From an uncultured Gammaproteobacteria bacterium (lineage in GTDB: Bacteria > Patescibacteriota > Patescibacteriia > UBA2196): a stretch of DNA of 64,000 nt. Both the position numbers and the translations under genes were made by a program. The stretch lies in contig CAZFWC010000001.1 of NCBI GenBank assembly GCA_964522515.1, positions 14,536 to 78,535 of the forward strand. Direction: 5' to 3'. Below the pieces are notes generated by a model that did no database searches, was not told where the DNA came from, and was given only the letters and a program-made list of their open reading frames with translations. Numbering within the stretch: position 1 is the first letter of the stretch; each line of letters opens with the position of its first letter. Positions 1 through 64,000 of this stretch are shown piece after piece.

Positions 1-29
1 TTTTTTCTTCGTGAGTCATTTTGAGTTTT

Positions 30-203
30 TCCGCCTTCGCCCCTAAAAAATCCTACTGGACTACGGCGGATACCTGTCTGCCGACAGGCAGGAATTCTTA
101 TTTAAAAAACACAGGAGCCTGTCCGCCGGCTTGCCCGCCGTAGCTTTTAGCGAAGGAGGGAGCTAGAGTTTTTTAGGATTGGGGGCGTAGGAGGATTAGG
201 CGA
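30..203. repeat. GC-rich composite palindromic element, full-length copy abutting stop codon of 204..1427
   Basis: CCGCCTTCGCCCC...CTACGGCGG / CCTGTCTGCCGACAGGCAGG / CTTGTGTTT..AAACACAGGAG / CCGCCGTAGC...GCGAAGGAGG...TTAGGCGA. Confidence 0.85.
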
Positions 204-1427
204 CTAAGGTAAATGATTTAAAGGATTAATTGGAATTCCATTTTTGCGAATTTCAAAATGCAAATGAGGACCTGTTGAAAGTCTGCCAGATCCAATTGTA
301 CCCGGCATCCCACCAGATAAGCCAATCACTTCACCTTGAGAAATAAATTGATCTTCAGAAACAAAAGATTTAGAAGTGTGTCCATACACTGTTGAAAAAC
401 CGTCACCGTGCACTAACATAATATATCCGTATCCTGTCCCATTAATGCTAACTTTTGCAACATAACCAGACGAAGCTGCTTTAATTGGAGAACCTTGCGC
501 TGATTTAATATCAATTGCAGGGTGTTCAAAAAGATATCTAAAAGGATAAGTTGGATCGTGAAAATAAGCTGTAATTCCTCTGTTTGGGACTGGCCACATA
601 AAATCAGAACCGCCCAAAGCTTGAAAATCATTATTTCCAGATAATTTTTGTCTGATTTTTTTTTCTAAATTTATAATATCTGCGTTTATTGAATTTTGCT
701 CTGATTTTAATTGTGCAACTAAAGATTGAAATTTAGATTCTGAATTTCTACTTTCAGAAAGCAAACTTTGTTTTGCATACGAGCGACTTGATAAACTAGA
801 TTCTTTTTCTTCTAATTCCGCGATTAAATTTTCTAAAGATTTTTTTTTCTTTTCTAAATTAGCAATATTAATTTCTAAATTAGATTTAAATTCTTTTATT
901 TCTCCTAATGATTGGCTTGTGTTGTTTTGCAAAATTTCAAGCGAATGAAGATGATTATAATAATCTGAAAAAGTATCTAAAGTTAAAACTAATTCAATTG
1001 AAGTTTTTTTATCCATTTTATTCATTTGTTGAATAAAATTAGTTAATCGTTTTTTGTTTGTTTTAATGTTTTCTTCAACAGTTGCAATTTTATTTTCTGT
1101 CTCATTTATTTCTAAATTAGCTTCGTCAATTTGATTTTTTTTAAGTTGAGTTTCTGTTTTTAATTTATTAATTTCATTATTTAAAATCCCAACTTGGTTG
1201 CCAAGAGAAAAAGATTGTTTTTTTTGATAATCAATACTTTTTTGATATTCTGAAATTTGCTCTTCAAGTTGTTTAATTGTGTTTCTTTTTTGCTCTATTT
1301 CGTTATTAATTTTTTGCACATTTTGATCCTGAGAAAAACTAATTGAAATTGGAAAAACAAAAAAATTAAACACTAAAATGCATAAAATTATTTTTGTAAA
1401 TATTTTAAAATTATTTTTGTTTAGCAT
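204..1427 (-). CDS. M23/LytM-family metallopeptidase with N-terminal signal/TM and long coiled-coil region (EnvC-like murein hydrolase activator)
   Basis: C-terminal LytM motifs (GHTS..., HLHFEIR), coiled-coil heptads in the N-terminal two thirds, hydrophobic N-terminus. Confidence 0.75.
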   Translation of the reverse strand: MLNKNNFKIFTKIILCILVFNFFVFPISISFSQDQNVQKINNEIEQKRNTIKQLEEQISEYQKSIDYQKKQSFSLGNQVGILNNEINKLKTETQLKKNQIDEANLEINETENKIATVEENIKTNKKRLTNFIQQMNKMDKKTSIELVLTLDTFSDYYNHLHSLEILQNNTSQSLGEIKEFKSNLEINIANLEKKKKSLENLIAELEEKESSLSSRSYAKQSLLSESRNSESKFQSLVAQLKSEQNSINADIINLEKKIRQKLSGNNDFQALGGSDFMWPVPNRGITAYFHDPTYPFRYLFEHPAIDIKSAQGSPIKAASSGYVAKVSINGTGYGYIMLVHGDGFSTVYGHTSKSFVSEDQFISQGEVIGLSGGMPGTIGSGRLSTGPHLHFEIRKNGIPINPLNHLP

Positions 1428-1641
1428 AAATTAATTATAGCATAATTTAAAATAATATGCATTGTGTAAAAAATGAATAAATATTTTTTATTATGTTTTA
1501 CCTAATTTTAGCCAAAATGTAATTTTAAGCTTGACAAAAAATGTAAATGTGTGTAAGGTTTATTGTGTAGAAATAATAAATATTTCACACTGTAAAACAA
1601 ATTAATTAACAATTTATTAATTAAATTAGGAGGAATCTAAA

Positions 1642-2163
1642 ATGGATTCTAGAAAATTTTTTTTAAGTTTGGTTTTTGTTTTTGTTTTGACATTATTTTT
1701 TGGATGTCAAAATCCAGAATTACTGGGTCCACAAAATTTAGTAAATGAACCAGTAACTTATACTGGCTACATTGTTCCTGATAAAAGTATTGTTTATACA
1801 GAATCAGGAACTACTGCTTTAGGAAATATAAATATTATATCTAGTGTGATTGATATTCAGTTATACATTAAGCTTGATCTAGATAATAAAAAGTTAGATT
1901 ATTTTAATGCAAAAAATTTGGATTTAACTTTGGAAGTTGTTTTTCAAACAAATCCACATGTTGTTATTCAAGCAACTGAGACGGATTTTATTAATTATTC
2001 GCTAATCAAAAAAGAATTCTCACCAAATGAATTTGTTTATAGTTTTAATTTTAATCGCCAAAAACTTCAGGTTGTTGCTCGATCGTGGTCAGATTTAAAA
2101 ATTAATCCACAAAATAATTGTAATAATAAAATTACTGTGGATGGATTTTGGAACTCCAAATAA
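1642..2163 (+). CDS. hypothetical lipoprotein
   Basis: AGGAGG 7 nt upstream of ATG; signal peptide with lipobox-like FFGC; followed by hairpin terminator. Confidence 0.5.
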   Translation: MDSRKFFLSLVFVFVLTLFFGCQNPELLGPQNLVNEPVTYTGYIVPDKSIVYTESGTTALGNINIISSVIDIQLYIKLDLDNKKLDYFNAKNLDLTLEVVFQTNPHVVIQATETDFINYSLIKKEFSPNEFVYSFNFNRQKLQVVARSWSDLKINPQNNCNNKITVDGFWNSK

Positions 2164-2179
2164 TTTTTCAACAAAAATA

Positions 2180-2211
2180 CCCCAAGGTTTTAAACTTTGG
2201 GGATTTTTTTT
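2180..2211 (+). terminator. Rho-independent terminator (CCCCAAGG...CTTTGGGG + T-run)
   Basis: 8-bp GC stem, 7-nt loop, followed by ATTTTTTTT. Confidence 0.6.
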
Positions 2212-2286
2212 AACAACAAAATATCTCCAGTCAAGAGCGAAGGAACTAAATCATTTATTTTTAGTAATTTTTAAAGTTGTTTAGAA

Positions 2287-3732
2287 TTACGAAAGTAAAT
2301 CAATTCCTTTTTTAATTCTTATTAGACTTTTTTCTTTTCCTAAAACTTCCGCTACTTCAAATGGACCAGGAGAATTTTTTCTACCTGTTAAAGCAACGCG
2401 CAAAGGCCAAAGCGTGTCCCCTGTTCCCAAATTTTTAGCTTTGATTAATCCAATAATTAATTGTTCCAAAGCGCTACGAGTCCAGTTTTGTTCAGGAATT
2501 TTTTCTAATTCTTTGTGCAAAAATTCTAATTTTTGTTTTGCGTCAATTAAATCAGATTTTTTCCATTTTAATAATTCTTTATCATAATTTATTTTTTTAA
2601 AAAAATATTCTGTAGCTTCTGAAATTTCAGAAAGTTTTTTAATTCTTTCTTGCTCTAAAGCAACAACTTTTTGAATATATTTTTCATTGTAACTTTCAGA
2701 GTCAACTAAATTATTATCAATTAAATAAGGCAAACAAAGTTCAGCAAAATTTTCTAAATTTAATTTACGAATATAAAATCCGTTCATCCAATCTAATTTT
2801 TCTTTATCAAAAATTGCTCCAGCTTTGTGAACTTTTTCTAAAGAAAATTCATATTCAAGTTTTTCTAAAGTAAAAATTTCTCTTTCATCTCCTGGATTCC
2901 AACCAAGAAGCGCAATATAATTTATTAGCGCTTGCGCTAAATATCCTAATTTTTTAAATTCTAAAACTCCAACTGCTCCGTGTCGTTTTGATAATTTAGA
3001 TTTATCTGAAGCTAAAACCATTGGCAAGTGCGCAAATTTTGGAGTTTCCCAATTAAAATAATTATATAAAATAATATGTTTTGGTGTTGAAGGCAACCAC
3101 TCTTCTGCTCTGATAATGTGAGTAATTTTCATTTCGTGGTCGTCAACTACATTTGCCAAATGATAAGTTGGGTAGCCATCTGATTTTAAAAGTATTTGGT
3201 CGTCAATTTCTTCGTGATTAAATTCAACTTGACCTCGGATTAAATCAATGAATTTTGTTTTGCCTTCTGGAATTTTCATTCTAACAACACAAGGAATTTT
3301 AGCTTTTAATTTTTTTTCAATTTCTTCTTGAGTTAAATTTAAACAGCGACGGTCGTATTTTGGCGCTTGCTTGTTTTGCTCTTGATTTTGTCGCATTTTA
3401 ACTAAAGTTTTTTGAGTACAAAAACAATAATATGCTTTGCCTTCTTGCACAAGTTGTTCTGCGTATTTTTTATAAATTTTTATTCTTGAAGATTGATAAG
3501 GAATATTATTTAAATTATCTGGTTTTATTTTTGCCCATTTTAAACCATCTAAAATCGAATCAATACTTCCCTCTTTAAATCTTGCTTGATCTGTGTCTTC
3601 AATTCTTAATAAAAATTCACCATTATTTTTTTTAGCAAATAAATATGCAAAAAGCGCAGTTCTTAAACTGCCAATGTGTAAATCACCTGTTGGGCTTGGA
3701 GGAAATCTAGTTTTTATTTTATTATTTGTCAT
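2287..3732 (-). CDS. gltX: glutamyl-tRNA synthetase
   Basis: HIGH-type motif (PSPTGDLHIGSLRTA), KLSKR motif, full-length class I GluRS architecture. Confidence 0.9.
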   Translation of the reverse strand: MTNNKIKTRFPPSPTGDLHIGSLRTALFAYLFAKKNNGEFLLRIEDTDQARFKEGSIDSILDGLKWAKIKPDNLNNIPYQSSRIKIYKKYAEQLVQEGKAYYCFCTQKTLVKMRQNQEQNKQAPKYDRRCLNLTQEEIEKKLKAKIPCVVRMKIPEGKTKFIDLIRGQVEFNHEEIDDQILLKSDGYPTYHLANVVDDHEMKITHIIRAEEWLPSTPKHIILYNYFNWETPKFAHLPMVLASDKSKLSKRHGAVGVLEFKKLGYLAQALINYIALLGWNPGDEREIFTLEKLEYEFSLEKVHKAGAIFDKEKLDWMNGFYIRKLNLENFAELCLPYLIDNNLVDSESYNEKYIQKVVALEQERIKKLSEISEATEYFFKKINYDKELLKWKKSDLIDAKQKLEFLHKELEKIPEQNWTRSALEQLIIGLIKAKNLGTGDTLWPLRVALTGRKNSPGPFEVAEVLGKEKSLIRIKKGIDLLS

Positions 3733-3815
3733 ATTAGTTTAGCACGCGAATTTTCAGAATTACCTAAAATTTACGCGAATTTAATTCTGGTTTATTATGG
3801 TTATTTTGGAAATTC
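3733..3815. repeat. AT-rich palindromic intergenic repeat family (cacgcgaatt / ccagaat modules), copy 1
   Basis: shares about 30-nt blocks AATTTTAGGTAATTCTGG.AATTCG.GT.CTAT with 17080..17165 and 30720..30840. Confidence 0.7.
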
Positions 3816-4620
3816 GTGTGCTATTTTTTAATGAATTTGTAAAAACCAACCACGAAAATCTCACAACCGCGTTAAAGATTCTTTTAAATCGGCGCGGTTC
3901 TTTTTTTAATCTATAAATCCATTCATACGAGCTCTGTAAATTTTCAGGAGCTCTTTTTATTTTTCCTGAAATGTAATCAAACGCACCCCCAACTCCAATT
4001 GCTAATTTCACACTTGGCATTTTTGATAAATTTTCATTAATCCATTTTTGCGCGTGTGGATGATTTAAAGCGACAAACAAAATATCTGTTTGAAAATTAT
4101 TTATTTTTTCAATAATATTATGTGTTTCAAAAACAGAATAATTAATTTGTAAATTTGGATTTTGTTTTTTTAAATTTTCTGCAGTTAATTCAGATGTGTT
4201 GTTGTAACCGCCCAGTAAAAATATTTTATTATTTACTAATTTACAAATTTCAGGAATTAAATCAGCGCCAGTTATTATTTCTTTAATAATATTTAATTTT
4301 TCATCATTTCTAGTTATCCCCCACCAAGCAATTTTTAATCCAATAAAAAATTTCAGAATTCTAGAATTTTTATTTTTTATTAAATCTAAATATTTTGTTG
4401 CTAATTTAATCCCGTACCCGTCTGCAACTGACAACCACGAATTATTAATTATATTTTTAAATTCTGCATCTTTTTGCGCTTCAAAAATAAATTCAGGATT
4501 AGTTGTTACTAATTGATGTTGCTCGTTTGTATTTGATAATAATAAATTCTTAATTTTATCTAAAACTTCATTTTTAGAAATTATATTAATTTTTACATCT
4601 AATATTTTAATTTGATTCAT
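3781..4620 (-). CDS. WecB/TagA/CpsF-family glycosyltransferase
   Basis: family-typical C-terminal block GVGGAFD...RAP...W..R...EPRR; size about 280 aa. Confidence 0.7.
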   Translation of the reverse strand: MNQIKILDVKINIISKNEVLDKIKNLLLSNTNEQHQLVTTNPEFIFEAQKDAEFKNIINNSWLSVADGYGIKLATKYLDLIKNKNSRILKFFIGLKIAWWGITRNDEKLNIIKEIITGADLIPEICKLVNNKIFLLGGYNNTSELTAENLKKQNPNLQINYSVFETHNIIEKINNFQTDILFVALNHPHAQKWINENLSKMPSVKLAIGVGGAFDYISGKIKRAPENLQSSYEWIYRLKKEPRRFKRIFNAVVRFSWLVFTNSLKNSTRISKITIINQN

Positions 4621-4657
4621 AAATTAATTTTAGCAATTTATTATTGATTTGACAAAT

Positions 4658-4687
4658 TTTGAATTTTTGTTATAATAAAATTATAAA
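4658..4687 (+). promoter_or_regulatory. sigma70-like promoter (TTGACA-16-TATAAT) upstream of ORF 4726
   Basis: canonical -35/-10 hexamers with 16-nt spacer; GGAGGG SD 8 nt upstream of TTG start. Confidence 0.5.
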
Positions 4688-4725
4688 AATTTTTATTAAT
4701 AACTAAACAAAATGGAGGGAATAAA

Positions 4726-5001
4726 TTGAAAATAGCAAATATTGATGGAGAGTTGGTTATTAAGTATGGAAGGAAGAAAATTTTAGATTTATTGAAAGAC
4801 AAAAAAACACAACAGGAATTAGAGAATTTTTTACAAGGCACATCAAAAGAAATTCTAATTAAATTTTGTGGGAATAGAAAAGATAATAAAAAGAAAGAGA
4901 AAAAAATTCAAAGTGTGGTAGCGAATTGGGAAGAGAATTTGATTAGAAAGGTTTTAGAGGGTACAAAATTTGAAAAAAAATTAAAAAACGCACTTAAATA
5001 A
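4726..5001 (+). CDS. hypothetical small lysine-rich protein (TTG start)
   Basis: ORF with strong SD and promoter; no recognisable domain. Confidence 0.35.
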   Translation: MKIANIDGELVIKYGRKKILDLLKDKKTQQELENFLQGTSKEILIKFCGNRKDNKKKEKKIQSVVANWEENLIRKVLEGTKFEKKLKNALK

Positions 5002-5026
5002 AAAATCAATTAGGTGCGCTATTTTT

Positions 5027-7900
5027 TTACTGCATTTTTATTAAATAATATCCATCAGTTTCTAAGTTATCTTGATAAATAATTTTTTGTCCAGATTTGT
5101 TAAGTTTATTTTTAGCTTTGTGATCAATTATTTCAAAATCAGCAGGTAAAGTGATTTGACTTGTGAAATCAGTTAAAGATAATCCTGGTTGTTTTTGAAC
5201 AATTAAATTGTATTGCAAATTATTTTTTTGATTATTAAAATTTAAAAATCCAAATATTTTTTCAAAGAAATTTTCATCATTTTTTTCAAGTTTAAAAGGT
5301 AATTTATATTTTAAAATAATTTCTTTTGATTCATTTGGTTTTAAACTTAACCACCCAGCGAAAACAGTTTTATCAAATTCTTCAGTAATTCTAACATTAA
5401 ATTCTTCATTTAAAATAGGATTTTTTTCAATATTTTTTAAATCAACATCTTCAGTTAAATTTATTTGATTGTCAGCCGCAGCTTTAACAAGAAAACTTGG
5501 TTTAATTTCAAAACCATTTGCAGAAATTAATTTACTATTTTTTGGAACATAAAATTTAATATAATCTACATTTTCTGCTTTTTCAAAAATATCATTTAAA
5601 TCCCCGTTGTGTTTTCTTTTTAAAGAAACAGTATCAATTAAATCTCCATTAGAATTTATTTCAACAAAATGAGAAATTTGATTTTTAATTACTTTATCTG
5701 TTTTTCCACCTGCTAAACTAGCGTGAAAAATTGCAAGATAATCACCTTGTGTTTGCGCGATTTTTCCAGACCAAGAAAATTCATTTGCAACTTTTTGCAT
5801 TTCATTATTTTTAAACCACAAAAGAATATTTTTGTTGGATAAATTATTAAAAATTGTTTGCGCAAAAGTTGGTGTTTGATCAATTTTTAAATTAAAAATT
5901 TTTTCTAATAATTTTGGCATCAAATCCGCAATAATTTGTTTTGGTTTATTTTTTTCTTTGTTATATTCATATTCAACAGCCATTTGAATTTCTTTAGTAA
6001 AATTTTCTTGTGAAATTGTTTTTTCATAATTTGGCATTTCAATTGGACCAGTTATTTTTAGCAAATCTTTTATTAGATCAGGCGTTAGTGTAATTATTCC
6101 GTCCAAAGTTGTTCCCCCTAAAGTGTCTTCATAAAATAATGAGATTTTTTTTGCAGACGCTTCCCAATCTGCAAACCAATTTGCGTCCCAAATTTTCCAA
6201 TCAGGTGAAAAATGTTGTAGTTGTTTTGGAGCTTCAACTTGCATTTTAGTTGAGGCTTTTAAATCATAAAATCCTCCACCAGGAATTTTTAAATTAATAA
6301 TTTTTGCGTTTTGAATTTCAATTAAAGCATAAGACCCCATAAAACCGCCAGTTGGTCTGATTTCAGAATTGTTTTGAAAAATAATTAAATATCTCATTAT
6401 TTTATTTTGTCCTAAAAATGAATCTAAAAAAATATTTAAAGTTTTCAATTTATTTATATAATTTTTTAAAGCTGGCAACGAGGATTTAAATAAAATTAAT
6501 TTTTCAATATTTTCTTCATCAATATATTTGCTTAAAATGTCAACATCAATTTTATCTGCCTTATTTAAAAGTTCTAAAATTTGTGGTTCAATTTGTTTTA
6601 ATTTTTCAGAAGTTAATTTAATTTTTTCACTTAATTTGTTTTCTGAATTTGTGTTTGAATTTATTTTTTCTAATTCTTCACTAAGCTTAGAAATATCTTG
6701 ACCAAGTTCCGCAGATATTTGCCCAATTAATAATAAATTTTCAGCTTGTTGCGCTTCAGGAATAATTTTAATAATTTGTTTGCTAAAAATTCCTAAATTA
6801 GATAAATAATTTCGCGCAATTTTAAAATTAAAATACGCTTGTTCAAAATATTCATTTGCTTCATTAAAATCTAAATCTTTTGTTAAAATAGAAGCGTCTT
6901 TTAATAAATCTAATCCTTGAATTGATTTGCCTAAAACCTGTCCTTTGATTTGATTTGTTTTTTGTTTTAAATTTAAAATTTGTAAAGGCAAAACAATAAT
7001 TAAACAAACTAAAGCAAATGATAAAATTGGTTTAAAATTAATTTTTATTTTTATTTTTTTAAAAGCGGATTGCGTTGAAATTGGAATTGGAACTTTAGCA
7101 AATTTTGATTTTTTAAAAAATAAAATAAAAGTTTTTAAATTTAAAATAAATGATTTTGCTAAATTAAAAAAAGCTAAAGTTGTGTTTTTAATTAACCACC
7201 AAATTGATTTAAGCGAACGATCAACAATAAAATCTAAAACGCGAAATGGGAAAGTTATAATTTGCCAGATTAAATTTAAATTAACTTTTATTACTTTAAA
7301 TATTTTTTGCGCTAAAGTTAGGTCGCTAAAATCTGTTTGAATTATTTGCGATTTTTTTGTTTCTAATTCTAAAAAATTTTGTGTTAGATCAAGCTTAATT
7401 TTTGATTTTATTTTTTGTTTTTCTGGTTTGTAGTATTTAATTTTTTCAATAATTCCATCAGATTCATCTGGCGATTCAAAATCAATTTTTGGTTGCTGAT
7501 CAATTTGTTGAGTATCTTGTTTTCTTTTTTTTTCCTGAACAAAATTGCTAAACCAATCTTCTGTGTTAAAATTTGGAGTTGAAAAATTTGGTAAATTGTG
7601 AAGAGGTTCTTTTTCTTGAAATTCTAATTTCAATAAATTTTTATTTGGATGTTTTAAATCAAGCAAGTGATTTGATAAATTATGTTTTTGATTTGTAAAA
7701 TTTATTTTTGATTTTATTTTTCCTGCCCGCCGTAGCTTTGGCGAAGGAGGGCTGTTGTCTAGTTTTTCTTTATTTATAGAAACAGGAAAAACAAAATCCT
7801 CTGCCCAGTTATCTGATTGAATTTTTTTAAATTTATTTTTTAATTTATTTTTTTGCATATTAAAAAATTTATTGTCCCGAGTACTAGGGATTATCCACAC
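5027..7900 (-). CDS. large membrane-anchored protein, DUF4012-like (RPTGGFMGSY motif)
   Basis: single TM at about residue 290, C-terminal 600 aa with RPTGGFMGSY motif recalled from DUF4012 proteins; N-terminal 70 aa probably not real (GTG start overlaps palindromic elements; likely start near 7858 MQKNKL). Confidence 0.5.
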   Translation of the reverse strand: MWIIPSTRDNKFFNMQKNKLKNKFKKIQSDNWAEDFVFPVSINKEKLDNSPPSPKLRRAGKIKSKINFTNQKHNLSNHLLDLKHPNKNLLKLEFQEKEPLHNLPNFSTPNFNTEDWFSNFVQEKKRKQDTQQIDQQPKIDFESPDESDGIIEKIKYYKPEKQKIKSKIKLDLTQNFLELETKKSQIIQTDFSDLTLAQKIFKVIKVNLNLIWQIITFPFRVLDFIVDRSLKSIWWLIKNTTLAFFNLAKSFILNLKTFILFFKKSKFAKVPIPISTQSAFKKIKIKINFKPILSFALVCLIIVLPLQILNLKQKTNQIKGQVLGKSIQGLDLLKDASILTKDLDFNEANEYFEQAYFNFKIARNYLSNLGIFSKQIIKIIPEAQQAENLLLIGQISAELGQDISKLSEELEKINSNTNSENKLSEKIKLTSEKLKQIEPQILELLNKADKIDVDILSKYIDEENIEKLILFKSSLPALKNYINKLKTLNIFLDSFLGQNKIMRYLIIFQNNSEIRPTGGFMGSYALIEIQNAKIINLKIPGGGFYDLKASTKMQVEAPKQLQHFSPDWKIWDANWFADWEASAKKISLFYEDTLGGTTLDGIITLTPDLIKDLLKITGPIEMPNYEKTISQENFTKEIQMAVEYEYNKEKNKPKQIIADLMPKLLEKIFNLKIDQTPTFAQTIFNNLSNKNILLWFKNNEMQKVANEFSWSGKIAQTQGDYLAIFHASLAGGKTDKVIKNQISHFVEINSNGDLIDTVSLKRKHNGDLNDIFEKAENVDYIKFYVPKNSKLISANGFEIKPSFLVKAAADNQINLTEDVDLKNIEKNPILNEEFNVRITEEFDKTVFAGWLSLKPNESKEIILKYKLPFKLEKNDENFFEKIFGFLNFNNQKNNLQYNLIVQKQPGLSLTDFTSQITLPADFEIIDHKAKNKLNKSGQKIIYQDNLETDGYYLIKMQ
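7722..7755. repeat. intragenic in-frame GC-rich element core (in DUF4012-like gene)
   Basis: CCTGCCCGCCGTAGCTTTGGCGAAGGAGG; ORF continuous across it (…PPSPKLRRAG…). Confidence 0.8.
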
Positions 7901-8001
7901 TTTAACATTTTCTTAGTTAAATTATATCATAAATAAAAAAAATCTACGAGCAATTTTAACTCGTAGATTGAGAAATTTTGAGTTTTTTATCTTTAAAAAA
8001 A

Positions 8002-8247
8002 TTACGAGTCACTAATCTGACGACTTTGTGAGTTTAAATCACCTAAATAAACAAATAAAAACACTAGTGCTAATATATTTATTAATATCGCCACTCCAAG
8101 TATTATATCAATGATAGTAATTAAATTCCATTCATTTTTTGTTGTTAACCCTAATGTTAGAATTAATGCAAATTCAAATAAAATAGAACTCCACAACCAT
8201 TTTTTGCCTTTTTTAATTTTTTCGGAAAGTGTTTTTTGTAATGGCAT
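8002..8247 (-). CDS. small hypothetical membrane protein
   Basis: two predicted TM helices; no homology recognised. Confidence 0.3.
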   Translation of the reverse strand: MPLQKTLSEKIKKGKKWLWSSILFEFALILTLGLTTKNEWNLITIIDIILGVAILINILALVFLFVYLGDLNSQSRQISDS

Positions 8248-8326
8248 ATTTTAGTCCCTCCTTTGATTTTATTGTGAAATGAAGTAAAATTAATTTGTAA
8301 AGAAAGTTTAAAAAATTAAATAAATT

Positions 8327-10429
8327 ATGTCAAGCTCAAAATTATCAATTTTAAATTTATTTTTAGCAATTTTATTAAGTTTTAATATTTTTGTTTTTCA
8401 ATCCCCTATTTTAGGAATTATTTGTGGTGTTTTATTTTTAATTTTATGCAGTTGGTTAATAAATAAAAAAAATATTATTTTTGGTTTGCTAAAATTTTTA
8501 TCAATTTTAATTATTATTTTAAGCCTGATTTATTATTTTTATGAATTAAATAATTTTGTAATTGTTGGGTTTTTAGTTTTGTCAGCTTTAGTTATTTTAT
8601 TTTTAAATATTTTAAATAAAAATAATTACAAATTACAAGTTACAAATTACAAGTTACTTTTTAATTATAAAAAAATATTATTTGTTTTATTTTATTTAAT
8701 TTTACTTACAACTACTTATTTTTTACTTAAACAAGGCTCAACTTTAGAATCAGTTCGCACACCTTGGCACTTTGTTTCTAAATGGTTTTTTGTTTTATAT
8801 TTTGTAACCTCAGCGTGGTTAATTTTTATATTAACACGCTTAAAAACGGTTTCTGTTTTAATTTTAAGTAGTTTGCATTTATTTTTTACATTTTCAATTG
8901 CTAATATTATTTTTCCTTTAGGCTTTGGTTACGATCCATTTATTCATCAAGCAACTGAAAAATATATTCTTGAACACGGGTTTATTTTGCCAAAACCATT
9001 TTATTATTTAGGTCAATATTCTTTAGTTATTTTTTTTACTAAAATTTTTCAAATTTCACACATAATTATTGATAAAAATTTAGTTCCTTTGCTTTCTGCA
9101 ATTTTACTACCGTCAACAATTTATTATTCTTTTAAAAAAATATTCCCTAATCTCTATTCTCTATTCCCTATTTTTATTTTTTTATTTATTCCTTTTTCAA
9201 TTTTAACTTTTACAACACCTCAAAATTTAGCTGATTTATTTGTAATTATTTTAGCATTTTTAGGTTTTGCTTGTTTAAATAAATCCCACATTTTACCACA
9301 AAATATTAAATCTAACACAGAAAGGGATAAACAAATTTCAATTTATTTTTTAACTTTGTTGGTTGTTGCAATTTTAATAATTCACCCAATTGCTGGTTTA
9401 GCTGGAATAATTTTTTTGTCTGTGTTGTGGGTAGATAAATTAAAAATAAAAACTTGGTTGCGTAGATTAGTTTATACTTTTTTATGTTTTTTAATGTTAA
9501 TTGCTTTTGTTATTTTGTCTTTTATTTCCAGATTTGAAATTAATTTTGTAAATAATTTTAATTTAATTAATTTTTTTAAAAATTGTTTTAGATTTTTTCC
9601 TGATTTGCACTTGAACACAAATATTGTTCACCTTGTTACAACTGTTGCTTATTTTATTTGGCAACCTTTAGTTTTATTTTTAATAATTTTAATTTTAGCA
9701 TTTTTTGGATTTAGATATTTTAAAAATAAATTACAAATTAAAAATTACGAATTACTAATTACTTTTTTAATTTTACTAATAAATTCTATTTTAGTTTTTT
9801 CTTTTTTAGATTTTGATTTTTTAATTCTTTACGAACGCGGAGATTTTGCTTTAAGGATTTTTAATCTAGCTGTTTGGTTTCTTGTGCCTTTAGCATTATA
9901 TTTTATATTTTTTTATCTTTATATTTTTATATCCAAAAATAAATATATAAAGTTAATTATGTTTTTAATTTTAGCTAGTATCTTAACTGGTTCTTTATAT
10001 TTTTCTTATCCGCGAGCAGACCGTTATTTTACTTACCGCGGTTTTAATTCTTCAATTTACGATTTTAATGCTATAAAATATTTAGAAAAAAATACAAACG
10101 AAACTTATGTTGTTTTAGCAAATCAGCAAATTGGAGCAACAGCTCTTACAATTTATGGATTTCATTATTTTGATGATAAATATTTTTTTTATTCAATTCC
10201 AACAGGCGGTGAATTGCACAAAGTTTTTTGGCAAATGGTTTATGAAGAACCAACTTATGAAAAAGCAAAAATTGCAATGGATTTAACGGGTGTAGATGTG
10301 GTTTATTTTTATTTACCAGATTATTGGTTTAATTTAAAAAAACTCTTTCCAGTTGCTTTGAAAGAGTCTAGTGGCTTAGAAATTTTAGAAAATGGAAAAA
10401 TTTGGGTTTTTAAATATATCAAAAAATAA
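8327..10429 (+). CDS. polytopic membrane protein, possible GT-C-fold glycosyltransferase/polymer glycosylase (YfhO/GtrC-like)
   Basis: 700 aa with more than 12 hydrophobic helices; context in glycosyltransferase locus with GtrA/GtrB-like pair; assignment by architecture only. Confidence 0.4.
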   Translation: MSSSKLSILNLFLAILLSFNIFVFQSPILGIICGVLFLILCSWLINKKNIIFGLLKFLSILIIILSLIYYFYELNNFVIVGFLVLSALVILFLNILNKNNYKLQVTNYKLLFNYKKILFVLFYLILLTTTYFLLKQGSTLESVRTPWHFVSKWFFVLYFVTSAWLIFILTRLKTVSVLILSSLHLFFTFSIANIIFPLGFGYDPFIHQATEKYILEHGFILPKPFYYLGQYSLVIFFTKIFQISHIIIDKNLVPLLSAILLPSTIYYSFKKIFPNLYSLFPIFIFLFIPFSILTFTTPQNLADLFVIILAFLGFACLNKSHILPQNIKSNTERDKQISIYFLTLLVVAILIIHPIAGLAGIIFLSVLWVDKLKIKTWLRRLVYTFLCFLMLIAFVILSFISRFEINFVNNFNLINFFKNCFRFFPDLHLNTNIVHLVTTVAYFIWQPLVLFLIILILAFFGFRYFKNKLQIKNYELLITFLILLINSILVFSFLDFDFLILYERGDFALRIFNLAVWFLVPLALYFIFFYLYIFISKNKYIKLIMFLILASILTGSLYFSYPRADRYFTYRGFNSSIYDFNAIKYLEKNTNETYVVLANQQIGATALTIYGFHYFDDKYFFYSIPTGGELHKVFWQMVYEEPTYEKAKIAMDLTGVDVVYFYLPDYWFNLKKLFPVALKESSGLEILENGKIWVFKYIKK

Positions 10430-10442
10430 ATATTTTTAAATT

Positions 10443-12926
10443 TTAAATTAATTTTTCTAATTTTTTAATATATTTTTCAACTCCAATTTCTTTAACTGAT
10501 TCAACGCAATTGGTTGACATATTTGCTAGTTGTTTTTTATTTTGTAAACTAAATTTTAAAATTTTTAATAAATCTTCTGTATCACCAGCTTCAAAAGTAA
10601 AGCCGTTAAAATCATCTTTAATAAATTCAATCCCGCCAATTCGCGCAGCTAAAACTGGCACACCATTTGATAAACTTTCAAAAATAACTGTTGGTGAATT
10701 TTCGTAACATAAAGACGAAACAATTGTTGCGTTGGTCTGAACAAAAATTGTGTTCAACTCAGAATTAGGAATGTAGCCTTTGAAAATAATTTGAGAACAG
10801 TCACTAGCTAATTTTTTAGCTTCATCTAATGCTGTGCCTGTGCCTGCGATTAGAAGGTTAATGTTTTTATTATTATTTTGTTCAGATAATAATTTTTTAA
10901 AAACATTTATTAAAAATAAAACACCTTTGTATTTTTCAACTTGCCCAAGAAAAAGAAAAGTAAATTTATTATCATTTGCAATATTAGCAAATGTTTTAAT
11001 GTTTTGGTGCCTGTCCGCCGTAGCCCTGCCTTGCCGGCAGGCAGGTTTAGCGAAGGAGGATTTTAATGTTTTTATGTTGATTGGATTTGTGAGAATTATT
11101 TTTTTAGATTTTGGAAAAAATCTTCTTTGATTATAAAATTCAAGTAAAAATTTTGATGATGAAATTATAATTTCAGGATTATTAAAAGCCCAGCGATTAT
11201 AAATTTGATAAAGTTTTGTTAAGAAAAAATTGTGTTGCCAAGAGTTTTCTTCGTTTTTTAAAATTAAACCAGATGGTGTTGCAAGTTGAACTTCGTGAAG
11301 TGTGTGGATATTTTTTACTTTGCATTTTTTAATTGCGCGACAAGTTAAATATCCAACACCTTTTAACATATGAGTCATTGAAACTTCTGGTTTTTCTTTT
11401 TTTAAAATATATTTAATTACCCAATAAGAATGCAAGTTAAACATATCAAAAGCGTGCCAAAATAGTCGTAGAAATGGTCTGTGAGCGTATTTATTTATAT
11501 TTAAGTATGAAAACAGGTTTAAAGGATAAAAACGATAAATAATTAAGTTGTTTTCAATAGTTTTTTTAGGCAACAAACTGCGTAAATTTTTAAATTCACA
11601 AATTGTAATTATAAAAATTTTATGATTTGTTTTTTTAAATCCTTTGACAATATTATTAACCACTGTTTCAGCGCCACCTTTTGTGTAAGGCGCAAAAACT
11701 GAAGTGATAAGGCAAATGTGCTTTCCCGCCTTCGCCTTTAACAACTCTACTGGACTATGGCGGGCAAGCCCTTTATTTTTTTGAGTTGGTAGTTTAAATT
11801 TATAATAGTTAATAATTTTTTCACAAATTTTTTTCCAATTATATTCTTTTTCAACTTTTTTTCGTCCTTCTTGCCCAAATTGTTTTGTTTTTTCTGTATC
11901 GTTTATAAAAAATAATAATTTTTTTGCAAGATCTCGGGCGTCATTTGGTTTAACAATTAAACCAGATTTATTTTTATCAGATGTAACTCGTAATCCTGGC
12001 CAATCTGAAACAACAACAGGAGCGCCACAAGCCATTGCTTCTACTGCTGTAATTGAAAAACTTTCAGTTGGCTGCGTTGATGGAACTGGAACAACAGTTG
12101 CTAAATTATAATAAAGTGGCAATTCATTATGATCAATATTGCCCAAAAAAATTACTCCAAAGTGAACACTAAATTTGTTCACTAATTTTTTATAATAATT
12201 TAATAAATTACCTTCTCCTGCAATTAATAATTTTACATCTTGATGATTTATAATTTTTATTGCTTTTATTAAAACATCAATTCCTTTAAAAAAATGGGCT
12301 TTGTCCAAAGCTTGGGCAGTAAAAATTATTTTGTCTGTGTCTTTTAAATTTAATTTATTTTTAATATTTTCAGTATTTAAATTTGGTTTGAATTTTTCAA
12401 TATCAACACCGTTTGGTACAACTTTAAATTTTTCAGAATATTTAAAATAATATTTTTTGATTTTTGAATGACGCGCGTAATCATCTGATAAAACAAAAAC
12501 TTGGTCAACTGTTTTAAATAAAAACGGTGCAATAATTTTTTGGTGTAAATTATTAACAAATTTTGTAATTCCCTTGCCAACCATATCCATTTGATAATGA
12601 AAAATAATTTTTGGACATTTTTTTCTTTTAATTTTTTTTAAAAACCACAAAAATTCTGCAACACCAAAATACGGATAATACAAATGAACTACATCAAAAT
12701 TTTTAACTAATTTCATAATTTGTGGCGCAAAATCTGCATAACCAAAAGAAAATAATGGTTTAAATAATTTTATTTTAAAATTTCCTTGTTTATAATCAAT
12801 TTTTCTGTCAGCTAAAAATACTGTCACATTATGTGACTTTCCAATTTCATTTGCAGTGTAAAAACACGCTGTCCCCATTCCGCTTGAAAGTGGAGGAAAC
12901 ACTGGACTAATGTAAGCGATTTTCAT
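10443..12926 (-). CDS. two-domain (tandem) GT4 glycosyltransferase
   Basis: two GT-B/GT4 modules, each with a C-terminal E-X7-E-like region; carries two in-frame GC-rich element insertions. Confidence 0.7.
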   Translation of the reverse strand: MKIAYISPVFPPLSSGMGTACFYTANEIGKSHNVTVFLADRKIDYKQGNFKIKLFKPLFSFGYADFAPQIMKLVKNFDVVHLYYPYFGVAEFLWFLKKIKRKKCPKIIFHYQMDMVGKGITKFVNNLHQKIIAPFLFKTVDQVFVLSDDYARHSKIKKYYFKYSEKFKVVPNGVDIEKFKPNLNTENIKNKLNLKDTDKIIFTAQALDKAHFFKGIDVLIKAIKIINHQDVKLLIAGEGNLLNYYKKLVNKFSVHFGVIFLGNIDHNELPLYYNLATVVPVPSTQPTESFSITAVEAMACGAPVVVSDWPGLRVTSDKNKSGLIVKPNDARDLAKKLLFFINDTEKTKQFGQEGRKKVEKEYNWKKICEKIINYYKFKLPTQKNKGLARHSPVELLKAKAGKHICLITSVFAPYTKGGAETVVNNIVKGFKKTNHKIFIITICEFKNLRSLLPKKTIENNLIIYRFYPLNLFSYLNINKYAHRPFLRLFWHAFDMFNLHSYWVIKYILKKEKPEVSMTHMLKGVGYLTCRAIKKCKVKNIHTLHEVQLATPSGLILKNEENSWQHNFFLTKLYQIYNRWAFNNPEIIISSSKFLLEFYNQRRFFPKSKKIILTNPINIKTLKSSFAKPACRQGRATADRHQNIKTFANIANDNKFTFLFLGQVEKYKGVLFLINVFKKLLSEQNNNKNINLLIAGTGTALDEAKKLASDCSQIIFKGYIPNSELNTIFVQTNATIVSSLCYENSPTVIFESLSNGVPVLAARIGGIEFIKDDFNGFTFEAGDTEDLLKILKFSLQNKKQLANMSTNCVESVKEIGVEKYIKKLEKLI
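11010..11060. repeat. intragenic in-frame GC-rich element (tandem GT4 gene)
   Basis: CTGTCCGCCGTAGCCCTGCCTTGCCGGCAGGCAGGTTTAGCGAAGGAGG. Confidence 0.8.
11724..11770. repeat. intragenic in-frame GC-rich element, opposite orientation (tandem GT4 gene)
   Basis: CCCGCCTTCGCC...CTACTGGACTATGGCGGGCAAG. Confidence 0.8.
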
Positions 12927-12936
12927 ATTGATTTTT

Positions 12937-13105
12937 TCCGCCTTCGCCCCTAATCCCGAGTACTCGGGACTACTGGACTATGGCGGATAAATTTCTAGTT
13001 CAGTTTTAAATTTTTTTTAATTTAAAAAAATTTAAAACTGCATTAAGAGCCTGCCCGCCGTAGCTAGGATTTTTTAGAGTTGAGGCGAAGGAGGGTTAGG
13101 CGAAT
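12937..13105. repeat. GC-rich composite palindromic element (with CCCGAGTACTCGGG sub-hairpin) filling the GT4 / radical-SAM intergenic gap
   Basis: same modules as 30..203; ends at the stop codon of 13106..14233. Confidence 0.85.
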
Positions 13106-14233
13106 TTACCGAAAAATTCCACAACATCTTGAACAAATTGGTAATAATTTTTTATTTATTGAATCACGAAATAATTTTAATTTTTTCCCTTGCCAAATTT
13201 GTTTTATTGTTTGTGAATTAAGATTACCAATTATATAATCTGGATAATCTGCGCAAATAACAACATCACCATTATGACGAATATCGATTTCTCTGTTAAC
13301 AGCGCCACATTTTTTATAATTAAATAATTCTTGATGATTTTGATAATATTTTGCAATATTTTTAGTTTTTAAATTAGGAAAAATCAAAATTGGTTTTTTG
13401 TAGAGTTTATTTTTTCTTATTTTTTTAATTAAATTTTGAATTTTTTCAGCATCTTGCGCAATTTGTTCATTTTGAAAACCTTGCCAACTAGTCGCTGAAA
13501 TATTAAATTCATTTTGCATTCTTTTTTCATATCTTTTTCCTGTTTCTTCATTAGTGAACCAACCCAACTGTAAAATACTCATATCAATCGCAGGATTTTT
13601 TTCAATTTCTTGCAGTAAATTTTCAACATTATTTATGTTATTTTTATTTAAAGTGATAATTGTTTTGATTAATGGTTTGTATTTGTAATTTTTACTTTTT
13701 TCATAAATTAAATTTAATCCAGACATTACTTTTCCAAAAGTGCCAGGAACTTGAACAATAAAATCGTGAATTTCTTTTGTGCCAATTAATGAAACATCAA
13801 TTGAATCAACTTTATTTTTTAAAATATCATCTGAATATTTTTCAAGCAAAACACCATTTGTATTAATTGTGCAAATTAATTTTTTAGTTTTTAAATATTT
13901 AATAAATTCTGCAAAATCAGGATGCAAAATTGGTTCTCCTCCCCAAATATAAATTTCTGGATTGTATTTCGCGCACTCGTCAATTAATTGTTTTAATTTT
14001 TTAATATTTAAAAAATTTTTAATTTGATCTGATTTTGAAGTGCCTTTTTGCCCCCACTGTCCGCACATTTTACATCTTAAATTGCATCCATAAAAAAGAA
14101 AAAAACGAACTAATTTTGGAAACGAATTAGTTTTAAAAAATTTTTTATTTAGCCAGTGAGATATTTTGGTTAATGTAATTTTGCGGTATTTTATAGCTAG
14201 TTTGAGTAAGTTTATGTTTTGGTTTAAGTTCAT
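13106..14233 (-). CDS. radical SAM protein with C-terminal SPASM-like Cys cluster
   Basis: CNLRCKMC (CX3CX2C) near N-terminus; C-terminal CGAVN...CADYPD...CSRCCG cysteine-rich region. Confidence 0.7.
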   Translation of the reverse strand: MNLNQNINLLKLAIKYRKITLTKISHWLNKKFFKTNSFPKLVRFFLFYGCNLRCKMCGQWGQKGTSKSDQIKNFLNIKKLKQLIDECAKYNPEIYIWGGEPILHPDFAEFIKYLKTKKLICTINTNGVLLEKYSDDILKNKVDSIDVSLIGTKEIHDFIVQVPGTFGKVMSGLNLIYEKSKNYKYKPLIKTIITLNKNNINNVENLLQEIEKNPAIDMSILQLGWFTNEETGKRYEKRMQNEFNISATSWQGFQNEQIAQDAEKIQNLIKKIRKNKLYKKPILIFPNLKTKNIAKYYQNHQELFNYKKCGAVNREIDIRHNGDVVICADYPDYIIGNLNSQTIKQIWQGKKLKLFRDSINKKLLPICSRCCGIFR

Positions 14234-14236
14234 AAA

Positions 14237-14300
14237 AAGTGATTAGTGATTAGTGATTAGTGATTAGATATTTTTATCCTGCTCACTGCTCACTATTCAC
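14237..14300. repeat. tandem heptamers (AGTGATT)x4 followed by (TGCTCAC)x2
   Basis: GTGATTAGTGATTAGTGATTAGTGATTAG...CTGCTCACTGCTCACTATTCAC. Confidence 0.7.
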
Positions 14301-15108
14301 TTTTAATATTTATCCATACAAACAAATTATAAATCCACTTACTTGGCAGTAGCAAAAGTAGAAATTCTATAAGCAATCTAATTTCTGCAAACACTGTCCA
14401 GTGTTTTTTAAATCGAAAATATTTTTGTTTAATTTTTATTGTGTCTTTAAGTTGTTTTTTTAATTCGTATTTTTTAGAACCCGCGGAATGCATTCTGTAT
14501 TTTAATAAGGGCTGTTGTAAATTATATAATTTCTTATTTTTTAAAATTAATTGACAAAATAAATCGTAATCTGAAATTTTATCAAATTCTTTTTTATAAA
14601 ATCCAATTTCTTGAAAATCTTTTTTATAAAACATTATGCTTGGATGAGCAACAACATTTCTAATCCGCATCTTTTGGCTAATTTCAGCTGAATTTTCTGG
14701 ATATTTTCGTGTTCCAATTATTTTATCATTTTCATTAATAATTGTTAAATTTGAACCAACTAAATTAATTTCAGGATTAGAAATTAAAAAATCCAACTGT
14801 TTGGACAATCTGTTTGGTTCAGAAATATCATCTGCGTCCATTCTAGCAATAATTTCACTTTGAGCTAATTTAATTCCTTTGTTTAATTGTTCTGCAAAAT
14901 TTGTTCTAGATGAATTTAAAAAATATTTAATTCTAGAATCATTAAAATTATTTATAATATTTTTTTGAGTATTTTCACTTGGATCTTCAATAATAATTAA
15001 TTCAAAATTTTTATAATCCTGATTTAAAATACTTTTGGTTGCTTGCTCAAAATATTTTTGTTTTGTATTCCAAACAGGCATTATTACTGAAATTAATTTA
15101 TTTGTCAT
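14293..15108 (-). CDS. GT2 family glycosyltransferase
   Basis: N-terminal GT-A block VIMPVWN...DYKNFELIIIEDPS, DAD motif. Confidence 0.7.
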   Translation of the reverse strand: MTNKLISVIMPVWNTKQKYFEQATKSILNQDYKNFELIIIEDPSENTQKNIINNFNDSRIKYFLNSSRTNFAEQLNKGIKLAQSEIIARMDADDISEPNRLSKQLDFLISNPEINLVGSNLTIINENDKIIGTRKYPENSAEISQKMRIRNVVAHPSIMFYKKDFQEIGFYKKEFDKISDYDLFCQLILKNKKLYNLQQPLLKYRMHSAGSKKYELKKQLKDTIKIKQKYFRFKKHWTVFAEIRLLIEFLLLLLPSKWIYNLFVWINIKSE

Positions 15109-15436
15109 ATTTTTTTATTTTTTCTAACGCGTCTTTTCTCACGATTTTAGTAATATTTTTTTCAATGTTTTCTAATTTAAGTCTAATTTTAAAAATTAAA
15201 TAAAATAAAATAATAATTCCAATGTAAAGCAAAATATCAATTCCAGAACTTGAAAATCCAAAATTTATTGCTAATTTATCAATCCACTTTAAAGATGAAA
15301 TTGCAACTGCGGAAAATATCCAAAAAATAAACCAAAATATAAATTCATTTTTTGAAATCTGTTGTTTTTGTTTTTGCAATAATAATCTTATGATAAAATA
15401 TAAAATTATTATTAAAGCAATAATTTGTTGAAGCAT
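15098..15436 (-). CDS. small 3-4 TM membrane protein, GtrA-like flippase candidate
   Basis: 112 aa, hydrophobic helices, directly downstream of a DPM/GtrB-like GT2. Confidence 0.4.
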   Translation of the reverse strand: MLQQIIALIIILYFIIRLLLQKQKQQISKNEFIFWFIFWIFSAVAISSLKWIDKLAINFGFSSSGIDILLYIGIIILFYLIFKIRLKLENIEKNITKIVRKDALEKIKKYDK

Positions 15437-15454
15437 ATATTTTTAAAATAATGT

Positions 15455-15540
15455 CATTCTGAGCGAAGCGAAGAATCTATTTTAATAAACCAGATCCTTC
15501 ACTCCCAAAAAAGCTGTTCAGGATGACAACTTTGACAAAC
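15455..15540. repeat. gtcatyc(t/c)gag...(t/c)caggatgac palindromic repeat family, copy
   Basis: GTCATTCTGAGCGAAGCGAAGAATC ... GTTCAGGATGACAA. Confidence 0.65.
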
Positions 15541-16267
15541 ATATTTCCTTAAGTATTTTAAAACCAGAGCCAACTCCTTGTCCAAATTCATTATAAATTA
15601 CTGTTACTGGAACTTCTTTAAATCTTAAATTATTTTTTTTGATTTGCGAAATTATTTCTGTGTTGTGAGACATTCTGTCTTGAAAAATTTTTATTTTTTG
15701 CCCAGCTTTATTTGATAAAACACGATAACCACAGTGAGCGTCTGTTAATTTAATTCCTGTGATTAATCTATTTATCACACGACTTACAGGATGTATAATT
15801 TTTCTTTTTGCAAATGGCATTTTTTTATTTTTTTGTAAAAAACGCGAACCTAAAATAATATCAACTTCATTATTTAATAAAGAAACTAAAGTTTGTTGAA
15901 TTTCATTTACAAGATACTGTCCGTCTGCGTCAAAGTGGACAATAATTTCAGCATTATTTTTAAGAGCAAAATCTGTGCCTGTTTGAAGAGCCGCGCCTTG
16001 CCCTCTGTTAATTTCGTGTTTTAAAACAGTGATTGGAAATTGTTTTAAAATTTCAAAAGTATTATCTGTTGAACAGTCGTCAACAACCACAATTTGATAA
16101 TTGTGTTCTAACAAATTTTTAATCACTTGCGCAATATTTTTTTCTTCATTAAAAGCTGGGATAATAATGAAAATGTTTTGGTTCATTTTGATCTGGATGT
16201 CATCCCGAGCTTTGGTAGGATTTTTTAGGATTGGGTCAATGCAACGGGATCCCATCACTTCTAGCAA
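15518..16267 (-). CDS. GT2 glycosyltransferase, dolichyl-phosphate-mannose synthase/GtrB-like
   Basis: IIIPAFNEE...VVVDDCSTDNT...DADGQY blocks; true start probably MNQNIF near 16186 because the first 27 codons lie inside a palindromic repeat. Confidence 0.7.
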   Translation of the reverse strand: MLEVMGSRCIDPILKNPTKARDDIQIKMNQNIFIIIPAFNEEKNIAQVIKNLLEHNYQIVVVDDCSTDNTFEILKQFPITVLKHEINRGQGAALQTGTDFALKNNAEIIVHFDADGQYLVNEIQQTLVSLLNNEVDIILGSRFLQKNKKMPFAKRKIIHPVSRVINRLITGIKLTDAHCGYRVLSNKAGQKIKIFQDRMSHNTEIISQIKKNNLRFKEVPVTVIYNEFGQGVGSGFKILKEICLSKLSS

Positions 16268-16310
16268 ATTCTAAAGGTCGTTCGGGATGACAACGGGTGA
16301 ATAAATATTA
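16190..16310. repeat. gtcatcccgag family copy with TTTTTTAGGATTGGGTCAATGC.ACGGGATCCC core; overlaps termini of two CDSs
   Basis: GTCATCCCGAGC ... TTTTTTAGGATTGGGTCAATGCAACGGGATCCC ... GTTCGGGATGACAA. Confidence 0.7.
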
Positions 16311-17068
16311 TTTGAGTAAGTTGTAATTTGTTCATTAAACAAAAAATCAAAACCAGTAGCAAAAGCATTTTCTAAAAGTTTTATTTTTTGATTAACTTGA
16401 TTTTCATTTGGAATAAATTCAATTTCAAAACTAGCATTTGCTTTTTCATTTAATTTTAATTCATCTAAATTCCAAGTAATTAATCTTGTTTTCTTATCAA
16501 AATTTAAAGTTTTGCCTTTGTTAACTGCGATTTTATTAGTGTAATTAATATTTGTTGGCAGTTTAGCTTGGATTTTAATATTTTTAATTGCGCGTGGTGA
16601 GCTACTTAATTCCCAAACAATTCGCGCGGAAGTTGTTGCATTAACTTTAGGAGGCCAAGCTCCAATTCCAAGTTGTTCACTTTCTTTTGTGTAGTAAATT
16701 AATTGATTATTAAAAATTAAATTTGCTGGCACAGTATCATTTTTTACTTCTTGCTTGTCTGTTTCACCGCTAACTTTTTGATGAGTAATTTTTAATTCAA
16801 AAGTTTCAATTGGGAATTTTTGAGTTAATAAAAAAATATTAATTAAAATTAAAAGAATAATTAGAAAAATTAAAATCAAATCAATAATTAAATGTTTTTT
16901 TGACTCTTTATAAAATTTATCAAATCGTTTGAGCAAAGGATTTGTAAAAATATTTAAAGTGCGAATATAAATTGGATATTTTTTTGTGTTTTCTAAATTC
17001 AAATCTTGTTTAGAGATTATTTTTTCGTCTTGTGAAACATCTTGAATTTTATTTTTTTGATTATTCAT
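16271..17068 (-). CDS. hypothetical membrane-anchored extracytoplasmic protein
   Basis: single N-terminal TM; last 8 codons (PVVIPNDL) encoded by the gtcatcccgag-family repeat arm. Confidence 0.4.
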   Translation of the reverse strand: MNNQKNKIQDVSQDEKIISKQDLNLENTKKYPIYIRTLNIFTNPLLKRFDKFYKESKKHLIIDLILIFLIILLILINIFLLTQKFPIETFELKITHQKVSGETDKQEVKNDTVPANLIFNNQLIYYTKESEQLGIGAWPPKVNATTSARIVWELSSSPRAIKNIKIQAKLPTNINYTNKIAVNKGKTLNFDKKTRLITWNLDELKLNEKANASFEIEFIPNENQVNQKIKLLENAFATGFDFLFNEQITTYSNNIYSPVVIPNDL

Positions 17069-17079
17069 ATTTTTAAAAA

Positions 17080-17165
17080 TTAATTAAGCACGCGAATTAC
17101 CAGAATAAACCAGAATTTTAATTCGTGTAAATTTTAGGTAATTCTGGTAATTCGTGTTCTATTCT
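17080..17165. repeat. AT-rich palindromic intergenic repeat family, copy 2
   Basis: AGCACGCGAATTACCAGAATAAACCAGAATTTTAATTCGTGTAAATTTTAGGTAATTCTGGTAATTCGTGTTCTAT. Confidence 0.7.
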
Positions 17166-17241
17166 ATTTAAAAAAACAATTTCCTCTCTTCTAAAAAATT
17201 TTAAAAGTCATTCAACATGACAATAAAAAATACTGACAATC

Positions 17242-19359
17242 TTAATAAGCTAAAATCTCAACTTCCTCATCTTGATCAATATCAAATGCGCTTACTTTAG
17301 CGCCGTTGCGAGAATCTGGATCAAAAGCAAAAAACCCAGGATCAACTAAATGACCAATTTTATCATAAATCCTAATGTGCGGACCGCCAGTTAAACCTGC
17401 TCCTGTAATTATCTCATCTTTTCCATCATTATTCAAATCTAGGCAAGCAACATTTACGCCACCTCTGAATTTTAAATCATAAGAAAAAAATCCAGGATCA
17501 AATAAATGTCCGTCAGATCTGAAAATTCTAATGTGTGGACCGCCACCAAAACCAGCGCCAGTTACAATTTCTTTGTAACCATTTCCATTTAAATCACCTA
17601 AAGCCACATTTACTCCACCACGAAAATTTTTATTATAAGCAAACCAGCCTGTGTGAATTAAGTTTCCTTGATAATTAAAAATTCTAATTTGCGGTCCGCC
17701 ACCTTGTTGCGTTCCAGTTACAATTTCTAATTTTTTATCATCTTGAATATTTCCAATTGCAATATTAATTCCTGAATTATATTTTTCTCCATAAGGATAA
17801 AAAGTTTTAACTAAATTATTTTGAGAATTAAAAATTTTAACTGAATTTGAATTTGCCACAATTGTTTCAAATTTTCCATCTTGGTCTAAATCAGAAATAT
17901 TAATTTGTGCGCCACCTTCAAATTTTGATAAGTAAGCAAAAAAACCAGATCTTTTATTGTTTCCGCGTTTATCAAAAATTCTTAAATAAGAACCATTTAT
18001 AAAAGTTGTATTTATTAAATTAAATTCTTCTTGATTGTTTTCCTGATTAATTAATTCTAATTTTTTTAATAAAATAATTCCGTCTTGTGCTGGTAAAAAA
18101 ATTTGTTTAACCAATTCTCCGTTATTTATTTTTTTATCTTGCACCCCACGAATTTTTTCATAAACTGCATTGTTGTCTAAATTAATTATTTGATTTTGCT
18201 GTGTAGAATTAACTAAAGCAATTCCGTTTTCAAAATCACGACGCCAAATTCCTGATTCGTATTGAACACTAAATTTGTCTTGCCCGCCGTAGCCTTGGCG
18301 AAGGTGGGTCAGTAAATTTTGCGCGGAATTAATTGGTTGACCTAAATTAATATTGTATTCATCATACCACCAAAGTTGAGAGTGATCTTCTGTGCCAAAA
18401 TCAAACGCAAAATATCCATTTTCTAACAAACTTGAAGCTAAACCAAAACGCACTTTTTTAAAATTATTTTTATCACCAGTATTATTTGTATTTGGGTTTA
18501 AAATAATAATATGTGGTAAATAATTAATAGAATTATTTAAATTTTTATAATCATTCATTTGTCCAACCCAACTTCCTTGCCATTTGTCTGGCCAAGATTC
18601 ATAAATTCTACCGTTAATAAAATTTTTTGTGTAACTTGAACTGTTAATTAAAATAATTTTATTATTTCCTAATTCTTTTCTAGTATTTTCTAATAATTTT
18701 TTCATTCCTTCTTGCCACTGGTTGTCAGTTAAATTTGTATTATTAATTTTATCTAAAACATTATCAAAAAAAACTCCATCCCAATTTCCAGTGTTAATTA
18801 ATTCTTGTTTAACAAATTTGGGTAGCCAAGAATTAAATTCAGAATTCGTAACATTAAATGAATAATTTCCTGGCCAAATTGAGTGAATATTATTTTGTTT
18901 ATCTTTTAACCACCAAGATGAATTAATTTGCGCATACATTTTATGCCACGGACCATTTGAGCTTTCTAAAATTTTATAATTTTGAATTGGAAATTCCATT
19001 GAAGAAAGATAAGCAATAATTTTAATATTAGGATTAAGATTTTTTAATTCAGAAAAAATATTTAGGTTTGTGTCTTGAACTTGCATTCCTAAAATAACCA
19101 CATCCCATTTTGCTAATTTATTTATTTCAGAATTTGAAATTGGAGTTTTTAAATAATAATTTGCAAGTTTTGGGTAGCTGTTATAACTAGCTTGCGCTGG
19201 TTGTAAAAATAAAAAAAACGCTAAAAAAATTAACGCCAATAAAACAAAAAAAGCAACATTTTTAAAGTTATTTTTTAAATTTATAAATTTGCTCCAATTC
19301 TTTATAATATTGTTCAGAATTGTACAATTTAGCCACTTTTTGTTGAATTTCATATTCAT
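17242..19359 (-). CDS. secreted protein: N-terminal glycoside-hydrolase-like domain plus C-terminal FG-GAP/beta-propeller repeats
   Basis: signal/TM anchor; repeated DxDxDG...VTGAGxGGGPHIRIF units (FG-GAP-like); contains an in-frame GC-rich element. Confidence 0.55.
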   Translation of the reverse strand: MNMKFNKKWLNCTILNNIIKNWSKFINLKNNFKNVAFFVLLALIFLAFFLFLQPAQASYNSYPKLANYYLKTPISNSEINKLAKWDVVILGMQVQDTNLNIFSELKNLNPNIKIIAYLSSMEFPIQNYKILESSNGPWHKMYAQINSSWWLKDKQNNIHSIWPGNYSFNVTNSEFNSWLPKFVKQELINTGNWDGVFFDNVLDKINNTNLTDNQWQEGMKKLLENTRKELGNNKIILINSSSYTKNFINGRIYESWPDKWQGSWVGQMNDYKNLNNSINYLPHIIILNPNTNNTGDKNNFKKVRFGLASSLLENGYFAFDFGTEDHSQLWWYDEYNINLGQPINSAQNLLTHLRQGYGGQDKFSVQYESGIWRRDFENGIALVNSTQQNQIINLDNNAVYEKIRGVQDKKINNGELVKQIFLPAQDGIILLKKLELINQENNQEEFNLINTTFINGSYLRIFDKRGNNKRSGFFAYLSKFEGGAQINISDLDQDGKFETIVANSNSVKIFNSQNNLVKTFYPYGEKYNSGINIAIGNIQDDKKLEIVTGTQQGGGPQIRIFNYQGNLIHTGWFAYNKNFRGGVNVALGDLNGNGYKEIVTGAGFGGGPHIRIFRSDGHLFDPGFFSYDLKFRGGVNVACLDLNNDGKDEIITGAGLTGGPHIRIYDKIGHLVDPGFFAFDPDSRNGAKVSAFDIDQDEEVEILAY
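18279..18310. repeat. intragenic in-frame GC-rich element core (FG-GAP protein gene)
   Basis: CTTGCCCGCCGTAGCCTTGGCGAAGGTGGG. Confidence 0.8.
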
Positions 19360-20491
19360 TCATCTTAACATTTTTTTCGTTTTTTGTCAACCATTTAATC
19401 TTACTAACTAAGTCTTGAATATCATTTGATTTAAATAAATATTTTTCTGGAACCAGCTCAGGTAAAGCTCCAATTTTACTTGCTAAAACAGTTTTGCCTA
19501 GCGCATAACTTTCTAAAACTGAAAGCCCAAAAGTTTCAGGAGCTAACGAAGGAACAATTACAAATTCTGAATTTTTAATTAAATTTTTAAGTTCAGCATT
19601 ATTTTTGTGCCCCAATAATTCAACATTCTTTAATGAATAATTAATAATGAACAGTGAATAATTATTTTTTTCTGGTCCTTCACCAACTATTTTTAATTTT
19701 ATTTCTGGCAGTTGTTTTATTGCTTCTAATAAAATTTCCACACCTTTTTCATTTGATAATCTTCCAAAATATAAAATATATTTTTCTTTCTTGTGTTCAA
19801 GTGTTTTTGTGTTCAAGTGTTTTTGTGTAAAAACAAAATGCAATAAAATTTTTATTTTATTTTTATCAAATCCAGCTTGAATTAATTTATCAGCTACAAA
19901 TTTACTTGGCGCAATAAATATATCAATATTTTTTTCATAAACTTTTAAAATTTTATGGTGCAAATACATTTCAACAACACTAATCAAAGACTGAACACTA
20001 GAATTGTTCACACATTTATCTTTTAAACATTTATAATATTTACTGCCGCAAATTTTTTCATAAAGTTTATTGTTTAAAAATAAATTATAATTTGGTGAAA
20101 TCAAAGAATAATCGTGAACTGTCATTATAATTGGAATATTTTGTTTTTTAAAAATTGGTAAAATAGAAGGTGAAATTTGATGATAAATATTATTTAAATG
20201 CGCAACATCAATTTTATTTTCAACTAATATTTTTTTAATTTTTCTTCTAGCTTCAAAAGACCACCAAAATCTAAAAACAATTTTAAAATTTTGAAAAATA
20301 TTCCAGTTGGGTTTAGTTTTTATTTCAGAAATAAAATATTTACTAAATTTTGTTGCTAAATTTTTTTGATGTTGCATTGCAAAAGGAACAACTGTGTGTC
20401 CTTTATTTTCTAATAATTTTTTTAAATCAAAAAAGTAGCGTTCCGCGCCGCCTTTCAGAAAATAAAATTTGTTAATCAGTAAAATATTCAT
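19268..20491 (-). CDS. GT4 family glycosyltransferase
   Basis: GT-B fold, ETFGLSVLESYALGKTVLAS (E-X7-E region); internal 16-nt tandem duplication. Confidence 0.7.
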   Translation of the reverse strand: MNILLINKFYFLKGGAERYFFDLKKLLENKGHTVVPFAMQHQKNLATKFSKYFISEIKTKPNWNIFQNFKIVFRFWWSFEARRKIKKILVENKIDVAHLNNIYHQISPSILPIFKKQNIPIIMTVHDYSLISPNYNLFLNNKLYEKICGSKYYKCLKDKCVNNSSVQSLISVVEMYLHHKILKVYEKNIDIFIAPSKFVADKLIQAGFDKNKIKILLHFVFTQKHLNTKTLEHKKEKYILYFGRLSNEKGVEILLEAIKQLPEIKLKIVGEGPEKNNYSLFIINYSLKNVELLGHKNNAELKNLIKNSEFVIVPSLAPETFGLSVLESYALGKTVLASKIGALPELVPEKYLFKSNDIQDLVSKIKWLTKNEKNVKMNEYEIQQKVAKLYNSEQYYKELEQIYKFKK

Positions 20492-21258
20492 ATTTTATAT
20501 TTCTTTTTATAATATTTCAAACTTTCTTTACTCCATTTTTTAATTTTGTTTTGACTACTGCTCGCGCCTGTAAAATGTTTAATTTTAATTTTACCTAAAT
20601 ACCAAACTTCAAAACCAAAATTGTTAGCGCGTTTGCAAAAATCTGTATCTTCATAATATAAAAAAAAGTTTTCATCAAACAAACCAATTTTTTCAATAAC
20701 TTGTTTTTTAATTAAAGTGAATCCGCAACCAACATAATCAACTTTTTTGTTTTTATTAAATAAATATTTTGTAAAAAAATTATACATTGTCCAATGCGCC
20801 CAAGGTGTGAACCAATAAAGTTTTAATTTGTAAGCAAGATTAGTCCAAAAACTAGGAAAATTACCAAACGAACCAGCGACTTTATTTCTATAATCAATTT
20901 GCTGACATCCAAAAATTCCAGCGTTTTGATGTTGATTTGCAAATTCAATCATTTGTGAAAAAATATTTTTATCAAATTCAGTGTCAGGATTAATTAAAAA
21001 AATATAATTTCCTTTGGCTTGTTTTAATGCCTGATTATTTGCTTTTGCAAAACCTAAATTTTCTTTATTTTTAATAAATTTTAAATTATTATAATTTTTT
21101 TCTTGAATTATTTTTTCAACTACTTCTGTTGTTTTGTCTTGTGAATTATTATCAATTACAAAAACTTCATCTGAATTTGAAATATTTTTATAAATTGATT
21201 CCAGACATTTTTTAATAAAATTTTGTGAATTGTAAGTTACAGTAATTATACTTAACAT
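20488..21258 (-). CDS. GT2 family glycosyltransferase
   Basis: LSIITVTYNS...VIDNNSQDKT GT-A N-terminal block. Confidence 0.7.
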   Translation of the reverse strand: MLSIITVTYNSQNFIKKCLESIYKNISNSDEVFVIDNNSQDKTTEVVEKIIQEKNYNNLKFIKNKENLGFAKANNQALKQAKGNYIFLINPDTEFDKNIFSQMIEFANQHQNAGIFGCQQIDYRNKVAGSFGNFPSFWTNLAYKLKLYWFTPWAHWTMYNFFTKYLFNKNKKVDYVGCGFTLIKKQVIEKIGLFDENFFLYYEDTDFCKRANNFGFEVWYLGKIKIKHFTGASSSQNKIKKWSKESLKYYKKKYKI

Positions 21259-21262
21259 AAAA

Positions 21263-22723
21263 TTAATTATTATTTTTATTATTAATTAATACAGTAATCA
21301 GACCCATGATTGTCCAATAAAAAATACTTGTTCCGTTAAACATTAAATAAATTGCAAAAAATATTCCAAAAATAGAAATTATATAAAATCCTAATAAAAT
21401 TAAACTTAAAAAATTATCTTTTTGTTTTAATGATTTTAATAAATCTTTTAGATGATAAAAATTAAACAAAATAAAAGGGATAAAACCAAGCAAACCAAGT
21501 TGAACCAACAAACTTGCAAAATCATTATGAATATTTCTAATGTCAATTAAATCAACAAAACCTCTGTATTCAAAATAAAATCGTTGACCAAGCCCAATTC
21601 CTAAAATCGGATTTGATAAAAATTTATTTAAAGCAATTTTCCAAGTTGCTAATCTCCAACCAGTAGCGCTTTCAGTGTTTGCGCCAATTTCAAAAAGCGT
21701 TTGTCCTCTGTTTAAAACTGATGAGAAAAAATTATTGTGCGCAAAAGTATATTCATTTCCAATAACACCATTAATCCAGAAAAAAAATAAGCTAATTAAA
21801 AAAATAATTAAAATAATAGTTAAGCTTAAATTAATAAACTTTGTTTTGTTTTTGAATGATAAAAAATTAAAAATTGTTAAAAAAGCTGTTGCTAAACCAA
21901 GCCACAAATGACGAAACATTCCGCCAATTAAACCAATAATTTGCAGTAAAAAAATAGTTAAATCGCTGAAAAAATTAAAAATATATTTTTTGTAAATCAA
22001 TGAAATTAATAAAATAATAATTGAAAAAGTTAAATAATATGAATGCAAACCAGAAAGATAACGAACCCCTGGTGTGATTTCTGACCAAAGTCCGTGTCCT
22101 GAAATTATTCCGTAAAACACAAATCCTAAAATTAAAATCCCTGTCCAAAAAAGAGTTTTAATTACGCGCATTATGTCTTGTTTATTTTTAAATAATGCAA
22201 TAACTAGAAAATAAACTAATAAATAGCTGTAATTTTTAAAAGTGCCAAGTGCCAATTCCGTGTTTGCATTTTTAAAAAATATACTAATTAATAAATTTAT
22301 AAAAATAAAAATAAAAAATATTATTAGCCAAAGATTTTTTTTATTGCTTAAGAAAATTTTTAAACTAAATTTTTTAATTGGTTGTTGAAACAACCAAGCT
22401 AAAAATGTAAAAATTAAAACAAAATCTAATGCGTAAACTTTGTAAATTGTTTCATTAATTTGAATTGGTAGCAAACTAAAATGTTCACCAAAAATCATTG
22501 TAACTAAAATTGCTGATAAAAATCCAGCTTGTGGTGTTTGCCAAATAAAAATAAATGATAAAATTAAAGCTCCAATATAAATAATAAAATAATTGCCAAT
22601 TATTAAATTGCTTAAAACTAGCAAACCTAAAAACACACTAATAATAATTGTGTTTAGTTCTGTTTTGCCAAAAGATTTTAGATTTTGAATTAAAGTTTGC
22701 ATAAATAAAACATTATTTTTCAC
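21263..22723 (-). CDS. O-antigen ligase/polymerase-like polytopic membrane protein (Wzy/WaaL family candidate)
   Basis: about 12 TM helices with large periplasmic-type loop near C-terminus; locus context. Confidence 0.5.
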   Translation of the reverse strand: MKNNVLFMQTLIQNLKSFGKTELNTIIISVFLGLLVLSNLIIGNYFIIYIGALILSFIFIWQTPQAGFLSAILVTMIFGEHFSLLPIQINETIYKVYALDFVLIFTFLAWLFQQPIKKFSLKIFLSNKKNLWLIIFFIFIFINLLISIFFKNANTELALGTFKNYSYLLVYFLVIALFKNKQDIMRVIKTLFWTGILILGFVFYGIISGHGLWSEITPGVRYLSGLHSYYLTFSIIILLISLIYKKYIFNFFSDLTIFLLQIIGLIGGMFRHLWLGLATAFLTIFNFLSFKNKTKFINLSLTIILIIFLISLFFFWINGVIGNEYTFAHNNFFSSVLNRGQTLFEIGANTESATGWRLATWKIALNKFLSNPILGIGLGQRFYFEYRGFVDLIDIRNIHNDFASLLVQLGLLGFIPFILFNFYHLKDLLKSLKQKDNFLSLILLGFYIISIFGIFFAIYLMFNGTSIFYWTIMGLITVLINNKNNN

Positions 22724-23717
22724 TTAAAAAATTAATTAAAAGTTTTATTATTATATCTTTTTGTTTTGGATCACTTTGGGCAGTGAGCAACGCCAATGCA
22801 ACAAGTGTGTTGTCATTTATTTTTTTCTCGCCGTCTTTTTTTAATAAATAATTATGTTTTGACAAAAAAACAATAAATAAAAAAGACGCAATTCTTTTAT
22901 TTCCATCAACAAAAGGATGGTCTTTAATTACAAAATATAAAAGGTGCGCTGCTTTTTCTTCAATACTTGGATAAAGTTCTTTTTTGTCAAAAGTTTGATA
23001 AAGTGAATTAATAATTTTTTCAAATTCTGCTTTTGCTTTTTCTTTACCAAAAAAATGACTTGCATTTTTTTGTTTTAGCAAATTTATTTTTAACTCAGTA
23101 ACTGCTGTTATAAAATCTTGAAGTTTTAATTTAATTTTACTTTTTTTTGTTTTTGGTGTTGGTATTTTTTCTTCATCGTATTTTTGCAATAAAATCCAAC
23201 TTTGAGCATAATCAGTTATTATTTCTAATAAACCTTGAGATTCTGATTTTAATATTTTTTTATTTTTTATTGTTTGTTTTATAAGTTCTACAGCATTTTC
23301 AAATTCGTCTAAGCCTTTTTCTTGTAATCTTTTTTTGTTTAAAATATAGCCGTTGAATAAATATTTTTTTAATACGGTTGTTGCCCAAATACGAAATTCT
23401 GTAGCTTTTTTTGAATTTACACGATAGCCAACAGAAATAACCATGTCTAGATTATACAAATTTATTTTTCTAATTTTTTTGTCTCCAGCAACTTGTTCCA
23501 AAATGGAACAGGTTATTTTTTTATCTAATTCTTTGCTTTTATAAATATTATTTATATGTTTTACTACTGCTGGTCTTTGCACATCAAAAATATTAGCCAT
23601 CTGACGGACATCTAACCAAATAGTTTCTTTTTCTAATTTTACTTCAAATTTAACAGAGCCTTTTTTAGGTCTATAAATTATAACTTTATTTTGTTGTTGT
23701 TTTTTTTGTTTTATCAT
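22713..23717 (-). CDS. Fic/DOC-family protein with RhuM-like N-terminal domain
   Basis: Fic motif HPFVDGNKRIASF; N-terminal VKFEVKLEKETIWLDVRQMANIF resembles RhuM-family N-termini. Confidence 0.65.
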   Translation of the reverse strand: MIKQKKQQQNKVIIYRPKKGSVKFEVKLEKETIWLDVRQMANIFDVQRPAVVKHINNIYKSKELDKKITCSILEQVAGDKKIRKINLYNLDMVISVGYRVNSKKATEFRIWATTVLKKYLFNGYILNKKRLQEKGLDEFENAVELIKQTIKNKKILKSESQGLLEIITDYAQSWILLQKYDEEKIPTPKTKKSKIKLKLQDFITAVTELKINLLKQKNASHFFGKEKAKAEFEKIINSLYQTFDKKELYPSIEEKAAHLLYFVIKDHPFVDGNKRIASFLFIVFLSKHNYLLKKDGEKKINDNTLVALALLTAQSDPKQKDIIIKLLINFLSEK

Positions 23718-23744
23718 ATTTTAATTTTAACAATTTTTTGTTTT

Positions 23745-23789
23745 TAAAGCAAAAAAAGAACCCCGCTTGATGATTTTCAAGTCGGGGTT
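23745..23789 (-). terminator. Rho-independent terminator downstream of 23825..25819
   Basis: on minus strand AACCCCGACTTGA...TCAAGCGGGGTT followed by T-run. Confidence 0.6.
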
Positions 23790-23824
23790 TAAATATATGT
23801 TTTAACCAGAGTCTCGAATTCTGG

Positions 23825-25819
23825 TTAGGGATTTTTTACAAAATATCCAGGATTGGTGTTGATTTGTGAAATACCAGATCCTTTTTGTAATTGATCCCAA
23901 TAAGCGAATCGTGGTTGAGTTCCGGATCCGCCAGATCCTTCCAAGCCAGGTGTTGCATCTTTCCAAAAAACTCCGTGGCTCAGTCGGGCGTCAGGAATAA
24001 CAAATTCAGTGTAATTTCCTTTGTCAGTTCCTTTAACCCAGTGATTTACAATCCAGCCAGTTGTTTCGTTTTGGTCAGAATCGTAAAGCTCCAGTCCGAG
24101 CCAATTTTCGTGTCCGTCACCAGAAAGTTTTACAACATTTCCAGACGCTTCCACTTTGAGCGGGTTAGCTGGTGTTTCTTCCTCTGCCAAATTAATTTCC
24201 ACCAGTGTCGTTTCATCAGCAACTGTCGTAAATTGTTTGGTTTGAGAAATCCAACCAGATTTTTCAACAGTTACTGAATGATTTCCGATGTTCAACCAGC
24301 TTATTCCTTCACCCCACGGTTGACCATTTAAACTAATGGTTGTGTGTTCCGGAGTGATTACTAAGTTGACCCAGGAGTCAGTAGTTGGTGTTGGTTGATT
24401 CCAATCAAATATGAACCAATTTTTGTAATCTATATTTGTTTCAAATGCAACACCAGAAATCATTTCCGGGTGACAGTCACTGTCTTTGTCGTACCAGTGA
24501 CCAGGATTGTCGACCAATGTGAATCTTCCGTAATCGGTGCAAGGTAGATTGTTTAGATAATATTTATACCAATCACCTTCAACTTGCATTTCAGAAAAAA
24601 ACACTTCAGTAATATTACACAAACTGGCATCAAATTTTACTTTTTCCCAGCCCAATTTTGTAACATTGGCTGAAAAATATAAATAATCTCCGTCACTTTT
24701 TGTTTTCCAGCATTCTGGTATCGGTTCAGGTTCTTCCTCTACCAAATTAATTTTCACTAAAGTTGTCTCATTAGCAACCGTAGTAAACTGTTTCGTTTGA
24801 GAAATCCAACCAGATTTTTCAACAGTTACTGAATGTTGACCAATACTTAGCCATCTTACACCCTCGCCCCAAAGTTGATCATTTAAATTAATGGTTGTGT
24901 TTTCTGGTGTGACCACTAAGTTGACCCAGGAGTCGGTGGTTGGTGTACAATTGTGGTCTAACTGAATTCGAAAGTCGTGTGTCCAATTTCCTGGACCGAC
25001 TTTTCGTGTTTCCAAAAATCCTAAATGATCTTCAGCTGTGGCGGACACAGTATAATCACCAGCTGGTAGATTCTCAATATGAACTGGAATATTTTTTTGC
25101 AAAGTCCCAGTCTGCAATCCATTATTAGGTCCTTTTACTTGGTAAGACGCAGTTTCAGGTCTTACAAGCAAAAGAGTTAGGCGACCAGTTGAGTCGGGTT
25201 CTGATTCTGACAAAACAACCAAAGTCGGATTAAAAGTCGTTGGTTGTTTTTTTAAAATTTCAAATGTTGTCACGAAATTTTGATAATTTTTCCGGCAAAT
25301 TTTTAAATCGTAGAAACCCACCTCAAGTGTGTCGCGAAAAGACGGCTGATCGTCCAAAATGTAGCCAATTAAATTTCCGCTCACCCAAACTTCGGCTCCG
25401 TTTGTGGTTTCATTTTTATTAACCACAAGGTAACCGTATTGAGTGGAGTCAATGGTTGTTGTGTCCTGCGTAGTTGTGTCAGGTTCAGCAACAACAACAG
25501 AATCCAATTCGTAGTGGTACCAACCTGGACCTATTTGGCTAACATTGATATTTTTGAAACCAGATTTTTTAATTACACCAATAATTTTTTCTTCCAAAGA
25601 AACTTGGAAAGAATCAGGTGTAACCAATGAATCAGATCCGTAGAAAAATTTGGCGTTTTGCGGAAAAGTTGAAAAACGGGCTAAATTTTTTGCAGATTCA
25701 TCAACTTTTTCAATTTTTTCTGGCTGATTTGGAGCTTTTTTTCCACAACCAACTACAACAAACAGAGAAATTGCCAAAATGGCAATTAAGACGAGATTTA
25801 AAAAATTTCGATTTAACAT
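23825..25819 (-). CDS. secreted lipoprotein with two near-identical PEGA-like beta-sandwich repeats
   Basis: lipobox VVGCGKK; two roughly 75-aa repeats (TDSWVNLV.TPE.TTI.LN.Q.WGEG..WL.IG.HSVTVEKSGWISQTKQFTTVA.ETTLV.INL) differing at only about 12 positions; locally GC-richer. Confidence 0.5.
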   Translation of the reverse strand: MLNRNFLNLVLIAILAISLFVVVGCGKKAPNQPEKIEKVDESAKNLARFSTFPQNAKFFYGSDSLVTPDSFQVSLEEKIIGVIKKSGFKNINVSQIGPGWYHYELDSVVVAEPDTTTQDTTTIDSTQYGYLVVNKNETTNGAEVWVSGNLIGYILDDQPSFRDTLEVGFYDLKICRKNYQNFVTTFEILKKQPTTFNPTLVVLSESEPDSTGRLTLLLVRPETASYQVKGPNNGLQTGTLQKNIPVHIENLPAGDYTVSATAEDHLGFLETRKVGPGNWTHDFRIQLDHNCTPTTDSWVNLVVTPENTTINLNDQLWGEGVRWLSIGQHSVTVEKSGWISQTKQFTTVANETTLVKINLVEEEPEPIPECWKTKSDGDYLYFSANVTKLGWEKVKFDASLCNITEVFFSEMQVEGDWYKYYLNNLPCTDYGRFTLVDNPGHWYDKDSDCHPEMISGVAFETNIDYKNWFIFDWNQPTPTTDSWVNLVITPEHTTISLNGQPWGEGISWLNIGNHSVTVEKSGWISQTKQFTTVADETTLVEINLAEEETPANPLKVEASGNVVKLSGDGHENWLGLELYDSDQNETTGWIVNHWVKGTDKGNYTEFVIPDARLSHGVFWKDATPGLEGSGGSGTQPRFAYWDQLQKGSGISQINTNPGYFVKNP

Positions 25820-25865
25820 TTCAATACCTCCGTAAAGTTTATTTTTCGTTTCAGTTAATTATTTT

Positions 25866-26846
25866 TTAAAAATCAAAAGTTAAACTACAATATCCTGCCA
25901 TTCTTGTTTGGATTTCAGCAAAGCTGTCATCTGTTTCAAGAACAGCACTACCAAAATGAAGTTTAACTTTTTTCCACGACAAACCTGTTCCGATTTTAAC
26001 TCCGTAGGTCTGTAACGGATACTCAAGACTGTATTTCATCCGATTCAGTTCCTGTCCATAATATGCACCAGCTTCAATAAATATGGATTTAAAAACTGGA
26101 ATTAAAAGAAATGTCTCTGCAAAAATATCTGTTACCGCAGAATCGTCGTAGTGTGGTAAAAGTCCACCACCAAAATAAACTGCAGTTCCAGAATTATTTA
26201 AATTGAATTTTAATCCCCCACCAACTCCTTGCAAATCACGCCAAGAATCAAAAAAATTAATTCCAGTGTAACCCGCGTAAATTTGGATTGGATGGGTTGT
26301 TTTCTTTTTTTCCAACTCATCCAGTTGATTTTTAATCTTCTGGATTTCTTTGTCGTGAGTCAAATCAACCTTAGCTTGCTTTTTTACTTCAACTTCTAAA
26401 TCTTGCAAGCCACCTGTTAATTCTTCAATTTTTTCTGCGGTTTTATCAACTCGCAAAAAAACCAAAACTCCACGGCGAGGTCCAACTTTGCCGAAAAGGA
26501 TTTCCACATATTTAGCGCTTTTGGGAAATTGCTTTTTAATTTCCGCACCAGCCTCAACACCTCTGAATCCAGCTAAACCGTAATTTACAATTTTGCTGAA
26601 AGCAGGTGAAAATTTTTCGTATTCTGTTGAGCGACCTTCCACAGAAATCGTAAAGCCACCACTTTGTGCTAGACTGTCAAATCTTGTCAAAATTGTGTCG
26701 TCTTTTATCTTTTTTAAAAAAGGCATTTCCTTTCTCCAAGATTTCCACGCCTCGTCTTGAATAAATACAGAATCAACAATTTGACTAAATCCTGTATTTA
26801 TCAAAACAAAACTCAACATCAAAAATAAAAAAAATAACTTTTTCAT
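25866..26846 (-). CDS. hypothetical secreted protein (signal peptide, coiled-coil segment, C-terminal aromatic terminus)
   Basis: N-terminal signal peptide; ends ...SLTFDF; no family recognised. Confidence 0.4.
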   Translation of the reverse strand: MKKLFFLFLMLSFVLINTGFSQIVDSVFIQDEAWKSWRKEMPFLKKIKDDTILTRFDSLAQSGGFTISVEGRSTEYEKFSPAFSKIVNYGLAGFRGVEAGAEIKKQFPKSAKYVEILFGKVGPRRGVLVFLRVDKTAEKIEELTGGLQDLEVEVKKQAKVDLTHDKEIQKIKNQLDELEKKKTTHPIQIYAGYTGINFFDSWRDLQGVGGGLKFNLNNSGTAVYFGGGLLPHYDDSAVTDIFAETFLLIPVFKSIFIEAGAYYGQELNRMKYSLEYPLQTYGVKIGTGLSWKKVKLHFGSAVLETDDSFAEIQTRMAGYCSLTFDF

Positions 26847-26953
26847 TTTCAGTTCTCCTTAGTTAATAAATTGTGAAATATTTTTTATATTTATTATTTA
26901 TTTCGTCACCACTACTCACAAAAATGAGTAGCAGGTGAAAAAATAAACACTAG

Positions 26954-27008
26954 AGCCTGTCCGCCGTAGTCCAGTAGTGTTTGTTAAGGGCGAAGGCGGG
27001 TTAGGCGA
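26954..27008. repeat. GC-rich element, short copy abutting stop of 27009..28472
   Basis: CTGTCCGCCGTAGTCCAGTAG...GGCGAAGGCGGGTTAGGCGA. Confidence 0.8.
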
Positions 27009-28472
27009 TTAATAATAACTTTTTCCTGTTTCAAAAGTATTAAGTTCTGCTTCAGAAATTGTTAAAACATCTTCCCAAGCATTTTGATAACGCTCAAAAG
27101 CTGATTCAGTTGCAATCCATCTTTTTTCATTATTCCAAATCCAATAAACTTTATTTGAATCATTAGTTTTTAACATTGTTCCATCAGGATATTTTGACCA
27201 AGCGTAAAATTTTTCGTCAGTCGTTTCATATTGATTAACTTCTTCCCAAGAAACAGAAATAATTGGATGACTTTGATATCTTGCTAAAGCTTGCATATCA
27301 GAAATATGCATTTTTTGATTTTGAGAAATTACAAAAACTTTATTATCAGGCGCTTGTAAAAGCTTACCTTCTTTGTAATATTTAATATTATAACCAGCAA
27401 TTTTTCCTGTCAAGTTGCCTTTTTTTTCAAACAAAGGTTGATTTTTGTAAGCTAAATAATTTTGATTTACGAAATAAGGATTCATTGCCCACTGGTGAAG
27501 AATAAATTCATCAATTCTACCAATTGAGAAAAATTTTCCATCTTCATTGTAGTCATTTCCAATTCTAAAACTTGAACAACCAGTTGCGTTATCATAATTA
27601 TTTGTGTCAACGCGTTTTCCATCAATAAATAAATTCACTTCTCCATTAAATTTACCTTCCCAAGTTAAAGTAAGAAAATGCCATTCATTAGTTCCCCAAT
27701 TTTTATTATCTAAAATATATTCAACAGATGGTAAATTTTCTAAATCATTTCCACCAGCCCAACCAATAATTTTTTTATTAAAATCATCATTTGAATCGCC
27801 AACTTCATAAGCTAATTTGTAACGATTATCATTTGTTTGCCAAATCACAGAACTTTTATCAAATTTATCAAAAGCAATCCAAGCAGTTACTGACCCAAAA
27901 CCAGAATTAAAAGTTTTGTCGCAAGTGTACTGCAAATAACTTTTAGCTGAATTAATTTTTAAAGCATTATTTACAAAACCTTTTTGGTTAAAATCCAAAG
28001 CCCAAGCGTCTTTTATTTTGCTTGGATTTAAACCATTAATATTTTTCCAATAATTATCAAAAAGCAAAGCAAAATAATTTTGATAAACAGTTAGTTGTGG
28101 TTTTGTTCCAGTTGTTTTAAAACTACCAGATTTTTCCAAGCGCTGATCATTTAAATCAAGAGCAACGATTGTATAATAATAAGTTGTGTTAGAATCTAAA
28201 ACTTTTAAAGTTGCAGAATGATTTTTTGTGGACGCGCTTGTTTCAACTAAAGTTCCGTTATTGTGCGTGTCAAGTCCGTAATAAATTTTAGTTGGCGCGC
28301 TTAATCTAGTTTGCCAAGTAATTTTAGCTCCTTGATTGTATTCTTTAATTTCAATATTATCAATTCGTTGATAATTTGAAGCTTCAGCTTGTCCAATTTT
28401 TATTGGAGTAAAAGCAAATCCTACTGCTAGAATTAAAATTACGATTGTGAATTTTGTATTAAAATTTTTCAT
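27009..28472 (-). CDS. hypothetical secreted protein, possible FN3-like plus concanavalin-A/LamG-like domains
   Basis: signal peptide; beta-rich composition; weak motif resemblance only. Confidence 0.35.
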   Translation of the reverse strand: MKNFNTKFTIVILILAVGFAFTPIKIGQAEASNYQRIDNIEIKEYNQGAKITWQTRLSAPTKIYYGLDTHNNGTLVETSASTKNHSATLKVLDSNTTYYYTIVALDLNDQRLEKSGSFKTTGTKPQLTVYQNYFALLFDNYWKNINGLNPSKIKDAWALDFNQKGFVNNALKINSAKSYLQYTCDKTFNSGFGSVTAWIAFDKFDKSSVIWQTNDNRYKLAYEVGDSNDDFNKKIIGWAGGNDLENLPSVEYILDNKNWGTNEWHFLTLTWEGKFNGEVNLFIDGKRVDTNNYDNATGCSSFRIGNDYNEDGKFFSIGRIDEFILHQWAMNPYFVNQNYLAYKNQPLFEKKGNLTGKIAGYNIKYYKEGKLLQAPDNKVFVISQNQKMHISDMQALARYQSHPIISVSWEEVNQYETTDEKFYAWSKYPDGTMLKTNDSNKVYWIWNNEKRWIATESAFERYQNAWEDVLTISEAELNTFETGKSYY

Positions 28473-28554
28473 AAATTTTTTATTATTTTTTTTACCCCTG
28501 TGAAATAATTCCGAGAATTCGGGATTCCAGCTTTGCTGGATTTAACAGGGTAAA

Positions 28555-29193
28555 TTAATTATTAAAATTATTATAAATATTATTTTCTAATTTTTTATTT
28601 ATTTTATAAAATATATTAGCTAAACTTAAAATTAATCCAATCACTAAACCAAAAAATATATTTAAAATAATATTCGGACGCGCGGGATAATTTGAAGTTA
28701 AAGGTTCATTTACAATTTTAATAACAACGCTTGAACCACTTCCGTGATATTCATTTGAATCATTTATTAAAATAAAAGCTACTGCATTTGCAATTTTGTT
28801 TGATTGAATTTTATTTTTATCAAAAACATCAACTCTTAAAATGCTACTTTCTTGTAAAAGATTTGCGCTAATTTTTTTGTTCCAAACTGTTCTTAAATCT
28901 TTTTCATTTTTTGGCAGTTTGTTTTTATCAATATTAAAATTAGTATTTAAAACTTTACTTAAAAATGATTTTGTTTTAATCACAGATATTAAAGTTTGGG
29001 CTAATTTTTCAGAAGCGCGAGCAGATTGATACGAATCCATATTAGCAGATTGCTTTTGAATAATCAATAAATCAACGCGAGTTCTGTATTCTAGAGGTTT
29101 AATTAATGACAAAATTAATGACAAAACAACCATTATTAATGTTGTAACTATAATTGTTTGCCAGTGATTTTTTATTGTATTTAAGTAATTCAT
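28555..29193 (-). CDS. Wzz/YveK-like polysaccharide chain-length determinant (N- and C-terminal TM)
   Basis: topology TM-(periplasmic about 150 aa)-TM typical of Wzz/CpsC N-terminal domain proteins. Confidence 0.45.
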   Translation of the reverse strand: MNYLNTIKNHWQTIIVTTLIMVVLSLILSLIKPLEYRTRVDLLIIQKQSANMDSYQSARASEKLAQTLISVIKTKSFLSKVLNTNFNIDKNKLPKNEKDLRTVWNKKISANLLQESSILRVDVFDKNKIQSNKIANAVAFILINDSNEYHGSGSSVVIKIVNEPLTSNYPARPNIILNIFFGLVIGLILSLANIFYKINKKLENNIYNNFNN

Positions 29194-29360
29194 AAAGAGT
29201 ATTTAACTAAAATTAGCCAAAAATTGTGGAATTAATTATGTTTTCCACAGGTGATTTGTTAATTTAATATATTATCATATTATTAAAAAAATGTCAAGAA
29301 AATAAAAAATCCATACAATGAAATATAGACTTTTTATAAAATTTTTTAGAATGGCAATAT

Positions 29361-30167
29361 TTACTTTGTCAAAATTTCACTTCCTTTTTCAGTTACTAAA
29401 ATTGTGTGTTCAAAATGCGCAGCTAAGGAATTGTCTTCGGTTTTAAACGCGTTAGTTTTTTTATCAACAACAACATCTGGATTCCCAGCTGTAACCATTG
29501 GCTCAATTGCTAAAGTCATTCCTGATTTTAAAATCGGACCAGTTCCTTTTTTCCCAAAATTTGGAATTTGTGGAGGCTCGTGCAATTTTTTTCCAACCCC
29601 GTGCCCAACTAATTCATAAACCACGCTAAATTTATTTTTTTCAACAAATCTTTGAATTTCATAAGAAATATTACCTAAATAAATTCCTGGTTTTATTTTT
29701 TTAATTGCTAAATCCAAAGATTTTTTAGTTACACTCAGAAGTTTTTTTGTTGAATGAGAAATTTTTCCAATTGAAACTGTTTTTGCCATATCTGTAATCA
29801 TTCCATTCCCTCCTTCGCCAAGCCTGCCTGACGGCAAGGCAGGGCTACAGCGGGCAGGTTTTGCAGGATATCTTAATCCAATATCAATACTTAAAATATC
29901 TCCATCTTGTAAAATGCGATTTGGAATTGCTGGCGCGTGCACAACTTCATTATTAATACAAGTACAAATCGCTGTTGGAAATCCTTGATAACCTTTAAAT
30001 ATTGGCCAACCATTTATTTTTTTTATTTCTTTTTCCGCTAATTCATTTAGTTCTTTTGTGCCAACACCAATATCAGCTTTTTTAATAAGCAAATTTAAAA
30101 TTCGCGCTAAATGTTTTCCGCATTCTCGCATTATTTCAATTTCTTTTGGGGTTTTTATGATAATCAT
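29361..30167 (-). CDS. map: methionine aminopeptidase type I
   Basis: MetAP pita-bread fold motifs (HGVGKKLHEPPQIPNFG, metal ligands); carries about 57-bp in-frame GC-rich element insertion. Confidence 0.85.
   Translation of the reverse strand: MIIIKTPKEIEIMRECGKHLARILNLLIKKADIGVGTKELNELAEKEIKKINGWPIFKGYQGFPTAICTCINNEVVHAPAIPNRILQDGDILSIDIGLRYPAKPARCSPALPSGRLGEGGNGMITDMAKTVSIGKISHSTKKLLSVTKKSLDLAIKKIKPGIYLGNISYEIQRFVEKNKFSVVYELVGHGVGKKLHEPPQIPNFGKKGTGPILKSGMTLAIEPMVTAGNPDVVVDKKTNAFKTEDNSLAAHFEHTILVTEKGSEILTK
29808..29866. repeat. intragenic in-frame GC-rich element (map)
   Basis: CCTCCTTCGCCAAGCCTGCCTGACGGCAAGGCAGGGCTACAGCGGGCAGG. Confidence 0.8.
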
Positions 30168-30174
30168 TTTTTTC

Positions 30175-30245
30175 TTAATGTCATCCCGAGTTTTGATAGA
30201 ATTTTTTAGGATTGGGTCAAGGCGATGGGATCCCGTTTTTATACA
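30175..30245. repeat. gtcatcccgag family copy upstream of map
   Basis: TGTCATCCCGAGTTTTGATAGAATTTTTTAGGATTGGGTCAAGGCGATGGGATCCCG. Confidence 0.7.
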
Positions 30246-30402
30246 AATAATTCTAATTTAAACCAACACTGCGAATTTTTAATTATTTATTTTTATCTAA
30301 TATTAATTTAAAAAATAGTTTTCCACAGTTTCGGGCTTGACTTCTTCTTCTTTTGCTAGACTTAAAATTGATTAAAATAATTCACAATTAAATTTAATTT
30401 AA

Positions 30403-30648
30403 ATGGAGGAAGTTAAGATGAAAAAAGGATGTTTAATTATTTTGATTATATTTATAATCAATCTTACAATTGGTGGTTTTGCCACAGAATATATAGTTGA
30501 ATTTTGGGGATCTGTTGTTAAAGAACAACCAGTTGATGTTCCTTTTGCTCCGTGCGTTGTAGCAGGATTATTTTTAGGAGAAGCAACTATCCCGTTGGCA
30601 GCCTTAACTTGGATTTTATCGTTTGTTGTAGATCGCCCAACGAAATAG
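30403..30648 (+). CDS. small hypothetical membrane protein (likely start at second ATG, 30418)
   Basis: GGAGG 8 nt upstream of second ATG; two hydrophobic helices. Confidence 0.35.
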   Translation: MEEVKMKKGCLIILIIFIINLTIGGFATEYIVEFWGSVVKEQPVDVPFAPCVVAGLFLGEATIPLAALTWILSFVVDRPTK

Positions 30649-30719
30649 AAATAAATTTTACAACATCAAATACTCAAAGTCCTCAATTTTTTAGGGGACT
30701 TTTTTATTTTCAAAAAATA

Positions 30720-30840
30720 ATCAAGCACGCGAATTTCCAGAAGCGAAAAAGTAAATGATTTTACTTTTGAGACAGAATAAACCAGAATTTAAATTCGCGT
30801 CAATTTTAGGTAATTCTGGAAATTCGCGTTCTATTTTATT
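30720..30840. repeat. AT-rich palindromic intergenic repeat family, copy 3 (longest)
   Basis: AGCACGCGAATTTCCAGAAGCG...AAACCAGAATTTAAATTCGCGTCAATTTTAGGTAATTCTGGAAATTCGCGTTCTAT. Confidence 0.7.
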
Positions 30841-30851
30841 TACTTAATTTT

Positions 30852-31580
30852 TCAATTTTTTAATCCCAAGCTAGAAAATATATCTCTCTTAACCTTCTCA
30901 ATACTTTGCTCACCATTTATTTCAATTAACAAATTTTTATCACGATAATATTCAACAACTTCTTCTGTTTCAGTGTGATAAATTTTTAATCGTTTGCGAA
31001 TTGAATCTTCTGTGTCATCTTCACGAATTTCTAATTTTCCACCGCATTTATCACAAATATTTTCTGTTTTAGGAGGATTAAATTTAATGTGATAAATCTC
31101 ACCACATTTAGTGCAAGTTCTGCGACCAGACAAACGATAAATTGCTTCATCATCTGAAATATTAACTAAAATTACAGAAGAAATATTTGTGACTGTTTCA
31201 ATAAATTTAGCTTGAATAATTATTCTAGGAAAACCATCAAAAATAAAACCATTTTTGCAGTCGTCTTTTTTTATTCTGTTTTTTGCTAATTTGTGCGCGA
31301 TTGAATTTGGAACAAGCTGTCCTTTGTTCATAAATTCTTTTGCTTGTTTTCCAATCTCTGTTTTGTTTTCAATTTCATTTCGTAAAAGTTGACCAATTGA
31401 AATATTTGGAACAATTAATTTTTTAGATAAAAATTCAGCTTGTGTTCCTTTGCCAGATCCTTGTGGTCCAAGAATAATTATTTTATGGATTTTGTTTTTC
31501 ATATAATTTATTTTAACATTTGCGTATTTAATTTGCAATAAAAAAACAGGCAAAATCAAAATGCCTTTTTTTATTCGCAT
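30852..31580 (-). CDS. adk: adenylate kinase (Zn-lid type); probable true start near 31502 (MKNKIHKIIILGPQGSGKGT)
   Basis: P-loop GPQGSGKGT, LID with CTKCG...CDKCG zinc motif; 26-codon N-terminal extension looks spurious. Confidence 0.9.
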   Translation of the reverse strand: MRIKKGILILPVFLLQIKYANVKINYMKNKIHKIIILGPQGSGKGTQAEFLSKKLIVPNISIGQLLRNEIENKTEIGKQAKEFMNKGQLVPNSIAHKLAKNRIKKDDCKNGFIFDGFPRIIIQAKFIETVTNISSVILVNISDDEAIYRLSGRRTCTKCGEIYHIKFNPPKTENICDKCGGKLEIREDDTEDSIRKRLKIYHTETEEVVEYYRDKNLLIEINGEQSIEKVKRDIFSSLGLKN

Positions 31581-31594
31581 TATTAGTTTAAATT

Positions 31595-31670
31595 AGCACT
31601 ATTCGCATTTTACAGACCCTTCCGCCCCGACCCAATCCTAAAAACTCTGTCGGAATTCAGGATGACAAAA
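31595..31670. repeat. gtcatcccgag family copy (reverse orientation) upstream of adk
   Basis: CCTTCCGCCCCGACCCAATCCTAAAAA...TTCAGGATGACAA. Confidence 0.65.
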
Positions 31671-31680
31671 TAAATAAAAA

Positions 31681-32967
31681 TCAAAGTCCCTCATAATCTC
31701 TCATCACTAGTTGCGAATCAATTTGTCTAACAGTTTCTAAAACAACAGAAACAACAATCAAAAGTGAAGCTCCAGAAATCGCGATACTTTTGATATCTGT
31801 GATTGGTCCAATTAATAATGGTAAAACCGCAATCAAACCAAGCGACAAAGCGCCAGCTAACATTATTCTAATTGAAACCTTGCTTAAATAATCTGTTGTT
31901 TGTCTGCCTGGTCGAATTCCAGGAATAAATCCGCCTTGCTTTTGTAAATTTTCTGAAATTTGATTTGGATGAAAAATAACAGAAGTATAAAAATAAGTAA
32001 ATCCAAAAACCAAAAAGAAATATAAAATTCCGTAAGCCCAACCACCTGGTTGTAAAATATGAGTTACAAATTGCGAAGCGTTGCGGATAAATTCTGATTT
32101 AGCGTTTACAAAAAATTGCGCAATTAAAGTTGGGAACATCACAATTGCAATCGCAAAAATAATTGGAATCATTCCTGCTTGATTAACTTTTAAAGGCAAA
32201 TGTGTATCAAAACCGCCGTACATTCTGTTTCCTCTAACTCTTTTTGCGTAAGAAATTGGAATATTTCTTTGTCCTTCAGTAATTATTACAACACCAGCAA
32301 CTGTTAAAACAGCGATTATTAAAAACGCAATGTAGCCTGGAGCTTTGCTCGGGTTTGTTGAAATATCAGTTAACATTCGCGGAACCGCAGTTGGAATTCC
32401 AGAAACAATTCCCGCAAAAATGATTAAAGAAATACCGTTGCCAATTTTCTTTTCAGAAATTAATTCACCAAGCCACATTAAAAATACTGTGCCAGCTGTT
32501 AAAATAATTATTGTTGATAAATATTGACCAGTGCCTAAATCTCCAATAATTCCGCCAGAGCTTTGCAGAATTTTTATCATACTGTAACCTTGAAGAATTG
32601 CTAAAGGAATTGTTAACATTCTTGTGTACTGATTAATTTTTTTCTGTCCGCTTTCACCTGATTTTGATAATTCTTCAAGAGCTGGAACAATCATTGTTAA
32701 AAGTTGAAAAATAATTGAAGCAGTAATATAAGGACCAATTCCTAAAGCAACAATTGAAAAATTACTCATTCCTCCACCTGAGAAAACATTTAATAAACCT
32801 AATAATTCATTTCTGTTAAATAAATCTTTTAATGCTTCCAAATCAACTCCTGGCATTGGGATTTGCGCTGCGATTCTAAAAACAATAAGTAATCCTAAAA
32901 CAAACAGAATTGATCTGCGCAAATCGTGGTCTTTCCAAATTTGATGAATTTTAGAAATGAATTTCAT
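31681..32967 (-). CDS. secY: preprotein translocase subunit SecY
   Basis: 10-TM SecY architecture, conserved blocks; position between rplO and adk. Confidence 0.95.
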   Translation of the reverse strand: MKFISKIHQIWKDHDLRRSILFVLGLLIVFRIAAQIPMPGVDLEALKDLFNRNELLGLLNVFSGGGMSNFSIVALGIGPYITASIIFQLLTMIVPALEELSKSGESGQKKINQYTRMLTIPLAILQGYSMIKILQSSGGIIGDLGTGQYLSTIIILTAGTVFLMWLGELISEKKIGNGISLIIFAGIVSGIPTAVPRMLTDISTNPSKAPGYIAFLIIAVLTVAGVVIITEGQRNIPISYAKRVRGNRMYGGFDTHLPLKVNQAGMIPIIFAIAIVMFPTLIAQFFVNAKSEFIRNASQFVTHILQPGGWAYGILYFFLVFGFTYFYTSVIFHPNQISENLQKQGGFIPGIRPGRQTTDYLSKVSIRIMLAGALSLGLIAVLPLLIGPITDIKSIAISGASLLIVVSVVLETVRQIDSQLVMRDYEGL

Positions 32968-32970
32968 ATT

Positions 32971-33402
32971 TTACTTTATTTTTCCGCCAGCTTTTTCTAT
33001 TTTTTCTTTTGCTGATTTTGAAAATTCACAATTTTCTATTTCTAATTTTATACTAATTTTTCCGTTACCCAAAATTTTAACTCCATTATTTATTTTATCA
33101 ACTAATTTATTTTTTTTCAAAATTTCCGGGGTGATTTTGTCACCATCTTTAAATTTTTCATTTAAGATATCTAAATTTAAAATCTCTGGTTTTTTATTTC
33201 TTGATTTAAAACCTTTTAATTTGTGTGTGCTTTCAATTAATTGTCGCGCTCCTAATCTTTTCAAACCTGAAACACCAGAACGAGCTTTTTGTCCTTTTTG
33301 TCCTTTTCCAGAATAAGTTCCGCGTTTTCCACCGCGACCAATTGTTTTGCGCGATTTTGTGCTACCTTTGGCTGGTTTAATTGTGTGTAAAGATAAAGTC
33401 AT
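32971..33402 (-). CDS. rplO: 50S ribosomal protein L15
   Basis: Gly/Lys/Arg-rich N-terminus, conserved L15 blocks; operon position. Confidence 0.9.
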   Translation of the reverse strand: MTLSLHTIKPAKGSTKSRKTIGRGGKRGTYSGKGQKGQKARSGVSGLKRLGARQLIESTHKLKGFKSRNKKPEILNLDILNEKFKDGDKITPEILKKNKLVDKINNGVKILGNGKISIKLEIENCEFSKSAKEKIEKAGGKIK

Positions 33403-33471
33403 AAAATTTTGTAATCTGTAATCCGTAATTTGTAACTTGTAAATTTATTTTAAATAATTACAAATTACAAG
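33403..33471. repeat. inverted arrays of TGTAAYN heptamers in the rpsE-rplO spacer (where L30 would lie)
   Basis: TGTAATC TGTAATC CGTAATT TGTAACT TGTAAAT ... AATTACA AATTACA AGTTAC. Confidence 0.7.
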
Positions 33472-33951
33472 TTACTTTTTTTCTTTTGGTTTTTTCAAAT
33501 TTTTTAACGCTTGATAAGTGCAAGCAACATTATTAATTTTATTTTTACTTCCCATCATTTTGCCAACAACATTTTCAATTCCAGCTAAATCCAAAACAAC
33601 ACGAATTGCTCCGCCAGCTTTTAACCCTGTTCCTTTTGGCGCTGGTTTTAACATTACGCAAGCTGCGTTAAATTTTTCTCTAATTTCGTGAGTGATTGTT
33701 CCATTAACAATTTGAATTTCAAACATTATTTTTTTAGCTTGTTCAACTGCTTTTGAAACTGCAATTGTAACATCTTTTCCTTTTGCAATTCCGTAGCCAA
33801 TTTTGCCTTTTTTATTTCCAAGCACAACTAAAGCGCGGAAGTTTAATCTTTTTCCTCCACGGGTAACACGAGTTACACGCGCTAAATCAACCAACTTTTG
33901 TTCAAATTCTGGTTTTTCTCGTTTAAATTCTTTTTTATTATTTTTTCTCAT
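33472..33951 (-). CDS. rpsE: 30S ribosomal protein S5
   Basis: S5 dsRBD-like and C-terminal domains (RVTRVTRGGKR...); no L30 gene between rpsE and rplO. Confidence 0.9.
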   Translation of the reverse strand: MRKNNKKEFKREKPEFEQKLVDLARVTRVTRGGKRLNFRALVVLGNKKGKIGYGIAKGKDVTIAVSKAVEQAKKIMFEIQIVNGTITHEIREKFNAACVMLKPAPKGTGLKAGGAIRVVLDLAGIENVVGKMMGSKNKINNVACTYQALKNLKKPKEKK

Positions 33952-33960
33952 AATTTATTT

Positions 33961-34096
33961 CTCCGCCTTCGCTTCTAAAAAATCCTACTGGACTACGGCG
34001 GATAAACTCTTGTGTTTAAAATTTAAAAAACATAGGAGCCTGTCCGCCGTAGCTAGAGTTTTTTTAGGATTGAAGGCGGAGGAGGATTAGGCGCAA
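33961..34096. repeat. GC-rich composite element between rplR and rpsE
   Basis: shared modules; right end at rplR stop, left end 9 nt from rpsE start. Confidence 0.85.
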
Positions 34097-34528
34097 TTAA
34101 AATTTAAAACCTGCTTTACGAGCACCTTCTGCTACTGCTTTAACTCGTCCGTGATATTTATATTTTGATTTATCAAAAACACAAGTTTTTATTTTTTTTG
34201 CAATTGCTTTTTTTGCTAAAAGTTTTCCAACTTCAAAAGATATTAATATTTTATTAGTTAGTTTATTATTATTTTTTTTATTTTCAACTCCTTCCTTTCC
34301 CTGCCCGTCAGGCAGACGGGTTAATTTCTCAATTTCTTTTTTATTTATTTCTTTATCACTTGCGCTAACTAATGTTTTGCCTTTTTCATCATCAATTAAT
34401 TGCGCTGAAATATTTTTTAAACTTCTAAATACGCTTAATCTTGGTTTTGTTGCTGTACCAAAAATTTGAGCTCTTACACGGGCTTTTCTTCTTTGCTGTT
34501 TTTTATTTTTTATTTTTTGTGGATTCAT
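34097..34528 (-). CDS. rplR: 50S ribosomal protein L18 (with in-frame palindrome insertion)
   Basis: L18 conserved N- and C-terminal blocks; operon position. Confidence 0.85.
   Translation of the reverse strand: MNPQKIKNKKQQRRKARVRAQIFGTATKPRLSVFRSLKNISAQLIDDEKGKTLVSASDKEINKKEIEKLTRLPDGQGKEGVENKKNNNKLTNKILISFEVGKLLAKKAIAKKIKTCVFDKSKYKYHGRVKAVAEGARKAGFKF
34299..34322. repeat. intragenic GC palindrome module (rplR)
   Basis: CCTGCCCGTCAGGCAGACGGG. Confidence 0.6.
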
Positions 34529-34531
34529 ATT

Positions 34532-35086
34532 TTAAGTTGTAGCTCCTTTCGCTTGCTTCCCTGCTTTTCTGCGAATTACTTCATCAACATATTTAATTCC
34601 TTTTCCTTTGTAAGGTTCTGGTTTTTTAATTTTTCTAATTTGCGCTGAAGTCTCCCCAACTAAATATTTATCAAAACCTTTAACAATAATTATATTTTTT
34701 TCAACAGAAATGTCAATATTTTCTGGAATTTTAAAATTAACTTGATGCGAAAAACCCACATTTAAAATTAATTCTTGTCCTTTAACCACAGCTTTGTAAC
34801 CAACTCCGTTAATTTCTAATTTTTTTTCAAATCCTTCTGTCACACCAATAATCATATTATTAATTAATTGTCTAAAAGTTCCCCAAACAGATTTTTCTTT
34901 TTTTACTTCTTTATTTTTTACATCAACTGTTAATTCTTTTTTATCATCTGAAAAAATTAGTTTAATTTCTGGAATTAATTTTTGTTTTAATTCTCCTTTT
35001 GGTCCTTTGACAACCACAAAATCAGCATCAATTTTTACATCAATTTTTTCTGGAATTAAAATTGGTTTTTTCCCGATTCTAGACAT
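34532..35086 (-). CDS. rplF: 50S ribosomal protein L6
   Basis: two L6 alpha/beta repeats; SRIGKKPI N-terminus. Confidence 0.9.
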   Translation of the reverse strand: MSRIGKKPILIPEKIDVKIDADFVVVKGPKGELKQKLIPEIKLIFSDDKKELTVDVKNKEVKKEKSVWGTFRQLINNMIIGVTEGFEKKLEINGVGYKAVVKGQELILNVGFSHQVNFKIPENIDISVEKNIIIVKGFDKYLVGETSAQIRKIKKPEPYKGKGIKYVDEVIRRKAGKQAKGATT

Positions 35087-35096
35087 AAATTTATAA

Positions 35097-35282
35097 TTTA
35101 TCCGCCTTCGCCCCTAAAAAATCCTATTGGACTACGGCGGATACCTGTCTGCCGACAGGCAGGAACTCTTGTGTTTAAAATTTAAAAAACACAGGAGCTT
35201 GCCTCCTCCTTCGCTAAAGCTACGGCGGGACAGGCGCCGTAGCAATTAAAGAGTTGCTAGGGAGCGAAGGAGGGGAAGCGAT
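35097..35282. repeat. GC-rich composite element between rpsH and rplF
   Basis: full module set incl. CCTGTCTGCCGACAGGCAGG palindrome. Confidence 0.85.
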
Positions 35283-35720
35283 TTAATAAATTTCACAAAC
35301 TACTTCCCCACCTAAATTTTCTTTCTTAGCTTTCACATTTGTCATTAATCCTTTTGATGTTGAAATAATTGCAATACCGTAATTATTTAAAACTACTGGC
35401 AAATTATCTTTTGAAACATAAATTCTGCGACCTGGTTTTGAAATTCTTTTTATTTTGCTAATTTTAGGATTATTTCCATTGTAAAATAATTTAATTTTTA
35501 ATTGATTAAATTTAGCATTTTTTTCTTGCGCGCTTTTTGCAACAATTTTTTTAGAAATTTGTGGTTCTATTTTTTCAACGTCTTTAATCCATTTTTCTGT
35601 TTCTAAAATTTTAGCAATATTAAATTTTAATTTTGAATACGGCAAAATCACCTCAAGTTTTTTAACTGCTTGAGCGTTTCTAATTCTTGTTAACATATCT
35701 GCGATTGGATCTGTGTACAT
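35283..35720 (-). CDS. rpsH: 30S ribosomal protein S8
   Basis: DPIADMLTRIRNA N-terminus, GGE..CEIY C-terminus. Confidence 0.9.
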   Translation of the reverse strand: MYTDPIADMLTRIRNAQAVKKLEVILPYSKLKFNIAKILETEKWIKDVEKIEPQISKKIVAKSAQEKNAKFNQLKIKLFYNGNNPKISKIKRISKPGRRIYVSKDNLPVVLNNYGIAIISTSKGLMTNVKAKKENLGGEVVCEIY

Positions 35721-35734
35721 AATTTTGTAATTTC

Positions 35735-35900
35735 TCCGCCTTCGCCCTTAAAAAATCCTTTAACACTACGGCGGATAAATTTTTAGTGTTTTTTTATAAA
35801 AAAGAATTAAGAGCCTGCCCGCGCCGGCTTGTCCGCCGTAGCCTTTGGCAAGGAGGAAGCTAGAGTTTTTTTAGAGTTGAAGCGAAGGAGGGTTAGGCGA
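35735..35900. repeat. GC-rich composite element between rpsN and rpsH
   Basis: shared modules. Confidence 0.85.
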
Positions 35901-36086
35901 CTACCAACTTGATTTTTTAATTCCTGGAATTTCGCCTTTGTTTGCTAATTCTCTAAAGCAAATTCTACACAAACCAAAATCTCGCATAAAACCTCTGTTT
36001 CTACCACAACGCCAACAACGATTCACTTTTTGCGTTGTGAATTTTGGTTTTCTTTTTGATTTTGCGATTTGCGCTTTAGTTGCCAT
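35901..36086 (-). CDS. rpsN: 30S ribosomal protein S14 type Z (zinc-binding)
   Basis: 61 aa, CWRCGR...CRIC zinc ribbon. Confidence 0.9.
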
Positions 36087-36096
36087 AAAAGTTTTT

Positions 36097-36221
36097 CTCC
36101 GCCTTCGTTCCCTAAAAATCCTACTGGACTACGGCGGATAAACTCTTGTGTTAAAAAAACACAGAAGCTTGCCCGCCGTAGCTGGGACTTTTAGGATTGA
36201 AGCGAAGGAGGGGAAGCTAAA
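36097..36221. repeat. GC-rich composite element between rplE and rpsN
   Basis: shared modules. Confidence 0.85.
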
Positions 36222-36764
36222 TTATTTCTGAAATGGAAACCCAAATAATTTTAATAATTCAAAACCTTGTTCTTTGTTTTTTGCTGTTGTTGTAATTGCT
36301 ACTTCTAAGCCGTGAATTGTTTCAACTTTTGACATTTCAATTTCTGCAAAAGCAGTGTGGTCTTTAAATCCTATATTTAAATTACCTTGTTTGTCAATAT
36401 TTTTTTGATTAATCCCTCTAAAATCTCTAACCCTTGGCAAAGTAACATTAATTAATTTATCAAAAAAATCATACATTCTATTTCCGCGCAATGTGACTTT
36501 TGCTCCAACAATATTTCCTTGTCTTGTTTTAAAAGCTGAAATTGCTTTTTTAGCTTTTGTAAAAATTGGTTTTTGTCCAGTAATTTTAGTTAAAGTTTTT
36601 TCAATTAATTCTAAATATTTATTTTCTCTTTTTGATGTTGAAATTCCTACATTTAAAGTTATTTTTTCTAATTTTGGAACAGCTAAATTATTTTTAAAAC
36701 CAAACTTTTCCTTAAGCGCAGGAATAATCTCGACAGTAAATTTATTTTTTAGACGATTTGACAT
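36222..36764 (-). CDS. rplE: 50S ribosomal protein L5
   Basis: L5 conserved blocks; operon position. Confidence 0.9.
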   Translation of the reverse strand: MSNRLKNKFTVEIIPALKEKFGFKNNLAVPKLEKITLNVGISTSKRENKYLELIEKTLTKITGQKPIFTKAKKAISAFKTRQGNIVGAKVTLRGNRMYDFFDKLINVTLPRVRDFRGINQKNIDKQGNLNIGFKDHTAFAEIEMSKVETIHGLEVAITTTAKNKEQGFELLKLFGFPFQK

Positions 36765-36831
36765 ACAATATTATTGTTTATTATTTTTTATAATTTTACC
36801 CGAATTTTTATGAATTGTTTTATTCGGGTGG

Positions 36832-37188
36832 CTAGAAACTAGCTTTACATTTTTTACAAATTCTATTCTTTTTTTCACGAGAAATATCTGATTTTCCTTC
36901 TTGCAATTTAAATCCTACTCTAGTTGGTTTTCCGCATTTTGGACAAATTAATTGCACATTTGAAATATTCATTGGAGCTGGAAACATAATTCTTTGTCCT
37001 TTTTCACCTGATTTTTTTGGTCGCAAATGTTTGTATCTTAAATTTAAACCTTCAACAACAACTTTAAGATCTTTTCCTGAGTGAGTTTTAACTGATTTGG
37101 AAGGATGCAACACAGTTAAAACTTTCCCAGTTTTACCTTGGTCTTTACCTGTTAATATTTTTATTGTGTCATTTTTTTTAATTTTCAT
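36832..37188 (-). CDS. rplX: 50S ribosomal protein L24 with C-terminal Cys4 zinc-ribbon extension
   Basis: KOW motif KIKKNDTIKILTGKDQGKTGKVL; C-terminal CPKCG...CKKCK. Confidence 0.85.
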   Translation of the reverse strand: MKIKKNDTIKILTGKDQGKTGKVLTVLHPSKSVKTHSGKDLKVVVEGLNLRYKHLRPKKSGEKGQRIMFPAPMNISNVQLICPKCGKPTRVGFKLQEGKSDISREKKNRICKKCKASF

Positions 37189-37192
37189 ATTT

Positions 37193-37564
37193 TTAAAGTA
37201 CCTCTGGCGCTAACGAAATAATTTTATTAAATCCTTTTGCGCGGAGTTCTCTTGCAACTGGACCAAAAATTCTTGTTGCTTTTGGTTCTTTTGTTTTTGG
37301 GTCAACAACTACGCCTGCGTTTTCATCAAAACGAATATAAATTCCAGATTTTCTGCGAGTTTCTTTTTTTGTTCTAACAAGCACTGCTTTAACAACATCA
37401 CCTTTTTTAATTTGTCCGTGTGGAACAACTTCTTTAACAGCGCAAGTTACAATGTCTCCAATTCTAGCAAATCTTTTTTTGTAACCGCCAGTAACTCTAA
37501 TAACCTGGAGTTTTTTAGCTCCGGAATTATCTGCTAGTTTCATTGTTGACATTAGTTGTAACAT
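37193..37564 (-). CDS. rplN: 50S ribosomal protein L14
   Basis: highly conserved L14 sequence (DNSGAK...[10 protein letters not shown]). Confidence 0.95.
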
Positions 37565-37569
37565 AAAAA

Positions 37570-37815
37570 TTAATTTTTAATTTTCCACCTTTTGCCTTTT
37601 GACAACGGTTTACATTCAACAAAATTTACTTTATCATTAATTTTACATTTATTATTTTTATCGTGAACTTTATAATTTTTTGAAACAGTATATCTTTTTT
37701 TATATTTTGGATGAATTTTTGTGCGGTCAACTTTAACAACAATGGTTTTATCCATTTTATCCGAAATAACGATTCCTGTGAAGGCGCGTTTTATTGTTTT
37801 TTTATTTTCTTTCAT
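37570..37815 (-). CDS. rpsQ: 30S ribosomal protein S17
   Basis: OB-fold S17 blocks ([14 protein letters not shown]...). Confidence 0.85.
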
Positions 37816-37833
37816 AAAATTTTATAAATAAAA

Positions 37834-38037
37834 TTATTTAGTTTTTTCTTTTAAAATAGTTTGTATTTGCGCGATTAATTTTTTAGTTGTGCCAACATCA
37901 CTAACTTTTTTTAATTGTCTTTGCGCAACTTTAAATCTCATCTCGCGTAATTTTTCTTGAGACTCAGTTAGTAATGTTTTTAATTCATTTTCTGATTTTA
38001 ATTTTAGTTCTTTAATTTTCATAAAATTATTTTCCAA
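37834..38037 (-). CDS. rpmC: 50S ribosomal protein L29
   Basis: 67-aa helical protein at canonical position between rplP and rpsQ. Confidence 0.75.
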   Translation of the reverse strand: MENNFMKIKELKLKSENELKTLLTESQEKLREMRFKVAQRQLKKVSDVGTTKKLIAQIQTILKEKTK

Positions 38038-38437
38038 CCACCTTACATTTTACAGGTAACTTGTGAGCAGCTGATGTTAAAGCTTCACGAGCTTTGTGTT
38101 CTGGAATTCCATCAATTTCAAACATTATTGCTCCTGGTTTTACAACTGTGACAAAATGATCTGGAGCGCCTTTTCCTTTTCCCATTTTCATTTCATTTCC
38201 GTGAAAAGTCACAGGTTTGTCTGGAAAAAGTCTAATCCAAATTTTTCCGCCTTTTCTTGTGTGCCTAACAATCACGCGTCGAGTTGCTTCAATTTGTCTT
38301 GAAGTTACCCAAGAAGCTGTTAATGCTTTTAAACCAAAACTGCCAAAATCAACTTTTGTTAAACGCGACGCCTGACTGCCAGAAGTACCAGCTTGTAAGT
38401 GCCATTTTCTGTGTTTTGTTTTTTTTGGTGCTAACAT
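38027..38437 (-). CDS. rplP: 50S ribosomal protein L16
   Basis: L16 conserved blocks (RGGKIWIRLFPDKP..., FEI.G). Confidence 0.9.
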   Translation of the reverse strand: MLAPKKTKHRKWHLQAGTSGSQASRLTKVDFGSFGLKALTASWVTSRQIEATRRVIVRHTRKGGKIWIRLFPDKPVTFHGNEMKMGKGKGAPDHFVTVVKPGAIMFEIDGIPEHKAREALTSAAHKLPVKCKVVGK

Positions 38438-38452
38438 AATTTTTTATAGTTT

Positions 38453-38598
38453 ATCCGCCTTCGCCCCTAATCCCGAGTACTCGGGACTACTGGACTACGG
38501 CGGATACCTGTCTGCCGACAGGCAGGAACTCTTGTGTTAAAAAAGCACAGGAGCTTGCCCGCCGTAGCTAGGACTTTTAGGGTTGAAGCGAAGGAGGG
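38453..38598. repeat. GC-rich composite element between rpsC and rplP
   Basis: shared modules incl. CCCGAGTACTCGGG sub-hairpin. Confidence 0.85.
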
Positions 38599-39240
38599 TT
38601 AAACAAATTTTTCACCTTTATAAATCCAAATCTTAACTCCAATTGCTCCGTAAGTTGTGCGAGCTGTTGCTGTTCCATAATCAATATCAGCGCGCAAAGT
38701 GTGCAAAGGAATTTTTCCTTGAGTTAATTTTTCAGTGCGAGCAATTTCTACTCCGCCTAATCTTCCAGCGCAATGAACTTTCACACCTTGCGCACCAGCT
38801 TTTATAATTGCTTCAATATTTCTTTTCATTGAACGACGGTACGGAATTCTTTTTTCTAATTCAAGAGCAATATTTTGCGCCATTATTTGCGCGCAAAGTT
38901 GTGGCTTGTTAACTTCTTTTATATTAATTTGTAGTTTGATTTTTTTATTTTTTATAATTTTTTTTAATAAATAATTTTTAATTTCTTCAACTCCAACTCC
39001 GCCTCGCCCAATAATAATTCCTGGTTTTGATGAATGCAAAATTATATTAATGTTGTCGGGTGATCTTTCAATTTCAACACTTTTTAAACTGCAGTCCCTA
39101 AGTTTACTATTTAAATATTCTCTCAATTTTGTATCTTGTTCAAGTTGTCGCGCAAAAGCAGGTCCACGCTTAAACCAGCGAGAAGCCCAATTTTCGCTTA
39201 AACCAATTCTGAAAATTTTAGGATTTACTTTGTGACCCAT
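38599..39240 (-). CDS. rpsC: 30S ribosomal protein S3
   Basis: KH domain and S3 C-terminal domain (GRLGGVEIARTE). Confidence 0.9.
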   Translation of the reverse strand: MGHKVNPKIFRIGLSENWASRWFKRGPAFARQLEQDTKLREYLNSKLRDCSLKSVEIERSPDNINIILHSSKPGIIIGRGGVGVEEIKNYLLKKIIKNKKIKLQINIKEVNKPQLCAQIMAQNIALELEKRIPYRRSMKRNIEAIIKAGAQGVKVHCAGRLGGVEIARTEKLTQGKIPLHTLRADIDYGTATARTTYGAIGVKIWIYKGEKFV

Positions 39241-39252
39241 AAAAATAAAATT

Positions 39253-39903
39253 TTATATTGATTTTCTTCTAAACATTTTTTTCAAAGCGCCACCTTTGCT
39301 TTTTTTACGAACAGTGTCTAAATGTTGCTTTCCTCTATCAGATCCTTCTCGTCTAACATCTTTAATTTCTTTTTTATATTCTTCTTCTTTTAATTTTTTA
39401 ATTTTAGGTTCTAATTTGGTCTCTTGTTTCTCTAATTCTTTAACTTCATCTAAAGATTTTACTATTTTTATATTTTTATCAATTTTTTTCTTGTCTTTTT
39501 TATCTTTTTTAATATCAGATTTATCAGCTTTTACCTGCCTGTCTGGCAGGTGGACCTGTGATTTATTAGTGTCTTTCTCTTCCAAAATTATTGAAATGTG
39601 ACTTGTCCTTTTGTTAATTGCTGAAGCTCTTCCAAATGCTCTTGGTTGCCACCTTTTTAAAACAGGACCTTCATCAACTTTTAATTCTGAAATATATAAA
39701 TTATTTTCTGCTAATTTAAAATTATTTTTTGCATTTGCAATCGCGCTGTTTAATAATTTCAACATTGAATCAGCTACTTTTTTGTTTATAAATTTTAACT
39801 GATTTTGCGCGACTTCAACATCTAGCCCCCGAATTAAATCGGCCACTAATCTAACTTTGCGAGGTGATATTCTTAAATGTCGTAATTTTGCAGAAACTTT
39901 CAT
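39253..39903 (-). CDS. rplV: 50S ribosomal protein L22 with about 100-aa Lys/Glu-rich C-terminal extension
   Basis: L22 core in N-terminal about 115 aa; extension carries in-frame CCTGCCTGTCTGGCAGG palindrome. Confidence 0.85.
   Translation of the reverse strand: MKVSAKLRHLRISPRKVRLVADLIRGLDVEVAQNQLKFINKKVADSMLKLLNSAIANAKNNFKLAENNLYISELKVDEGPVLKRWQPRAFGRASAINKRTSHISIILEEKDTNKSQVHLPDRQVKADKSDIKKDKKDKKKIDKNIKIVKSLDEVKELEKQETKLEPKIKKLKEEEYKKEIKDVRREGSDRGKQHLDTVRKKSKGGALKKMFRRKSI
39534..39560. repeat. intragenic GC palindrome module (rplV extension)
   Basis: CCTGCCTGTCTGGCAGGTGG. Confidence 0.6.
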
Positions 39904-39926
39904 AATTTTTTCCCGGGTACTCGGGA

Positions 39927-40223
39927 TTACTTTTTTTCTTTTGATTTTTTTTCAACTTCTTTTTGTTTTTTACCGCCGTGTTTAACAAATTTGCGAGTGG
40001 GAGAAAATTCACCAAGTTTGTGACCAACCATATCTTCAACAACAAAAACTGGAATGTGAATTTTACCATTGTGAACTCCAAATGTAAAACCAACCATTTC
40101 AGGCGTGATTGTTGAATTTCTTGCCCAAGTTTTAATCACAATTTTGTCACCAATCTTAAGCTTGCCGACTTTTTTCATCAGTTTTGCGTCAATGTATGGC
40201 CCTTTTTTTAAACTTCTTGACAT
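39927..40223 (-). CDS. rpsS: 30S ribosomal protein S19
   Basis: [11 protein letters not shown]... and GHKLGEF blocks. Confidence 0.9.
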
Positions 40224-40316
40224 AAAATATTTAGCAACTTGTAATTCGTAACTAGTAACTTGTAAATTGATTTTTTATTTTTTAAAATAAAACAATTACG
40301 AGTTACAAATTACAGA
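40224..40316. repeat. inverted arrays of GTAAYNN heptamers in the rplB-rpsS spacer
   Basis: TTGTAAT TCGTAAC TAGTAAC TTGTAAA ... AATTACG AGTTACA AATTACA GATTAC. Confidence 0.7.
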
Positions 40317-41156
40317 TTACTTGCGTTTCTTTCGTCTTTTAATAATTAATTTATCTGTCCATTTTTTCTTTCTTGTTTTTACTCCAAGAGATGGTTTTCC
40401 CCATTTTGTTTTAGGGTGTTTCATTCCAATTGGGTGTTTTCCTTCTCCGCCACCGTGAGGATGATCAACTGGGTTCATTGCTTTACCACGAACAGTTGGT
40501 TTAATTCCCATATGTCTTTTCCTTCCAGCTTTACCAATTCTAACTAATTTTGCTTCAGGATTTGAAACTTGTCCAATGGTCGCAAAGCATTCTTTTTTAA
40601 ATAATTTAATTTCTCCCGAAGGAATTTTTAACTGAGCATATTTTCCTTCAACATTTTGTAAAACAATTCCTGTCCCAGCGCTTCTTGCGACTTTACCACC
40701 TCTGTTTGGCTCTACTTCAACATTGTACACCATACTTCCTTGTGGAATCAACTCTAAAGGCATTCTGTTTCCATTTTTAGCTTCTATTTTTTTGTCTGAA
40801 CTCATCACAGTGTCATTAACTTTCATATCAACAGCAGCTAAAATATATGATTTTGTATTATCTTTGTATTTTATCAGCGCAATTCTAGCGTTACGATTTG
40901 GATCGTATTCAATTGCTTCAACAGTAGCTTGAACATCAAATTTTGTTCTTTTAAAATCAATTATTCTATAAATTTTTTTAGATCCGCCACCACGGTGCCT
41001 AACAGTAATTCTGCCTTGATTATTTCTTCCCGAATATTTTTTTAAACTTTTACACAATTGTTTTTCTCTTTTTTTATTTTTTGTTAAATCAGAAGAATCA
41101 ACAACAGATGTTCTGCGTCGCGCTGGTGTTGTTGGTTTGTATAATTTAATAGGCAT
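40317..41156 (-). CDS. rplB: 50S ribosomal protein L2
   Basis: highly conserved L2 blocks incl. GGGEGK, HPHGGGEG. Confidence 0.95.
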   Translation of the reverse strand: MPIKLYKPTTPARRRTSVVDSSDLTKNKKREKQLCKSLKKYSGRNNQGRITVRHRGGGSKKIYRIIDFKRTKFDVQATVEAIEYDPNRNARIALIKYKDNTKSYILAAVDMKVNDTVMSSDKKIEAKNGNRMPLELIPQGSMVYNVEVEPNRGGKVARSAGTGIVLQNVEGKYAQLKIPSGEIKLFKKECFATIGQVSNPEAKLVRIGKAGRKRHMGIKPTVRGKAMNPVDHPHGGGEGKHPIGMKHPKTKWGKPSLGVKTRKKKWTDKLIIKRRKKRK

Positions 41157-41162
41157 AAAAGT

Positions 41163-41356
41163 TTTTCCGCCTTCGCCCCTAATCCCGAGTACTCGGGACT
41201 ACTGGACTACGGCGGATACCTGTCTAGCTGACAGGCAGGAACTCTTGTGTTTAAAATTTAAAAAACACAGGAGCTTGCCTCCTCCTTCGCTAAAGCTACG
41301 GCGGACAGGCGCCGTGGCAATTAAAGGGTCGCTAGGGAGCGAAGGAGGGGAAGCGA
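41163..41356. repeat. GC-rich composite element between rplW and rplB
   Basis: near-identical to 35097..35282 plus sub-hairpin. Confidence 0.85.
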
Positions 41357-41803
41357 CTAAACTCCTTCGTAAACATCTAATTTATCATTTTTTTGTAAAA
41401 TAATTATTGCTTTTTTCCAATTTTTTAATTTACCAAATTTTCTTCCGTATCTTACCATTTTACCGCGCATATTTACAGTATTAATTTTAACTGGTTTTAC
41501 ACCATAAAGTGTTTCAATTGCTTTTTTAATTTCTGATTTATTTGATTTTATCGCAACTTCAAAAACATATTGATTAAACTCTCCTAAGGAAGATGCTTGT
41601 TCAGTAATTATTGGTCTGATTAAATTTTTGTAAGCGTTGCCGTGATATTTTGTTGCCAGACTTTTATTTTTTGGTAATTTAGTTTTTTTTAATATTTTTT
41701 TTTCTTCAACTTCAACTTCATCAAATTTTTTAATCTGTTTTTTAGCTGTGTCTGATTTTTTCTTTTTAAATTTATCAAAAATACTCATATTGTCATTTAT
41801 CAA
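41357..41803 (-). CDS. rplW: 50S ribosomal protein L23 (N-terminally extended)
   Basis: L23 core IIRPIITEQA...; operon position. Confidence 0.85.
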   Translation of the reverse strand: MINDNMSIFDKFKKKKSDTAKKQIKKFDEVEVEEKKILKKTKLPKNKSLATKYHGNAYKNLIRPIITEQASSLGEFNQYVFEVAIKSNKSEIKKAIETLYGVKPVKINTVNMRGKMVRYGRKFGKLKNWKKAIIILQKNDKLDVYEGV

Positions 41804-41853
41804 ATATCAGTTATCAGTTGCTTTTGATAATTGATAAATGATACTTGATATTT

Positions 41854-42618
41854 TTATTTATTTTTTAAATATATTTTTTCAATTATTTCTAAACTTTTTT
41901 CAATAATTAATATTTTCTCAAACTTCAAAAGATCCAAAACATTTAAACTGTCTGCTGTTGTGATTTTAATTCCTTGCAAATTTTTTCCTGCGCTAAATAT
42001 TTTTCTGTCTGCTTTTTCTAAAATAATTAATAATGATAATTTGTAATTTTTAATGTCAAAATTGCGCTTTCCCTCCTTCGCTCCCTGAGTGTCCTTTATC
42101 ACTTCGGCGGGCAAGCTTTTAGTTTTTTTTGTTTTCTTTTCAATCTCTTTAATATTTATTATACTTTTTAAATTTTTCAAAATTTCAACAAATTCTTTTG
42201 TTTTACCTTCAGCTAAATTTAATTTGTCTAATAAAATAAATAAATTATTGTTTACTTTATCAGACAAACACATAAATAATGCTTTTGTTTTTTGTTTTTT
42301 ATTAACTTTTTTAGAAAAGTTTCTGTCTTTTGTGGGTCCAAAAGTCACACCGCCCCCAACCCAAATTGGTGAACGACTTGAACCGTGTCTTGCGCGTCCA
42401 GTTCCTTTTTGTTTCCAAGGTTTTTTCCCACCACCGCGAACTTCACTTTTATCTTTTGTGTGAGCAATCGCAACTCTTGAATTTGCCATTTGCGCAACTG
42501 CGACTTGATGTACAACAGAATTTTTTATTTCAATTCCAAAAATTTTAGAATTTAATTCTAGTTCTTTTACTTTTTCTCCAAGTTGGTTGTAGATTTGTAT
42601 TTTTTTCATGTTAGTCAT
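41854..42618 (-). CDS. rplD: 50S ribosomal protein L4 (C-terminally extended, with in-frame element insertion)
   Basis: L4 core blocks; operon position. Confidence 0.85.
   Translation of the reverse strand: MTNMKKIQIYNQLGEKVKELELNSKIFGIEIKNSVVHQVAVAQMANSRVAIAHTKDKSEVRGGGKKPWKQKGTGRARHGSSRSPIWVGGGVTFGPTKDRNFSKKVNKKQKTKALFMCLSDKVNNNLFILLDKLNLAEGKTKEFVEILKNLKSIINIKEIEKKTKKTKSLPAEVIKDTQGAKEGKRNFDIKNYKLSLLIILEKADRKIFSAGKNLQGIKITTADSLNVLDLLKFEKILIIEKSLEIIEKIYLKNK
42070..42116. repeat. intragenic in-frame GC-rich element (rplD)
   Basis: CCTCCTTCGCTCCCTGAGTG...CTTCGGCGGGCAAG. Confidence 0.75.
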
Positions 42619-42710
42619 CCTGATCCCGAGTGCTCGGGAGAAGGATCTGTTTTTTTAATTATTTATTTTATTAATTTTTGGCTAATTTTAGCTAATAATA
42701 CGAATGGGCT

Positions 42711-42739
42711 TGACATTTTTTTAAAAATTTATTAAAATT
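42711..42739 (+). promoter_or_regulatory. sigma70-like promoter TTGACA-17-TAAAAT for opposite-strand small ORF
   Basis: canonical hexamers and spacing; GGAGG SD 8 nt upstream of ATG at 42787. Confidence 0.5.
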
Positions 42740-42786
42740 TATATAAAATAATTTACAATTTAATTAACTAAAATGGAGGCAAAAAA

Positions 42787-43002
42787 ATGGAATTAAAAGT
42801 TCGGGCAATAAAGCCTGATGATTTTAAAGAATTTAAAGAAATTTTTTCCGACAAAAAAGCAGATTACGATAATTGTTTGTTTTGTAATGAGAAAGCTACT
42901 AAAGTTACAGAATCTGCTGATAAAACTATTCAAATTCGTAGTTGCGACGAAAAAAAATGTCTAAAAATAGCTTTAAATTTTGTTTCAAAATATTCAATCT
43001 AA
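42787..43002 (+). CDS. small Cys-rich (CxxC...C..C) hypothetical protein inserted antisense between rplC and rplD
   Basis: strong SD, promoter and downstream terminator; 4 Cys in zinc-ribbon-like spacing. Confidence 0.4.
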   Translation: MELKVRAIKPDDFKEFKEIFSDKKADYDNCLFCNEKATKVTESADKTIQIRSCDEKKCLKIALNFVSKYSI

Positions 43003-43043
43003 AAATTAATAAACTGTTTCTCTTACTCATTTCATTATTCTGC

Positions 43044-43084
43044 CGAGCAGGATTTGAAATGAGTTTTTTATTTTGAAAAAATTT
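43044..43084 (+). terminator. Rho-independent terminator (10-bp stem ACTCATTTCA/TGAAATGAGT + T-run)
   Basis: perfect 10-bp inverted repeat followed by TTTTTATTTT. Confidence 0.6.
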
Positions 43085-43131
43085 ATTTTAAAAAAAATTT
43101 ATATCTTATATCTTATATTTTATATTCTATA

Positions 43132-43887
43132 TTATTTGTTTTCTTCAACTTTTTTTTCAGTTTCCTTATTTTCTGCTTTCTCAATTTTTTTATCAGAGTT
43201 TATCTGCTTTTCATCAGTATTTTTATCAGTGATTTTCAACTCCCCTTCCCCTTGAATTAAAACTAAACTATTTCTCGCTCCCGGAACAGCGCCTTTAACA
43301 TACAAAATATTTTTTTCTTTATCAATTTTTATTATTTCTAAATTTTTAACAGTAATTTGCTCTGAACCCATATGACCTGGCATTTTTTTTCCTTTAAAAA
43401 CTCTTGCTGGATCAGTGGCGCCAATTGAACCACCTAATCTTAATTGATCTTTGTGTCCGTGGCTTGCTGGACTTCCGTGAAAACCATGGCGTCTTACAAC
43501 ACCTTGAAAACCTTTACCTTTTGAAACACCTGTTATTTTAATTTTATCTTTAATTTCAAAAGTTTCTACTGTAATTTTGTCCCCGCGTTTTAGTTTGTTG
43601 GCTCCATCGCTCTGCGTGGAACCTTCTTGTTCAGTTTTAGGATTTAATCTAAATTCTTTAAGCCAACGAAAATTTTCTAAATCTTTTAAGTGTCCTTTTA
43701 CTGCTTTTGACAAACTTTTCTTTTTATCAAATCCAATTTGCACTGCTGAATATTTATCTTTGCTGTCTTTTTTTTTAACTTGAGTAATTAAACACGGACC
43801 AGCATTAACAAGAGTGACAGGAATAACTTCACCTTTTTCATTAAAAATTTGTGACATTTCTAATTTTTTTCCTAAAATAAATTTCAT
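43132..43887 (-). CDS. rplC: 50S ribosomal protein L3 (C-terminally extended)
   Basis: L3 conserved blocks; operon position after rpsJ. Confidence 0.9.
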   Translation of the reverse strand: MKFILGKKLEMSQIFNEKGEVIPVTLVNAGPCLITQVKKKDSKDKYSAVQIGFDKKKSLSKAVKGHLKDLENFRWLKEFRLNPKTEQEGSTQSDGANKLKRGDKITVETFEIKDKIKITGVSKGKGFQGVVRRHGFHGSPASHGHKDQLRLGGSIGATDPARVFKGKKMPGHMGSEQITVKNLEIIKIDKEKNILYVKGAVPGARNSLVLIQGEGELKITDKNTDEKQINSDKKIEKAENKETEKKVEENK

Positions 43888-44102
43888 AAAATAAAAACTG
43901 GTTACTAAAAACCAGACTAAAAAAATAAATAGTATTTTAATTTTATTTTCTTAATTTGATTTACCCTGTTAATTTAGGGTTAATTAATCTTTTTTAATCA
44001 TTTCAACGATATTGTGAACTGTCCCCGCCTAAATTTTTTTTCAAAAAACTTGGGCGGGCATCATTCATTTTATCTAAATGATATATAAAATTGCATTTTT
44101 GT

Positions 44103-44465
44103 TTACATTTTAATCTCAATATCAACACCACTTGGTAAGCTAAGATTTGATAATTGATCAATTGTTTTAGCGGTTGGATTAAAAATATCAATTAATCTTT
44201 TGTGAATTCTCATTTCAAATTGTTCGCGAGCGTCTTTGTGCACAAATGTTGAACGATTAACAGTGTATTTTTTTGTTTCAGTTGGCAAAGGCACTGGGCC
44301 TTTAACTTCAACACCTGTTTTTTTAACATTTTCAATAATTGTTCGCACAGCTTGATCAATAACTTTGTGATCGTAGGCGCGAACTTTAATGCGAACTCTT
44401 TGTTTAAATTCTTCTTCTGGTTTTGAATTGTTTTGACTTTCGTCTTTTTTAATTTTGTCTGGCAT
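44103..44465 (-). CDS. rpsJ: 30S ribosomal protein S10
   Basis: [13 protein letters not shown]...VKGPVPLPT blocks. Confidence 0.9.
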
Positions 44466-44472
44466 TTAATTT

Positions 44473-44886
44473 TTAAATTGTTGCTAATTCTTGTTTTAAA
44501 AAATCTAAAGTTTGTGTTTGTTTTTTAGTTTGCTTTCCAGGAATTTTTTTAATAGCTTCTATTATTAATAAAATAACTTCTTTTAATTTATTTCTGTCTT
44601 TAATAACTCCACTTTCTATTAATTCCTGTAGTTTATTTAATTTTTTGTCAAGATAATCTTTTGTCACAATTTCGCCACTTAAACCAGCTGAAAAGTTGTT
44701 AAATTCTTCTTTAAAAGTATCCTTGGTCACTGTTACTTCTTTTAAGTCTTCTATTTTTTTATCCATTCTTTTTTCTAAACTTTCTAAATCATCTTTAGTT
44801 GCTAAAACAGGAAACAAAACTTCTTCAGCAAATTGTCCCAAAATTTCTAAAGTTAATGGTTTTTGTAATTCTTTTTTGTTTGACAT
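44473..44886 (-). CDS. hypothetical helical/coiled-coil protein between tuf and rpsJ
   Basis: intact 137-aa ORF in a normally gene-free junction; no family recognised. Confidence 0.45.
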   Translation of the reverse strand: MSNKKELQKPLTLEILGQFAEEVLFPVLATKDDLESLEKRMDKKIEDLKEVTVTKDTFKEEFNNFSAGLSGEIVTKDYLDKKLNKLQELIESGVIKDRNKLKEVILLIIEAIKKIPGKQTKKQTQTLDFLKQELATI

Positions 44887-44996
44887 TTAATTTTTATTTT
44901 AATTTCCCAATTTTATCTCCAATATTTCTGCGTTTAATCCGCGAGTTTAGAAACAAAATTAGAAATCCCGATTTAAAAAACCGAGATTTCGTAAAC

Positions 44997-46199
44997 TTAT
45001 TTTATAATTTTAGTAACAACACCAGCGCCAACAGTGTGACCGCCTTCACGAATCGCAAATTTAAGTTTTTCTTCCAAAGCAATTGGTTGAATTAATTTAA
45101 CTTTTAAATTAACAGTGTCGCCCGGCATTACCATTTCTGTTCCTTCTGGCAATTCAATATCACCGGTTACATCAGTTGTTCTAATATAAAATTGCGGTTT
45201 GTATCCTTTCATAAAAGGAGTGTGTCGTCCGCCTTCTTCTTTTGTTAAAATATAAATTTCAGCTTCAAATTCAGTGTGTGGAGTAATTGATCCTGGTTTT
45301 GCTAAAACTTGTCCGCGTAAAATATCTTCTTTTTTAGTTCCACGAAGTAAAATTCCAGCGTTGTCACCAGCTCTGCCTTCATCAAGTGACTTGTTAAACA
45401 TTTCAATTCCAGTTACAACAGTTTTTGCTGTGTCTTTTAAACCAACAATTTCAATTTCATCATTTAATTTAACAATTCCTCTTTCAATTCTACCAGTTGA
45501 AACAGTTCCACGACCTTCAATTGAGAAAACATCTTCAACAGGCATTAAGAAAGGTTTTTCAGTGTCTCGTTTTGGTTCTGGAATGTAAGAATCAAGTTTG
45601 TCCATTAATTCCAAAATTGATTTGTAATTTTCATCATCTTTGTTTCCAGCTTGAGCTGCTTCTAAAGCTTTAAGAGCAGATCCTTTAATAAATGGGATTT
45701 CGTCACCTGGAAATTCATATTTTTTTAAAAGATCTTTGATTTCTTCTTCAACTAAATCAATTAATTCAGGATCATCAACTTGATCTGTTTTGTTTAAATA
45801 AACAACAATTGAAGGAACACCAACTTGGCGAGCAAGTAAAATGTGTTCACGAGTTTGAGGCATTGGACCGTCAGCAGCAGACACAACTAAAATTGCACCA
45901 TCCATTTGAGCAGCGCCGGTAATCATATTTTTAATGTAATCTGCGTGACCTGGACAATCAATGTGAGCGTAGTGTCGTTTGTCAGTTTCGTATTCAACAT
46001 GAGCTGTGTTAATTGTAATTCCACGAGCTTTTTCTTCAGGCGCGTTGTCGATTTCATTTAGACTTTTATTTTGCGCAGTTTTACCTTCAGCATTAAGAAC
46101 TGCAAGGATTGCCGCAGTTAAAGTTGTTTTACCGTGATCAACATGACCAATTGTGCCAATGTTAACATGCGGTTTTGTTCGTTCGAATTTTTCAGCCAT
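44997..46199 (-). CDS. tuf: elongation factor Tu
   Basis: [22 protein letters not shown]-motifs; full-length EF-Tu. Confidence 0.97.
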
Positions 46200-46400
46200 T
46201 TTATTTATGATTTGCTAACAACCTTTCCCTAAAGGGAAAGTTTTCTCCAGTTGTTAGAGTTAATTTTTTTATTAATTAAATTTTAACAGATGCTAAAAAT
46301 AATGTCAAACAACAAACCCAAAGTTCAAAGTTAAAAGCTCAAAAAAATATCAAATACTAAATATTAAATTTTTAAATAAAATTTTTTCTAAAAGAACAAG

Positions 46401-46458
46401 GAGCCTGTCCGCCGTAGCTAGAGTTTTTTAGGATTGGGGGCGTAGGCGGATTAGGCGA
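46401..46458. repeat. GC-rich element short copy abutting stop of acidic protein gene
   Basis: GAGCCTGTCCGCCGTAGC...TTTTTTAGGATTGGGGGCGTAGGCGGATTAGGCGA. Confidence 0.8.
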
Positions 46459-47094
46459 TTAATAAACTGCTTCTTCCTCAAATTCATTTTCTATTTCTTC
46501 ATCATTATTTTCATCAATATCTTTTTCATCAAACGAAACATCAATAATTGGTTTTTCTTCTGTTCTAAAAAAATCTGAGGCTGTTACATCTGGTGGAGGT
46601 GGAATATCTTCGTATTTAATTGGTTCTGTTTCAGAATTGTCTTTTAAATTATCAAATTTTAAATCATTGTTTTTTATTTCATCTGCGTCCAAATCATATT
46701 TAGGTGCAGTAAAATCCTCTTCCTCTTCCTCATCTTCATTTTCATTTTCGTAATCATCTTCTTCCCAATTATTATTTTTAAAATCTTTTTTTTCATCTTC
46801 ATCTTCCCAAGGTCTGTAATCTAATTCAGGTTTATCAAATTCAGATTTAAATGGATCTTCAATTTCTAATTCGTCTTCTTGTTCTGGATGTTCTTGTTTC
46901 CAAATTGAAATATCACGATCAATTTGGTTTAACATTTCTTTTTCGTTTAAATTTTTAATATTGTCCGCATTTTCAATAATTTTTTCATAATCTGAAAAAG
47001 GCATTAAAACTAAATTTGTATTATTGTTTTCATCCACAATAATAATTTTGTCATTTGTTTTTTTAACTAAGTTGATGATTTTGTCTAGGTTCAT
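46459..47094 (-). CDS. highly acidic hypothetical protein (Asp/Glu-rich C-terminal two thirds)
   Basis: composition; no domain recognised; adjacent to TA pair and RM-like gene. Confidence 0.45.
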   Translation of the reverse strand: MNLDKIINLVKKTNDKIIIVDENNNTNLVLMPFSDYEKIIENADNIKNLNEKEMLNQIDRDISIWKQEHPEQEDELEIEDPFKSEFDKPELDYRPWEDEDEKKDFKNNNWEEDDYENENEDEEEEEDFTAPKYDLDADEIKNNDLKFDNLKDNSETEPIKYEDIPPPPDVTASDFFRTEEKPIIDVSFDEKDIDENNDEEIENEFEEEAVY

Positions 47095-47111
47095 AAAATT
47101 ATTTTATTATT

Positions 47112-47378
47112 TTAAAAATTTCGAATTTTTCTTAAAAGATCGTGTGGACCGACTTTTACTAAAAAACAAATATTATTAATAACTTTAAAAATAAATCTGT
47201 AATTTCTGGTTACTCTGCCTTCCCAGGTATTAACAAGACCTTTTATTTTTTTAATTTGCAAAGATGGATGTCTGAAATTAACAGTAAATAAAGCCAATTG
47301 TTTTTTAGTCTGAATTTTAATTTCATTAGGTAATTTTAAAAAATCTTTATCAAAACTTTTTGTGGTTTTAATTTCCAT
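47112..47378 (-). CDS. RelE/ParE-superfamily type II toxin candidate
   Basis: 88 aa; ...NYRFIFKVINNICFLVKVGPHD resembles the RelE/ParE C-terminal signature; overlaps upstream partner by 11 nt. Confidence 0.55.
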   Translation of the reverse strand: MEIKTTKSFDKDFLKLPNEIKIQTKKQLALFTVNFRHPSLQIKKIKGLVNTWEGRVTRNYRFIFKVINNICFLVKVGPHDLLRKIRNF

Positions 47379-47835
47379 ATTTTAAAGAATCTAAATAATT
47401 GATTAATTCATCAGCACTTTTATAAGATTGCGAAACTCTGCCTACTTTTATATCTCTTTCTGATTCTCGCATTCCTGTTTGCCATTCTTCTGTCCAAAAA
47501 TATTTTTGATCAGAATCAATTAATCCAGATTTACTAGCTGTTTCAATTTCTTCATTATTTAAACTTTTTGAATTTAAAATATTGTTATTAATAGTTTTAA
47601 TTTTATTTTTAGCTAATTTTAATACTCTTTGTTCCTGATCATTTAGTTTTAATCCTGTTTTTTTTAAAAGTGATAATTTGAATTTAGCTAATTTATTCAT
47701 TAATTTTTCTATTTCTTTAACTGTTTCCATTTCTATTGAAGTTTGAGAAGTTTGAATTGTGGTTGATTGTAAAGACATATTTTTTTTAATTTTATTTCCT
47801 GTGTTTATTTTATAAAAATATAAAAAATCTGTCAA
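47368..47835 (-). CDS. putative cognate antitoxin (start likely internal)
   Basis: upstream overlapping partner of toxin-like ORF; no confident family. Confidence 0.35.
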   Translation of the reverse strand: MTDFLYFYKINTGNKIKKNMSLQSTTIQTSQTSIEMETVKEIEKLMNKLAKFKLSLLKKTGLKLNDQEQRVLKLAKNKIKTINNNILNSKSLNNEEIETASKSGLIDSDQKYFWTEEWQTGMRESERDIKVGRVSQSYKSADELINYLDSLKYGN

Positions 47836-47978
47836 ATGCTTTATTCAACTAAGAACTAACAAATAAAATTTAACAAAATTTTATCTAACATTAGCCGTTT
47901 TAAAAAAGTCAAGTGCTAATAAAAAATAAATTAAATAATTAAAAAGGCTTTTTGATATTTTGCTTTTTATTTAGTTGA

Positions 47979-49490
47979 GTGTATAATAAAAATGAGGTGA
48001 TAATAATTAAAAATAAAATTATGGAAAACAGAACACTTTATTTTGGCGACAATTTAGAAATTTTAAAAGAAAAAATTCCTGATGAAGTTTTTGATTTGAT
48101 TTATCTTGATCCGCCTTTTAATTCCAATCGCAACTACAATGTCATTTTTAAAGAAGGACTGATGGATAGCGAAGCGCAAATTCAAGCATTTGAAGATTCT
48201 TGGCATTGGACACCAGAAACTAAAAAAACATTTGATTATTTGGTAAGAAAAACCAATGATGGAATTTCAAATTTAATGCAGGCTTTGGAAAAAATGATTG
48301 GCAATAATGATATGCTGGCGTATTTAACAATGATGACAGTGCGATTGATTGAATTGCATCGAGTTTTAAAAAAAACCGGCAGTTTATATTTACACTGCGA
48401 CCCAACAGCAAGTCATTATTTAAAACTCGTTTTGGATGTGATTTTTGGAAAAGATAAATTTAGAAATGAGATAGTGTGGTGGTATCACGATCCTTCTGGT
48501 ACAACTTTAAATAAGTTTAAAAGGAAGCATGATATAATATTCTTTTATACCAAATCCGATGATTATATTTTTAATGCAGATGCAGTTAGGACTCCTTATA
48601 CAGAAAGCACTTTAAAGCAAGGTGAAAGAGGGACAATTTCTTTTGGAAGACCAACCAAAACTCATCCTCTAGGGAGAGTATGTGAAGATGTTTGGGAAAT
48701 ACCAATAATTAATTCTATGTCTAAAGAACGGCTTGGCTATCCTACCCAAAAACCAGAAATGCTTTTGGAAAGAGTTATCAGGGCATCATCAAAAGAAGGT
48801 GATTTAATTTTAGATCCATTTTGTGGTTGTGGCACAACTGTTTCTGTGGCAGAAAGATTAGACAGAAAGTGGGTTGGTATTGATATTACAATGTTAGCTA
48901 TAAATCTTATTAAGAAAAGAATGAGAGAGCAGTTTGAAGATAAAAATATAAAAATAAATATTGATGGTTTGCCAAAAGATTTATCTGGTGCATTGGCTTT
49001 GGCAAAAAAGGATAGATTTGAATTTGAATATTGGGCATTAAGTTTAATTGATGCAATGCCAGCAAAAAGTAAAAGCAAAGAAAATATGCGAGGCGCTGAC
49101 AAAGGTATTGACGGCACACTAGCACCAATTACCGGCGTTAAAAATGGCAATATGCAATATGGCAGAATTTTAATTCAAGTAAAAAGTGGTGGTGTAAAAC
49201 GAAATGATATTGCCACACTCAAAGGAGATATTGAAAGAGAAAAAGCAATTGGTGGTGTTTTTGTCACTTTAGAAAAACCAAGTAAGCCAATGTTGGAAGA
49301 GGCAGTTTTATCCGGAGAATATACTGTTGAATTTTTTAAAGGTGAATTTCCTAAAGTACAAATTTTAACCATAGAAGAATTGTTGCACGGGAAAAAATTA
49401 AATTTGCCATTATGGTCAAAAGAATATCATAAAAAAGCAAAAAAAGTTGAAATTGAAAAAAATAAATTTCAGGTGGGATTGGGGGTGTAG
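47979..49490 (+). CDS. beta-class N6A/N4C DNA methyltransferase fused to C-terminal Mrr-like (PD-D/ExK) restriction-endonuclease domain; likely true start near 48021 (MENRTLYFGDNLEIL)
   Basis: motif IV DPPF (IYLDPPFNSN) before motif I (DPFCGCGTT); C-terminal DKGIDG...ILIQVK resembles Mrr catalytic core. Confidence 0.8.
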   Translation: MYNKNEVIIIKNKIMENRTLYFGDNLEILKEKIPDEVFDLIYLDPPFNSNRNYNVIFKEGLMDSEAQIQAFEDSWHWTPETKKTFDYLVRKTNDGISNLMQALEKMIGNNDMLAYLTMMTVRLIELHRVLKKTGSLYLHCDPTASHYLKLVLDVIFGKDKFRNEIVWWYHDPSGTTLNKFKRKHDIIFFYTKSDDYIFNADAVRTPYTESTLKQGERGTISFGRPTKTHPLGRVCEDVWEIPIINSMSKERLGYPTQKPEMLLERVIRASSKEGDLILDPFCGCGTTVSVAERLDRKWVGIDITMLAINLIKKRMREQFEDKNIKINIDGLPKDLSGALALAKKDRFEFEYWALSLIDAMPAKSKSKENMRGADKGIDGTLAPITGVKNGNMQYGRILIQVKSGGVKRNDIATLKGDIEREKAIGGVFVTLEKPSKPMLEEAVLSGEYTVEFFKGEFPKVQILTIEELLHGKKLNLPLWSKEYHKKAKKVEIEKNKFQVGLGV

Positions 49491-49508
49491 TAATTGTGGA
49501 TAACTCAA

Positions 49509-49537
49509 CTTGACAAATTTTTTTAAAAAATTTATAA
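49509..49537 (+). promoter_or_regulatory. sigma70-like promoter TTGACA-17-TATAAT immediately downstream of MTase stop
   Basis: canonical hexamers and spacing. Confidence 0.4.
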
Positions 49538-49548
49538 TTATGTTGAAA

Positions 49549-49590
49549 CCTATGCTCGTCTTCATTTTTAATTTGAGCATGGGTTTTTAA
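49549..49590 (+). terminator. hairpin + T-tract (terminator/attenuator-like)
   Basis: CCTATGCTC...GAGCATGGG + TTTTT. Confidence 0.45.
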
Positions 49591-49768
49591 ATTAAAAAGG
49601 CGACGATGCCGTTCGCCAATTTGCAAAAAATATATGCAGGATTTTTACAGAGGAGCGGACGCATTGTAAAATGCTATTTTTCCGCTTCTTTTTAATTTGT
49701 CAAAAGTCGTTTTAAATTAATATTTATTATTATGCCTGTATTAGGATAACAATAAATAAAATAAAAAT

Positions 49769-50080
49769 ATGGCTAAAAATAAAAAGCAAGGCACAAAGAT
49801 AGCAATTACATTTCCTGATAAAATTCAGGTGGATTTAGTTCCAGCAAATGACTTAAAACTTTATGAAAGATTTCAATGGTTGATTGTTTTATTGGCGCCA
49901 ATATCAGCTAGTTTTTTTACCGCATATTTTACAGATGTCAACAAGACGGATTCTTTATTGTGGAGTGCTATAATATTTGCGATAGTTTCAATAATTTTTA
50001 TATTTTTTGCTTTTAGTCATCGTAAAAAAATATTTAACGGAAAAATATTGCGAGAAAAATCATTAGATGATTTTAATTAA
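49769..50080 (+). CDS. hypothetical small membrane protein
   Basis: two hydrophobic helices; no SD; weak. Confidence 0.25.
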   Translation: MAKNKKQGTKIAITFPDKIQVDLVPANDLKLYERFQWLIVLLAPISASFFTAYFTDVNKTDSLLWSAIIFAIVSIIFIFFAFSHRKKIFNGKILREKSLDDFN

Positions 50081-50108
50081 AAAAATAATTAATTAAATTT
50101 AAAAATAT

Positions 50109-50345
50109 ATGCAAAAAAGAAAAGCAACTAAAACTCAAATTAAAAAAGAAAGAAATCCAAAAAAAGTTAAAAAAGTAATCAAACAAAAAGGATATCCGTC
50201 TGGTAAATTGCCAAAAACTAAAGTTTTACATCATCTTAAAACTGTTGCAATTGGCGGAAAAACAACAAAGAAAAATACAAGAATTGTTTCTGTTCGAAAA
50301 CATAAAAAGATTCATAAAAATAGAAACAAAAGAGGAAAAATTTAA
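50109..50345 (+). CDS. hypothetical very basic Lys-rich small protein
   Basis: 78 aa, about 35% Lys/Arg; no SD; weak. Confidence 0.25.
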   Translation: MQKRKATKTQIKKERNPKKVKKVIKQKGYPSGKLPKTKVLHHLKTVAIGGKTTKKNTRIVSVRKHKKIHKNRNKRGKI

Positions 50346-50503
50346 TTTAAAAACCTCAGAGTTTTATTTCTGGGTTTTTTATTTTTAAAAAATTTAAAAC
50401 ATAAGTCAAATGCAATTTTTCAGTATTTGTGGTTTGAACAAAATGGCTCCACCCAAGAGGGACGGAGCCAACTCTAAAAGCCGTTCGGGATGACAGCTGT
50501 GCT

Positions 50504-52636
50504 TTATTTATTTTTTCCTTCCACAATTTCCTCTGCCACATTTTTCGGAACTTCTGCGTAGTGATGAAATTCCATTGTTGAAGTTCCACGGCCTTGAGTA
50601 ATTGAACGCAAAGTTGTAACATATCCAAACATTTGAGCCAAAGGCACTTCCCCATCAATAACTTTTAAATTCCCGCGCTCTTTCATTTCATTAATTTTCG
50701 CGCGTCTAGAACTTAAATCACCAATCACATCACCCATATATTCTTCAGGCACAAGAACTTCAATTTTCATAATTGGTTCAAGCAAAATTGAACCCGCATT
50801 TTTAGCAGCTGCTTGAAAAGCAATTGAGCCCGCCATTTTAAACGCAATTTCAGAAGAATCAACTTCGTGAAAAGATCCATCAAACACACTTGCTTTAATA
50901 TCTACCATTTGATAACCAGCAACAATTCCTCGGCTCATTGCTTCTTTAACGCCTTTTTGAATTGCTGGAATATATTCTTTTGGAATCACTCCGCCTTTAA
51001 TTGCGTCAACAAATTCAAAATTTTCTGTTTTAAGAGATTGATCTTTAGAATCTTTTTCTTTTGGTTCAATTCTAAGCCAGCAGTGTCCATATTGTCCGCG
51101 TCCACCAGATTGTTTAATATATTTTCCTTCTGCTTCAGCTATTTTTTTAATTGTTTCTTTGTAAGCAACTTGCGGTTTGCCAACATTACATTCAACTTTA
51201 AATTCTCGTTTCATTCTTTCAACTAAAACATCTAAATGCAATTCTCCCATTCCCGAAATAATTGTTTCTAAAGTTTCTTCATCGGTTTTAATTTGAAAAG
51301 TTGGATCTTCTTGCGCTAATTTATTTAAAGCCAATCCCATTTTTTCTTGATCAGTTTTTGTTTTTGGTTCAACAACAACTGAAATTACTGGCACTGGAAA
51401 AATAATTTTTTCTAACACAACAGGACTATTTTCACTACAAATTGTGTCGCCAGTTGTTGTTTGTTTTAATCCAACAGCCGCGGCAATTTCACCAGAAAAA
51501 ACTTCATCAACATCTTCTCGCGAGTTTGCGTGCATTCTTAAAATTCGTCCTAATCTTTCTTTTTTCCCAGTAGTTGTGTTTAAAATATAAGTTCCAGCTT
51601 TAATTGTTCCGGAGTAAACTCTAAAAAAAGCCAAACTGCCAACAAAAGGATCAGTTGCAATTTTAAAAGCTAAAGCAGAAAACGGTTCTTTGTCATCAGC
51701 TTTTCTAATTTCTTTTTGAGATTCCCTGTCCGCCGTAGCTTTAGCGAAGGAGGAATTTTTTGGATTAAAACCTTGAACAGACGGGACATCTAAAGGCGAA
51801 GGCAAAAAATCATTAACAGCGTCCAAAACAAACTGCACACCAATATTTTTTAAAGCAGAACCTGCTAAAACTAAATAAATATTATTTGATAAAGTTCCTT
51901 TTCTTAAACCTTTTTTAATTTCGTCAATATTTAATTCTTTTCCATTTAAAAATTTTTCTAACAAATCATCATCTTGTTCAGCGGCTTTTTCAATTAATTC
52001 TGCGCGATATTTTTCAGCCTGCTCTTTTAAATCAGCTGGGATTTCAATTTCATTAATTTCTTCGCCGTGCTCTCCTTTAAATTCAAAAGCTTTCATTTCT
52101 AAAATATGAATTACGCCTTTTAAATTTTCTTCAGCTCCAATTGGAATTGTATAAGCAATTGCGTTTGGATTTAATCTTTGTTTAATTGATTCAATACTCA
52201 TTTTAAAATCCCCGCCCATTTTATCCATTTTATTAATAAAAGCGATTCTTGGAACTTTGTATTTATCAGCTTGACGCCAAACAGTTTCTGATTGTGGCTC
52301 AACACCTTGGGCTCCGTCAAAAACCGCAACTGCTCCGTCAAGCACACGCAAACTTCTTTCAACTTCTGCTGTAAAATCAACATGACCCGGAGTGTCAATA
52401 ATGTTGTAGCAAAAATCTTTCCAAAAACAAGTTGTCGCTGCTGAAGTAATTGTAATTCCTCTTTCTTTTTCTTGTTCCATCCAATCCATTTCAGATTCAC
52501 CTGTGTGAGTCTCGCCAATTTTGTGTTTTTTTCCAGTGTAAAATAAAACACGCTCTGTAAAAGTTGTTTTACCAGCATCAATGTGGGCTATTATTCCAAT
52601 ATTTCTAGTTTTTTCTAAAGTATATTTTCTTGGCAT
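50504..52636 (-). CDS. fusA: elongation factor G (with in-frame GC-rich element insertion)
   Basis: [18 protein letters not shown]-motifs, full five-domain length. Confidence 0.95.
51724..51755. repeat. intragenic in-frame GC-rich element core (fusA)
   Basis: CTGTCCGCCGTAGCTTTAGCGAAGGAGG encodes ...AKATADRES... in an EF-G loop that is longer than in E. coli EF-G. Confidence 0.8.
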
Positions 52637-52641
52637 ATTTT

Positions 52642-53115
52642 TTACCCAAACCTTGCAAAATGCGCAAAAGCTTTATTTGCTTCAGCCATTCTGTGAGTGT
52701 CTTCGCGTTTTTTAATTGCAGGTCCTTCACCTTTTGCAGATTGCATTAATACATCAGCCAACTTTGCGCACATTGGTTTTCCTTTTATTTTTTTAGCTGC
52801 GACAATTATCCACCTGCAAGCTAAAGTAAAACGGCGCTGTTCACGAACTGGAAAAGGAATTTGATAATTCGCGCCACCAACTCTTCTTCCGCAAATTTCA
52901 ACTGTTGGTCCAACTTTTTTAATTGCTTGTTCAAAAATTTGAACACCTTCTTTTTTTGTTTTTTCTTTTATAATATCAAAAGCGCTGTAGATAATTTTTT
53001 GAGCTACAGTTTTTTTGCCTCGCTCCATAATATAATTAGTAAATTTTGCTACACTTAAATTATTATATTTTGGATCAGCAATGATTTTTCTTTTTGGCGC
53101 TTGTTTTCCTCGCAT
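52642..53115 (-). CDS. rpsG: 30S ribosomal protein S7
   Basis: conserved S7 blocks. Confidence 0.95.
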
Positions 53116-53118
53116 AAA

Positions 53119-53538
53119 TTATTTTTTCTCTTTCTTTGCTCCATATAAACTTCTTGATTGTTTTCGACTTTCAACTCCTTGCGCGTCATATCTTCCACGC
53201 ACAATGTGGTAACGCACACCTGGTAAATCTTTAACTCTTCCGCCACGAATCATCACAATTGAATGTTCTTGCAAATTATGTCCAACACCAGGAATGTAAG
53301 CCCAGACTTCGCGTCCGTTTGATAATCTAACTCGCGCAACTTTTCTTAAAGCTGAATTCGGTTTTTTAGGAGTTTTAGTTGTAACTTTAACACAAACTCC
53401 GCGTTTAAAACTAGAGCCTTTTTTTAAATCTCTTGATTTTCTTTTCATCACATTTAAAGTTGACCGTAAATCAGGTGATTTGGTTTTTTTAATTTTTGAC
53501 TTTCGTCCTTTTTTAATTAATTGATTTATTGTGGGCAT
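53119..53538 (-). CDS. rpsL: 30S ribosomal protein S12
   Basis: PTINQLI...highly conserved S12. Confidence 0.95.
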
Positions 53539-53546
53539 TTTTATTT

Positions 53547-53632
53547 CTCCGCCTTCGCCCCTAAAAAATCCTACTGGACTACGGCGCCTGTCCGCCGTAG
53601 CCTTGGCAAAGGAGGAGATAAACTCTTGTGTT
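53547..53632. repeat. GC-rich element upstream of rpsL start
   Basis: CTCCGCCTTCGCCCC...CTACGGCGCCTGTCCGCCGTAGCC...GGAGG. Confidence 0.8.
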
Positions 53633-53766
53633 AAATTATTTTAAATTATTGATATTAAAAAAACCATCTTTTGATGATTAAAAAATAATCTACATTAAGA
53701 TTAAACTATTTTAAAAATTGTGTCAAATAAAAAAAGTAATCTGTAAATTGTAAATTGTAAAAAAAT

Positions 53767-54378
53767 TCAACTACCAATAAATAAATTATAAATAAAATAA
53801 ATTATTGGTGAGATTAAACGAAAAAGAAAGAATATAAAAAATAAAAGCAAAATGTATCCGTAGCGTTCTAAAAATGCGCGAATTTGAATACTAATTTCAT
53901 TATCAGGTAAAAGCGAAAATAAAATTTTTGATCCGTCTAAAGGCGGAATCGGAACTAAATTAAAAACAGCAAGCAAAATATTTGCGTAGACTATAATTGA
54001 TAAAATAAATGAAAAATCATTTAAAGGCAAAAATCTAATTAGCATTGCAAAAATAAAAGCCAGCAATAAATTAGAAACAGGACCAGCAGCCGCAACTAAA
54101 CCAATATCTCGTTTTTGATTTTTTAAATTAAAAGGATTAAACGGAACTGGTTTTGCGTAAGCAAAAATAAAATTACCGCCAGAAACAAGCAAAAGAATTA
54201 CAGGCAACAAAAAAGTGCCAAAAAAATCAATATGAGCTTTTGGATTTAAAGTCAACCGACCTGCATTTCGCGCTGTTGGATCGCCTAATTGATCAGCTGT
54301 CCACGCGTGAGCGTATTCGTGAATAATCGCAGACGGAATTATTATTAAGAAAAAAAATATTAATTGTGAAGGGTCCAT
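53767..54378 (-). CDS. M50-family (site-2 protease-like) membrane metalloprotease
   Basis: HEYAHAW (HExxH) inside TM helix, multiple TM segments. Confidence 0.6.
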   Translation of the reverse strand: MDPSQLIFFFLIIIPSAIIHEYAHAWTADQLGDPTARNAGRLTLNPKAHIDFFGTFLLPVILLLVSGGNFIFAYAKPVPFNPFNLKNQKRDIGLVAAAGPVSNLLLAFIFAMLIRFLPLNDFSFILSIIVYANILLAVFNLVPIPPLDGSKILFSLLPDNEISIQIRAFLERYGYILLLFFIFFLFRLISPIIYFIYNLFIGS

Positions 54379-54384
54379 AAATTA

Positions 54385-54540
54385 TTTTAATTTCCAATTT
54401 CCAAGATACAATTTCCAAATAAATCTCAAAAATCAAATTCCAAAAAAATATTATAAAATAATAATTTAAATAAAATATTGGAAATTGAAATTTGGAACTT
54501 ATTTGGAAATTGGAAATTGTATCTTGGAAATTTAAATCTT
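54385..54540. repeat. long AT-rich inverted repeat built from TTCCAAN heptamers flanking M50 protease gene start
   Basis: AATTTCCAATTTCCAAGATACAATTTCCAAATAA ... TTATTTGGAAATTGGAAATTGTATCTTGGAAATT. Confidence 0.7.
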
Positions 54541-54610
54541 GACACTTTTATTTTATCATAGTAAAATAAAAATATCTAATTAAATTAGTTTTGAAAAAAG
54601 GATAAATTTT

Positions 54611-54790
54611 ATGGCAACAGTATGCGACCTTTGCGGACGCGGTTCGCAAAAATCTCAAAAAAAATCTCATTCAAACATTAAAACGATTCGTCGTCAGTAT
54701 TTGAATTTGCAAAAAAGAACAATTGATGGAAAGAAAAAAAATGTGTGCATTAAATGTATTCGCACAATGAAAAAGAATTTGAAAGTTTAA
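54611..54790 (+). CDS. rpmB: 50S ribosomal protein L28 (59 aa; below ORF-track cutoff)
   Basis: own translation: MATVCDLCGRGSQKSQKKSHSNIKTIRRQYLNLQKRTIDGKKKNVCIKCIRTMKK; matches L28 pattern. Confidence 0.65.
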   Translation: MATVCDLCGRGSQKSQKKSHSNIKTIRRQYLNLQKRTIDGKKKNVCIKCIRTMKKNLKV

Positions 54791-55234
54791 ATTTTAAATA
54801 ATTTTTAAATTTAAAAACAGGATTAAAACTGTTTTTTGTGTTTTTAAAAACCCCACAAAATTTAAATACCGCTGAAAATCAAGTCCAATATTTTTAACGG
54901 ATCTACCAGATAATTTAACAAAATAAAATGAAAACACTTTAGAAGTTACACACTGGACTAACAATCGCTGGTGTTTGCTTGCTTAAATCCTGGTCAAACC
55001 AGAAACCTAAGCAAATATAAACCCCAAGCAGAAAAATTGAAGAAATGATTTAGGATATTTTTTCTGTGGGGCTAAATTTATTGTAGCATTTTTAATTAAA
55101 AAAGCAAAATAAAAACCACCCATTATTTATTCCTCGTGAGAATATTTAAATGGGCGGAGTTTAATCACAAATGGTGGTTTGCGATTAAAAATTTTGTCTT
55201 TTTTTTGGACGAAATAATCCTTTGTGGATAAGTT

Positions 55235-55837
55235 TTATTCTTTAATCCCGTCCAAATTTATATCATATAAAATTTTATCTTGAACTAAATTATATTTTAA
55301 AATTTCATTTTCAGAAAACCAAATTTTAATTTCTCGTTCAGCTTCTTCTGGAGATTCAGAAGCGTGGATTAAATTACGCACTGCTCTGTTGTCTAAATTA
55401 GCAATTTGATAAGAATCAATTGTAAAATCTCCGCGAAGCGTGCCAACATCAGATGAAAGAGGTTCTGTAGTACCAACAATTTTACGAATAATTCCACAAG
55501 CTTTATTTCCTTGCCAAATCATAACCACAATTGGTCCTGCAGTTAAAAAATCAACTAAAGCTTTTTGAATTTCTTTTCCATATTCACTAGCATTTTTTTT
55601 AACTGGTTCATTTTTTTGTTTTTTAATATCAATGGTTTTCTCGCCTACTTTTTGAAACCACTCGTCTTCTTTATAATAATGTTCAAAAGATTGTTCTGAT
55701 GTTGCGATTATTATTTTAAGAGCGCAAAGTTTTAAACCAGTTTGCTCAAAGCGTTTGATAATTTCACCAATTAAAGAACGCTGAACTCCGTCAGGTTTTA
55801 TTAAAACTAAACTTCTTTCGTATTTAGGGTGGAGCAT
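55235..55837 (-). CDS. ndk: nucleoside diphosphate kinase with about 45-aa internal insertion
   Basis: LVLIKPDGVQR..., active-site region NLIHASES..., REIKIWF. Confidence 0.75.
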   Translation of the reverse strand: MLHPKYERSLVLIKPDGVQRSLIGEIIKRFEQTGLKLCALKIIIATSEQSFEHYYKEDEWFQKVGEKTIDIKKQKNEPVKKNASEYGKEIQKALVDFLTAGPIVVMIWQGNKACGIIRKIVGTTEPLSSDVGTLRGDFTIDSYQIANLDNRAVRNLIHASESPEEAEREIKIWFSENEILKYNLVQDKILYDINLDGIKE

Positions 55838-55843
55838 ATTTTT

Positions 55844-56887
55844 TTATGTGCTGATTCTAAAATAAATGACATCTCCATCTTTCACAATATAATCTTTCCC
55901 TTCTAAACGCACAAGCCCTTTTTCTTTTGCTTTTAATTCACTGCCCGAAAAAATAAAATCTTCATATTTACAAACTTCAGCGCGAATAAAACCTTTTTCA
56001 AAATCAGTATGAATTTTTCCAGCAGCTTGCGGGGCTTTAGTTCCTTGCTTAATTGTCCAAGCGCGAGTTTCATCTTGCCCGGTTGTTAAAAATGTGATTA
56101 AATTTAATAAATTATAACTTGCTTGAATTAATTTGTCTAATCCTGTTCGTTTTATTTTTAATTCTTTTAATTCTTCGTCAGATAACTCACCGTATTCAGA
56201 TTCTAATTTTGCATTAATTAAAATTGTGTTTTTTAATTCCTGTTCACTGCTCACTAATAACTGACTTTTTATATTTCTTACAAAAATGATGGGTTTTAAA
56301 GTCAACAAATTTAAATCGCGAATTAATAATTCTTCTTCTTTATTTAATTTAATTTCATTTGCTAATTTTTCATTGTTTAAAGTTTCTTCTAAAATTTTTA
56401 ATATTTCTAATAATTTTATCGCTTCAGCATTTCCTGATTTTGCTTCTTTACTAACTTTTTCTAATCTTTTTTCAACAGTTTGCAAATCAGCCATTATTAA
56501 TTCAAAATGAATAATTGATTTGTCGCGTTCTGGATTAATTTCTCCTTCAATGTGTGTAATATTTTTATCTTCAAAATCTCTTAACACTTCAATAATCGCG
56601 TCAACTTCACGAATGTGAGATAAAAATTTATTTCCCAAACCCTCGCCTTTGTGCGCATTTTTAACCAGACCCGCAATGTCAACAAACTCAATTACTGTTG
56701 GAGTTATTTTTTTTGATTTATAAATTTCAGCTAACTTTTCTAATCGTTCATCAGGAACCTTAACAATTCCAATGTTTGGATCAATGGTGCAAAAAGGATA
56801 ATTTTCAACATCAACTTGTTTTTTTGTTAATGCTTTAAATAGTGTAGATTTGCCAACATTTGGTAGACCAACAATTCCGACTTTCAT
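55844..56887 (-). CDS. ychF: ribosome-binding ATPase YchF (Obg-like, TGS domain)
   Basis: GIVGLPNVGKST P-loop; C-terminal TGS domain. Confidence 0.85.
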   Translation of the reverse strand: MKVGIVGLPNVGKSTLFKALTKKQVDVENYPFCTIDPNIGIVKVPDERLEKLAEIYKSKKITPTVIEFVDIAGLVKNAHKGEGLGNKFLSHIREVDAIIEVLRDFEDKNITHIEGEINPERDKSIIHFELIMADLQTVEKRLEKVSKEAKSGNAEAIKLLEILKILEETLNNEKLANEIKLNKEEELLIRDLNLLTLKPIIFVRNIKSQLLVSSEQELKNTILINAKLESEYGELSDEELKELKIKRTGLDKLIQASYNLLNLITFLTTGQDETRAWTIKQGTKAPQAAGKIHTDFEKGFIRAEVCKYEDFIFSGSELKAKEKGLVRLEGKDYIVKDGDVIYFRIST

Positions 56888-56897
56888 TTTTTTTAAG

Positions 56898-56945
56898 CCT
56901 GCCTGCCCGCCGTAGCTTTAGCGAAGGAGGGTCCTGAGGAGGAAC
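56898..56945. repeat. GC-rich element core upstream of ychF
   Basis: CCTGCCTGCCCGCCGTAGCTTTAGCGAAGGAGGG. Confidence 0.75.
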
Positions 56946-57000
56946 GACCAAAGATCCCATTGTTAAACAAAACTTTCAGGATTAATTAATTTTTTTTAAA

Positions 57001-57366
57001 TCAAATAATTTTTTTTACTTTTTCAACAACTTGCGCAGGAGTTGAATTTGCTTTAACAATATAATCTTTTGCGCCTAATTCTTTTCCTTTTTTAATATCT
57101 TCTTCTTGCCCTAAATTTGTTAGCATAATAACTGGAATATTTTTTAATTTAGAATTTGCTTTTAACTCAGCTAAAATATCAAAACCATTTGTTTTTGGTA
57201 AAATAACATCAAGCAAAATTAAATCAGGCTTTTCTTTTTTAACTTTTTCTAAAACTTCTCCACCGTCTTCAACATTAACAACTTCAAATTTTTCCCGTTC
57301 TAATTTTGTCTGATACATTTCAGATAATATTTTTTCATCTTCAACTAAAAGAATTTTTTTAGGCAT
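57001..57366 (-). CDS. stand-alone response-regulator receiver domain (CheY-like)
   Basis: KILLVEDE...DLILLDVILP...K motif set. Confidence 0.7.
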   Translation of the reverse strand: MPKKILLVEDEKILSEMYQTKLEREKFEVVNVEDGGEVLEKVKKEKPDLILLDVILPKTNGFDILAELKANSKLKNIPVIMLTNLGQEEDIKKGKELGAKDYIVKANSTPAQVVEKVKKII

Positions 57367-57391
57367 ATGTTTTTAAAGATTAAAAAATTTT

Positions 57392-57997
57392 TTAGATTAA
57401 TTTTATTTTATCCCCTTCTATTAATAAAGCTTGTTCATTTGTTAAAGGCATAATTTTGTTACTATATTTTTTCCTAAATTCATCAATAATCTTTTTTTCT
57501 TCATCTACATAATGTGGCGAAACAATGATGTCAGTTAGATTTAGGGCTGATAAATCTTTTAAGCCAACATCATTTTTATCAAATGGGCTGGCAATATCTA
57601 TATTCGGTCCAGCCAATATACTTCCAGCACTTACTCCAACAAAAACTTTTCCTTTATTAACCATTTTTATAATTTTTTTATCAAACCCGCTTTCTCGTAT
57701 TTTGTGCAATAAATAAAAAGTATTACCACCACAAACATAAATTACATCAATTTCTTTTAACTTAGTATTATCTGAATTTTTATCACAATTAAACTCTAAA
57801 ATATTTTTTGATTGAATACCAAGATGTTCTAATTCTTTTTTGGAGGATTTAACATAACGCAATGCCCCATCTGATATTGCTGCTGTCGGGATAAATAAAA
57901 CTTTAATTTGATTTGGTTCTTTGTTAACCAATCTTAAAAACTCCTGCACTATTTTAGGATTTACAAAAGCTGCCGATGTTAATAATAGTTTTTTCAT
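57392..57997 (-). CDS. peptidase S51 (dipeptidase E-like) family protein
   Basis: GGNTFYLL and GVSAGS motifs. Confidence 0.55.
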   Translation of the reverse strand: MKKLLLTSAAFVNPKIVQEFLRLVNKEPNQIKVLFIPTAAISDGALRYVKSSKKELEHLGIQSKNILEFNCDKNSDNTKLKEIDVIYVCGGNTFYLLHKIRESGFDKKIIKMVNKGKVFVGVSAGSILAGPNIDIASPFDKNDVGLKDLSALNLTDIIVSPHYVDEEKKIIDEFRKKYSNKIMPLTNEQALLIEGDKIKLI

Positions 57998-58002
57998 ATA
58001 TT

Positions 58003-58992
58003 TTATAATCTAATTTCCTTTTCCAACCATGGAATATTTTCATTTTTTCTTTTCCAAAATAAATTTTCCCAAATGTAGTGAACTGCCAGCTGTTTGTATT
58101 CACCGAATTTTTCAAAATATTTTAATAATTTTTTAACTGGCACAGGGTTTTCTGGATTTTTATTGAAAAATAGTTTTGAATATATTTTTTGTTCCCACGG
58201 AGAAATATGGTTGAAAAAGTCCCAATGATGAAAAACATCAAACAAAATATACCAAACCGTTGCAGGACCAACTCCATATAATTTTAATAATTCTTGCATT
58301 TGTGTTTCCCTGTCTTTGATTCTTAATTCCATTTCATCTATTAATCCTTTTCCAAAATGCTCATCTATTTTTTTAATTGATTTATCTCTGTATCCCACTT
58401 TAAGTTTTCTTAAGTCATCAGTGGTTACTTTTTCCAAATCACCAGGATTCCAGAAACACCATAATTTTTTGTCATCAAACTCCAACAACTTGCCATAATT
58501 TTCAAGTAGCATCTGAAACATTTGAACCGATCTTTTAATAGGGGCGTTTTGCAAAACAATTCCAATAATTAAATATTCATACAGAGAACTTGGATGTCCT
58601 GGTCGCATTCCTTTCCATTTTTTAATAATATCTCCTAGAGTTTTATCATCTTTAAATTCTTTATAAAAATTTTTTAAATCTAAACACAAACTATATGAAT
58701 ATTTAATTTCTTTAATCAACGAATTAATAAATTCATTTGATAATTTACTTTTTGAATATATTTTTACTTCAATTACTGGATTACTAACCGTCCCCTTATC
58801 AACGAACTTAATTCCCAAAGGAGTCTTTTGCCAATTCCAAGTTTGCCAACGAATCCCGGGTTGCCAAAAATTATCACCAGAAGTAAAATGGTCTGGTTTA
58901 TGAAAAGTTGAATCAAAAGCAAACGGCTTGGTTGGTTTGATTTTGATTGTTTTTTGAAGAGTTAGTTTCATTAACTTTTTTATAAAATACAC
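58003..58992 (-). CDS. HhH-GPD-type DNA glycosylase candidate (Ogg/AlkA-like)
   Basis: LYGVGPATVWYIL helix-hairpin-helix-like segment; weak. Confidence 0.45.
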   Translation of the reverse strand: MYFIKKLMKLTLQKTIKIKPTKPFAFDSTFHKPDHFTSGDNFWQPGIRWQTWNWQKTPLGIKFVDKGTVSNPVIEVKIYSKSKLSNEFINSLIKEIKYSYSLCLDLKNFYKEFKDDKTLGDIIKKWKGMRPGHPSSLYEYLIIGIVLQNAPIKRSVQMFQMLLENYGKLLEFDDKKLWCFWNPGDLEKVTTDDLRKLKVGYRDKSIKKIDEHFGKGLIDEMELRIKDRETQMQELLKLYGVGPATVWYILFDVFHHWDFFNHISPWEQKIYSKLFFNKNPENPVPVKKLLKYFEKFGEYKQLAVHYIWENLFWKRKNENIPWLEKEIRL

Positions 58993-59093
58993 TTTACTCT
59001 AAAAATTAAACAATATAAAAAATAAATAATTTTTATTCTTTCAAAATATTTTTTCTGGCTGGACGCTAAGCATCCTAATAGCCACGCTCAGCG

Positions 59094-59167
59094 TGGCTGC
59101 CGGACAGGGACTCGAACCCCGGTTACCAGGATCAAAACCTGGCGTCCTACCACTAGACGATCCGGCA
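59094..59167 (-). tRNA. tRNA-Gln (anticodon UUG), CCA encoded
   Basis: manual cloverleaf: acceptor UGCCGGA/UCCGGCA, D-stem GUCU/GGAC, anticodon stem CCAGG/CCUGG, loop UUUUGAU, T-stem CGGGG/CCCUG, TTCGAGT loop; followed by hairpin. Confidence 0.8.
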
Positions 59168-59170
59168 AAA

Positions 59171-60088
59171 TTACACCCTTAAATATTTTCCAATTGAGAT
59201 AAAACTAGAAATTGTATTTAACACAATAATTACAATTAATTCAAATCCAAAAATATAAATAAAATGACCTGAAATATAAGACATTAAATTAAAATTAATA
59301 TCAATAAAAAAATTGTAAAAAATTGGTTGCAAAACTCCGGCAATTAAATAAAAAATTATCCAAAAAATAACACTGCCAACAATTGCATAAAGCGCGCCTT
59401 CAAGTAAAAACGGCACTCTAATAAACCAATTTGACGCGCCAACTAATTTCATAATTCCAATTTCTTCACGGTGAGTGTAAATTCCAATTCTAATTGTATT
59501 AAAAACAACAAGCAACGCAATCAAAGCAAAAAAACCACTTACAATTAATCCAAATGTTTTAATTTTATTTCCAATATTTTCAAGTTTTTGAATTACTAAT
59601 TTGTTATCGTCGTAATCAATATCTTGCGCAAGCTCGTCAATTTTATCTTTTTTTAAATTATTTAAAATTTCTGGATACAAATTAACATTTTCAGCTTTAA
59701 TCGTCAAGGTTGGTCCCAAAGGATTTTCATTAAGTTCAATTAAAGATTCTTGAACAAGTTCGTTGTTTTCGTGAAATTTTTTAAATTTGCTTAAAGCTTG
59801 TTCTGCGGAAATAAATTTTACTTCTTTAACTTGATCGTATTTTTCAATATTTTGTTTTATTAATTTAACTTGTTGTTCTTCTGCGTTAGATTCAAAATAT
59901 ATTGAAATATCAATTTTATTTTTAATTGCCAAAATTGCGTTGTCTGTTGCCGCGTTTAAAACAATAAGTGAAGTTAAAGAAAATAAAGTTAAAATAATAA
60001 TTGTAATTGTAACCAAAGACAGCCAGAAATTTCTGTAAAAATTTTGGAAAGAAAATTTAATAATTCTTGTTAAAGTTAGTAAAAACAT
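59171..60088 (-). CDS. ftsX: cell division permease FtsX-like
   Basis: N-terminal TM, periplasmic domain, 3 C-terminal TM; adjacent to ftsE. Confidence 0.7.
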   Translation of the reverse strand: MFLLTLTRIIKFSFQNFYRNFWLSLVTITIIILTLFSLTSLIVLNAATDNAILAIKNKIDISIYFESNAEEQQVKLIKQNIEKYDQVKEVKFISAEQALSKFKKFHENNELVQESLIELNENPLGPTLTIKAENVNLYPEILNNLKKDKIDELAQDIDYDDNKLVIQKLENIGNKIKTFGLIVSGFFALIALLVVFNTIRIGIYTHREEIGIMKLVGASNWFIRVPFLLEGALYAIVGSVIFWIIFYLIAGVLQPIFYNFFIDINFNLMSYISGHFIYIFGFELIVIIVLNTISSFISIGKYLRV

Positions 60089-60094
60089 ATTTAT

Positions 60095-60245
60095 TTTTTA
60101 AAGCTCCAAGATACAAGTTCCAAATCCCAAATAAATATCAAATTTCAATTTTCAGTATTTTATTAAAATTATATTTTTATAATATTTTTTTGTAATTTGA
60201 TTTTTGGAATTTATTTGGAAATTGTTTTTTTGGAAATTGGAAATT
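60095..60245. repeat. related AT-rich GGAAATT/CCAAAT heptamer inverted repeat between ftsE and ftsX
   Basis: CCAAGATACAAGTTCCAAATCCCAAATAAAT ... ATTTATTTGGAAATTG...GGAAATTGGAAATT. Confidence 0.6.
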
Positions 60246-60995
60246 TTAGAGTAGATATCTTCCTTTTTCCTGATCAGCAGACACAGTACCATTTTCTAAA
60301 GTAATCACGCGTTTATGCAAAGAATTTACAACTTCTCTGTCGTGCGTAACTAAAAGAATTGTTGTGCCAAACTCATTTATTTTTTGTAAAATATCAATAA
60401 TATCTCGTGTGTTAATTGAATCTAAATTTCCAGTTGGCTCGTCAGCAATTAAAATTTTTGGCCTGTGAATTAATGCTCTGGCAATTGAAACTCGTTGTTG
60501 TTCCCCGCCAGATAATTCTTGCGGGTACCTGTTTGTTTTTTCTTCAAGCCCAACAATTTTTAAAACTTGCGGAACAATTTTTTCTATTTTTTTATTTGTG
60601 GAACCAGAAACTTCTAAAGCAAAAGCAACATTTTCAAACGCGGTTTTTTTTGGAAGTAATTTAAAATCCTGCCAAACTACACCAATTTGTCTTCGTAAAA
60701 GCGGAACATGTCTGCGTTTTATTTTTGTAATATCCCAACCGCCAACAATAATTTTCCCTTTAGAAATTGGTTCTTCTGAAATCAAAAGTCGCACAGCTGT
60801 TGTTTTGCCTGTGCCTGATTGACCAACTAAAAAAACAAACTCTCCTGGTTTAATATGGAACGAAGCATTTTTTAATGCATTTACATCGGGTTTATAAAAT
60901 TTTGATACATTTCTAAATTGAATCATAAAATAATTTTCAGTAATCAATTTTCCCGCCTGCCAAATCTCACTGGCGGGCAGGCAATTTTCAAACAA
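60246..60995 (-). CDS. ftsE: cell division ATP-binding protein FtsE (true start probably MIQFRNV near 60926)
   Basis: Walker A GQSGTGKTT, ABC signature LSGGEQQR, Walker B ILIADEPT. Confidence 0.85.
   Translation of the reverse strand: MFENCLPASEIWQAGKLITENYFMIQFRNVSKFYKPDVNALKNASFHIKPGEFVFLVGQSGTGKTTAVRLLISEEPISKGKIIVGGWDITKIKRRHVPLLRRQIGVVWQDFKLLPKKTAFENVAFALEVSGSTNKKIEKIVPQVLKIVGLEEKTNRYPQELSGGEQQRVSIARALIHRPKILIADEPTGNLDSINTRDIIDILQKINEFGTTILLVTHDREVVNSLHKRVITLENGTVSADQEKGRYLL
60950..60983. repeat. GC palindrome (CCCGCCTGCC...GGCGGGCAGG) in ftsE 5' region
   Basis: 10-bp arms, 14-nt loop; related to element helix module. Confidence 0.55.
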
Positions 60996-61121
60996 TTAAT
61001 TAATTTTAAAATTTTCAAATATTTCTCTGAAAAGTTTTTACTATTTTTTATTTAAAGATGATGTTATTTTGTTAAAAATTAAACTTAAACTTGTTTTGTT
61101 TAATTTTGATTATATCTTATT

Positions 61122-61364
61122 TTATATTCCCCATCTCCATCTTGGTTTTTCGCCTTTTTTATAACATGTTATAAAAAGAGCTATAAAATCTAGGATTATT
61201 ATTAAACTGTTTGTTATAATTTCTTTTCCTTGCATAATCCTTGTCCAAGCAAATACAAAGATTAGAATTGATAATAAAGTAATTGTAAATCCTTGCCAAG
61301 TACAAGGATACCACCCCCAACCATACCATTTTGCTTTAAACCAAAGTTTTTTATTTTTTTTCAT
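61122..61364 (-). CDS. small hypothetical membrane protein (Trp-rich)
   Basis: two TM helices. Confidence 0.3.
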   Translation of the reverse strand: MKKNKKLWFKAKWYGWGWYPCTWQGFTITLLSILIFVFAWTRIMQGKEIITNSLIIILDFIALFITCYKKGEKPRWRWGI

Positions 61365-61394
61365 ATATTTTTTTAAAATTATTTAAGAATTGTT

Positions 61395-61475
61395 TAGAAA
61401 TTGAGAACTGAAAATTGAAAATTGAAAATTTTTTAATCCCTTAATTTCTAATTTCTCAATTTCTCAATTTCTATT
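61395..61475. repeat. inverted arrays of GAAAATT heptamers
   Basis: AGAAATTGAGAACTGAAAATTGAAAATTGAAAATT ... AATTTCTAATTTCTCAATTTCTCAATTTCT. Confidence 0.7.
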
Positions 61476-62285
61476 TTAATAAGACACAACTCTAACTCCT
61501 AAAACCCCTCCCCCTGGATTTCCAATTTTACTAAAAGCTGTTTTTGTTAAATCAACAATTCTGTTATCAACAAAAGGTCCTGTGGAAACTACTTTAACTT
61601 TAACACATTTTTGCAAATTATCTAAACGACAAACTTTAATAAAAGTTCCAATTTTGTAATTGTTTGACGCGCAGTTGTAAGCAGAACTTGGAGTTAACGC
61701 GTCTCCGTACCAACTTGCCCAAGCTTCAAATTCATTTGGAATTTCAAAAACAGCTAAAATCGCGTAAGGCAAATGAATCACAGCGCGAGTTAAATTATTT
61801 TCTAAATCATTTGTGCCAGGCAAAGGTTTCCATTTTTTTGATCCTCCGTCCCAAAAAAACATTTGTTTGCGAAGCATTTTTGTATTTTTAAATTCATCTT
61901 TTAATTCAGGATTTTTAATTGCCACAAAAAGTGGTTTGTTTAAAACACCAATTCTTGGATCTCCTAAAAAATCAAATTCCCAAGCAGATGAAACTCGTTT
62001 GTAATTTAACTCGTTTCCGAATTTGTCAACCACTGGTCCAACAGGCGCCCAGCTTTCATTTAATTCTCGTAAAACCGCAGTGGCAGACTGTGAAATTGCT
62101 TTGTCCACTACACCTAATTTAAATTCGTTGTCTCCTGCAACAACTGTGTAGCCTTTTAAAATTGTTGCTTCATCAATAAATAATTTCCACTCTCTTTTTG
62201 TCCAAGGTTCTGTTTGAGCCTCTACAAAATTAAAAGTTAAAAAAGTTAAAATTAATAAAATTAGTAGTAAAATTTTTCTTGACAT
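61476..62285 (-). CDS. secreted RlpA-like double-psi beta-barrel protein
   Basis: signal peptide; C-terminal WASWYGD...VVSTGPF...IVDLTKTAF resembles RlpA DPBB. Confidence 0.6.
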   Translation of the reverse strand: MSRKILLLILLILTFLTFNFVEAQTEPWTKREWKLFIDEATILKGYTVVAGDNEFKLGVVDKAISQSATAVLRELNESWAPVGPVVDKFGNELNYKRVSSAWEFDFLGDPRIGVLNKPLFVAIKNPELKDEFKNTKMLRKQMFFWDGGSKKWKPLPGTNDLENNLTRAVIHLPYAILAVFEIPNEFEAWASWYGDALTPSSAYNCASNNYKIGTFIKVCRLDNLQKCVKVKVVSTGPFVDNRIVDLTKTAFSKIGNPGGGVLGVRVVSY

Positions 62286-62328
62286 AAAATTAGTTGTTAT
62301 TTGATAATTGATATTTTTTATATTAAAA

Positions 62329-62826
62329 TTAATTTACTTCCCCAATATTTTCTGCAATGATTTCTAAAGCTGCATTATGGAGTTTATTTCCAGAATTATT
62401 AGCACATAAATTTTTTAAAACAATAATTTTAAAACCCCGATCAAACGCATCGCGTGCAAAAGTCAAAACACAATTTTCAGTCTGGATTCCTCCTAAATAA
62501 ATATCTGTAATTTTGTTTTCCTTTAAAATATTAAAAATTTTGTTATCAACAAAACTGCTGTAAGTATTTTTTACAAAAAGATTGTTTTGATTAATAAATT
62601 TTTTTATTTCATCAACTAAATCATATTCTGCTCGTTTCATAAAACTATGATAATTTAAATTTTTAACAAAATAACTGTCGGGTTTGTTTTTAAATTGAGT
62701 AAATAAAATAAGATCAAATTTATTTTTGTTTCTTTGAATAAAATTCTTAGTTCTTGCTGGCAGATGTTTTGTTCTCTTATCTATAAAACCTTTTTGCAAG
62801 TCAATAATTATTAAAGCTTTTTTCAT
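62329..62826 (-). CDS. isochorismatase-family (cysteine hydrolase) protein
   Basis: ALIIIDLQKGF N-terminus, catalytic-Cys region NCVL. Confidence 0.6.
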   Translation of the reverse strand: MKKALIIIDLQKGFIDKRTKHLPARTKNFIQRNKNKFDLILFTQFKNKPDSYFVKNLNYHSFMKRAEYDLVDEIKKFINQNNLFVKNTYSSFVDNKIFNILKENKITDIYLGGIQTENCVLTFARDAFDRGFKIIVLKNLCANNSGNKLHNAALEIIAENIGEVN

Positions 62827-62867
62827 ATTTTTATTTTTCTAATTTTTATATTAAAATTAATTTAGTT

Positions 62868-62938
62868 GCGGGTGTAGTTCAGTGGCAGAACATGAGCTTC
62901 CCAAGCTTAAGACGGCAGTTCGATTCTGCTCACCCGCT
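62868..62938 (+). tRNA. tRNA-Gly (anticodon CCC)
   Basis: close to canonical bacterial tRNA-Gly(CCC): GCGGGTGTAGTTCAGTGGCAGAAC...GCTTCCCAAGC... Confidence 0.85.
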
Positions 62939-62943
62939 TTTTG

Positions 62944-63126
62944 GCCGAAGTAGCTCAGTTGGTAGACCTGCCCGCCCTAGCCTGAGCCCTTTTAGCTCAA
63001 TTGGTAGAGCAACGGTATCGTAAACCGTAGGTTGTCAGTTCGAATCTGACAAAGGGCTAAGGCGATGGCAGGCGGGGCAGTGCTTTCGTAAAGCAAAGGT
63101 CGTGAGTTCAATTCTCGCCTTCGGCT
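62944..63126 (+). other. tRNA-like gene (anticodon loop UUCGUAA, CGU) split at D-stem positions 23/24 by a 110-bp insertion (62967..63076) closed by a 10-bp GC helix and containing tRNA-Thr
   Basis: 5' part GCCGAAG-TA-GCTC-AGTTGGTA-GA; 3' part GC-A-GTGCT-TTCGTAA-AGCAA-AGGTC-GTGAG-TTCAATT-CTCGC-CTTCGGC-T; acceptor 7/7 complementary. Confidence 0.5.
62986..63058 (+). tRNA. tRNA-Thr (anticodon CGU)
   Basis: perfect cloverleaf GCCCTTT-TA-GCTC-AATTGGTA-GAGC-A-ACGGT-ATCGTAA-ACCGT-AGGTT-GTCAG-TTCGAAT-CTGAC-AAAGGGC-T. Confidence 0.85.
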
Positions 63127-63190
63127 TTTTAAACTTTAATGCTTTTAAATAAAAATTTTAATCTAAAATTTTTTATTTAAAAGAACTAGA

Positions 63191-63243
63191 AGCCCGCCAG
63201 CCGAAGCAATAAAGGGTTGTTAAAGGCGAAGGCGGGTGAGCGA
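63191..63243. repeat. GC-rich element short copy abutting ftsB stop
   Basis: GCCCGCCAGCCGAAGC...GGCGAAGGCGGGTGAGCGA. Confidence 0.7.
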
Positions 63244-63609
63244 TTACTGAAAAAAATATTCAAACCACAATTCTGGCATTGATTTGTTTTTTTGTGTTTT
63301 TGTATTTTCTTGTTTTTGTTCTGGAATAATTACAAGTTTTTCTCCGGGCTTTGCTAAACCTAATTTTTCCCTAGCTTGTTTTTCCACAAATTCTGTTTCA
63401 GAAAAAAAATCAATTAATTGACTTAATTCTTGATTTTGTTTTTCTAAAACAAAAATTTCATTTTCAAGTTCAAATGCTTTTTCTGTATTATTTTTTTGTT
63501 GATTTAAATTTTTAACAATAACACTAGCTAATAAAATAAAAATAATTAACAAACAAAAAATAGCTAATTTAGAAGATAATATTTTTTTAGCAGTATAATT
63601 CTGTTTCAT
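63244..63609 (-). CDS. ftsB: FtsB/DivIC-like septum formation initiator
   Basis: N-terminal TM, coiled coil, ...EKQAREKLGLAKPGEKLVII motif. Confidence 0.5.
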   Translation of the reverse strand: MKQNYTAKKILSSKLAIFCLLIIFILLASVIVKNLNQQKNNTEKAFELENEIFVLEKQNQELSQLIDFFSETEFVEKQAREKLGLAKPGEKLVIIPEQKQENTKTQKNKSMPELWFEYFFQ

Positions 63610-63659
63610 ATTTTAATTATATCACAAAAACACCAAAACATAAATTACTATTTTACTTT

Positions 63660-63880
63660 TTACATTTTATTTTAGCCCCCTTTAAGGGGGCTTCTGTTTG
63701 TTTTAACCTGACCCTTTAGGGTTAGGGGTTTAGAAAAAAAATTTTCTTTTTCAGCCTAGCCCTAAAAGGGCAAGGTTAATTTCTCAAGCCCTCTGAAGAG
63801 GGCTAATTTATTTTCAAAATTATTTTATTTATTAACCACCCCACAGCCCCTCCCTGCCTACCGGACAGGCAGGCTTGAAA
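63660..63880. repeat. array of five short GC-clamped hairpins in AT-rich background
   Basis: AGCCCCCTTTAAGGGGGCT; ACCCTTTAGGGT; AGCCCTAAAAGGGCA; AGCCCTCTGAAGAGGGCT; CCTGCCTACCGGACAGGCAGG. Confidence 0.6.
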
Positions 63881-64000
63881 ATGAGGGGAGAAAATTTAAT
63901 TCTAACCTAATTTTTTCACAAACTGCCTAGCTTGTTTTTTATTTTTAATTTTATTTACTAATTGTTTTTCTCTAATTTTATTTTTAATTTCTCCTATTTT

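Follow-up and report, generated by a model that had tools for sequence, protein, structure and literature searches.

Few bacterial gene orders are conserved as rigidly as that of the S10/spc ribosomal-protein cluster, and phylogenomic studies of uncultured lineages treat the cluster as a contiguous block of markers. What, then, separates rplC from rplD in the window (the whole 64,000-nucleotide stretch of DNA analysed here, from an uncultured Patescibacteria bacterium)? Both genes lie on the minus strand, 522 bp apart if the likely start of rplD is used; its longest open reading frame (41854..42618, minus strand) would leave 513 bp, and alignment with relatives places the true start at the ATG at 42609. 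The earlier note had put the gap at about 510 bp, in agreement with these measurements, and all the elements that it listed were found there, some at shifted coordinates. Our preferred answer, to which we give a probability of about 60%, is that the spacer is a dispensable, independently transcribed accessory small-protein cassette sitting in a recombination-prone, strain-variable slot. The features of the locus, in the order of their coordinates, are as follows:

41854..42609, minus strand: rplD, ribosomal protein L4 (Pfam Ribosomal_L4, E = 9.3e-61)
42614..42650, no strand assigned: imperfect GC-rich palindrome from a family of dispersed repeats, immediately upstream of rplD
42681..42731, plus strand: conserved block of 51 nt, comprising a GCTAAT-N4-GCTAAT direct repeat, the -35 box and the spacer
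42710..42738, plus strand: predicted sigma-70-type promoter, TTGACA-17-TAAAAT, 11/12 consensus matches
42739..42786, plus strand: 5'UTR module of ~40 nt, similar to the UTRs of the relatives L101 and L007 and paralogous to that of a cassette between adk and map
42775..42779, plus strand: Shine-Dalgarno sequence GGAGG, 7 nt upstream of the ATG
42787..43002, plus strand: orphan ORF of 71 aa with gene-like codon usage
43025..43075, plus strand: predicted intrinsic terminator, a 10+7 bp hairpin followed by UUUUUUAUUUU (fold -20.7 kcal/mol)
43076..43131, no strand assigned: AT-rich right flank of the slot with 7-nt TTATATC-like repeats, homologous to the right flank in L007
43132..43887, minus strand: rplC, ribosomal protein L3 (Pfam Ribosomal_L3, E = 1.7e-18)

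The 71-aa frame, described previously as GGAGG-led with a CxxC...C..C spacing, is present as claimed; its cysteines at positions 30, 33, 53 and 58 form a CxxC-x19-Cx4C pattern, and the ORF list holds no other frame within the gap. Its codon log-likelihood ratio of 0.228 per codon lies above the 95th percentile of spurious ORFs (0.188), real genes having 0.306 (sd 0.115), and its GC content by codon position (.37/.28/.15) is close to that of genes (.39/.30/.18). When the gap was shuffled 3000 times with dinucleotides preserved, 53 shuffles (1.8%) contained an ORF of 71 aa or more beginning with ATG, and 6 (0.2%) contained one accompanied by an SD-like motif, promoter and terminator not counted. 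The predicted product is soluble, with a pI of 8.3, a GRAVY of -0.56 and no histidine, hydrophobic stretch or transmembrane segment, and may bind metal through its CxxC...Cx4C arrangement.

Database searches identified this protein as an orphan. A word-indexed search of 5.8e9 proteins returned the self-match only, and full HMMER against 1.8e9 cluster representatives gave no homologue beyond the protein itself; matches to WD40 and tandem-repeat proteins in the HMMER output were rejected as artefacts whose scores are summed from short stretches. Nothing significant emerged from Pfam, NCBIfam, PADLOC or PHROGs, the best Pfam match being Zn_ribbon_NrdR (PF22811) at E = 0.079, with 13.4 bits against a 27.2-bit cut-off and covering residues 29-45 only, so that the zinc-ribbon or antitoxin family envisaged in the earlier note did not materialize. 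Likewise, tblastn of phage and plasmid collections produced no match, no paralogue occurs within the 64-kb window, and an alignment-free AlphaFold model consisted of helices only at low confidence (pLDDT 52.7), which is uninformative on the beta-hairpin fold that would carry the two Cys knuckles of a zinc ribbon. The organism is present in the samples JGI 3300005645, 3300028193 and 3300028272 and ENA ERZ27248897, ERZ27248922, ERZ27248936 and ERZ27248939. The contigs of this species (at least nine) are 99.9-100% identical, with no substitution in the gap and no empty-site allele among them; the ORF therefore admits no dN/dS test and carries no within-species evidence of selection.

Upstream of the ORF, the promoter was confirmed one base to the left of the interval first proposed (42711..42739). 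Sites of 11/12 quality are rare, with only 11 on both strands of the window, and transcription of the cassette is predicted to start near 42745. The 51-nt block that overlaps the promoter matches L007 at 50 of 51 bases, against 76-78% identity in the flanking coding DNA, while the remainder of the spacer has diverged; between the window and L007, the plus-strand promoter retains both its -35 and -10 boxes and the 17-nt spacer that separates them. As a separate observation, such near-perfect conservation over 51 nt exceeds what a promoter alone needs. A partial second copy of the block lies at 31573..31607 on the minus strand, and a related 34-nt GCGAAT...GCGAAT unit, oriented like the ribosomal-protein genes, is found upstream of the adk promoter. 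Scanning metagenome DNA with the promoter block recovered only the same strain and, downstream of a phage-like structural gene, some chance matches.

The 5'UTR module has a counterpart elsewhere in the window, where a sister cassette occupies the spacer between adk and map:

30168..30851, plus strand: sister cassette with a GTCATCCCGA repeat, GGGCTTGAC, a paralogous 5'UTR and GGAGG

Local alignment of the cassette 5'UTR with 30320..30422 scores 75, and 2508 genomic windows gave a maximum of 64 (mean 30.8, sd 8.9); the position of GGAGG is the same in the L007, L101 and adk-map modules. A third match to the module, at 5203..5226, falls within the coding sequence of a 957-aa protein and was put down to chance. 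The sister cassette encodes, again antisense, a 76-aa membrane ORF (30418..30648) followed by a terminator at ~30676..30710 according to the fold, and its cargo has a sole homologue, P0129, in an unrelated accessory context.

At the other end of the cassette, a terminator had been placed at 43044..43084; it is confirmed about 20 nt further left, its hairpin spanning 43025..43064 and being followed by U6AU4 to 43075 (plus-strand z = -5.2). Read from the minus strand, the hairpin folds at -15.2 kcal/mol and is followed by UAAGAG, without a U-tract, and the terminator is accordingly predicted to work in one direction only, on the plus strand. As the operon strand lacks this U-tract, read-through of the operon across the gap is plausible. 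In keeping with an uninterrupted operon transcript, no minus-strand terminator was found after rplC, and inspection of the conserved block revealed no strong minus-strand promoter for rplD; on that strand the gap as a whole offers weak promoter matches only (best 9/12), and the tuf promoter is an 11/12 match with an extended TG. The cassette transcript is predicted not to reach the rplC coding sequence, and convergent transcription across the gap may reasonably be inferred from the arrangement of these signals. At gathering thresholds, Rfam identified tRNAs only in the 64-kb window and no ribosomal-protein leader or autoregulatory RNA; at E <= 1 the gap itself gave RsaJ only, with 19.7 bits against a 100-bit threshold.

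The palindrome next to rplD belongs to a different layer of the locus. It was reported earlier at 42620..42650 and is indeed present, at 42614..42650, but it is a GC-rich repeat found throughout the genome and not a signal specific to the cassette. The palindromic sequence spans 42614..42647, and as minus-strand RNA its hairpin (42617..42646) folds at -15.7 kcal/mol with z = -4.6, pairing on the operon RNA the AGGA located 8 nt upstream of the rplD ATG. The element is multi-copy, hairpin-forming and intergenic, as dispersed repeats are: GTCATCCYGA occurs in 8 copies where 1.06 are expected, and the core CCCGAG..CTCGGG turns up again in repeat families. GC-rich repeats of this kind are scattered throughout the genome, where they lengthen spacers in the ribosomal-protein cluster and have also entered rplD, whose in-frame copy at 42072..42115 was located by alignment with relatives and by repeat match.

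Comparison with relatives reveals that the slot itself is shared and its contents are not fixed. The same antisense layout occurs at the same site in four related lineages, which are not independent events. In L007 and L100, the same 51-nt promoter block (promoter TTGACA-17-TAAACT) precedes two GGAGG-led peptides with two transmembrane segments each and a terminator; L097 and L101 combine TTGACA-17-TTAAAT and a similar UTR with a 38-aa transmembrane peptide and a terminator; and L009 has TTGACA, a 56-aa transmembrane peptide and a terminator. The L101 peptide, we observed in passing, is missed by some gene callers. Thus the cargo in relatives consists of membrane peptides of 38-64 aa and that of the window is a soluble four-Cys protein, with no homology among the cargo proteins themselves or to any family. 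A synteny comparison, which the earlier note had called for, therefore gave a divided result: the promoter, 5'UTR and Shine-Dalgarno sequence are kept in relatives, whereas the cargo ORFs are unrelated and several relatives have no cassette. Both flanks of the slot are homologous between the window and L007, the right one (window 43081..43190) with a local alignment score of 58 against a shuffled mean of 28.9 (sd 4.2, maximum 42). Beyond that flank, the C-terminal tail of rplC (~32 aa, 43132..43230) is Lys/Glu-rich and lineage-specific; L007 and L102 have a shorter tail or none. Taken together, the comparison shows that the ORF or ORFs and the terminator, lying between the promoter/UTR and the flank, have been replaced by unrelated orphans.

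The presence of the cassette varies even between very close relatives. L102 and L007 share 96-98% DNA identity, yet the 806-bp cassette of L007 corresponds to 15 bp in L102; L098 and L101 share 91-96%, and 668 bp of L101 are replaced by 25 bp in L098. The two genes are contiguous in L098, L099, L102 and L103, and in empty-site relatives they overlap, which implies co-transcription as the ancestral state. In a neighbour-joining tree of L4, cassette-bearing and empty lineages are interleaved, and the 71-aa gene is probably dispensable at the level of the clade. Two further relatives fill the site differently: L104 has a 331-bp spacer made of palindromes only, and L015 carries a gene for a 23S rRNA intervening-sequence protein (PF05635) exactly at the rplC-rplD junction, which shows that the site accepts foreign small genes. 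The earlier note had left the choice between a regulatory arrangement and a selfish insertion; because near-identical relatives differ only in the cassette, and because rplC and rplD are contiguous in several others equally close, a selfish or accessory insertion is favoured over core regulation.

How such a unit might move and persist can be sketched from the same features. No transposase was found with the cassette, the gap contains only low-complexity AT-rich inverted matches in place of terminal inverted repeats, and the boundaries of the filled/empty pairs L007-L102 and L101-L098 show no target-site duplication; a transposable element or MITE, which would be expected to bring these features, was rejected. 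Homologous recombination through the shared promoter/UTR module and the conserved genes on either side could instead account for the spread or loss of the cassette, a route proposed solely from the absence of transposon features. Only the antisense orientation would survive at this site: transcription from the tuf/rpsJ promoter could read through a hairpin that has no U-tract into rplD, and a terminator in the sense orientation would block the essential genes downstream. Head-on transcription, together with pairing between the cassette RNA and the read-through mRNA, would keep cassette expression low when ribosomal-protein transcription is high, and expression would rise when that transcription drops. 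A doubtful extension of this scheme holds that the rplC-rplD junction, and at least the adk-map junction besides, are docking slots in the ribosomal super-operon of a Patescibacteria clade, where a conserved promoter/5'UTR module exchanges orphan cargo by recombination. During growth, that cargo would be silenced by head-on interference and duplex formation with the read-through mRNA, to be released when ribosome synthesis stops; if this were true, stress or toxin peptides would have a built-in growth-rate sensor that needs no dedicated regulator.

The same observations can be read in other ways. One is that the RNA and not the protein is the functional product, so that a cis-antisense transcript processes or down-tunes the S10 mRNA (through RNase III or interference), uncoupling the expression of rpsJ-rplC from that of rplD and the downstream genes, with the ORFs incidental. 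The pattern of conservation speaks for it, the promoter/UTR being far better preserved than the freely replaced cargo (98% identity in the 51-nt block versus 76-78% in the flanking genes), as does the antisense orientation of every copy. However, a unit that is missing from near-identical relatives and from several sister lineages cannot be a required regulator, every copy keeps a well-spaced strong GGAGG, an open reading frame and a terminator downstream of it, the codon usage of the window ORF is gene-like, and the transcript is predicted to end ahead of the rplC coding sequence; we therefore regard both the antisense function and the uncoupling as unlikely. Another notion is that of a type I toxin-antitoxin-like or stress-peptide module, in which a small, potentially membrane-damaging peptide has its own promoter and the complementary read-through RNA of the ribosomal operon would act as the antisense antidote, so that the peptide would be made only when ribosomal-protein transcription collapses. 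Hydrophobic cargo of 38-76 aa with a strong Shine-Dalgarno sequence, seen in the adk-map copy and in all but one of the four lineages, its full complementarity to any rplC-to-rplD read-through RNA and a patchy distribution of the kind seen in addiction modules would all fit, but the window cargo is hydrophilic (GRAVY -0.56) and lacks a transmembrane segment, nothing in PADLOC, Pfam or NCBIfam matches a toxin family, and no promoter for a dedicated antisense sRNA was found in the gap, where the best minus-strand match is 9/12. As an account of the window, we consider this module improbable.

The conserved block could also serve the operon itself, as a promoter or operator, on the minus strand or bidirectional, of an rplD-led unit split from rplC, with the plus-strand ORF as a by-product. 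In the window as in L007 it is located 60-120 nt upstream of rplD, the 34-nt unit upstream of the adk promoter has the orientation of the ribosomal-protein genes, the operon strand of L101 and L009 has TAAAAT 4-7 nt before the rplD ATG, and the GCTAAT-N4-GCTAAT repeat resembles a protein-binding site. Nevertheless, the minus strand of the block yields only a 9/12 match (TTAAAA-18-TATTAT) whose spacing is worsened by a 1-nt indel in L007, it is the plus-strand -35 box, 17-nt spacer and -10 box that are all kept, there is no minus-strand terminator after rplC, and the overlapping genes of empty-site relatives imply ancestral co-transcription. We consider a split operon unlikely as a whole; the strong conservation of the block hints at an additional function, as an operator or in relation to rplD, beyond the main account. 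The most sceptical reading, that the spacer is decaying debris of repeat-mediated insertion, with a promoter, ORF and terminator that arose by coincidence or do not function, can point to a genome full of GC-rich repeats that expand ribosomal-protein spacers and insert into rplD, to the palindrome-only spacer of L104 and to the orphan status of the ORF. It must also accommodate four signals together at correct spacings, the conservation of promoter and UTR across lineages, gene-like codon usage and a chance probability of 0.2% for ORF and SD before promoter and terminator are counted, and seems to us very unlikely. By the same token, when the cassette is considered as an independent gene, its promoter, ribosome-binding site, ORF and terminator stand at functional spacings and its coding statistics are host-like, and the accessory small-protein cassette remains our preferred reading.

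If so, this Patescibacteria clade tolerates strain-variable, independently promoted antisense genes inside its S10/spc cluster, and repeats inside rplD, which matters for binning, for analyses that assume contiguous markers and for small-protein calling in these genomes. The antisense orientation and the one-direction terminator make the locus a natural experiment on what an essential operon can tolerate. Should the proposed coupling of expression hold, the nearly isogenic strains with and without the cassette that exist in public data would constitute a test bed in which to study convergent transcription, as well as how orphan small proteins arise and are replaced, in reduced genomes.

Searches of the literature on S10-operon antisense transcription, insertions in CPR ribosomal operons, palindromic repeats of Patescibacteria and type I toxins in ribosomal operons turned up no account of this arrangement, which nonetheless resembles several known systems in part. 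The palindrome recalls the Rickettsia palindromic elements and REP/BIME sequences, forming a dispersed, GC-rich, hairpin-forming family that fills operon spacers. Rickettsia palindromic elements occur in frame inside Rickettsia genes, and one copy of the present family is likewise in frame inside rplD; the sequence family is nevertheless another one, in Patescibacteria, and the likeness extends to the palindrome only, not to the promoter-ORF-terminator unit. With integron cassettes the locus shares a fixed site that exchanges unrelated small ORFs between boundaries conserved on both sides, but such cassettes are promoterless ORFs followed by an attC site, next to intI and attI, and here a single unit with its own 11/12 promoter and intrinsic terminator lies inside an essential operon, and no attC-type site, attI or integrase was seen adjoining the cassette, whose neighbours are ribosomal-protein genes. 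The genes for 23S rRNA intervening-sequence proteins (PF05635) are also inserted in a conserved locus, and the L015 copy sits at this very junction; that copy, however, lies on the operon strand and belongs to a known family, whereas the window cargo is an antisense orphan.

Type I toxins are small (usually <60 aa), hydrophobic, membrane-inserting peptides. The cargo of L007, L101 and L009 and the adk-map ORF share this small, hydrophobic character and the window protein does not. Modules such as hok/sok, tisB/istR, fst and txpA/ratA resemble the cassette in their small ORFs, strong Shine-Dalgarno sequences, own promoter and terminator and complementary transcript, as well as in the hydrophobic 38-64-aa cargo of relatives and the strain-level patchiness. 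They differ in that the window protein is hydrophilic, Cys-rich, 71 aa long and matches no family, and in that read-through from the ribosomal operon is the sole candidate antisense RNA, in place of a dedicated antisense sRNA gene. Finally, excludons and nested antisense genes, convergent transcription units that overlap an operon, have been described in Listeria and other bacteria. Like them, the cassette is an opposite-strand unit inside or against an operon, and could encode a product while also interfering with the transcript that it opposes; unlike them, its transcript is short and predicted to end before the rplC coding sequence, so that the overlap is intercistronic only, and the unit is dispensable and its cargo variable.

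The ribosomal super-operon runs along the minus strand of the window (G+C 28.8%) in the order tuf, a 137-aa ORF, rpsJ, rplC, rplD, rplW, rplB, rpsS and onwards to secY, adk and map. For L3 and L4 the best protein matches are without exception from Patescibacteria (CPR) genomes, among which Kuenenbacteria, Buchananbacteria and related groups are named. The window sequence recurs at 99.9-100% identity on contigs of several JGI and ENA metagenomes, and therefore represents a real, recurrent population rather than an assembly chimera. The 137-aa ORF has good codon statistics (0.387 per codon), no family match and probably a coiled-coil fold; it is absent from the related locus L007, where rpsJ directly follows tuf. 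The elements of the rplC-rplD gap and its surroundings are as follows.

Features of the rplC-rplD gap, its operon neighbours and the adk-map sister cassette (window coordinates)
44997..46199, minus strand: tuf, super-operon gene
44473..44886, minus strand: 137-aa ORF between tuf and rpsJ, on the operon strand
43132, minus strand: end of rplC, the 5' neighbour of the gap in the operon
42609, minus strand: start of rplD (42618 for the longest ORF)
42614..42647, no strand: palindrome GTCATCCTGATCCCGAGTGCTCGGGAGAAGGATC, member of dispersed GC-rich repeat families
42710..42738, plus strand: promoter TTGACA-17-TAAAAT, 11/12 matches
42775..42779, plus strand: Shine-Dalgarno (SD) motif GGAGG, 7 nt before the ATG of the 71-aa ORF
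42787..43002, plus strand: 71-aa ORF, ATG start, GGAGG upstream
43025..43064, plus strand: terminator hairpin of 10+7 bp (-20.7 kcal/mol, z = -5.2), followed by U6AU4
30168..30851, ORF on plus strand: adk-map sister cassette, with the same layout as the rplC-rplD cassette
30418..30648, plus strand: 76-aa membrane ORF, cargo of the sister cassette

The rplD start at 42609 is preferred because alignment with relatives favours MKKIQIY. The promoter, GGAGG-led 71-aa ORF and terminator that an earlier note had described in the gap are present on the plus strand; the note's coordinates are displaced by 1 base for the promoter and by about 20 nt for the terminator. Only 11 promoter sites as good as this one occur on both strands of the window. 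When the gap was shuffled with its dinucleotide content preserved, 1.8% of the shuffles contained an ATG-started ORF of at least 71 aa, and 0.2% contained one with an SD-like motif. The codon log-likelihood of the ORF is 0.228 per codon (real genes, 0.306 +/- 0.115; 95th percentile of spurious ORFs, 0.188), and its GC content by codon position (.37/.28/.15) follows the same trend as the window genes (.39/.30/.18). At the sequence level a complete gene lies in the gap on the plus strand, with its promoter, UTR and SD under conservation; the unit looks like a normal, self-sufficient small gene set antisense into the spacer of an operon.

Its 71-aa product has no relatives at all: it retrieved only itself from an index of 5.8 billion proteins, while a full HMMER search of 1.84 billion cluster representatives returned the protein itself and WD40 or tandem-repeat proteins; the latter were rejected, their scores being summed from many short stretches. 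The phage and plasmid collections contained no match. The membership of a zinc-ribbon or antitoxin family that had been proposed for checking did not materialize: no match in Pfam, NCBIfam, PADLOC or PHROGs was significant, and the best family, Zn_ribbon_NrdR (E = 0.079), fell under its cut-off. The protein is hydrophilic (GRAVY -0.56, pI 8.3), lacks His and carries Cys at positions 30, 33, 53 and 58, a CxxC...Cx4C pattern that could conceivably bind metal. AlphaFold run without an alignment gave a pLDDT of 52.7, too low to inform.

Comparison of the rplC-rplD junction across about 90 related loci revealed that the two genes are contiguous or overlapping in most; many apparent gaps proved to be merely Lys/Glu-rich C-terminal tails on L3. 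Four lineages, the window included, have a common architecture at this position, in each case antisense to the operon.

Antisense cassettes in the rplC-rplD slot (lineage; promoter; cargo and downstream elements)
Window; TTGACA-17-TAAAAT; 71-aa soluble Cys-rich protein
L007/L100 (L3 81% identical); TTGACA-17-TAAACT; two membrane peptides of 56 and 64 aa, each with two helices and a leading GGAGG, strong terminator
L097/L101 (L4 75%); TTGACA-17-TTAAAT, with a -35 box that overlaps the start codon of rplD; similar UTR with GGAGG, membrane peptide of 38 aa and terminator, followed by GC-rich palindromes
L009 (L3 60%); TTGACA promoter; 56-aa membrane peptide, terminator

Between the window and L007, 50 of 51 positions agree in the block at 42681..42731, which is made up of GCTAAT-N4-GCTAAT, the -35 box and the spacer, whereas identity in the flanking coding DNA is only 76-78%. 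The short AT-rich right flank beside rplC is also homologous, scoring 58 where shuffles reached at most 42. The cargo proteins of the four lineages resemble neither one another nor any family. The promoter/UTR module and both flanks have therefore been kept, while the ORFs and terminator have been replaced. A 34-nt unit in the secY-adk spacer, GCGAATAGTGCTAATTTAAACTAATAATGCGAAT (31573..31607, minus strand), matches the upstream half of the L007 promoter block at 94% identity. A GTCATCCTGA repeat lies before it, and a terminator-like hairpin and the adk promoter TTGCAA-17-TAAAAT come after it; the unit may represent a shared protein-binding site or a repeat.

Closely related strains differ in whether the slot is filled. 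L102 and L007 share 96-98% DNA identity across rplC and rplD-rplW, with 15 bp and 806 bp in the slot, respectively; L098 and L101 share 91-96%, with 25 bp (genes overlapping) and 668 bp. In both pairs the indel also alters the last rplC codons, and in L101 the first 12 rplD codons as well. The genes are contiguous in L099, L102 and L103, and the 331-bp spacer of L104 holds palindromes only. In L015 the junction contains, on the operon strand, a 23S-rRNA-IVS-protein gene (1957..2346; PF05635, E = 7e-27), with tandem repeats of the AAAACTCAAA type on its flanks. A neighbour-joining tree of L4, which as a single-protein tree is only a rough guide, intermingles filled and empty lineages; no empty allele was seen among 5-9 nearly identical contigs of the window's own species. 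These comparisons show that the cargo is swappable and that the whole unit is gained or lost between strains, a pattern that fits an accessory, recombination-prone slot and not a core regulatory device. Of the two options left open in the earlier note, a regulatory arrangement or a selfish insertion, the near-identical filled and empty pairs thus favour an accessory insertion and speak against a core regulatory device. The S10 cluster of L098 is itself broken after rplD, because prmC and prfA, on the opposite strand, replace rplW (1163..3873).

The sister cassette in the adk-map spacer comprises a GTCATCCCGA repeat abutting the map start, GGGCTTGAC, a 5'UTR, GGAGG, the membrane ORF and a hairpin with a U-run. 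Its 5'UTR is clearly paralogous to that of the rplC-rplD gap (local alignment score 75; 2508 genomic windows gave a maximum of 64, mean 30.8, sd 8.9). The -35 and -10 boxes are spaced about 20 nt apart, which may make this copy a weaker promoter. The only homologue of its 76-aa ORF, P0129 (72% identity), lies in another organism of higher GC content (L109), in an accessory region rich in HicA and with unrelated sequence upstream; this shows that such cargo is drawn from a mobile pool of small genes. Elsewhere, a perfect promoter (TTGACA-16-TATAAT, 4649..4676, plus strand) precedes a 91-aa orphan ORF (4726..5001) and a hairpin terminator; since this unit is antisense and wedged between two minus-strand genes, the genome seems given to carrying small genes nested in antisense.

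The palindrome, which had been counted among the cassette elements, belongs instead to a repeat family dispersed in the genome (GTCATCCYGA occurs 8 times against 1.06 expected), similar to REP and Rickettsia palindromic elements. In the operon RNA its hairpin (-15.7 kcal/mol) holds AGGA in the 3' arm, 8 nt upstream of the rplD ATG, and may affect rplD translation or mRNA stability. CCCGAG-N2-CTCGGG and several other modular GC-rich hairpin repeats (CCGCCTTCGCCCC..., CCCGAGTACTCGGG, CTTGCCCGCCGTAGC...GCGAAGGAGG) fill numerous spacers within the ribosomal-protein cluster of this genome, whose GC content is 29% (for example 18..206, 12931..13103, 33958..34097, 35089..35286, 35723..35903, 36094..36226, 38448..38612, 41160..41361, 46369..46461 and 53536..53627), and make up nearly all of the rplW-rplB spacer of about 200 bp. 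One copy (42072..42115, minus strand), of the same family as those at 36168..36211 and 38554..38597, interrupts rplD without breaking its reading frame, as Rickettsia palindromic elements can do in genes, and adds about 23 aa (KTKSLPAEVIKDTQGAKEGKR); it is missing in five close relatives, and L101 carries a different insertion at the same position. A further repeat, with AAGCACGCGAATT..CCAGAA and CAGAATAAACCAGAATTT..AATTCGCG, has two copies about 90% identical (17068..17170 and 30705..30842), one forming the right flank of the adk-map cassette. In L101, about five tandem copies of TTATTCTTGTCATCCTGT (500..620) adjoin GTCATCCCGA-type palindromes on the rplC side of the cassette; this array was called by a gene finder as an ORF of 40 aa (MTRINRMTRINR...).

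Neither a transposase nor terminal inverted repeats or target duplications turned up at the cassette. We propose that it could move by homologous recombination, for which the highly conserved genes on either side and the promoter/UTR module common to the cassettes would supply the matching sequence. The antisense orientation may be what selection allows; in the sense orientation the terminator would exert polarity on about 20 essential genes. Read on the operon strand, the terminator hairpin runs into UAAGAG, with no U-tract, and minus-strand promoter sites in the gap reach only 9/12 matches (the tuf promoter reaches 11/12 with an extended TG); rplD therefore probably depends on read-through from upstream. 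High operon transcription would be expected to lower cassette expression, both because RNA polymerases would converge and because the operon RNA would be complementary to the cassette RNA over its full length; conversely, the cassette may have a modest effect of its own, reducing or processing the RNA across the rplC-rplD junction.

Judged from these sequence features, an accessory insertion is the simplest reading. That the unit acts solely as an RNA regulator would suit a promoter better conserved than its cargo, but we regard this as improbable given the empty-site strains, the preserved SD-ORF-terminator grammar and the codon statistics. We give little credence to a type I toxin-like module, which the membrane peptides of the relatives suit and the hydrophilic window protein does not. 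Equally doubtful is a split operon in which the conserved block serves as the rplD promoter or operator: the block is conserved beyond the needs of a promoter and the related GCGAATAGTGCTAATTTAAACTAATAATGCGAAT unit (31573..31607, minus strand) lies upstream of the adk promoter, yet the plus-strand promoter reading is far better than the minus-strand one. The joint signals and their conservation make it unlikely that the cassette is junk.

What sets this accessory insertion apart is a slot inside one of the most conserved operons, a conserved promoter paired with swappable cargo, and natural strain pairs with and without the cassette. Full-text literature searches turned up no description of S10-operon antisense cassettes or of a CPR rplC-rplD slot, an absence that is no proof of novelty. 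Among known systems, the unit failed the defining tests of type I toxin-antitoxin loci, excludon-type convergent units and integron cassettes; its geometry is like that of the first two, and with integron cassettes it shares exchangeable cargo at a fixed site.

Follow-up and report, generated by a model that had tools for sequence, protein, structure and literature searches.

The fusA-tuf spacer of an uncultured Patescibacteria genome probably is a layered variable region combining a native gene with mobile-type genes

In an uncultured Patescibacteria (CPR) genome, fusA and tuf are separated by a spacer of 4,304 bp (positions 46200-50503 of the window, the whole 64,000-nucleotide stretch of DNA analysed). 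As a sequence-only reading had described, the two genes are separated by an acidic 211-aa protein, a RelE/ParE-like toxin with an overlapping partner and a plus-strand methyltransferase fused to an Mrr-like domain. Promoter and terminator scans and folding also located the promoter and the hairpin region that it had placed between the fused gene and fusA, and the two small plus-strand ORFs are present there as well. The features are as follows.

44997-46199, minus strand: tuf (EF-Tu), 400 aa, flanking housekeeping gene (Pfam GTP_EFTU, D2, D3)
46215-46257, minus strand: hairpin in the tuf 5'UTR, within the promoter and leader region 46215-46308
46280-46308, minus strand: tuf's own promoter, TTGACA-17-TG-TAAAAT (promoter scan)
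46391-46458, minus strand: repeated host element, abutting the acid211 stop codon (BLASTN)
46459-47094, minus strand: acid211, Phd/YefM-like N-terminal domain and long acidic tail (Pfam PhdYeFM 26.5 bits, under the cutoff of 29.8)
47112-47378, minus strand: toxin88, predicted RelE/ParE-superfamily toxin, 88 aa, pI 10.5 (family profile, PHROG, Pfam of homologues)
47368-47778, minus strand: orf136, predicted antitoxin, 136 aa, start ATG 47778 (C-terminal homology to antitoxin partners of the toxin family)
47807-47835, minus strand: promoter of the toxin-antitoxin (TA) operon, TTGACA-17-TAAAAT, 11/12 (promoter scan); forms direct-repeat copy A (47790-47839)
47838-50345, plus strand: 2,508-bp block with the methyltransferase-nuclease gene, leader, orf103 and orf78; missing in the sister-species contig L188
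48021-49490, plus strand: beta-class N6-adenine-type DNA methyltransferase fused to an Mrr/MspJI-like nuclease domain, 489 aa (Pfam, PADLOC, structure matches)
49510-49538, plus strand: perfect sigma-70 promoter, TTGACA-17-TATAAT, 12/12 (promoter scan)
within 49510-49768, plus strand: structured leader or sRNA-like region of 230 nt, 3' of this promoter (fold -61.8 kcal/mol, z = -5.1)
49769-50080, plus strand: orf103, predicted membrane protein, 103 aa, two hydrophobic helices (translation)
50109-50345, plus strand: orf78, very basic, 78 aa, pI 12.0, HNH-like motif HH..GG..N..H..IH (weak call)
50355-50374, plus strand: hairpin and T-run terminating the orf103-orf78 unit (terminator scan)
50362-50413, minus strand: direct-repeat copy B, promoter-like, TTGACT-17-AAAAAT (repeat scan D5; BLASTN to copy A)
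50444-50470, minus strand: GC-rich intrinsic terminator of fusA, 11-bp stem followed by TTTTGT (terminator scan)
50504-52636, minus strand: fusA (EF-G), 710 aa, flanking housekeeping gene (Pfam GTP_EFTU, EFG_III, EFG_IV, EFG_C)

At least five metagenome assemblies, independent of one another, show this same gene order. Because the order is identical in contigs of several independent samples (L001/L103, L002, L089+L003, L090 and L104-L107), the possibility that the arrangement is an assembly artefact is excluded. Within the species the islet is fixed, being present in all contigs, which come from several samples.

The sequence-only reading took fusA and tuf to be normally adjacent and the entire 4.3 kb, acidic protein included, to be one defence/addiction islet that splits them. 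This fits the str operon in its canonical form, as in Bacilli and Acidobacteria, with a gap of 35-200 nt and none of the spacer genes seen here, and the combination of a TA pair with a methyltransferase-nuclease is typical of defence islands. However, the premise of adjacency fails in this clade, where gaps of 0.4-6 kb are common: the gap was shorter than 250 bp at 47 of 105 related loci, 250-1000 bp at 36 and at least 1 kb at 22. The cargo of the relatives' gaps includes an HNH homing endonuclease, Bro-N, NUDIX, RecQ, MGMT and many unknowns. Since 58/105 relatives have a gap of 250 bp or more, which reaches up to 6 kb and holds varied cargo, the site appears to be a hot spot, that is, a recurrent insertion site in these bacteria, and what we describe here is an accessory islet of the ordinary kind at such a site. 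The toxin, the antitoxin, the methyltransferase fusion and the two small ORFs had no homologue at the fusA-tuf site in more than 100 related CPR loci, so that the accessory content proposed earlier holds for most of the spacer.

It does not hold for the acidic gene. The 211-aa acid211 protein (pI 4.05, 34.6% D+E) belongs to a family of 603 representative clusters, and 47 of 68 homologues matched PhdYeFM in Pfam. In 37 of the 105 relatives, a Phd-like ORF precedes tuf by 60-464 nt on the same strand; those loci have no such ORF at any other place, and it is accompanied there by neither a TA pair nor a methyltransferase. That these Phd-like genes are unrelated to acid211 is excluded by the L188 orthologue, which is 70% identical, and by HMM E-values down to 1e-34. 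Judged by synteny and homology, acid211 appears to be native to the lineage, an orthologue of the CPR gene just upstream of tuf and not inserted cargo. Finding orthologues in conserved order in related genomes had been named beforehand as an observation that would count against an insertion, and synteny reveals this for acid211, because the gene is lineage-conserved and always lies just upstream of tuf. Next to its stop codon, the repeated element at 46391-46458 has further copies in the window at 161-203 (98%), 34025-34093 (90%), 13047-13103, 26953-27008 and 38541-38585, which likewise abut stop codons. The tuf 5'UTR hairpin keeps its outer stem in comparison with L188, while the inner stem is altered with paired changes.

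The gene order of L188 is fusA, antitoxin, toxin, Phd-like gene and tuf, so that the sister species carries a TA pair without the methyltransferase block. The spacer contains at least two accessory layers, and a single islet comprising the acidic protein as well seems very improbable.

For the toxin identified earlier as RelE/ParE-like, the scores of toxin88 itself against curated models (Pfam, TIGR02385) were under the cutoffs; 15 of 19 homologues matched Pfam ParE_like, and the family profile matched RelE3 (3bpq, 8.9e-6) and E. coli RelE (1.6e-5) in PDB. PHROG gave a match to a RelE-like toxin (4.5e-8). Homologues elsewhere are preceded by overlapping AbrB/MazE antitoxins and are located beside integrases or the plasmid genes RepA/ParA; here, the ORFs of orf136 and toxin88 overlap by 11 nt. 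The C-terminal ~93 aa of orf136 are similar to the C-terminal region of the AbrB/MazE-type antitoxins paired with the toxin88 family (42% identity over 90 aa with the partner of P0134, E 2e-22), and its N-terminal AbrB DNA-binding domain appears to have been replaced by an unrelated ~43-aa segment. A start of orf136 at TTG 47835 was rejected in favour of ATG 47778, as this TTG is the -35 box of the TA promoter.

The TA promoter region is 85% identical to the promoter and 5'UTR of L188. Because the toxin and the antitoxin of L188 are only 49% and 29% (over 48 aa) identical to those of the window, compared with 70% for the neighbouring Phd-like gene, turnover of the cassette at the site is suggested. 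Only 17 nt separate the toxin stop from the acid211 start (21 nt in L188), and no terminator was detected between them here; therefore, the TA promoter probably also transcribes acid211.

This close spacing could also mean that toxin88 works with acid211 as in YefM-YoeB, with orf136, the toxin and the Phd-like gene forming a three-gene module. YefM-fold antitoxins neutralise RelE-fold toxins, as established for the YefM-YoeB family, and such a pairing would explain why RelE-family cassettes, two diverged ones at the same spot, landed immediately upstream of the Phd-like gene in two species. The top Foldseek matches of the acid211 N-terminal domain were indeed YefM chains in YoeB complexes, but the E-values were not significant, and the tail, a conserved acidic motif, does not resemble the C-termini with which YefM or Phd bind their toxins. 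Moreover, the Phd-like gene occurs without any toxin in 37 relatives, and the conserved toxin-partner region is already in orf136. We regard this module as quite unlikely, and orf136 as the predicted partner of the toxin.

The block-free state is documented by only one short contig of the sister species, L188 (1.5 kb), which is contiguous across the block junction, with conserved sequence directly on both sides: L188 139-178 corresponds to window 50385-50346, and L188 178-236 to window 47837-47779. Also missing in L188 is the 118-nt segment 50386-50503 in which the fusA terminator sits, and the hairpin sequence at 50355-50374 doubles as the fusA terminator there (window 50346-50385 is 87.5% identical to L188 178-139). 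Copy A of the direct repeat abuts the tuf-side boundary of the block and copy B lies 17 nt past its fusA-side end. The copies are 79% identical over 52 nt (BLASTN), and their alignment scores 51, a value that 2 of 3000 pairs of random AT-rich windows attained. Copy B appears to duplicate the TA promoter region and, because it runs directly into the terminator hairpin, to drive no gene, but this imperfect (79%) flanking repeat could simply be two similar AT-rich promoters. Neither the TA cassette nor the block is marked by an integrase, a transposase or a clean target-site duplication. Within the block, the 230-nt leader contains three terminator-like hairpins, two of them on the plus strand and the third on the minus strand (49601-49618), and the region 49510-49768 had no Rfam match. 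Only sub-threshold membrane-protein matches were found for orf103, which was assigned to no family, and for orf78 Pfam gave Col-Pyo_DNase (E 0.013) and the sole PDB sequence matches were HNH domains (E 1.5); neither ORF had homologues in the phage or viral sets.

Repeats on either side of the block are deletion substrates as much as insertion scars, and the TA pair is of the same family and at the same position in both species. The TA pair and the block might then be ancestral to the species group, with a secondary deletion in L188, e.g., by recombination between the promoter-like repeats. The host-like composition would agree with this. The methyltransferase gene, whose higher GC had been taken as a hint of insertion, is indeed above the window mean (0.329 against 0.288), but it does not fall outside the spread of 39 background genes (0.283 +/- 0.040) and is lower than in fusA (0.344) and tuf (0.357). 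In both GC and GC3 the cargo stays inside the host range, so the comparison of islet and background genes gave no compositional signal of foreign origin and any transfer is old or came from a similar genome. However, the TA and block genes are absent from this site in all of the more than 100 wider relatives, two separate indels (2,508 bp and 118 bp) and not a single repeat-mediated deletion are needed relative to L188, the mutual identity of the toxins (49%) is no higher than that to distant homologues (up to 55%), and homologues of the methyltransferase are demonstrably mobile. Such a loss in L188 is unlikely, and we favour gain.

We thus consider it rather probable that the spacer is a layered variable region, consisting of a native gene and about 3.4 kb of mobile-type genes (47095-50503). 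The native layer would be acid211 (46459-47094), the host-type repeat element and the tuf promoter and leader; this acid211-tuf unit is conserved across a large Patescibacteria clade, and its boundary with the fusA terminator appears to be a recurrent landing site for unrelated genes. The first accessory layer would be a type II TA cassette (47112-47778) with its own promoter, whose toxin presumably is a ribosome-dependent mRNA endonuclease and whose antitoxin would have kept the toxin-binding C-terminal region and lost the AbrB DNA-binding domain. The second would be the 2.5-kb opposite-strand block (47838-50345), apparently inserted just upstream of the TA promoter and carrying a single-polypeptide methyltransferase-nuclease and a strongly promoted unit of a membrane protein and an HNH-like mini-protein. 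Both layers may have come by horizontal transfer. A defence or addiction role of the islet is plausible from its gene content, in which the TA pair could act as an addiction or abortive-infection module.

The fusion starts at ATG 48021, as indicated by homologue N-termini and gene calls; a start at GTG 47979 was rejected. The methyltransferase domain (with motif IV DPPF and motif I FCGCGTT) covers roughly the first 320 residues and is followed by a PD-(D/E)xK domain at about 320-460 (D360, D364, Q386-x-K388). HMM searches, proposed earlier for each ORF, matched N6_N4_Mtase (E 2e-52) and Mrr_cat (33.3 bits, cutoff 21) as expected, and also NA-iREase1 (35.4, cutoff 27), and the nearest solved structures were M.MboIIA (1e-26) and M.RsrI. 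PADLOC recognised only methyltransferase models (MTase_II, 1.9e-63) and called no complete defence system in the region. CPR homologues are 57-77% identical across many candidate phyla; the closest one (76-78%) is at a different locus in a genome of Falkowbacteria, where the Phd-like gene is all that lies between fusA and tuf. Full-length homologues were found in 28 phage records and on plasmids, and the fusion belongs to a large family whose members are spread over unrelated loci of CPR genomes, phages and plasmids.

The phage homologues are single genes in temperate phages beside an integrase or a repressor, and those of phages and plasmids are annotated only as methyltransferases and have S at the position of Q386, an indication that catalysis by the domain is not a necessity. 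One possible interpretation is that the fusion is a solitary methyltransferase of mobile elements with no defence role, its Mrr-like domain being a non-catalytic module for DNA binding or target recognition. NA-iREase1 is a family named as inactive, and the conservation among CPR homologues is unusually high, unlike that of fast-diversifying RM specificities. We regard this as a real possibility, falling somewhat short of probable. In our main reading, the fusion would methylate host DNA, and the nuclease domain may restrict unmodified incoming DNA, as a Type IIC-like one-chain RM enzyme, or serve as a DNA-binding module. Against a non-catalytic domain, the Mrr_cat score exceeds the curated cutoff and the motifs of both domains, including D360, D364, Q386 and K388, are invariant in the 26 CPR homologues aligned. 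In addition, the model of the C-terminal domain (pLDDT 67-90) matches in fold the nuclease domains of MspJI and AspBHI, which are active modification-dependent nucleases.

The host is a low-GC (28.8%) Patescibacteria/CPR bacterium, and its EF-G is at most 68–69% identical to that of any retrieved species representative or metagenome contig among the matches listed. The nearest EF-G relatives among these matches are Falkowbacteria- and Kerfeldbacteria-like MAGs, and a metagenome scan with EF-G gave no relative above 69% among the matches listed. The sequence-only reading had described fusA and tuf as set apart by an acidic protein, a toxin with its partner, a methyltransferase fusion and a small plus-strand unit, and all of these features were found in the fusA-tuf spacer, which is 4,304 bp long. 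From rpsL to rplC, the features are as follows.

53119-53538, minus strand: rpsL
52642-53115, minus strand: rpsG
50504-52636, minus strand: fusA
50444-50470: GC-rich terminator of fusA
50355-50374: terminator of orf78
50109-50345, plus strand: orf78, the second of two small ORFs
49769-50080, plus strand: orf103, the first of two small ORFs
49539-49768: hairpin-rich leader, 230 nt
49510-49538, plus strand: sigma-70 promoter, matching 12/12 positions
48021-49490, plus strand: methyltransferase-nuclease fusion, 489 aa from ATG 48021
47807-47835: promoter of the toxin-antitoxin pair
47778 (start), minus strand: orf136, putative antitoxin
47112-47378, minus strand: toxin88, RelE/ParE-like, 88 aa, 11-nt overlap with the upstream ORF
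46459-47094, minus strand: acid211, acidic protein of 211 aa, pI 4.05, 34.6% D+E
46280-46308: tuf promoter with extended -10
46215-46257: hairpin in the tuf 5'UTR
44997-46199, minus strand: tuf
44473-44886, minus strand: 137-aa coiled-coil-like ORF, followed by rpsJ and rplC

Because the same order was observed in contigs from several independent samples, the arrangement is real and fixed within the sampled population; these multiple contigs also rule out an assembly chimera. Contig breaks near 46363-46479 fall on a repeated element and do not reflect strain heterogeneity. One copy of this element occupies the 68 nt that follow the acid211 stop codon (46391-46458), and further copies lie at 161-203, 34025-34093, 13047-13103, 26953-27008 and 38541-38585. 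The copies are 45–68 nt long and 78–98% identical; all face the same way, each directly next to the stop codon of a gene on the minus strand. The repeat, at which several metagenome contigs break off, may be a terminator specific to the species or a REP-like element. On the other side of tuf, the 137-aa ORF matched no family and had no homologue in the locus of any relative, which makes it a second insertion specific to this species among the clustered ribosomal genes. One contig of the same species (L004), whose EF-Tu is identical, departs from the window immediately past rplC (L004:3331-4317 versus window 42100-43098). In place of the window's 71-aa ORF (42787-43002) and the rplD that follows, it encodes a 23S_rRNA_IVP-family protein together with another ORF on the opposite strand; either this spacer varies at strain level or the contig is chimeric.

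We compared the gap in 105 non-conspecific loci in which fusA is followed by tuf. The gap was shorter than 250 bp in 47/105 loci, a group that takes in all retrieved Bacilli and Acidobacteria loci (35–200 nt), 250–1000 bp in 36, and at least 1 kb in 22, with a maximum of 5,970 bp. The two genes had been taken to be normally adjacent, but in this clade 58 of the 105 gaps are 250 bp or longer. The extra genes in relatives are varied and mostly not defence-related (e.g., an HNH homing endonuclease in L043; Bro-N, NUDIX and a HI0933-like flavoprotein in L044; RecQ and an MGMT-like protein in L139), and many more are unknowns. The str operon of this clade is already divided, fusA being followed by a terminator and tuf having a promoter of its own, which is probably why the site is permissive. 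In loci of other CPR subclade(s), membrane-anchored ORFs of ~180–200 aa occupy the gap in place of the Phd-like gene described below (L015:4469-5032, L016:10544-11089 and L034:11801-12415), and by eye they look homologous to each other.

No homologue of the toxin-antitoxin pair or the plus-strand genes was found in the fusA loci of more than 100 relatives. An HMM built from small gap ORFs detected an acid211 homologue in 37/105 loci, always on the tuf strand between fusA and tuf, 60–464 nt upstream of tuf, and nowhere else in these 37 loci (~20 kb each). Twelve of the 37 also hold extra genes, which always lie between fusA and the Phd-like gene and never between the latter and tuf. The gene downstream is tuf in the window and in 37/37 relatives, with no YoeB/Doc-type toxin immediately downstream, and no toxin lies beside the Phd-like gene in any of the 37. 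The acidic protein had been counted as part of the inserted islet, with the proviso that orthologues in the same order in relatives would speak against this, and such orthologues are what we found. Because of its fixed synteny with tuf in 37 relatives, without a toxin beside it, acid211 is a lineage-conserved member of the local str operon and not cargo. The site is a lineage-specific hot spot upstream of a conserved unit consisting of the Phd-like gene and tuf.

The family of acid211 is large. A word-indexed homologue search with its first 80 aa found nothing, but an exhaustive representative search recovered 603 representative clusters at 50% identity. Members of the family include L010:12130-12438, L012:12087-12419, L018:3897-4319, L038:4447-4893 and L188:819-1292. 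The acid211 score for Pfam PhdYeFM is below the cutoff (26.5 versus 29.8 bits), and 47 of 68 family members tested matched PhdYeFM_antitox with the N-terminal domain (E limit 0.01, best 1.7e-8). This domain is predicted to fold as alpha-beta-beta-alpha-alpha (pLDDT 79–86), and its top Foldseek neighbours are YefM chains of YefM-YoeB complexes (probability 0.8–0.9, E >0.1). Members share a central motif, LTE.ELLDKINRDIA.WK, and an acidic tail (median 33% D+E); in 73 of 150 proteins of the family this tail ends in (Y/F)x(E/D)P. A 155-aa protein (L189:388-855, on a contig of 942 bp) is 84% identical to acid211 over its first 57 residues and unrelated in the remainder; either a paralogue with a swapped domain or an assembly chimera would account for it.

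To our knowledge, a tuf-linked Phd/YefM-like acidic family has not been described. Judged by context, acid211 is not a toxin-antitoxin component. By analogy with the acidic C-termini of the stalk P-proteins and of SSB, which recruit partners, the acid211 tail, with its terminal (Y/F)x(E/D)P-hydrophobic motif, might attach to a translational GTPase or to the ribosome. The N-terminal domain, as a dimer, might bind to the tuf promoter that follows the gene. One reading would join all of this and make acid211 the true novelty of the locus: it would be a CPR-specific, undescribed str-operon member that might act through both of these contacts, and RelE-type cassettes would be repeatedly drawn to the spot because a YefM-fold resident is expressed there. 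We regard this reading as unlikely.

The layering of the cargo became visible in a sister-species contig (L188, 1,510 bp, sample ERZ23499127), obtained by neighbour look-up of the closest relative of the acidic protein, a match from the representative search. After the end of fusA and 102 nt, it encodes an AbrB-type antitoxin of 101 aa, a toxin of 86 aa and a Phd-like protein of 157 aa, followed by the tuf leader; it has no methyltransferase block. The Phd-like proteins of L188 and the window are 70% identical over the first 67 residues; the toxins are 49% identical, and the antitoxins 29% over 48 aa. Because neither toxin resembles the other more than it does distant homologues, comparison of the proteins points to a turnover, at this one site, of toxin-antitoxin cassettes of a single family. 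What had been read as one small islet consists of at least two layers, since the sister has a toxin-antitoxin pair without the block.

The junctions can be placed precisely: L188 139-178 matches window 50385-50346, and L188 178-236 matches window 47837-47779. The window therefore has an excess of 2,508 bp (the block, 47838-50345) that runs from just upstream of the -35 box of the toxin-antitoxin promoter to the orf78 stop codon, and a second excess of 118 nt after fusA. An imperfect direct repeat of the promoter region (52 nt, 79% identical) lies on either side of the block. Copy A (47790-47839) abuts its tuf-side boundary and copy B (50362-50413) is 17 nt beyond its fusA-side end; the alignment score was matched by 2 of 3000 random AT-rich window pairs. 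No recombinase gene (integrase or transposase) and no clean target-site duplication were found at either layer. No model of insertion by a single event could be derived from these junctions, as two indels are needed relative to L188. The same difference could also have arisen by deletion in the sister, but the wider comparison favours insertion here.

Composition gave no mark of transfer. The GC content is 0.281 for the accessory segment (47095-50503) and 0.288 for the window, 0.329 for the methyltransferase gene, 0.234–0.236 for the toxin-antitoxin genes, 0.344 for fusA and 0.357 for tuf, with 0.283 +/- 0.040 for 39 background genes. The methyltransferase gene is indeed GC-richer than the window, as had been noticed, but per-gene GC and GC3 of the cargo are inside the background range, so that a GC or codon anomaly as a sign of transfer is ruled out. 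A reversal of GC skew over 47750-50250 simply tracks the strand switch. The ~3.4 kb from 47095 to 50503 are accessory and comprise mobile genes of known kinds, stacked in two layers or more, and the view of the spacer as an insertion stands for this part but not for the native acidic gene. A function in defence or addiction is plausible from the gene content.

The toxin had been proposed to be RelE/ParE-like with an overlapping upstream partner, and family-level searches bear this out. The scores of toxin88 itself lie below curated cutoffs (Pfam E 0.06; TIGR02385 20.4 versus 27.9 bits), and the family is small. A profile of the 19 homologues found by search matched RelE3 (3bpq, 8.9e-6) and E. 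coli RelE (1.6e-5) in the PDB, 15 of the 19 matched Pfam ParE_like, and toxin88 matched the PHROG ‘RelE-like toxin’ (4.5e-8). By sequence or fold, toxin88 can be assigned to the RelE/ParE superfamily. The co-oriented, overlapping gene beside it, orf136, starts at ATG 47778 (136 aa), and a TTG upstream is the -35 box of its own promoter. In two homologous pairs that were looked up, one beside tyrosine recombinases and the other beside RepA/ParA plasmid genes, the toxin is preceded with a 4-nt overlap by an antitoxin of 140–150 aa that has a MazE/AbrB domain (PF04014). The C-terminal ~93 aa of orf136 align to these antitoxins (42% identity over 90 aa, E 2e-22), but its AbrB domain is replaced by an unrelated N-terminal segment of 43 aa without a family match, and a DNA-binding domain of the kind used for operon autoregulation was not found. 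These features make orf136 and toxin88 a credible candidate type II toxin-antitoxin pair with a domain-swapped antitoxin. Transcription of the cassette probably runs on into the resident gene.

The plus-strand methyltransferase fused to an Mrr-like domain was also recovered by Pfam (N6_N4_Mtase E 2e-52; Mrr_cat 33.3 bits, cutoff 21; NA-iREase1 35.4 bits, cutoff 27). Its start at ATG 48021 agrees with the N-termini of homologues and with independent gene calls; exact look-up of a 503-aa GTG-start product gave no match, and the true product is the 489-aa form. The N-terminal part has the catalytic motifs of a SAM-dependent DNA methyltransferase of the beta class, motif IV (DPPF) before motif I (FCGCGTT), both invariant among homologues, and its nearest solved relatives are the N6-adenine enzymes M.MboIIA (1e-26), M.BceJIV and M.RsrI. 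The C-terminal ~140 residues form a PD-(D/E)xK domain. AlphaFold, given a shallow alignment, modelled the full-length fusion poorly (mean pLDDT 56), and we used only this domain (pLDDT 67–90), which gave Foldseek matches to the catalytic domains of MspJI and AspBHI; a sequence search of it against the PDB gave nothing significant. Residues D360, D364 and Q386-x-K388 do not vary among 26 CPR homologues. Another match of the domain is to NA-iREase1, a family whose name stands for ‘inactive REase’, and the role of the domain could be either restriction, in a one-chain restriction-modification enzyme, or DNA binding.

The family of the fusion is large: the best 120 clusters at 90% identity all have the three-Pfam architecture, are 57–77% identical and come from many candidate phyla. 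Homologues lie at unrelated loci; a Falkowbacteria genome (L042) has one elsewhere, and its own fusA-tuf gap contains just the Phd-like gene. Collinear full-length homologues, 42–47% identical including the C-terminal domain, were found in 28 phage records beside an integrase or repressor (e.g., Marinitoga phage MPV1 gene 55 and Streptomyces phage Hippo gene 48), and on rhizobial and actinobacterial plasmids; in both settings they are annotated simply as methyltransferases. This distribution across unrelated loci, phages and plasmids argues that the gene is a mobile, solitary unit. PADLOC returned only methyltransferase models for it (the best being MTase_II, MTase_III and orphan methyltransferase models), a literature search gave no paper on the fused family, and no member appears to have been characterised. 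Downstream of the closest homologue (76–78% identical, Falkowbacteria) lie a SocA_Panacea-domain gene and, overlapping with it, an ORF of 161 aa (L091/L092:9663-10614), probably another toxin-antitoxin pair, so that methyltransferases of this family adjoin a toxin-antitoxin-like pair at both loci.

Between the fusion and fusA, a promoter, a hairpin region and two small plus-strand ORFs had been noticed, and the promoter scan (12/12) and the fold of the leader behind it (z = -5.1) agree. The leader has terminator-like hairpins on both strands and convergent promoter-like sites at 49644-49672 (plus) and 49676-49703 (minus). A perfect promoter followed by such hairpins suggests a small RNA or an attenuator; the leader may also encode a sense/antisense small-RNA pair. 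Neither the leader nor any other RNA of the spacer matched an Rfam family, whether judged by gathering or by E-value threshold, and a tRNA search of the region found none. Coding status of the two ORFs is judged from gene calls, the promoter/terminator context and a weak HNH motif. The first, orf103, is a predicted two-helix membrane protein; the second, orf78, convergent with the end of fusA, would encode an extremely basic protein of 78 aa (pI 12.0) with the pattern HH..GG..N..H..IH, and its weak matches are all HNH nucleases (Pfam Col-Pyo_DNase E 0.013; PDB Cas8f-HNH E 1.5). Both are singletons in their 90% clusters and have no relatives in phage records, PHROGs or viral contigs. In L043, a bona fide HNH homing endonuclease lies directly after fusA (12176-12847), and together with the motif of orf78 this hints that homing-type elements may exploit the site. 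On the tuf side, the outer stem of the 5'UTR hairpin (CTAACAAC/GTTGTTAG) is kept in the sister species (L188:1381-1421) and the inner stem is CTTTCCC/GGGAAAG here versus CTCCG/CGGAG there; these paired changes suggest a selected leader structure.

The value of the locus is mainly corrective: fusA and tuf, classically linked, are routinely set apart in a large Patescibacteria clade, where the gap acts as an insertion hot spot, and the accessory genes are further members of kinds already known. The core translation gene cluster of a reduced genome can have both a toxin-antitoxin pair and a mobile methyltransferase-nuclease gene fixed inside it, and it is undisturbed because fusA ends in a terminator of its own and tuf is served by a separate promoter. 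Most worth following up are the acidic protein tied to tuf and the fusion, a widespread, uncharacterised family common to CPR bacteria, temperate phages and plasmids; concepts would stay unchanged unless an unexpected role emerges.

Compared with known systems, the acid211 family resembles Phd/YefM antitoxins in its predicted N-terminal alpha-beta-beta-alpha domain but differs in lacking the first beta-strand and, in most genomes, a cognate toxin, and in its long acidic tail, conserved (Y/F)x(E/D)P end and fixed tuf synteny. The cassette resembles RelE/ParE modules with AbrB/MazE-type antitoxins, whose homologous pairs lie on plasmids and beside integrases, in its small basic toxin, overlapping upstream antitoxin and own promoter. 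Unlike them, orf136 has no AbrB/SpoVT DNA-binding domain, so that autoregulation, if any, must differ, and the cassette is inside a translation-gene operon.

The fusion is similar to M.MboIIA, M.RsrI and M.BceJIV in motif order and in sequence and fold matches, but those solved beta-class enzymes lack an Mrr-like domain. The full-length homologues from phages and plasmids have the same C-terminal domain with Q386 of the nuclease motif changed to S. As in the Type IIC/IIG enzymes MmeI and Eco57I, a PD-(D/E)xK-type nuclease domain and an adenine methyltransferase are joined in one chain from a solitary gene. In Type IIG enzymes the nuclease is N-terminal, the methyltransferase belongs to the gamma class and a target-recognition domain is present, whereas the fusion has a beta-class methyltransferase (motif IV before I) and carries its Mrr/MspJI-like nuclease domain at the C-terminus. 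With the Mrr/MspJI Type IV endonucleases the fusion shares Mrr_cat above cutoff, the D..QxK signature and the MspJI/AspBHI fold match, but not the N-terminal winged-helix (Mrr_N) or SRA-like sensor of modified DNA, its first 320 residues being the methyltransferase. Methylation-dependent cleavage would be self-destructive when fused to a methyltransferase, and the logic must therefore differ from Type IV.

Multigene insertions between concatenated translation operons were described in Gammaproteobacteria (Brandis, Cao and Hughes 2019, PMC6735719). As in those cases, accessory genes are wedged among conserved transcription units of the translation machinery and the flanking order is kept; unlike those insertions, which are at operon boundaries, the site here is within the classical str operon.

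Follow-up and report, generated by a model that had tools for sequence, protein, structure and literature searches.

A beta-class DNA methyltransferase fused to an Mrr/FokI-type nuclease domain: a large and mobile family of candidate one-polypeptide restriction-modification enzymes

BtgZI (GCGATG 10/14), an enzyme of Type IIC/IIS, joins a methyltransferase at the N-terminus to a PD-QxK nuclease at the C-terminus and cleaves DNA outside its recognition site (PMC4081073). The Type IIG/IIL enzymes, among them MmeI, BpuSI and Eco57I, are built from an N-terminal nuclease, a methyltransferase of the gamma class (NPPY) and a recognition domain at the C-terminus (PMC4081073). In the Mrr/MspJI family of nucleases the PD-QxK site is catalytic (PMC12707154). 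In the 64,000-nucleotide stretch of DNA analysed here (the window), a single gene encodes a beta-class methyltransferase that continues into an Mrr/FokI-type nuclease domain. By analogy, BtgZI is the closest described precedent for this fusion, and we consider it moderately probable that the gene product is a Type IIC/IIS-like enzyme uniting restriction and modification in one polypeptide. The window gene is itself an ordinary member of a large family, the comparison of which provides most of the evidence presented below.

Gene start and domain architecture

The plus-strand reading frame ending at 49490 is uninterrupted, and the strings quoted in the initial annotation (IYLDPPFNSN, DPFCGCGT, GADKGIDG and LIQVKSG) were all recovered in a sequence check, whereas the start had to be revised. 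The mechanical start in the list of open reading frames is a GTG at 47979, giving 503 aa. The true start is almost certainly ATG 48021, because the equivalent of MxNRTLYFGDN, or a position a few residues upstream of it, is the start in 30 of 30 aligned homologues, because the gene call for a 99%-identical protein of 489 aa on a metagenome contig of the same population uses the ATG, and because GTG 47979 falls within promoter-like sequence. Read from ATG 48021, from which all residue numbers are counted, the coding sequence spans 48021..49490 (+) and specifies 489 aa plus the stop. The putative promoter region and possible ribosome-binding site upstream of the ATG (47960..48004, +) are predicted from consensus matches only: a promoter scan returned TTGAGT-18-GATAAT at 47975-48004, TGTATAAT can be read at 47980-47987, and GAGGTG at 47995-48000 is a candidate ribosome-binding site. 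On the other side of the gene, a perfect TTGACA-17-TATAAT promoter consensus (49510-49538, +) directly follows the stop codon, with a hairpin plus T-run within ~50 nt after it and a minus-strand terminator-like hairpin at 49618-49601; the stretch 49510-49620 could encode a very short transcript or a regulatory element. Rfam returned no RNA match in the flanks of the gene, this stretch included, and no tRNA genes were found near the fusion gene.

Motif content and profile matches identify the N-terminal 310 residues as a complete beta-class methyltransferase. The first part of the catalytic lobe (48021..48479, +; aa 1-153; PF01555) features motif IV, DPPF (48108-48119, +; aa 30-33), and a helical insert, and the AdoMet-binding lobe (48717..48953, +; aa 233-311) features YPTQKPE (48738-48758, +) and motif I, DPFCGCGT (48813-48836, +; FCGCGT, aa 267-272). 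Both motifs are intact, and their order (motif IV, recognition region, motif I) is that of the beta class, in agreement with the initial annotation and with the match to PF01555 (N6_N4_Mtase) at 2.1e-52 (178.7 bits against a cut-off of 26.7). DPPF is kept in 81-82 of 82 genomic relatives and in all 80 viral relatives, FCGCGT is kept in 82/82 genomic relatives and is invariant among viral relatives too, and within the CPR set the first methyltransferase lobe has a mean pairwise identity of 81%. The best solved match to the methyltransferase is M.MboIIA (1g60; 1e-26), and the alignment runs through the recognition region; M.RsrI and CcrM, also beta-class adenine enzymes, are among the closest solved methyltransferases as well. 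EcoP15I Mod matches the fusion protein at 3e-9 and the PADLOC Type III methyltransferase models match it at 4.7e-43, and NCBIfam (PRK11524) and PADLOC concur in a Type II/III-like methyltransferase. The methylated base is probably N6-adenine, since motif IV contains an Asp and the best matches (M.MboIIA, M.RsrI, CcrM and PRK11524) are adenine methyltransferases.

The C-terminal 140 residues, by profile and residue conservation, constitute an Mrr/FokI-type cleavage domain with D364-(Q/S)386-x-K388 intact and E407 near-invariant. This Mrr/FokI-like PD-(D/E)xK nuclease domain (48981..49400, +; aa 321-460) is followed by a basic C-terminal tail (49401..49487, +; aa 461-489) of low model confidence and weak conservation. 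PF04471 (Mrr_cat) scores 33.3 bits on the whole protein and 36.3 bits on the C-terminal piece alone (cut-off 21), and PF22722 (NA-iREase1) scores 35.4 and 37.9 bits, respectively (cut-off 27). The pairing of PF01555 with PF04471 proposed initially is thus found with both families above their curated cut-offs, and the fusion with an Mrr-like nuclease domain is real; the domain scores as a nuclease fold, and its D...QxK residues are present and conserved. No NACHT domain is present and the D...QxK residues are kept, so that the protein lacks both hallmarks of NA-iREase1, NACHT fusion and catalytic loss. Neither the sequence of the C-terminal domain nor a profile of it produced a meaningful match in the PDB; its solved relatives were obtained by fold comparison only, the nearest being AspBHI and MspJI. 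The AlphaFold2 model of the full-length protein is poor (pLDDT 60), too low for domain packing to be read from it.

Conservation within the active site bears most directly on whether this domain would cleave DNA, as we infer from its sequence. The residues in question lie in GADKGIDG (49092-49115, +; D360 and D364), LIQVKSG (49170-49190, +; Q386-V-K388) and DIEREKA (49227-49247, +; E407), and were counted in 387 distinct genomic, metagenomic and viral-contig sequences of the family, whose identity is otherwise 40-65%. D360 and K388 are present in 387/387 and D364 in 386/387 sequences, position 407, located on the helix after the QxK strand, is acidic in 381/387 (98%), and phage and plasmid copies keep the same catalytic residues. 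Such conservation is expected for a working metal-dependent site and therefore counts for an active nuclease. It is normally lost in inactivated folds, which argues against an alternative that we regard as unlikely, namely that the protein is an orphan or anti-restriction methyltransferase whose non-cutting C-terminal fold binds DNA or oligomerises, like the C-terminal domain of CcrM. Several features nevertheless point in the direction of an orphan methyltransferase: at position 386, 327 of the 387 sequences have Q and 60 have S, Ser thus occurring in ~15% of members and in 28-35% of some sets; the acidic E336 of helix 1 alternates with Gln among genomic and viral relatives; and the top Pfam match, NA-iREase1, is a family of 'inactive' REases. 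Both the Ser at the middle catalytic position and the name of the best-scoring Pfam model also weigh against the Type IIC/IIS reading. However, 58 of the 60 Ser386 variants retain the acidic residue at 407, and Ser386 with a downstream Glu may resemble a Cfr10I/NgoMIV-type site.

An exchangeable recognition cassette in a large, mobile family

Between NEIxW and YPTQKPE lies the hypervariable target-recognition region (48480..48716, +; aa 154-232), which in the alignment to 1g60 resembles the corresponding region of M.MboIIA. Its length ranges from 71 to 168 aa across the family and its mean identity, with insertions and deletions, is 35%, compared to 77-81% for the flanking methyltransferase lobes and 67% for the nuclease domain. 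Clustering at 50% identity separates at least 43 cassette types among 241 sequences. In 142 pairs of proteins the backbones are at least 85% identical and the cassettes unrelated; the window protein and family member P0002, for example, share 88% of the backbone and have cassettes that cannot be aligned. Another 25 pairs show the reverse, a similar cassette on divergent backbones, including one cassette shared at 82-88% identity by CPR proteins and a Nitrospirota protein with backbones only 54-55% identical. These comparisons of sequences identify the central recognition region as an exchangeable, shuffled cassette. Its variation is like that of HsdS, of the Type III mod alleles and of the MmeI family, where there is selection for changing specificity, and the shuffled pattern points to a conflict system and not to a housekeeping methyltransferase. 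For an orphan methyltransferase, the variable cassette would mean shifting methylation targets only.

The initial annotation considered the fusion unusual, a view that does not survive comparison with the databases. A protein search gave at least 8000 matches, the best 120 of which are uniform in their three-Pfam architecture and in length (~500 aa), and a search repeated with a profile built from diverse members gave the same picture. In a scan of one genome per GTDB species, at least 555 species carry the family; nearly all of the best 80 of these matches are full-length fusions, one (L070) being split into two ORFs. The distribution over phyla is patchy, and the hosts among the best 80 include CPR/Patescibacteria, Chloroflexota, Alphaproteobacteria (with cultured Sphingomonas and Novosphingobium), Aquificae, Acidobacteria, Planctomycetes, Nitrospirae, Thermoplasmatales and Bathyarchaeia. 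The nuclease domain searched alone is found in 1892 cluster representatives, and in those examined it is almost always fused to the same methyltransferase. Databases label family members 'site-specific DNA-methyltransferase' or 'restriction endonuclease', most often as a methyltransferase, and this predominance again favours the orphan methyltransferase. PADLOC matches methyltransferase models only, plus two weak PDC-S02 matches at ~8e-4, and none of its models spans the fusion. A search of the full-text literature, with REBASE outside its scope, found no paper on the fusion family, and we know of no assayed member, which counts against the Type IIC/IIS reading. The candidate HVO_A0006 (PMC4389544) proved to be unrelated, a fragment of an N-terminal Type IIG nuclease.

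The fusion gene is solitary and mobile. It is carried by eight plasmids, including Mesorhizobium pMLa, by 28 sequenced temperate phages (Streptomyces Likavirus gp47-51, Mycobacterium phage Amgine gp37 and Marinitoga MPV1_55) and by at least 437 IMG/VR viral contigs. Its commonest neighbours on viral contigs are a tyrosine integrase (14 loci, at a median distance of 337 bp), a large serine recombinase (8 loci), an S24 CI/LexA-type repressor (8 loci) and an HTH_3 Cro/CI-like protein (6 loci). The viral setting of the gene is the lysogeny module, which is the usual seat of prophage defence genes. Lone methyltransferases are usual on phages and plasmids, and the abundance of the family there would suit an orphan methyltransferase, and phage carriage as such does not single out the Type IIC/IIS reading, phage-borne orphan methyltransferases being common; the placement of the phage copies in the lysogeny module, and not among replication or late genes, argues against an orphan enzyme. 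Duplicated copies also occur: one Dehalococcoidia chromosome has two fusion copies (L020 and L045), and at locus L052 a second copy lies ~4.4 kb away on the opposite strand. On the Cellulosimicrobium plasmid pTL2A (L095, 2583-3530), a separately annotated 'restriction endonuclease' gene sits directly upstream of the family member.

The fusA-tuf insertion and the neighbours of the gene

In the window, the fusion gene and two small plus-strand ORFs sit in a ~4.3 kb insertion between fusA and tuf. The insertion (~46200-50500) splits a minus-strand rpsL-rpsG-fusA / tuf-rpsJ run, is surrounded by a long minus-strand run of ribosomal and translation genes, and contains the only plus-strand genes from ~10.4 kb to the end of the window. 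A near-identical metagenome contig stops on the upstream side, 71 bp short of the methyltransferase start, suggesting that the assembly broke at the island edge. Three small minus-strand genes adjoin the methyltransferase at 46459-47835: the product of one, 211 aa long, combines a weak Phd/YefM antitoxin N-terminus (5e-6, below the cut-off) with a long tail that is extremely acidic, that of another, 88 aa long, is faintly similar to ParE/RelE, and the remaining one is an overlapping ORF of 155 aa to which no function was assigned. Downstream, a very basic 78-aa ORF (50109-50345, +) has residues arranged as HH..GG..N..H..H and weakly matches the colicin/pyocin DNase profile at its HNH end (E 0.013). 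The HNH-like ORF, a membrane ORF of 103 aa and the toxin-antitoxin-like genes were considered as parts of the system and rejected, as they adjoin no other family member. A further ORF of 137 aa between rpsJ and tuf (44473-44886, -) has a coiled-coil look from its sequence and no significant family match.

No conserved neighbour or partner gene was found in 82 non-redundant genomic loci or in 79 viral loci, bearing out the earlier observation that no separate REase partner lies nearby; the neighbours that repeat in the 82 genomic loci, as shown by clustering, are only generic ABC ATPases and response regulators. Among the CPR relatives the gene context differs each time and consists of housekeeping genes, often with toxin-antitoxin modules alongside. 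These modules, together with the behaviour of the gene as a mobile, selfish cassette and the modification-dependent nature of AspBHI and MspJI, the nearest solved relatives of the domain, would fit an active nuclease with a non-classical logic: a modification-dependent cutter, an abortive-infection or addiction toxin checked by the methyltransferase, or a site-specific nickase. We consider such a logic improbable. MspJI and AspBHI read modification with a separate SRA-like domain (PMC12707154), whereas in searches with Pfam, NCBIfam and PADLOC the fusion protein has no modified-base reader (winged helix or SRA), the methyltransferase being its only other domain. Cutting the product of its own methyltransferase would moreover be suicidal, and the shuffling of the cassette is a better fit to a restriction-modification logic with shared specificity. 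It is very improbable that the protein is a Type III Mod-like subunit dependent on a motor or nuclease partner from another part of the genome, since, despite its matches to PADLOC Type III methyltransferase models and EcoP15I Mod and a central variable recognition region laid out as in Mod alleles, no Res-like or helicase gene recurs near the 161 loci (82 genomic, 79 viral) or in the window, and the protein has a nuclease domain of its own.

GAAGA, the M.MboIIA site, is not avoided in the window, which counts against the Type IIC/IIS reading as weak evidence, given that GAAGA may not be the site of this enzyme. ACGT is nearly missing from the 64 kb, with 1 palindromic site (35578) against ~67 expected (observed/expected 0.01), and GGCC (0.24), CATG (0.27) and TCGA (0.30) are strongly avoided in the window too. 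A contig of the same species (L096) has 0 ACGT against 22 expected, in counts of both strands, and ACGT avoidance is not seen in other genomes carrying the family. The scarcity of these four sequences suggests strong pressure on the lineage from 4-bp cutters.

Proposed function and relation to known systems

In the one-polypeptide restriction-modification enzyme that we propose, the methyltransferase and its cassette would bind a short, likely asymmetric site and methylate it at adenine with AdoMet, so that host DNA would be marked and protected. At an unmethylated site in incoming DNA, the tethered, sequence-blind nuclease would cut at a distance, and cleavage of both strands would require two nuclease domains to come together, as in FokI, MmeI or BtgZI. 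Most beta-class methyltransferases act as dimers, and a methyltransferase dimer would favour the pairing of the nucleases. Pairing of nuclease domains has been proposed for FokI and the Type IIC enzymes (PMC4081073). A swap of the cassette would retarget methylation and cutting at once, which would allow new specificities to arise without self-killing.

The initial annotation had proposed a self-contained system that could be Type IIG-like or modification-dependent. A self-contained restriction-modification enzyme is indeed the best reading of the sequence; 'Type IIG-like' is imprecise, because Type IIG enzymes combine an N-terminal nuclease with a gamma-class methyltransferase, and the modification-dependent option lacks support because no modification-reading domain is present.

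Should the nuclease be active, a common protein labelled simply 'DNA methyltransferase' would amount to an entire defence system encoded by one 1.5 kb gene, the restriction capacity of CPR bacteria, Chloroflexota, archaea and prophages would have to be recounted, and the family would be a new variant or architecture among single-chain restriction-modification enzymes. A dead nuclease would instead make the family a clear example of methyltransferases that have taken over a restriction fold as an accessory domain. We tentatively suggest that the family may represent a very large group of minimal restriction-modification enzymes encoded by one gene, combining a beta-class methyltransferase, an internal cassette and a C-terminal Mrr/FokI-type cutter, which could be a main innate defence of genome-reduced CPR bacteria and which temperate phages and plasmids may trade as lysogeny-module cassettes. 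If this is true, at least 43 cassette types (in 241 sequences) on one scaffold would be a source of Type IIS-like specificities, attractive for the discovery or design of enzymes that cleave beyond their recognition site.

The Type ISP enzymes (LlaGI/LlaBIII), ~1500 aa long, combine an N-terminal nuclease with a gamma-class methyltransferase and a helicase-like motor driven by ATP; unlike these, the fusion protein has no motor. Type III Mod, M.MboIIA and M.RsrI have the same methyltransferase core and motif order, and the central variable region of Mod alleles resembles that of the fusion protein, but they are separate methyltransferases with a separately encoded nuclease (Res, R.MboII), none of them fused, and the Res helicase-nuclease gene that adjoins mod in Type III systems is absent beside the fusion gene at the 161 loci and in the window. 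The Type IV enzymes Mrr, MspJI and AspBHI, as well as AF1548, recognise modified bases through a winged-helix or SRA reader and lack a methyltransferase, whereas the partner domain in the fusion protein writes the mark instead of reading it. The Type IIG/IIL enzymes likewise place methylation and cleavage domains in one chain, use one recognition module for both and diversify via this module, MmeI needing no separate methyltransferase; the fusion protein agrees with Type IIG in being a single chain and departs from Type IIG/IIL in its reversed order, with the nuclease at the C-terminus, its beta-class methyltransferase and a recognition region that lies inside the methyltransferase. With BtgZI the fusion protein shares, by published description, the domain order and the QxK motif (Gln for Glu), although the methyltransferase of BtgZI is described as alpha-class and that of the fusion protein is beta-class, with motif IV before motif I. 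The precedent of BtgZI shows that such a domain order with a PD-QxK site can make a working restriction enzyme.
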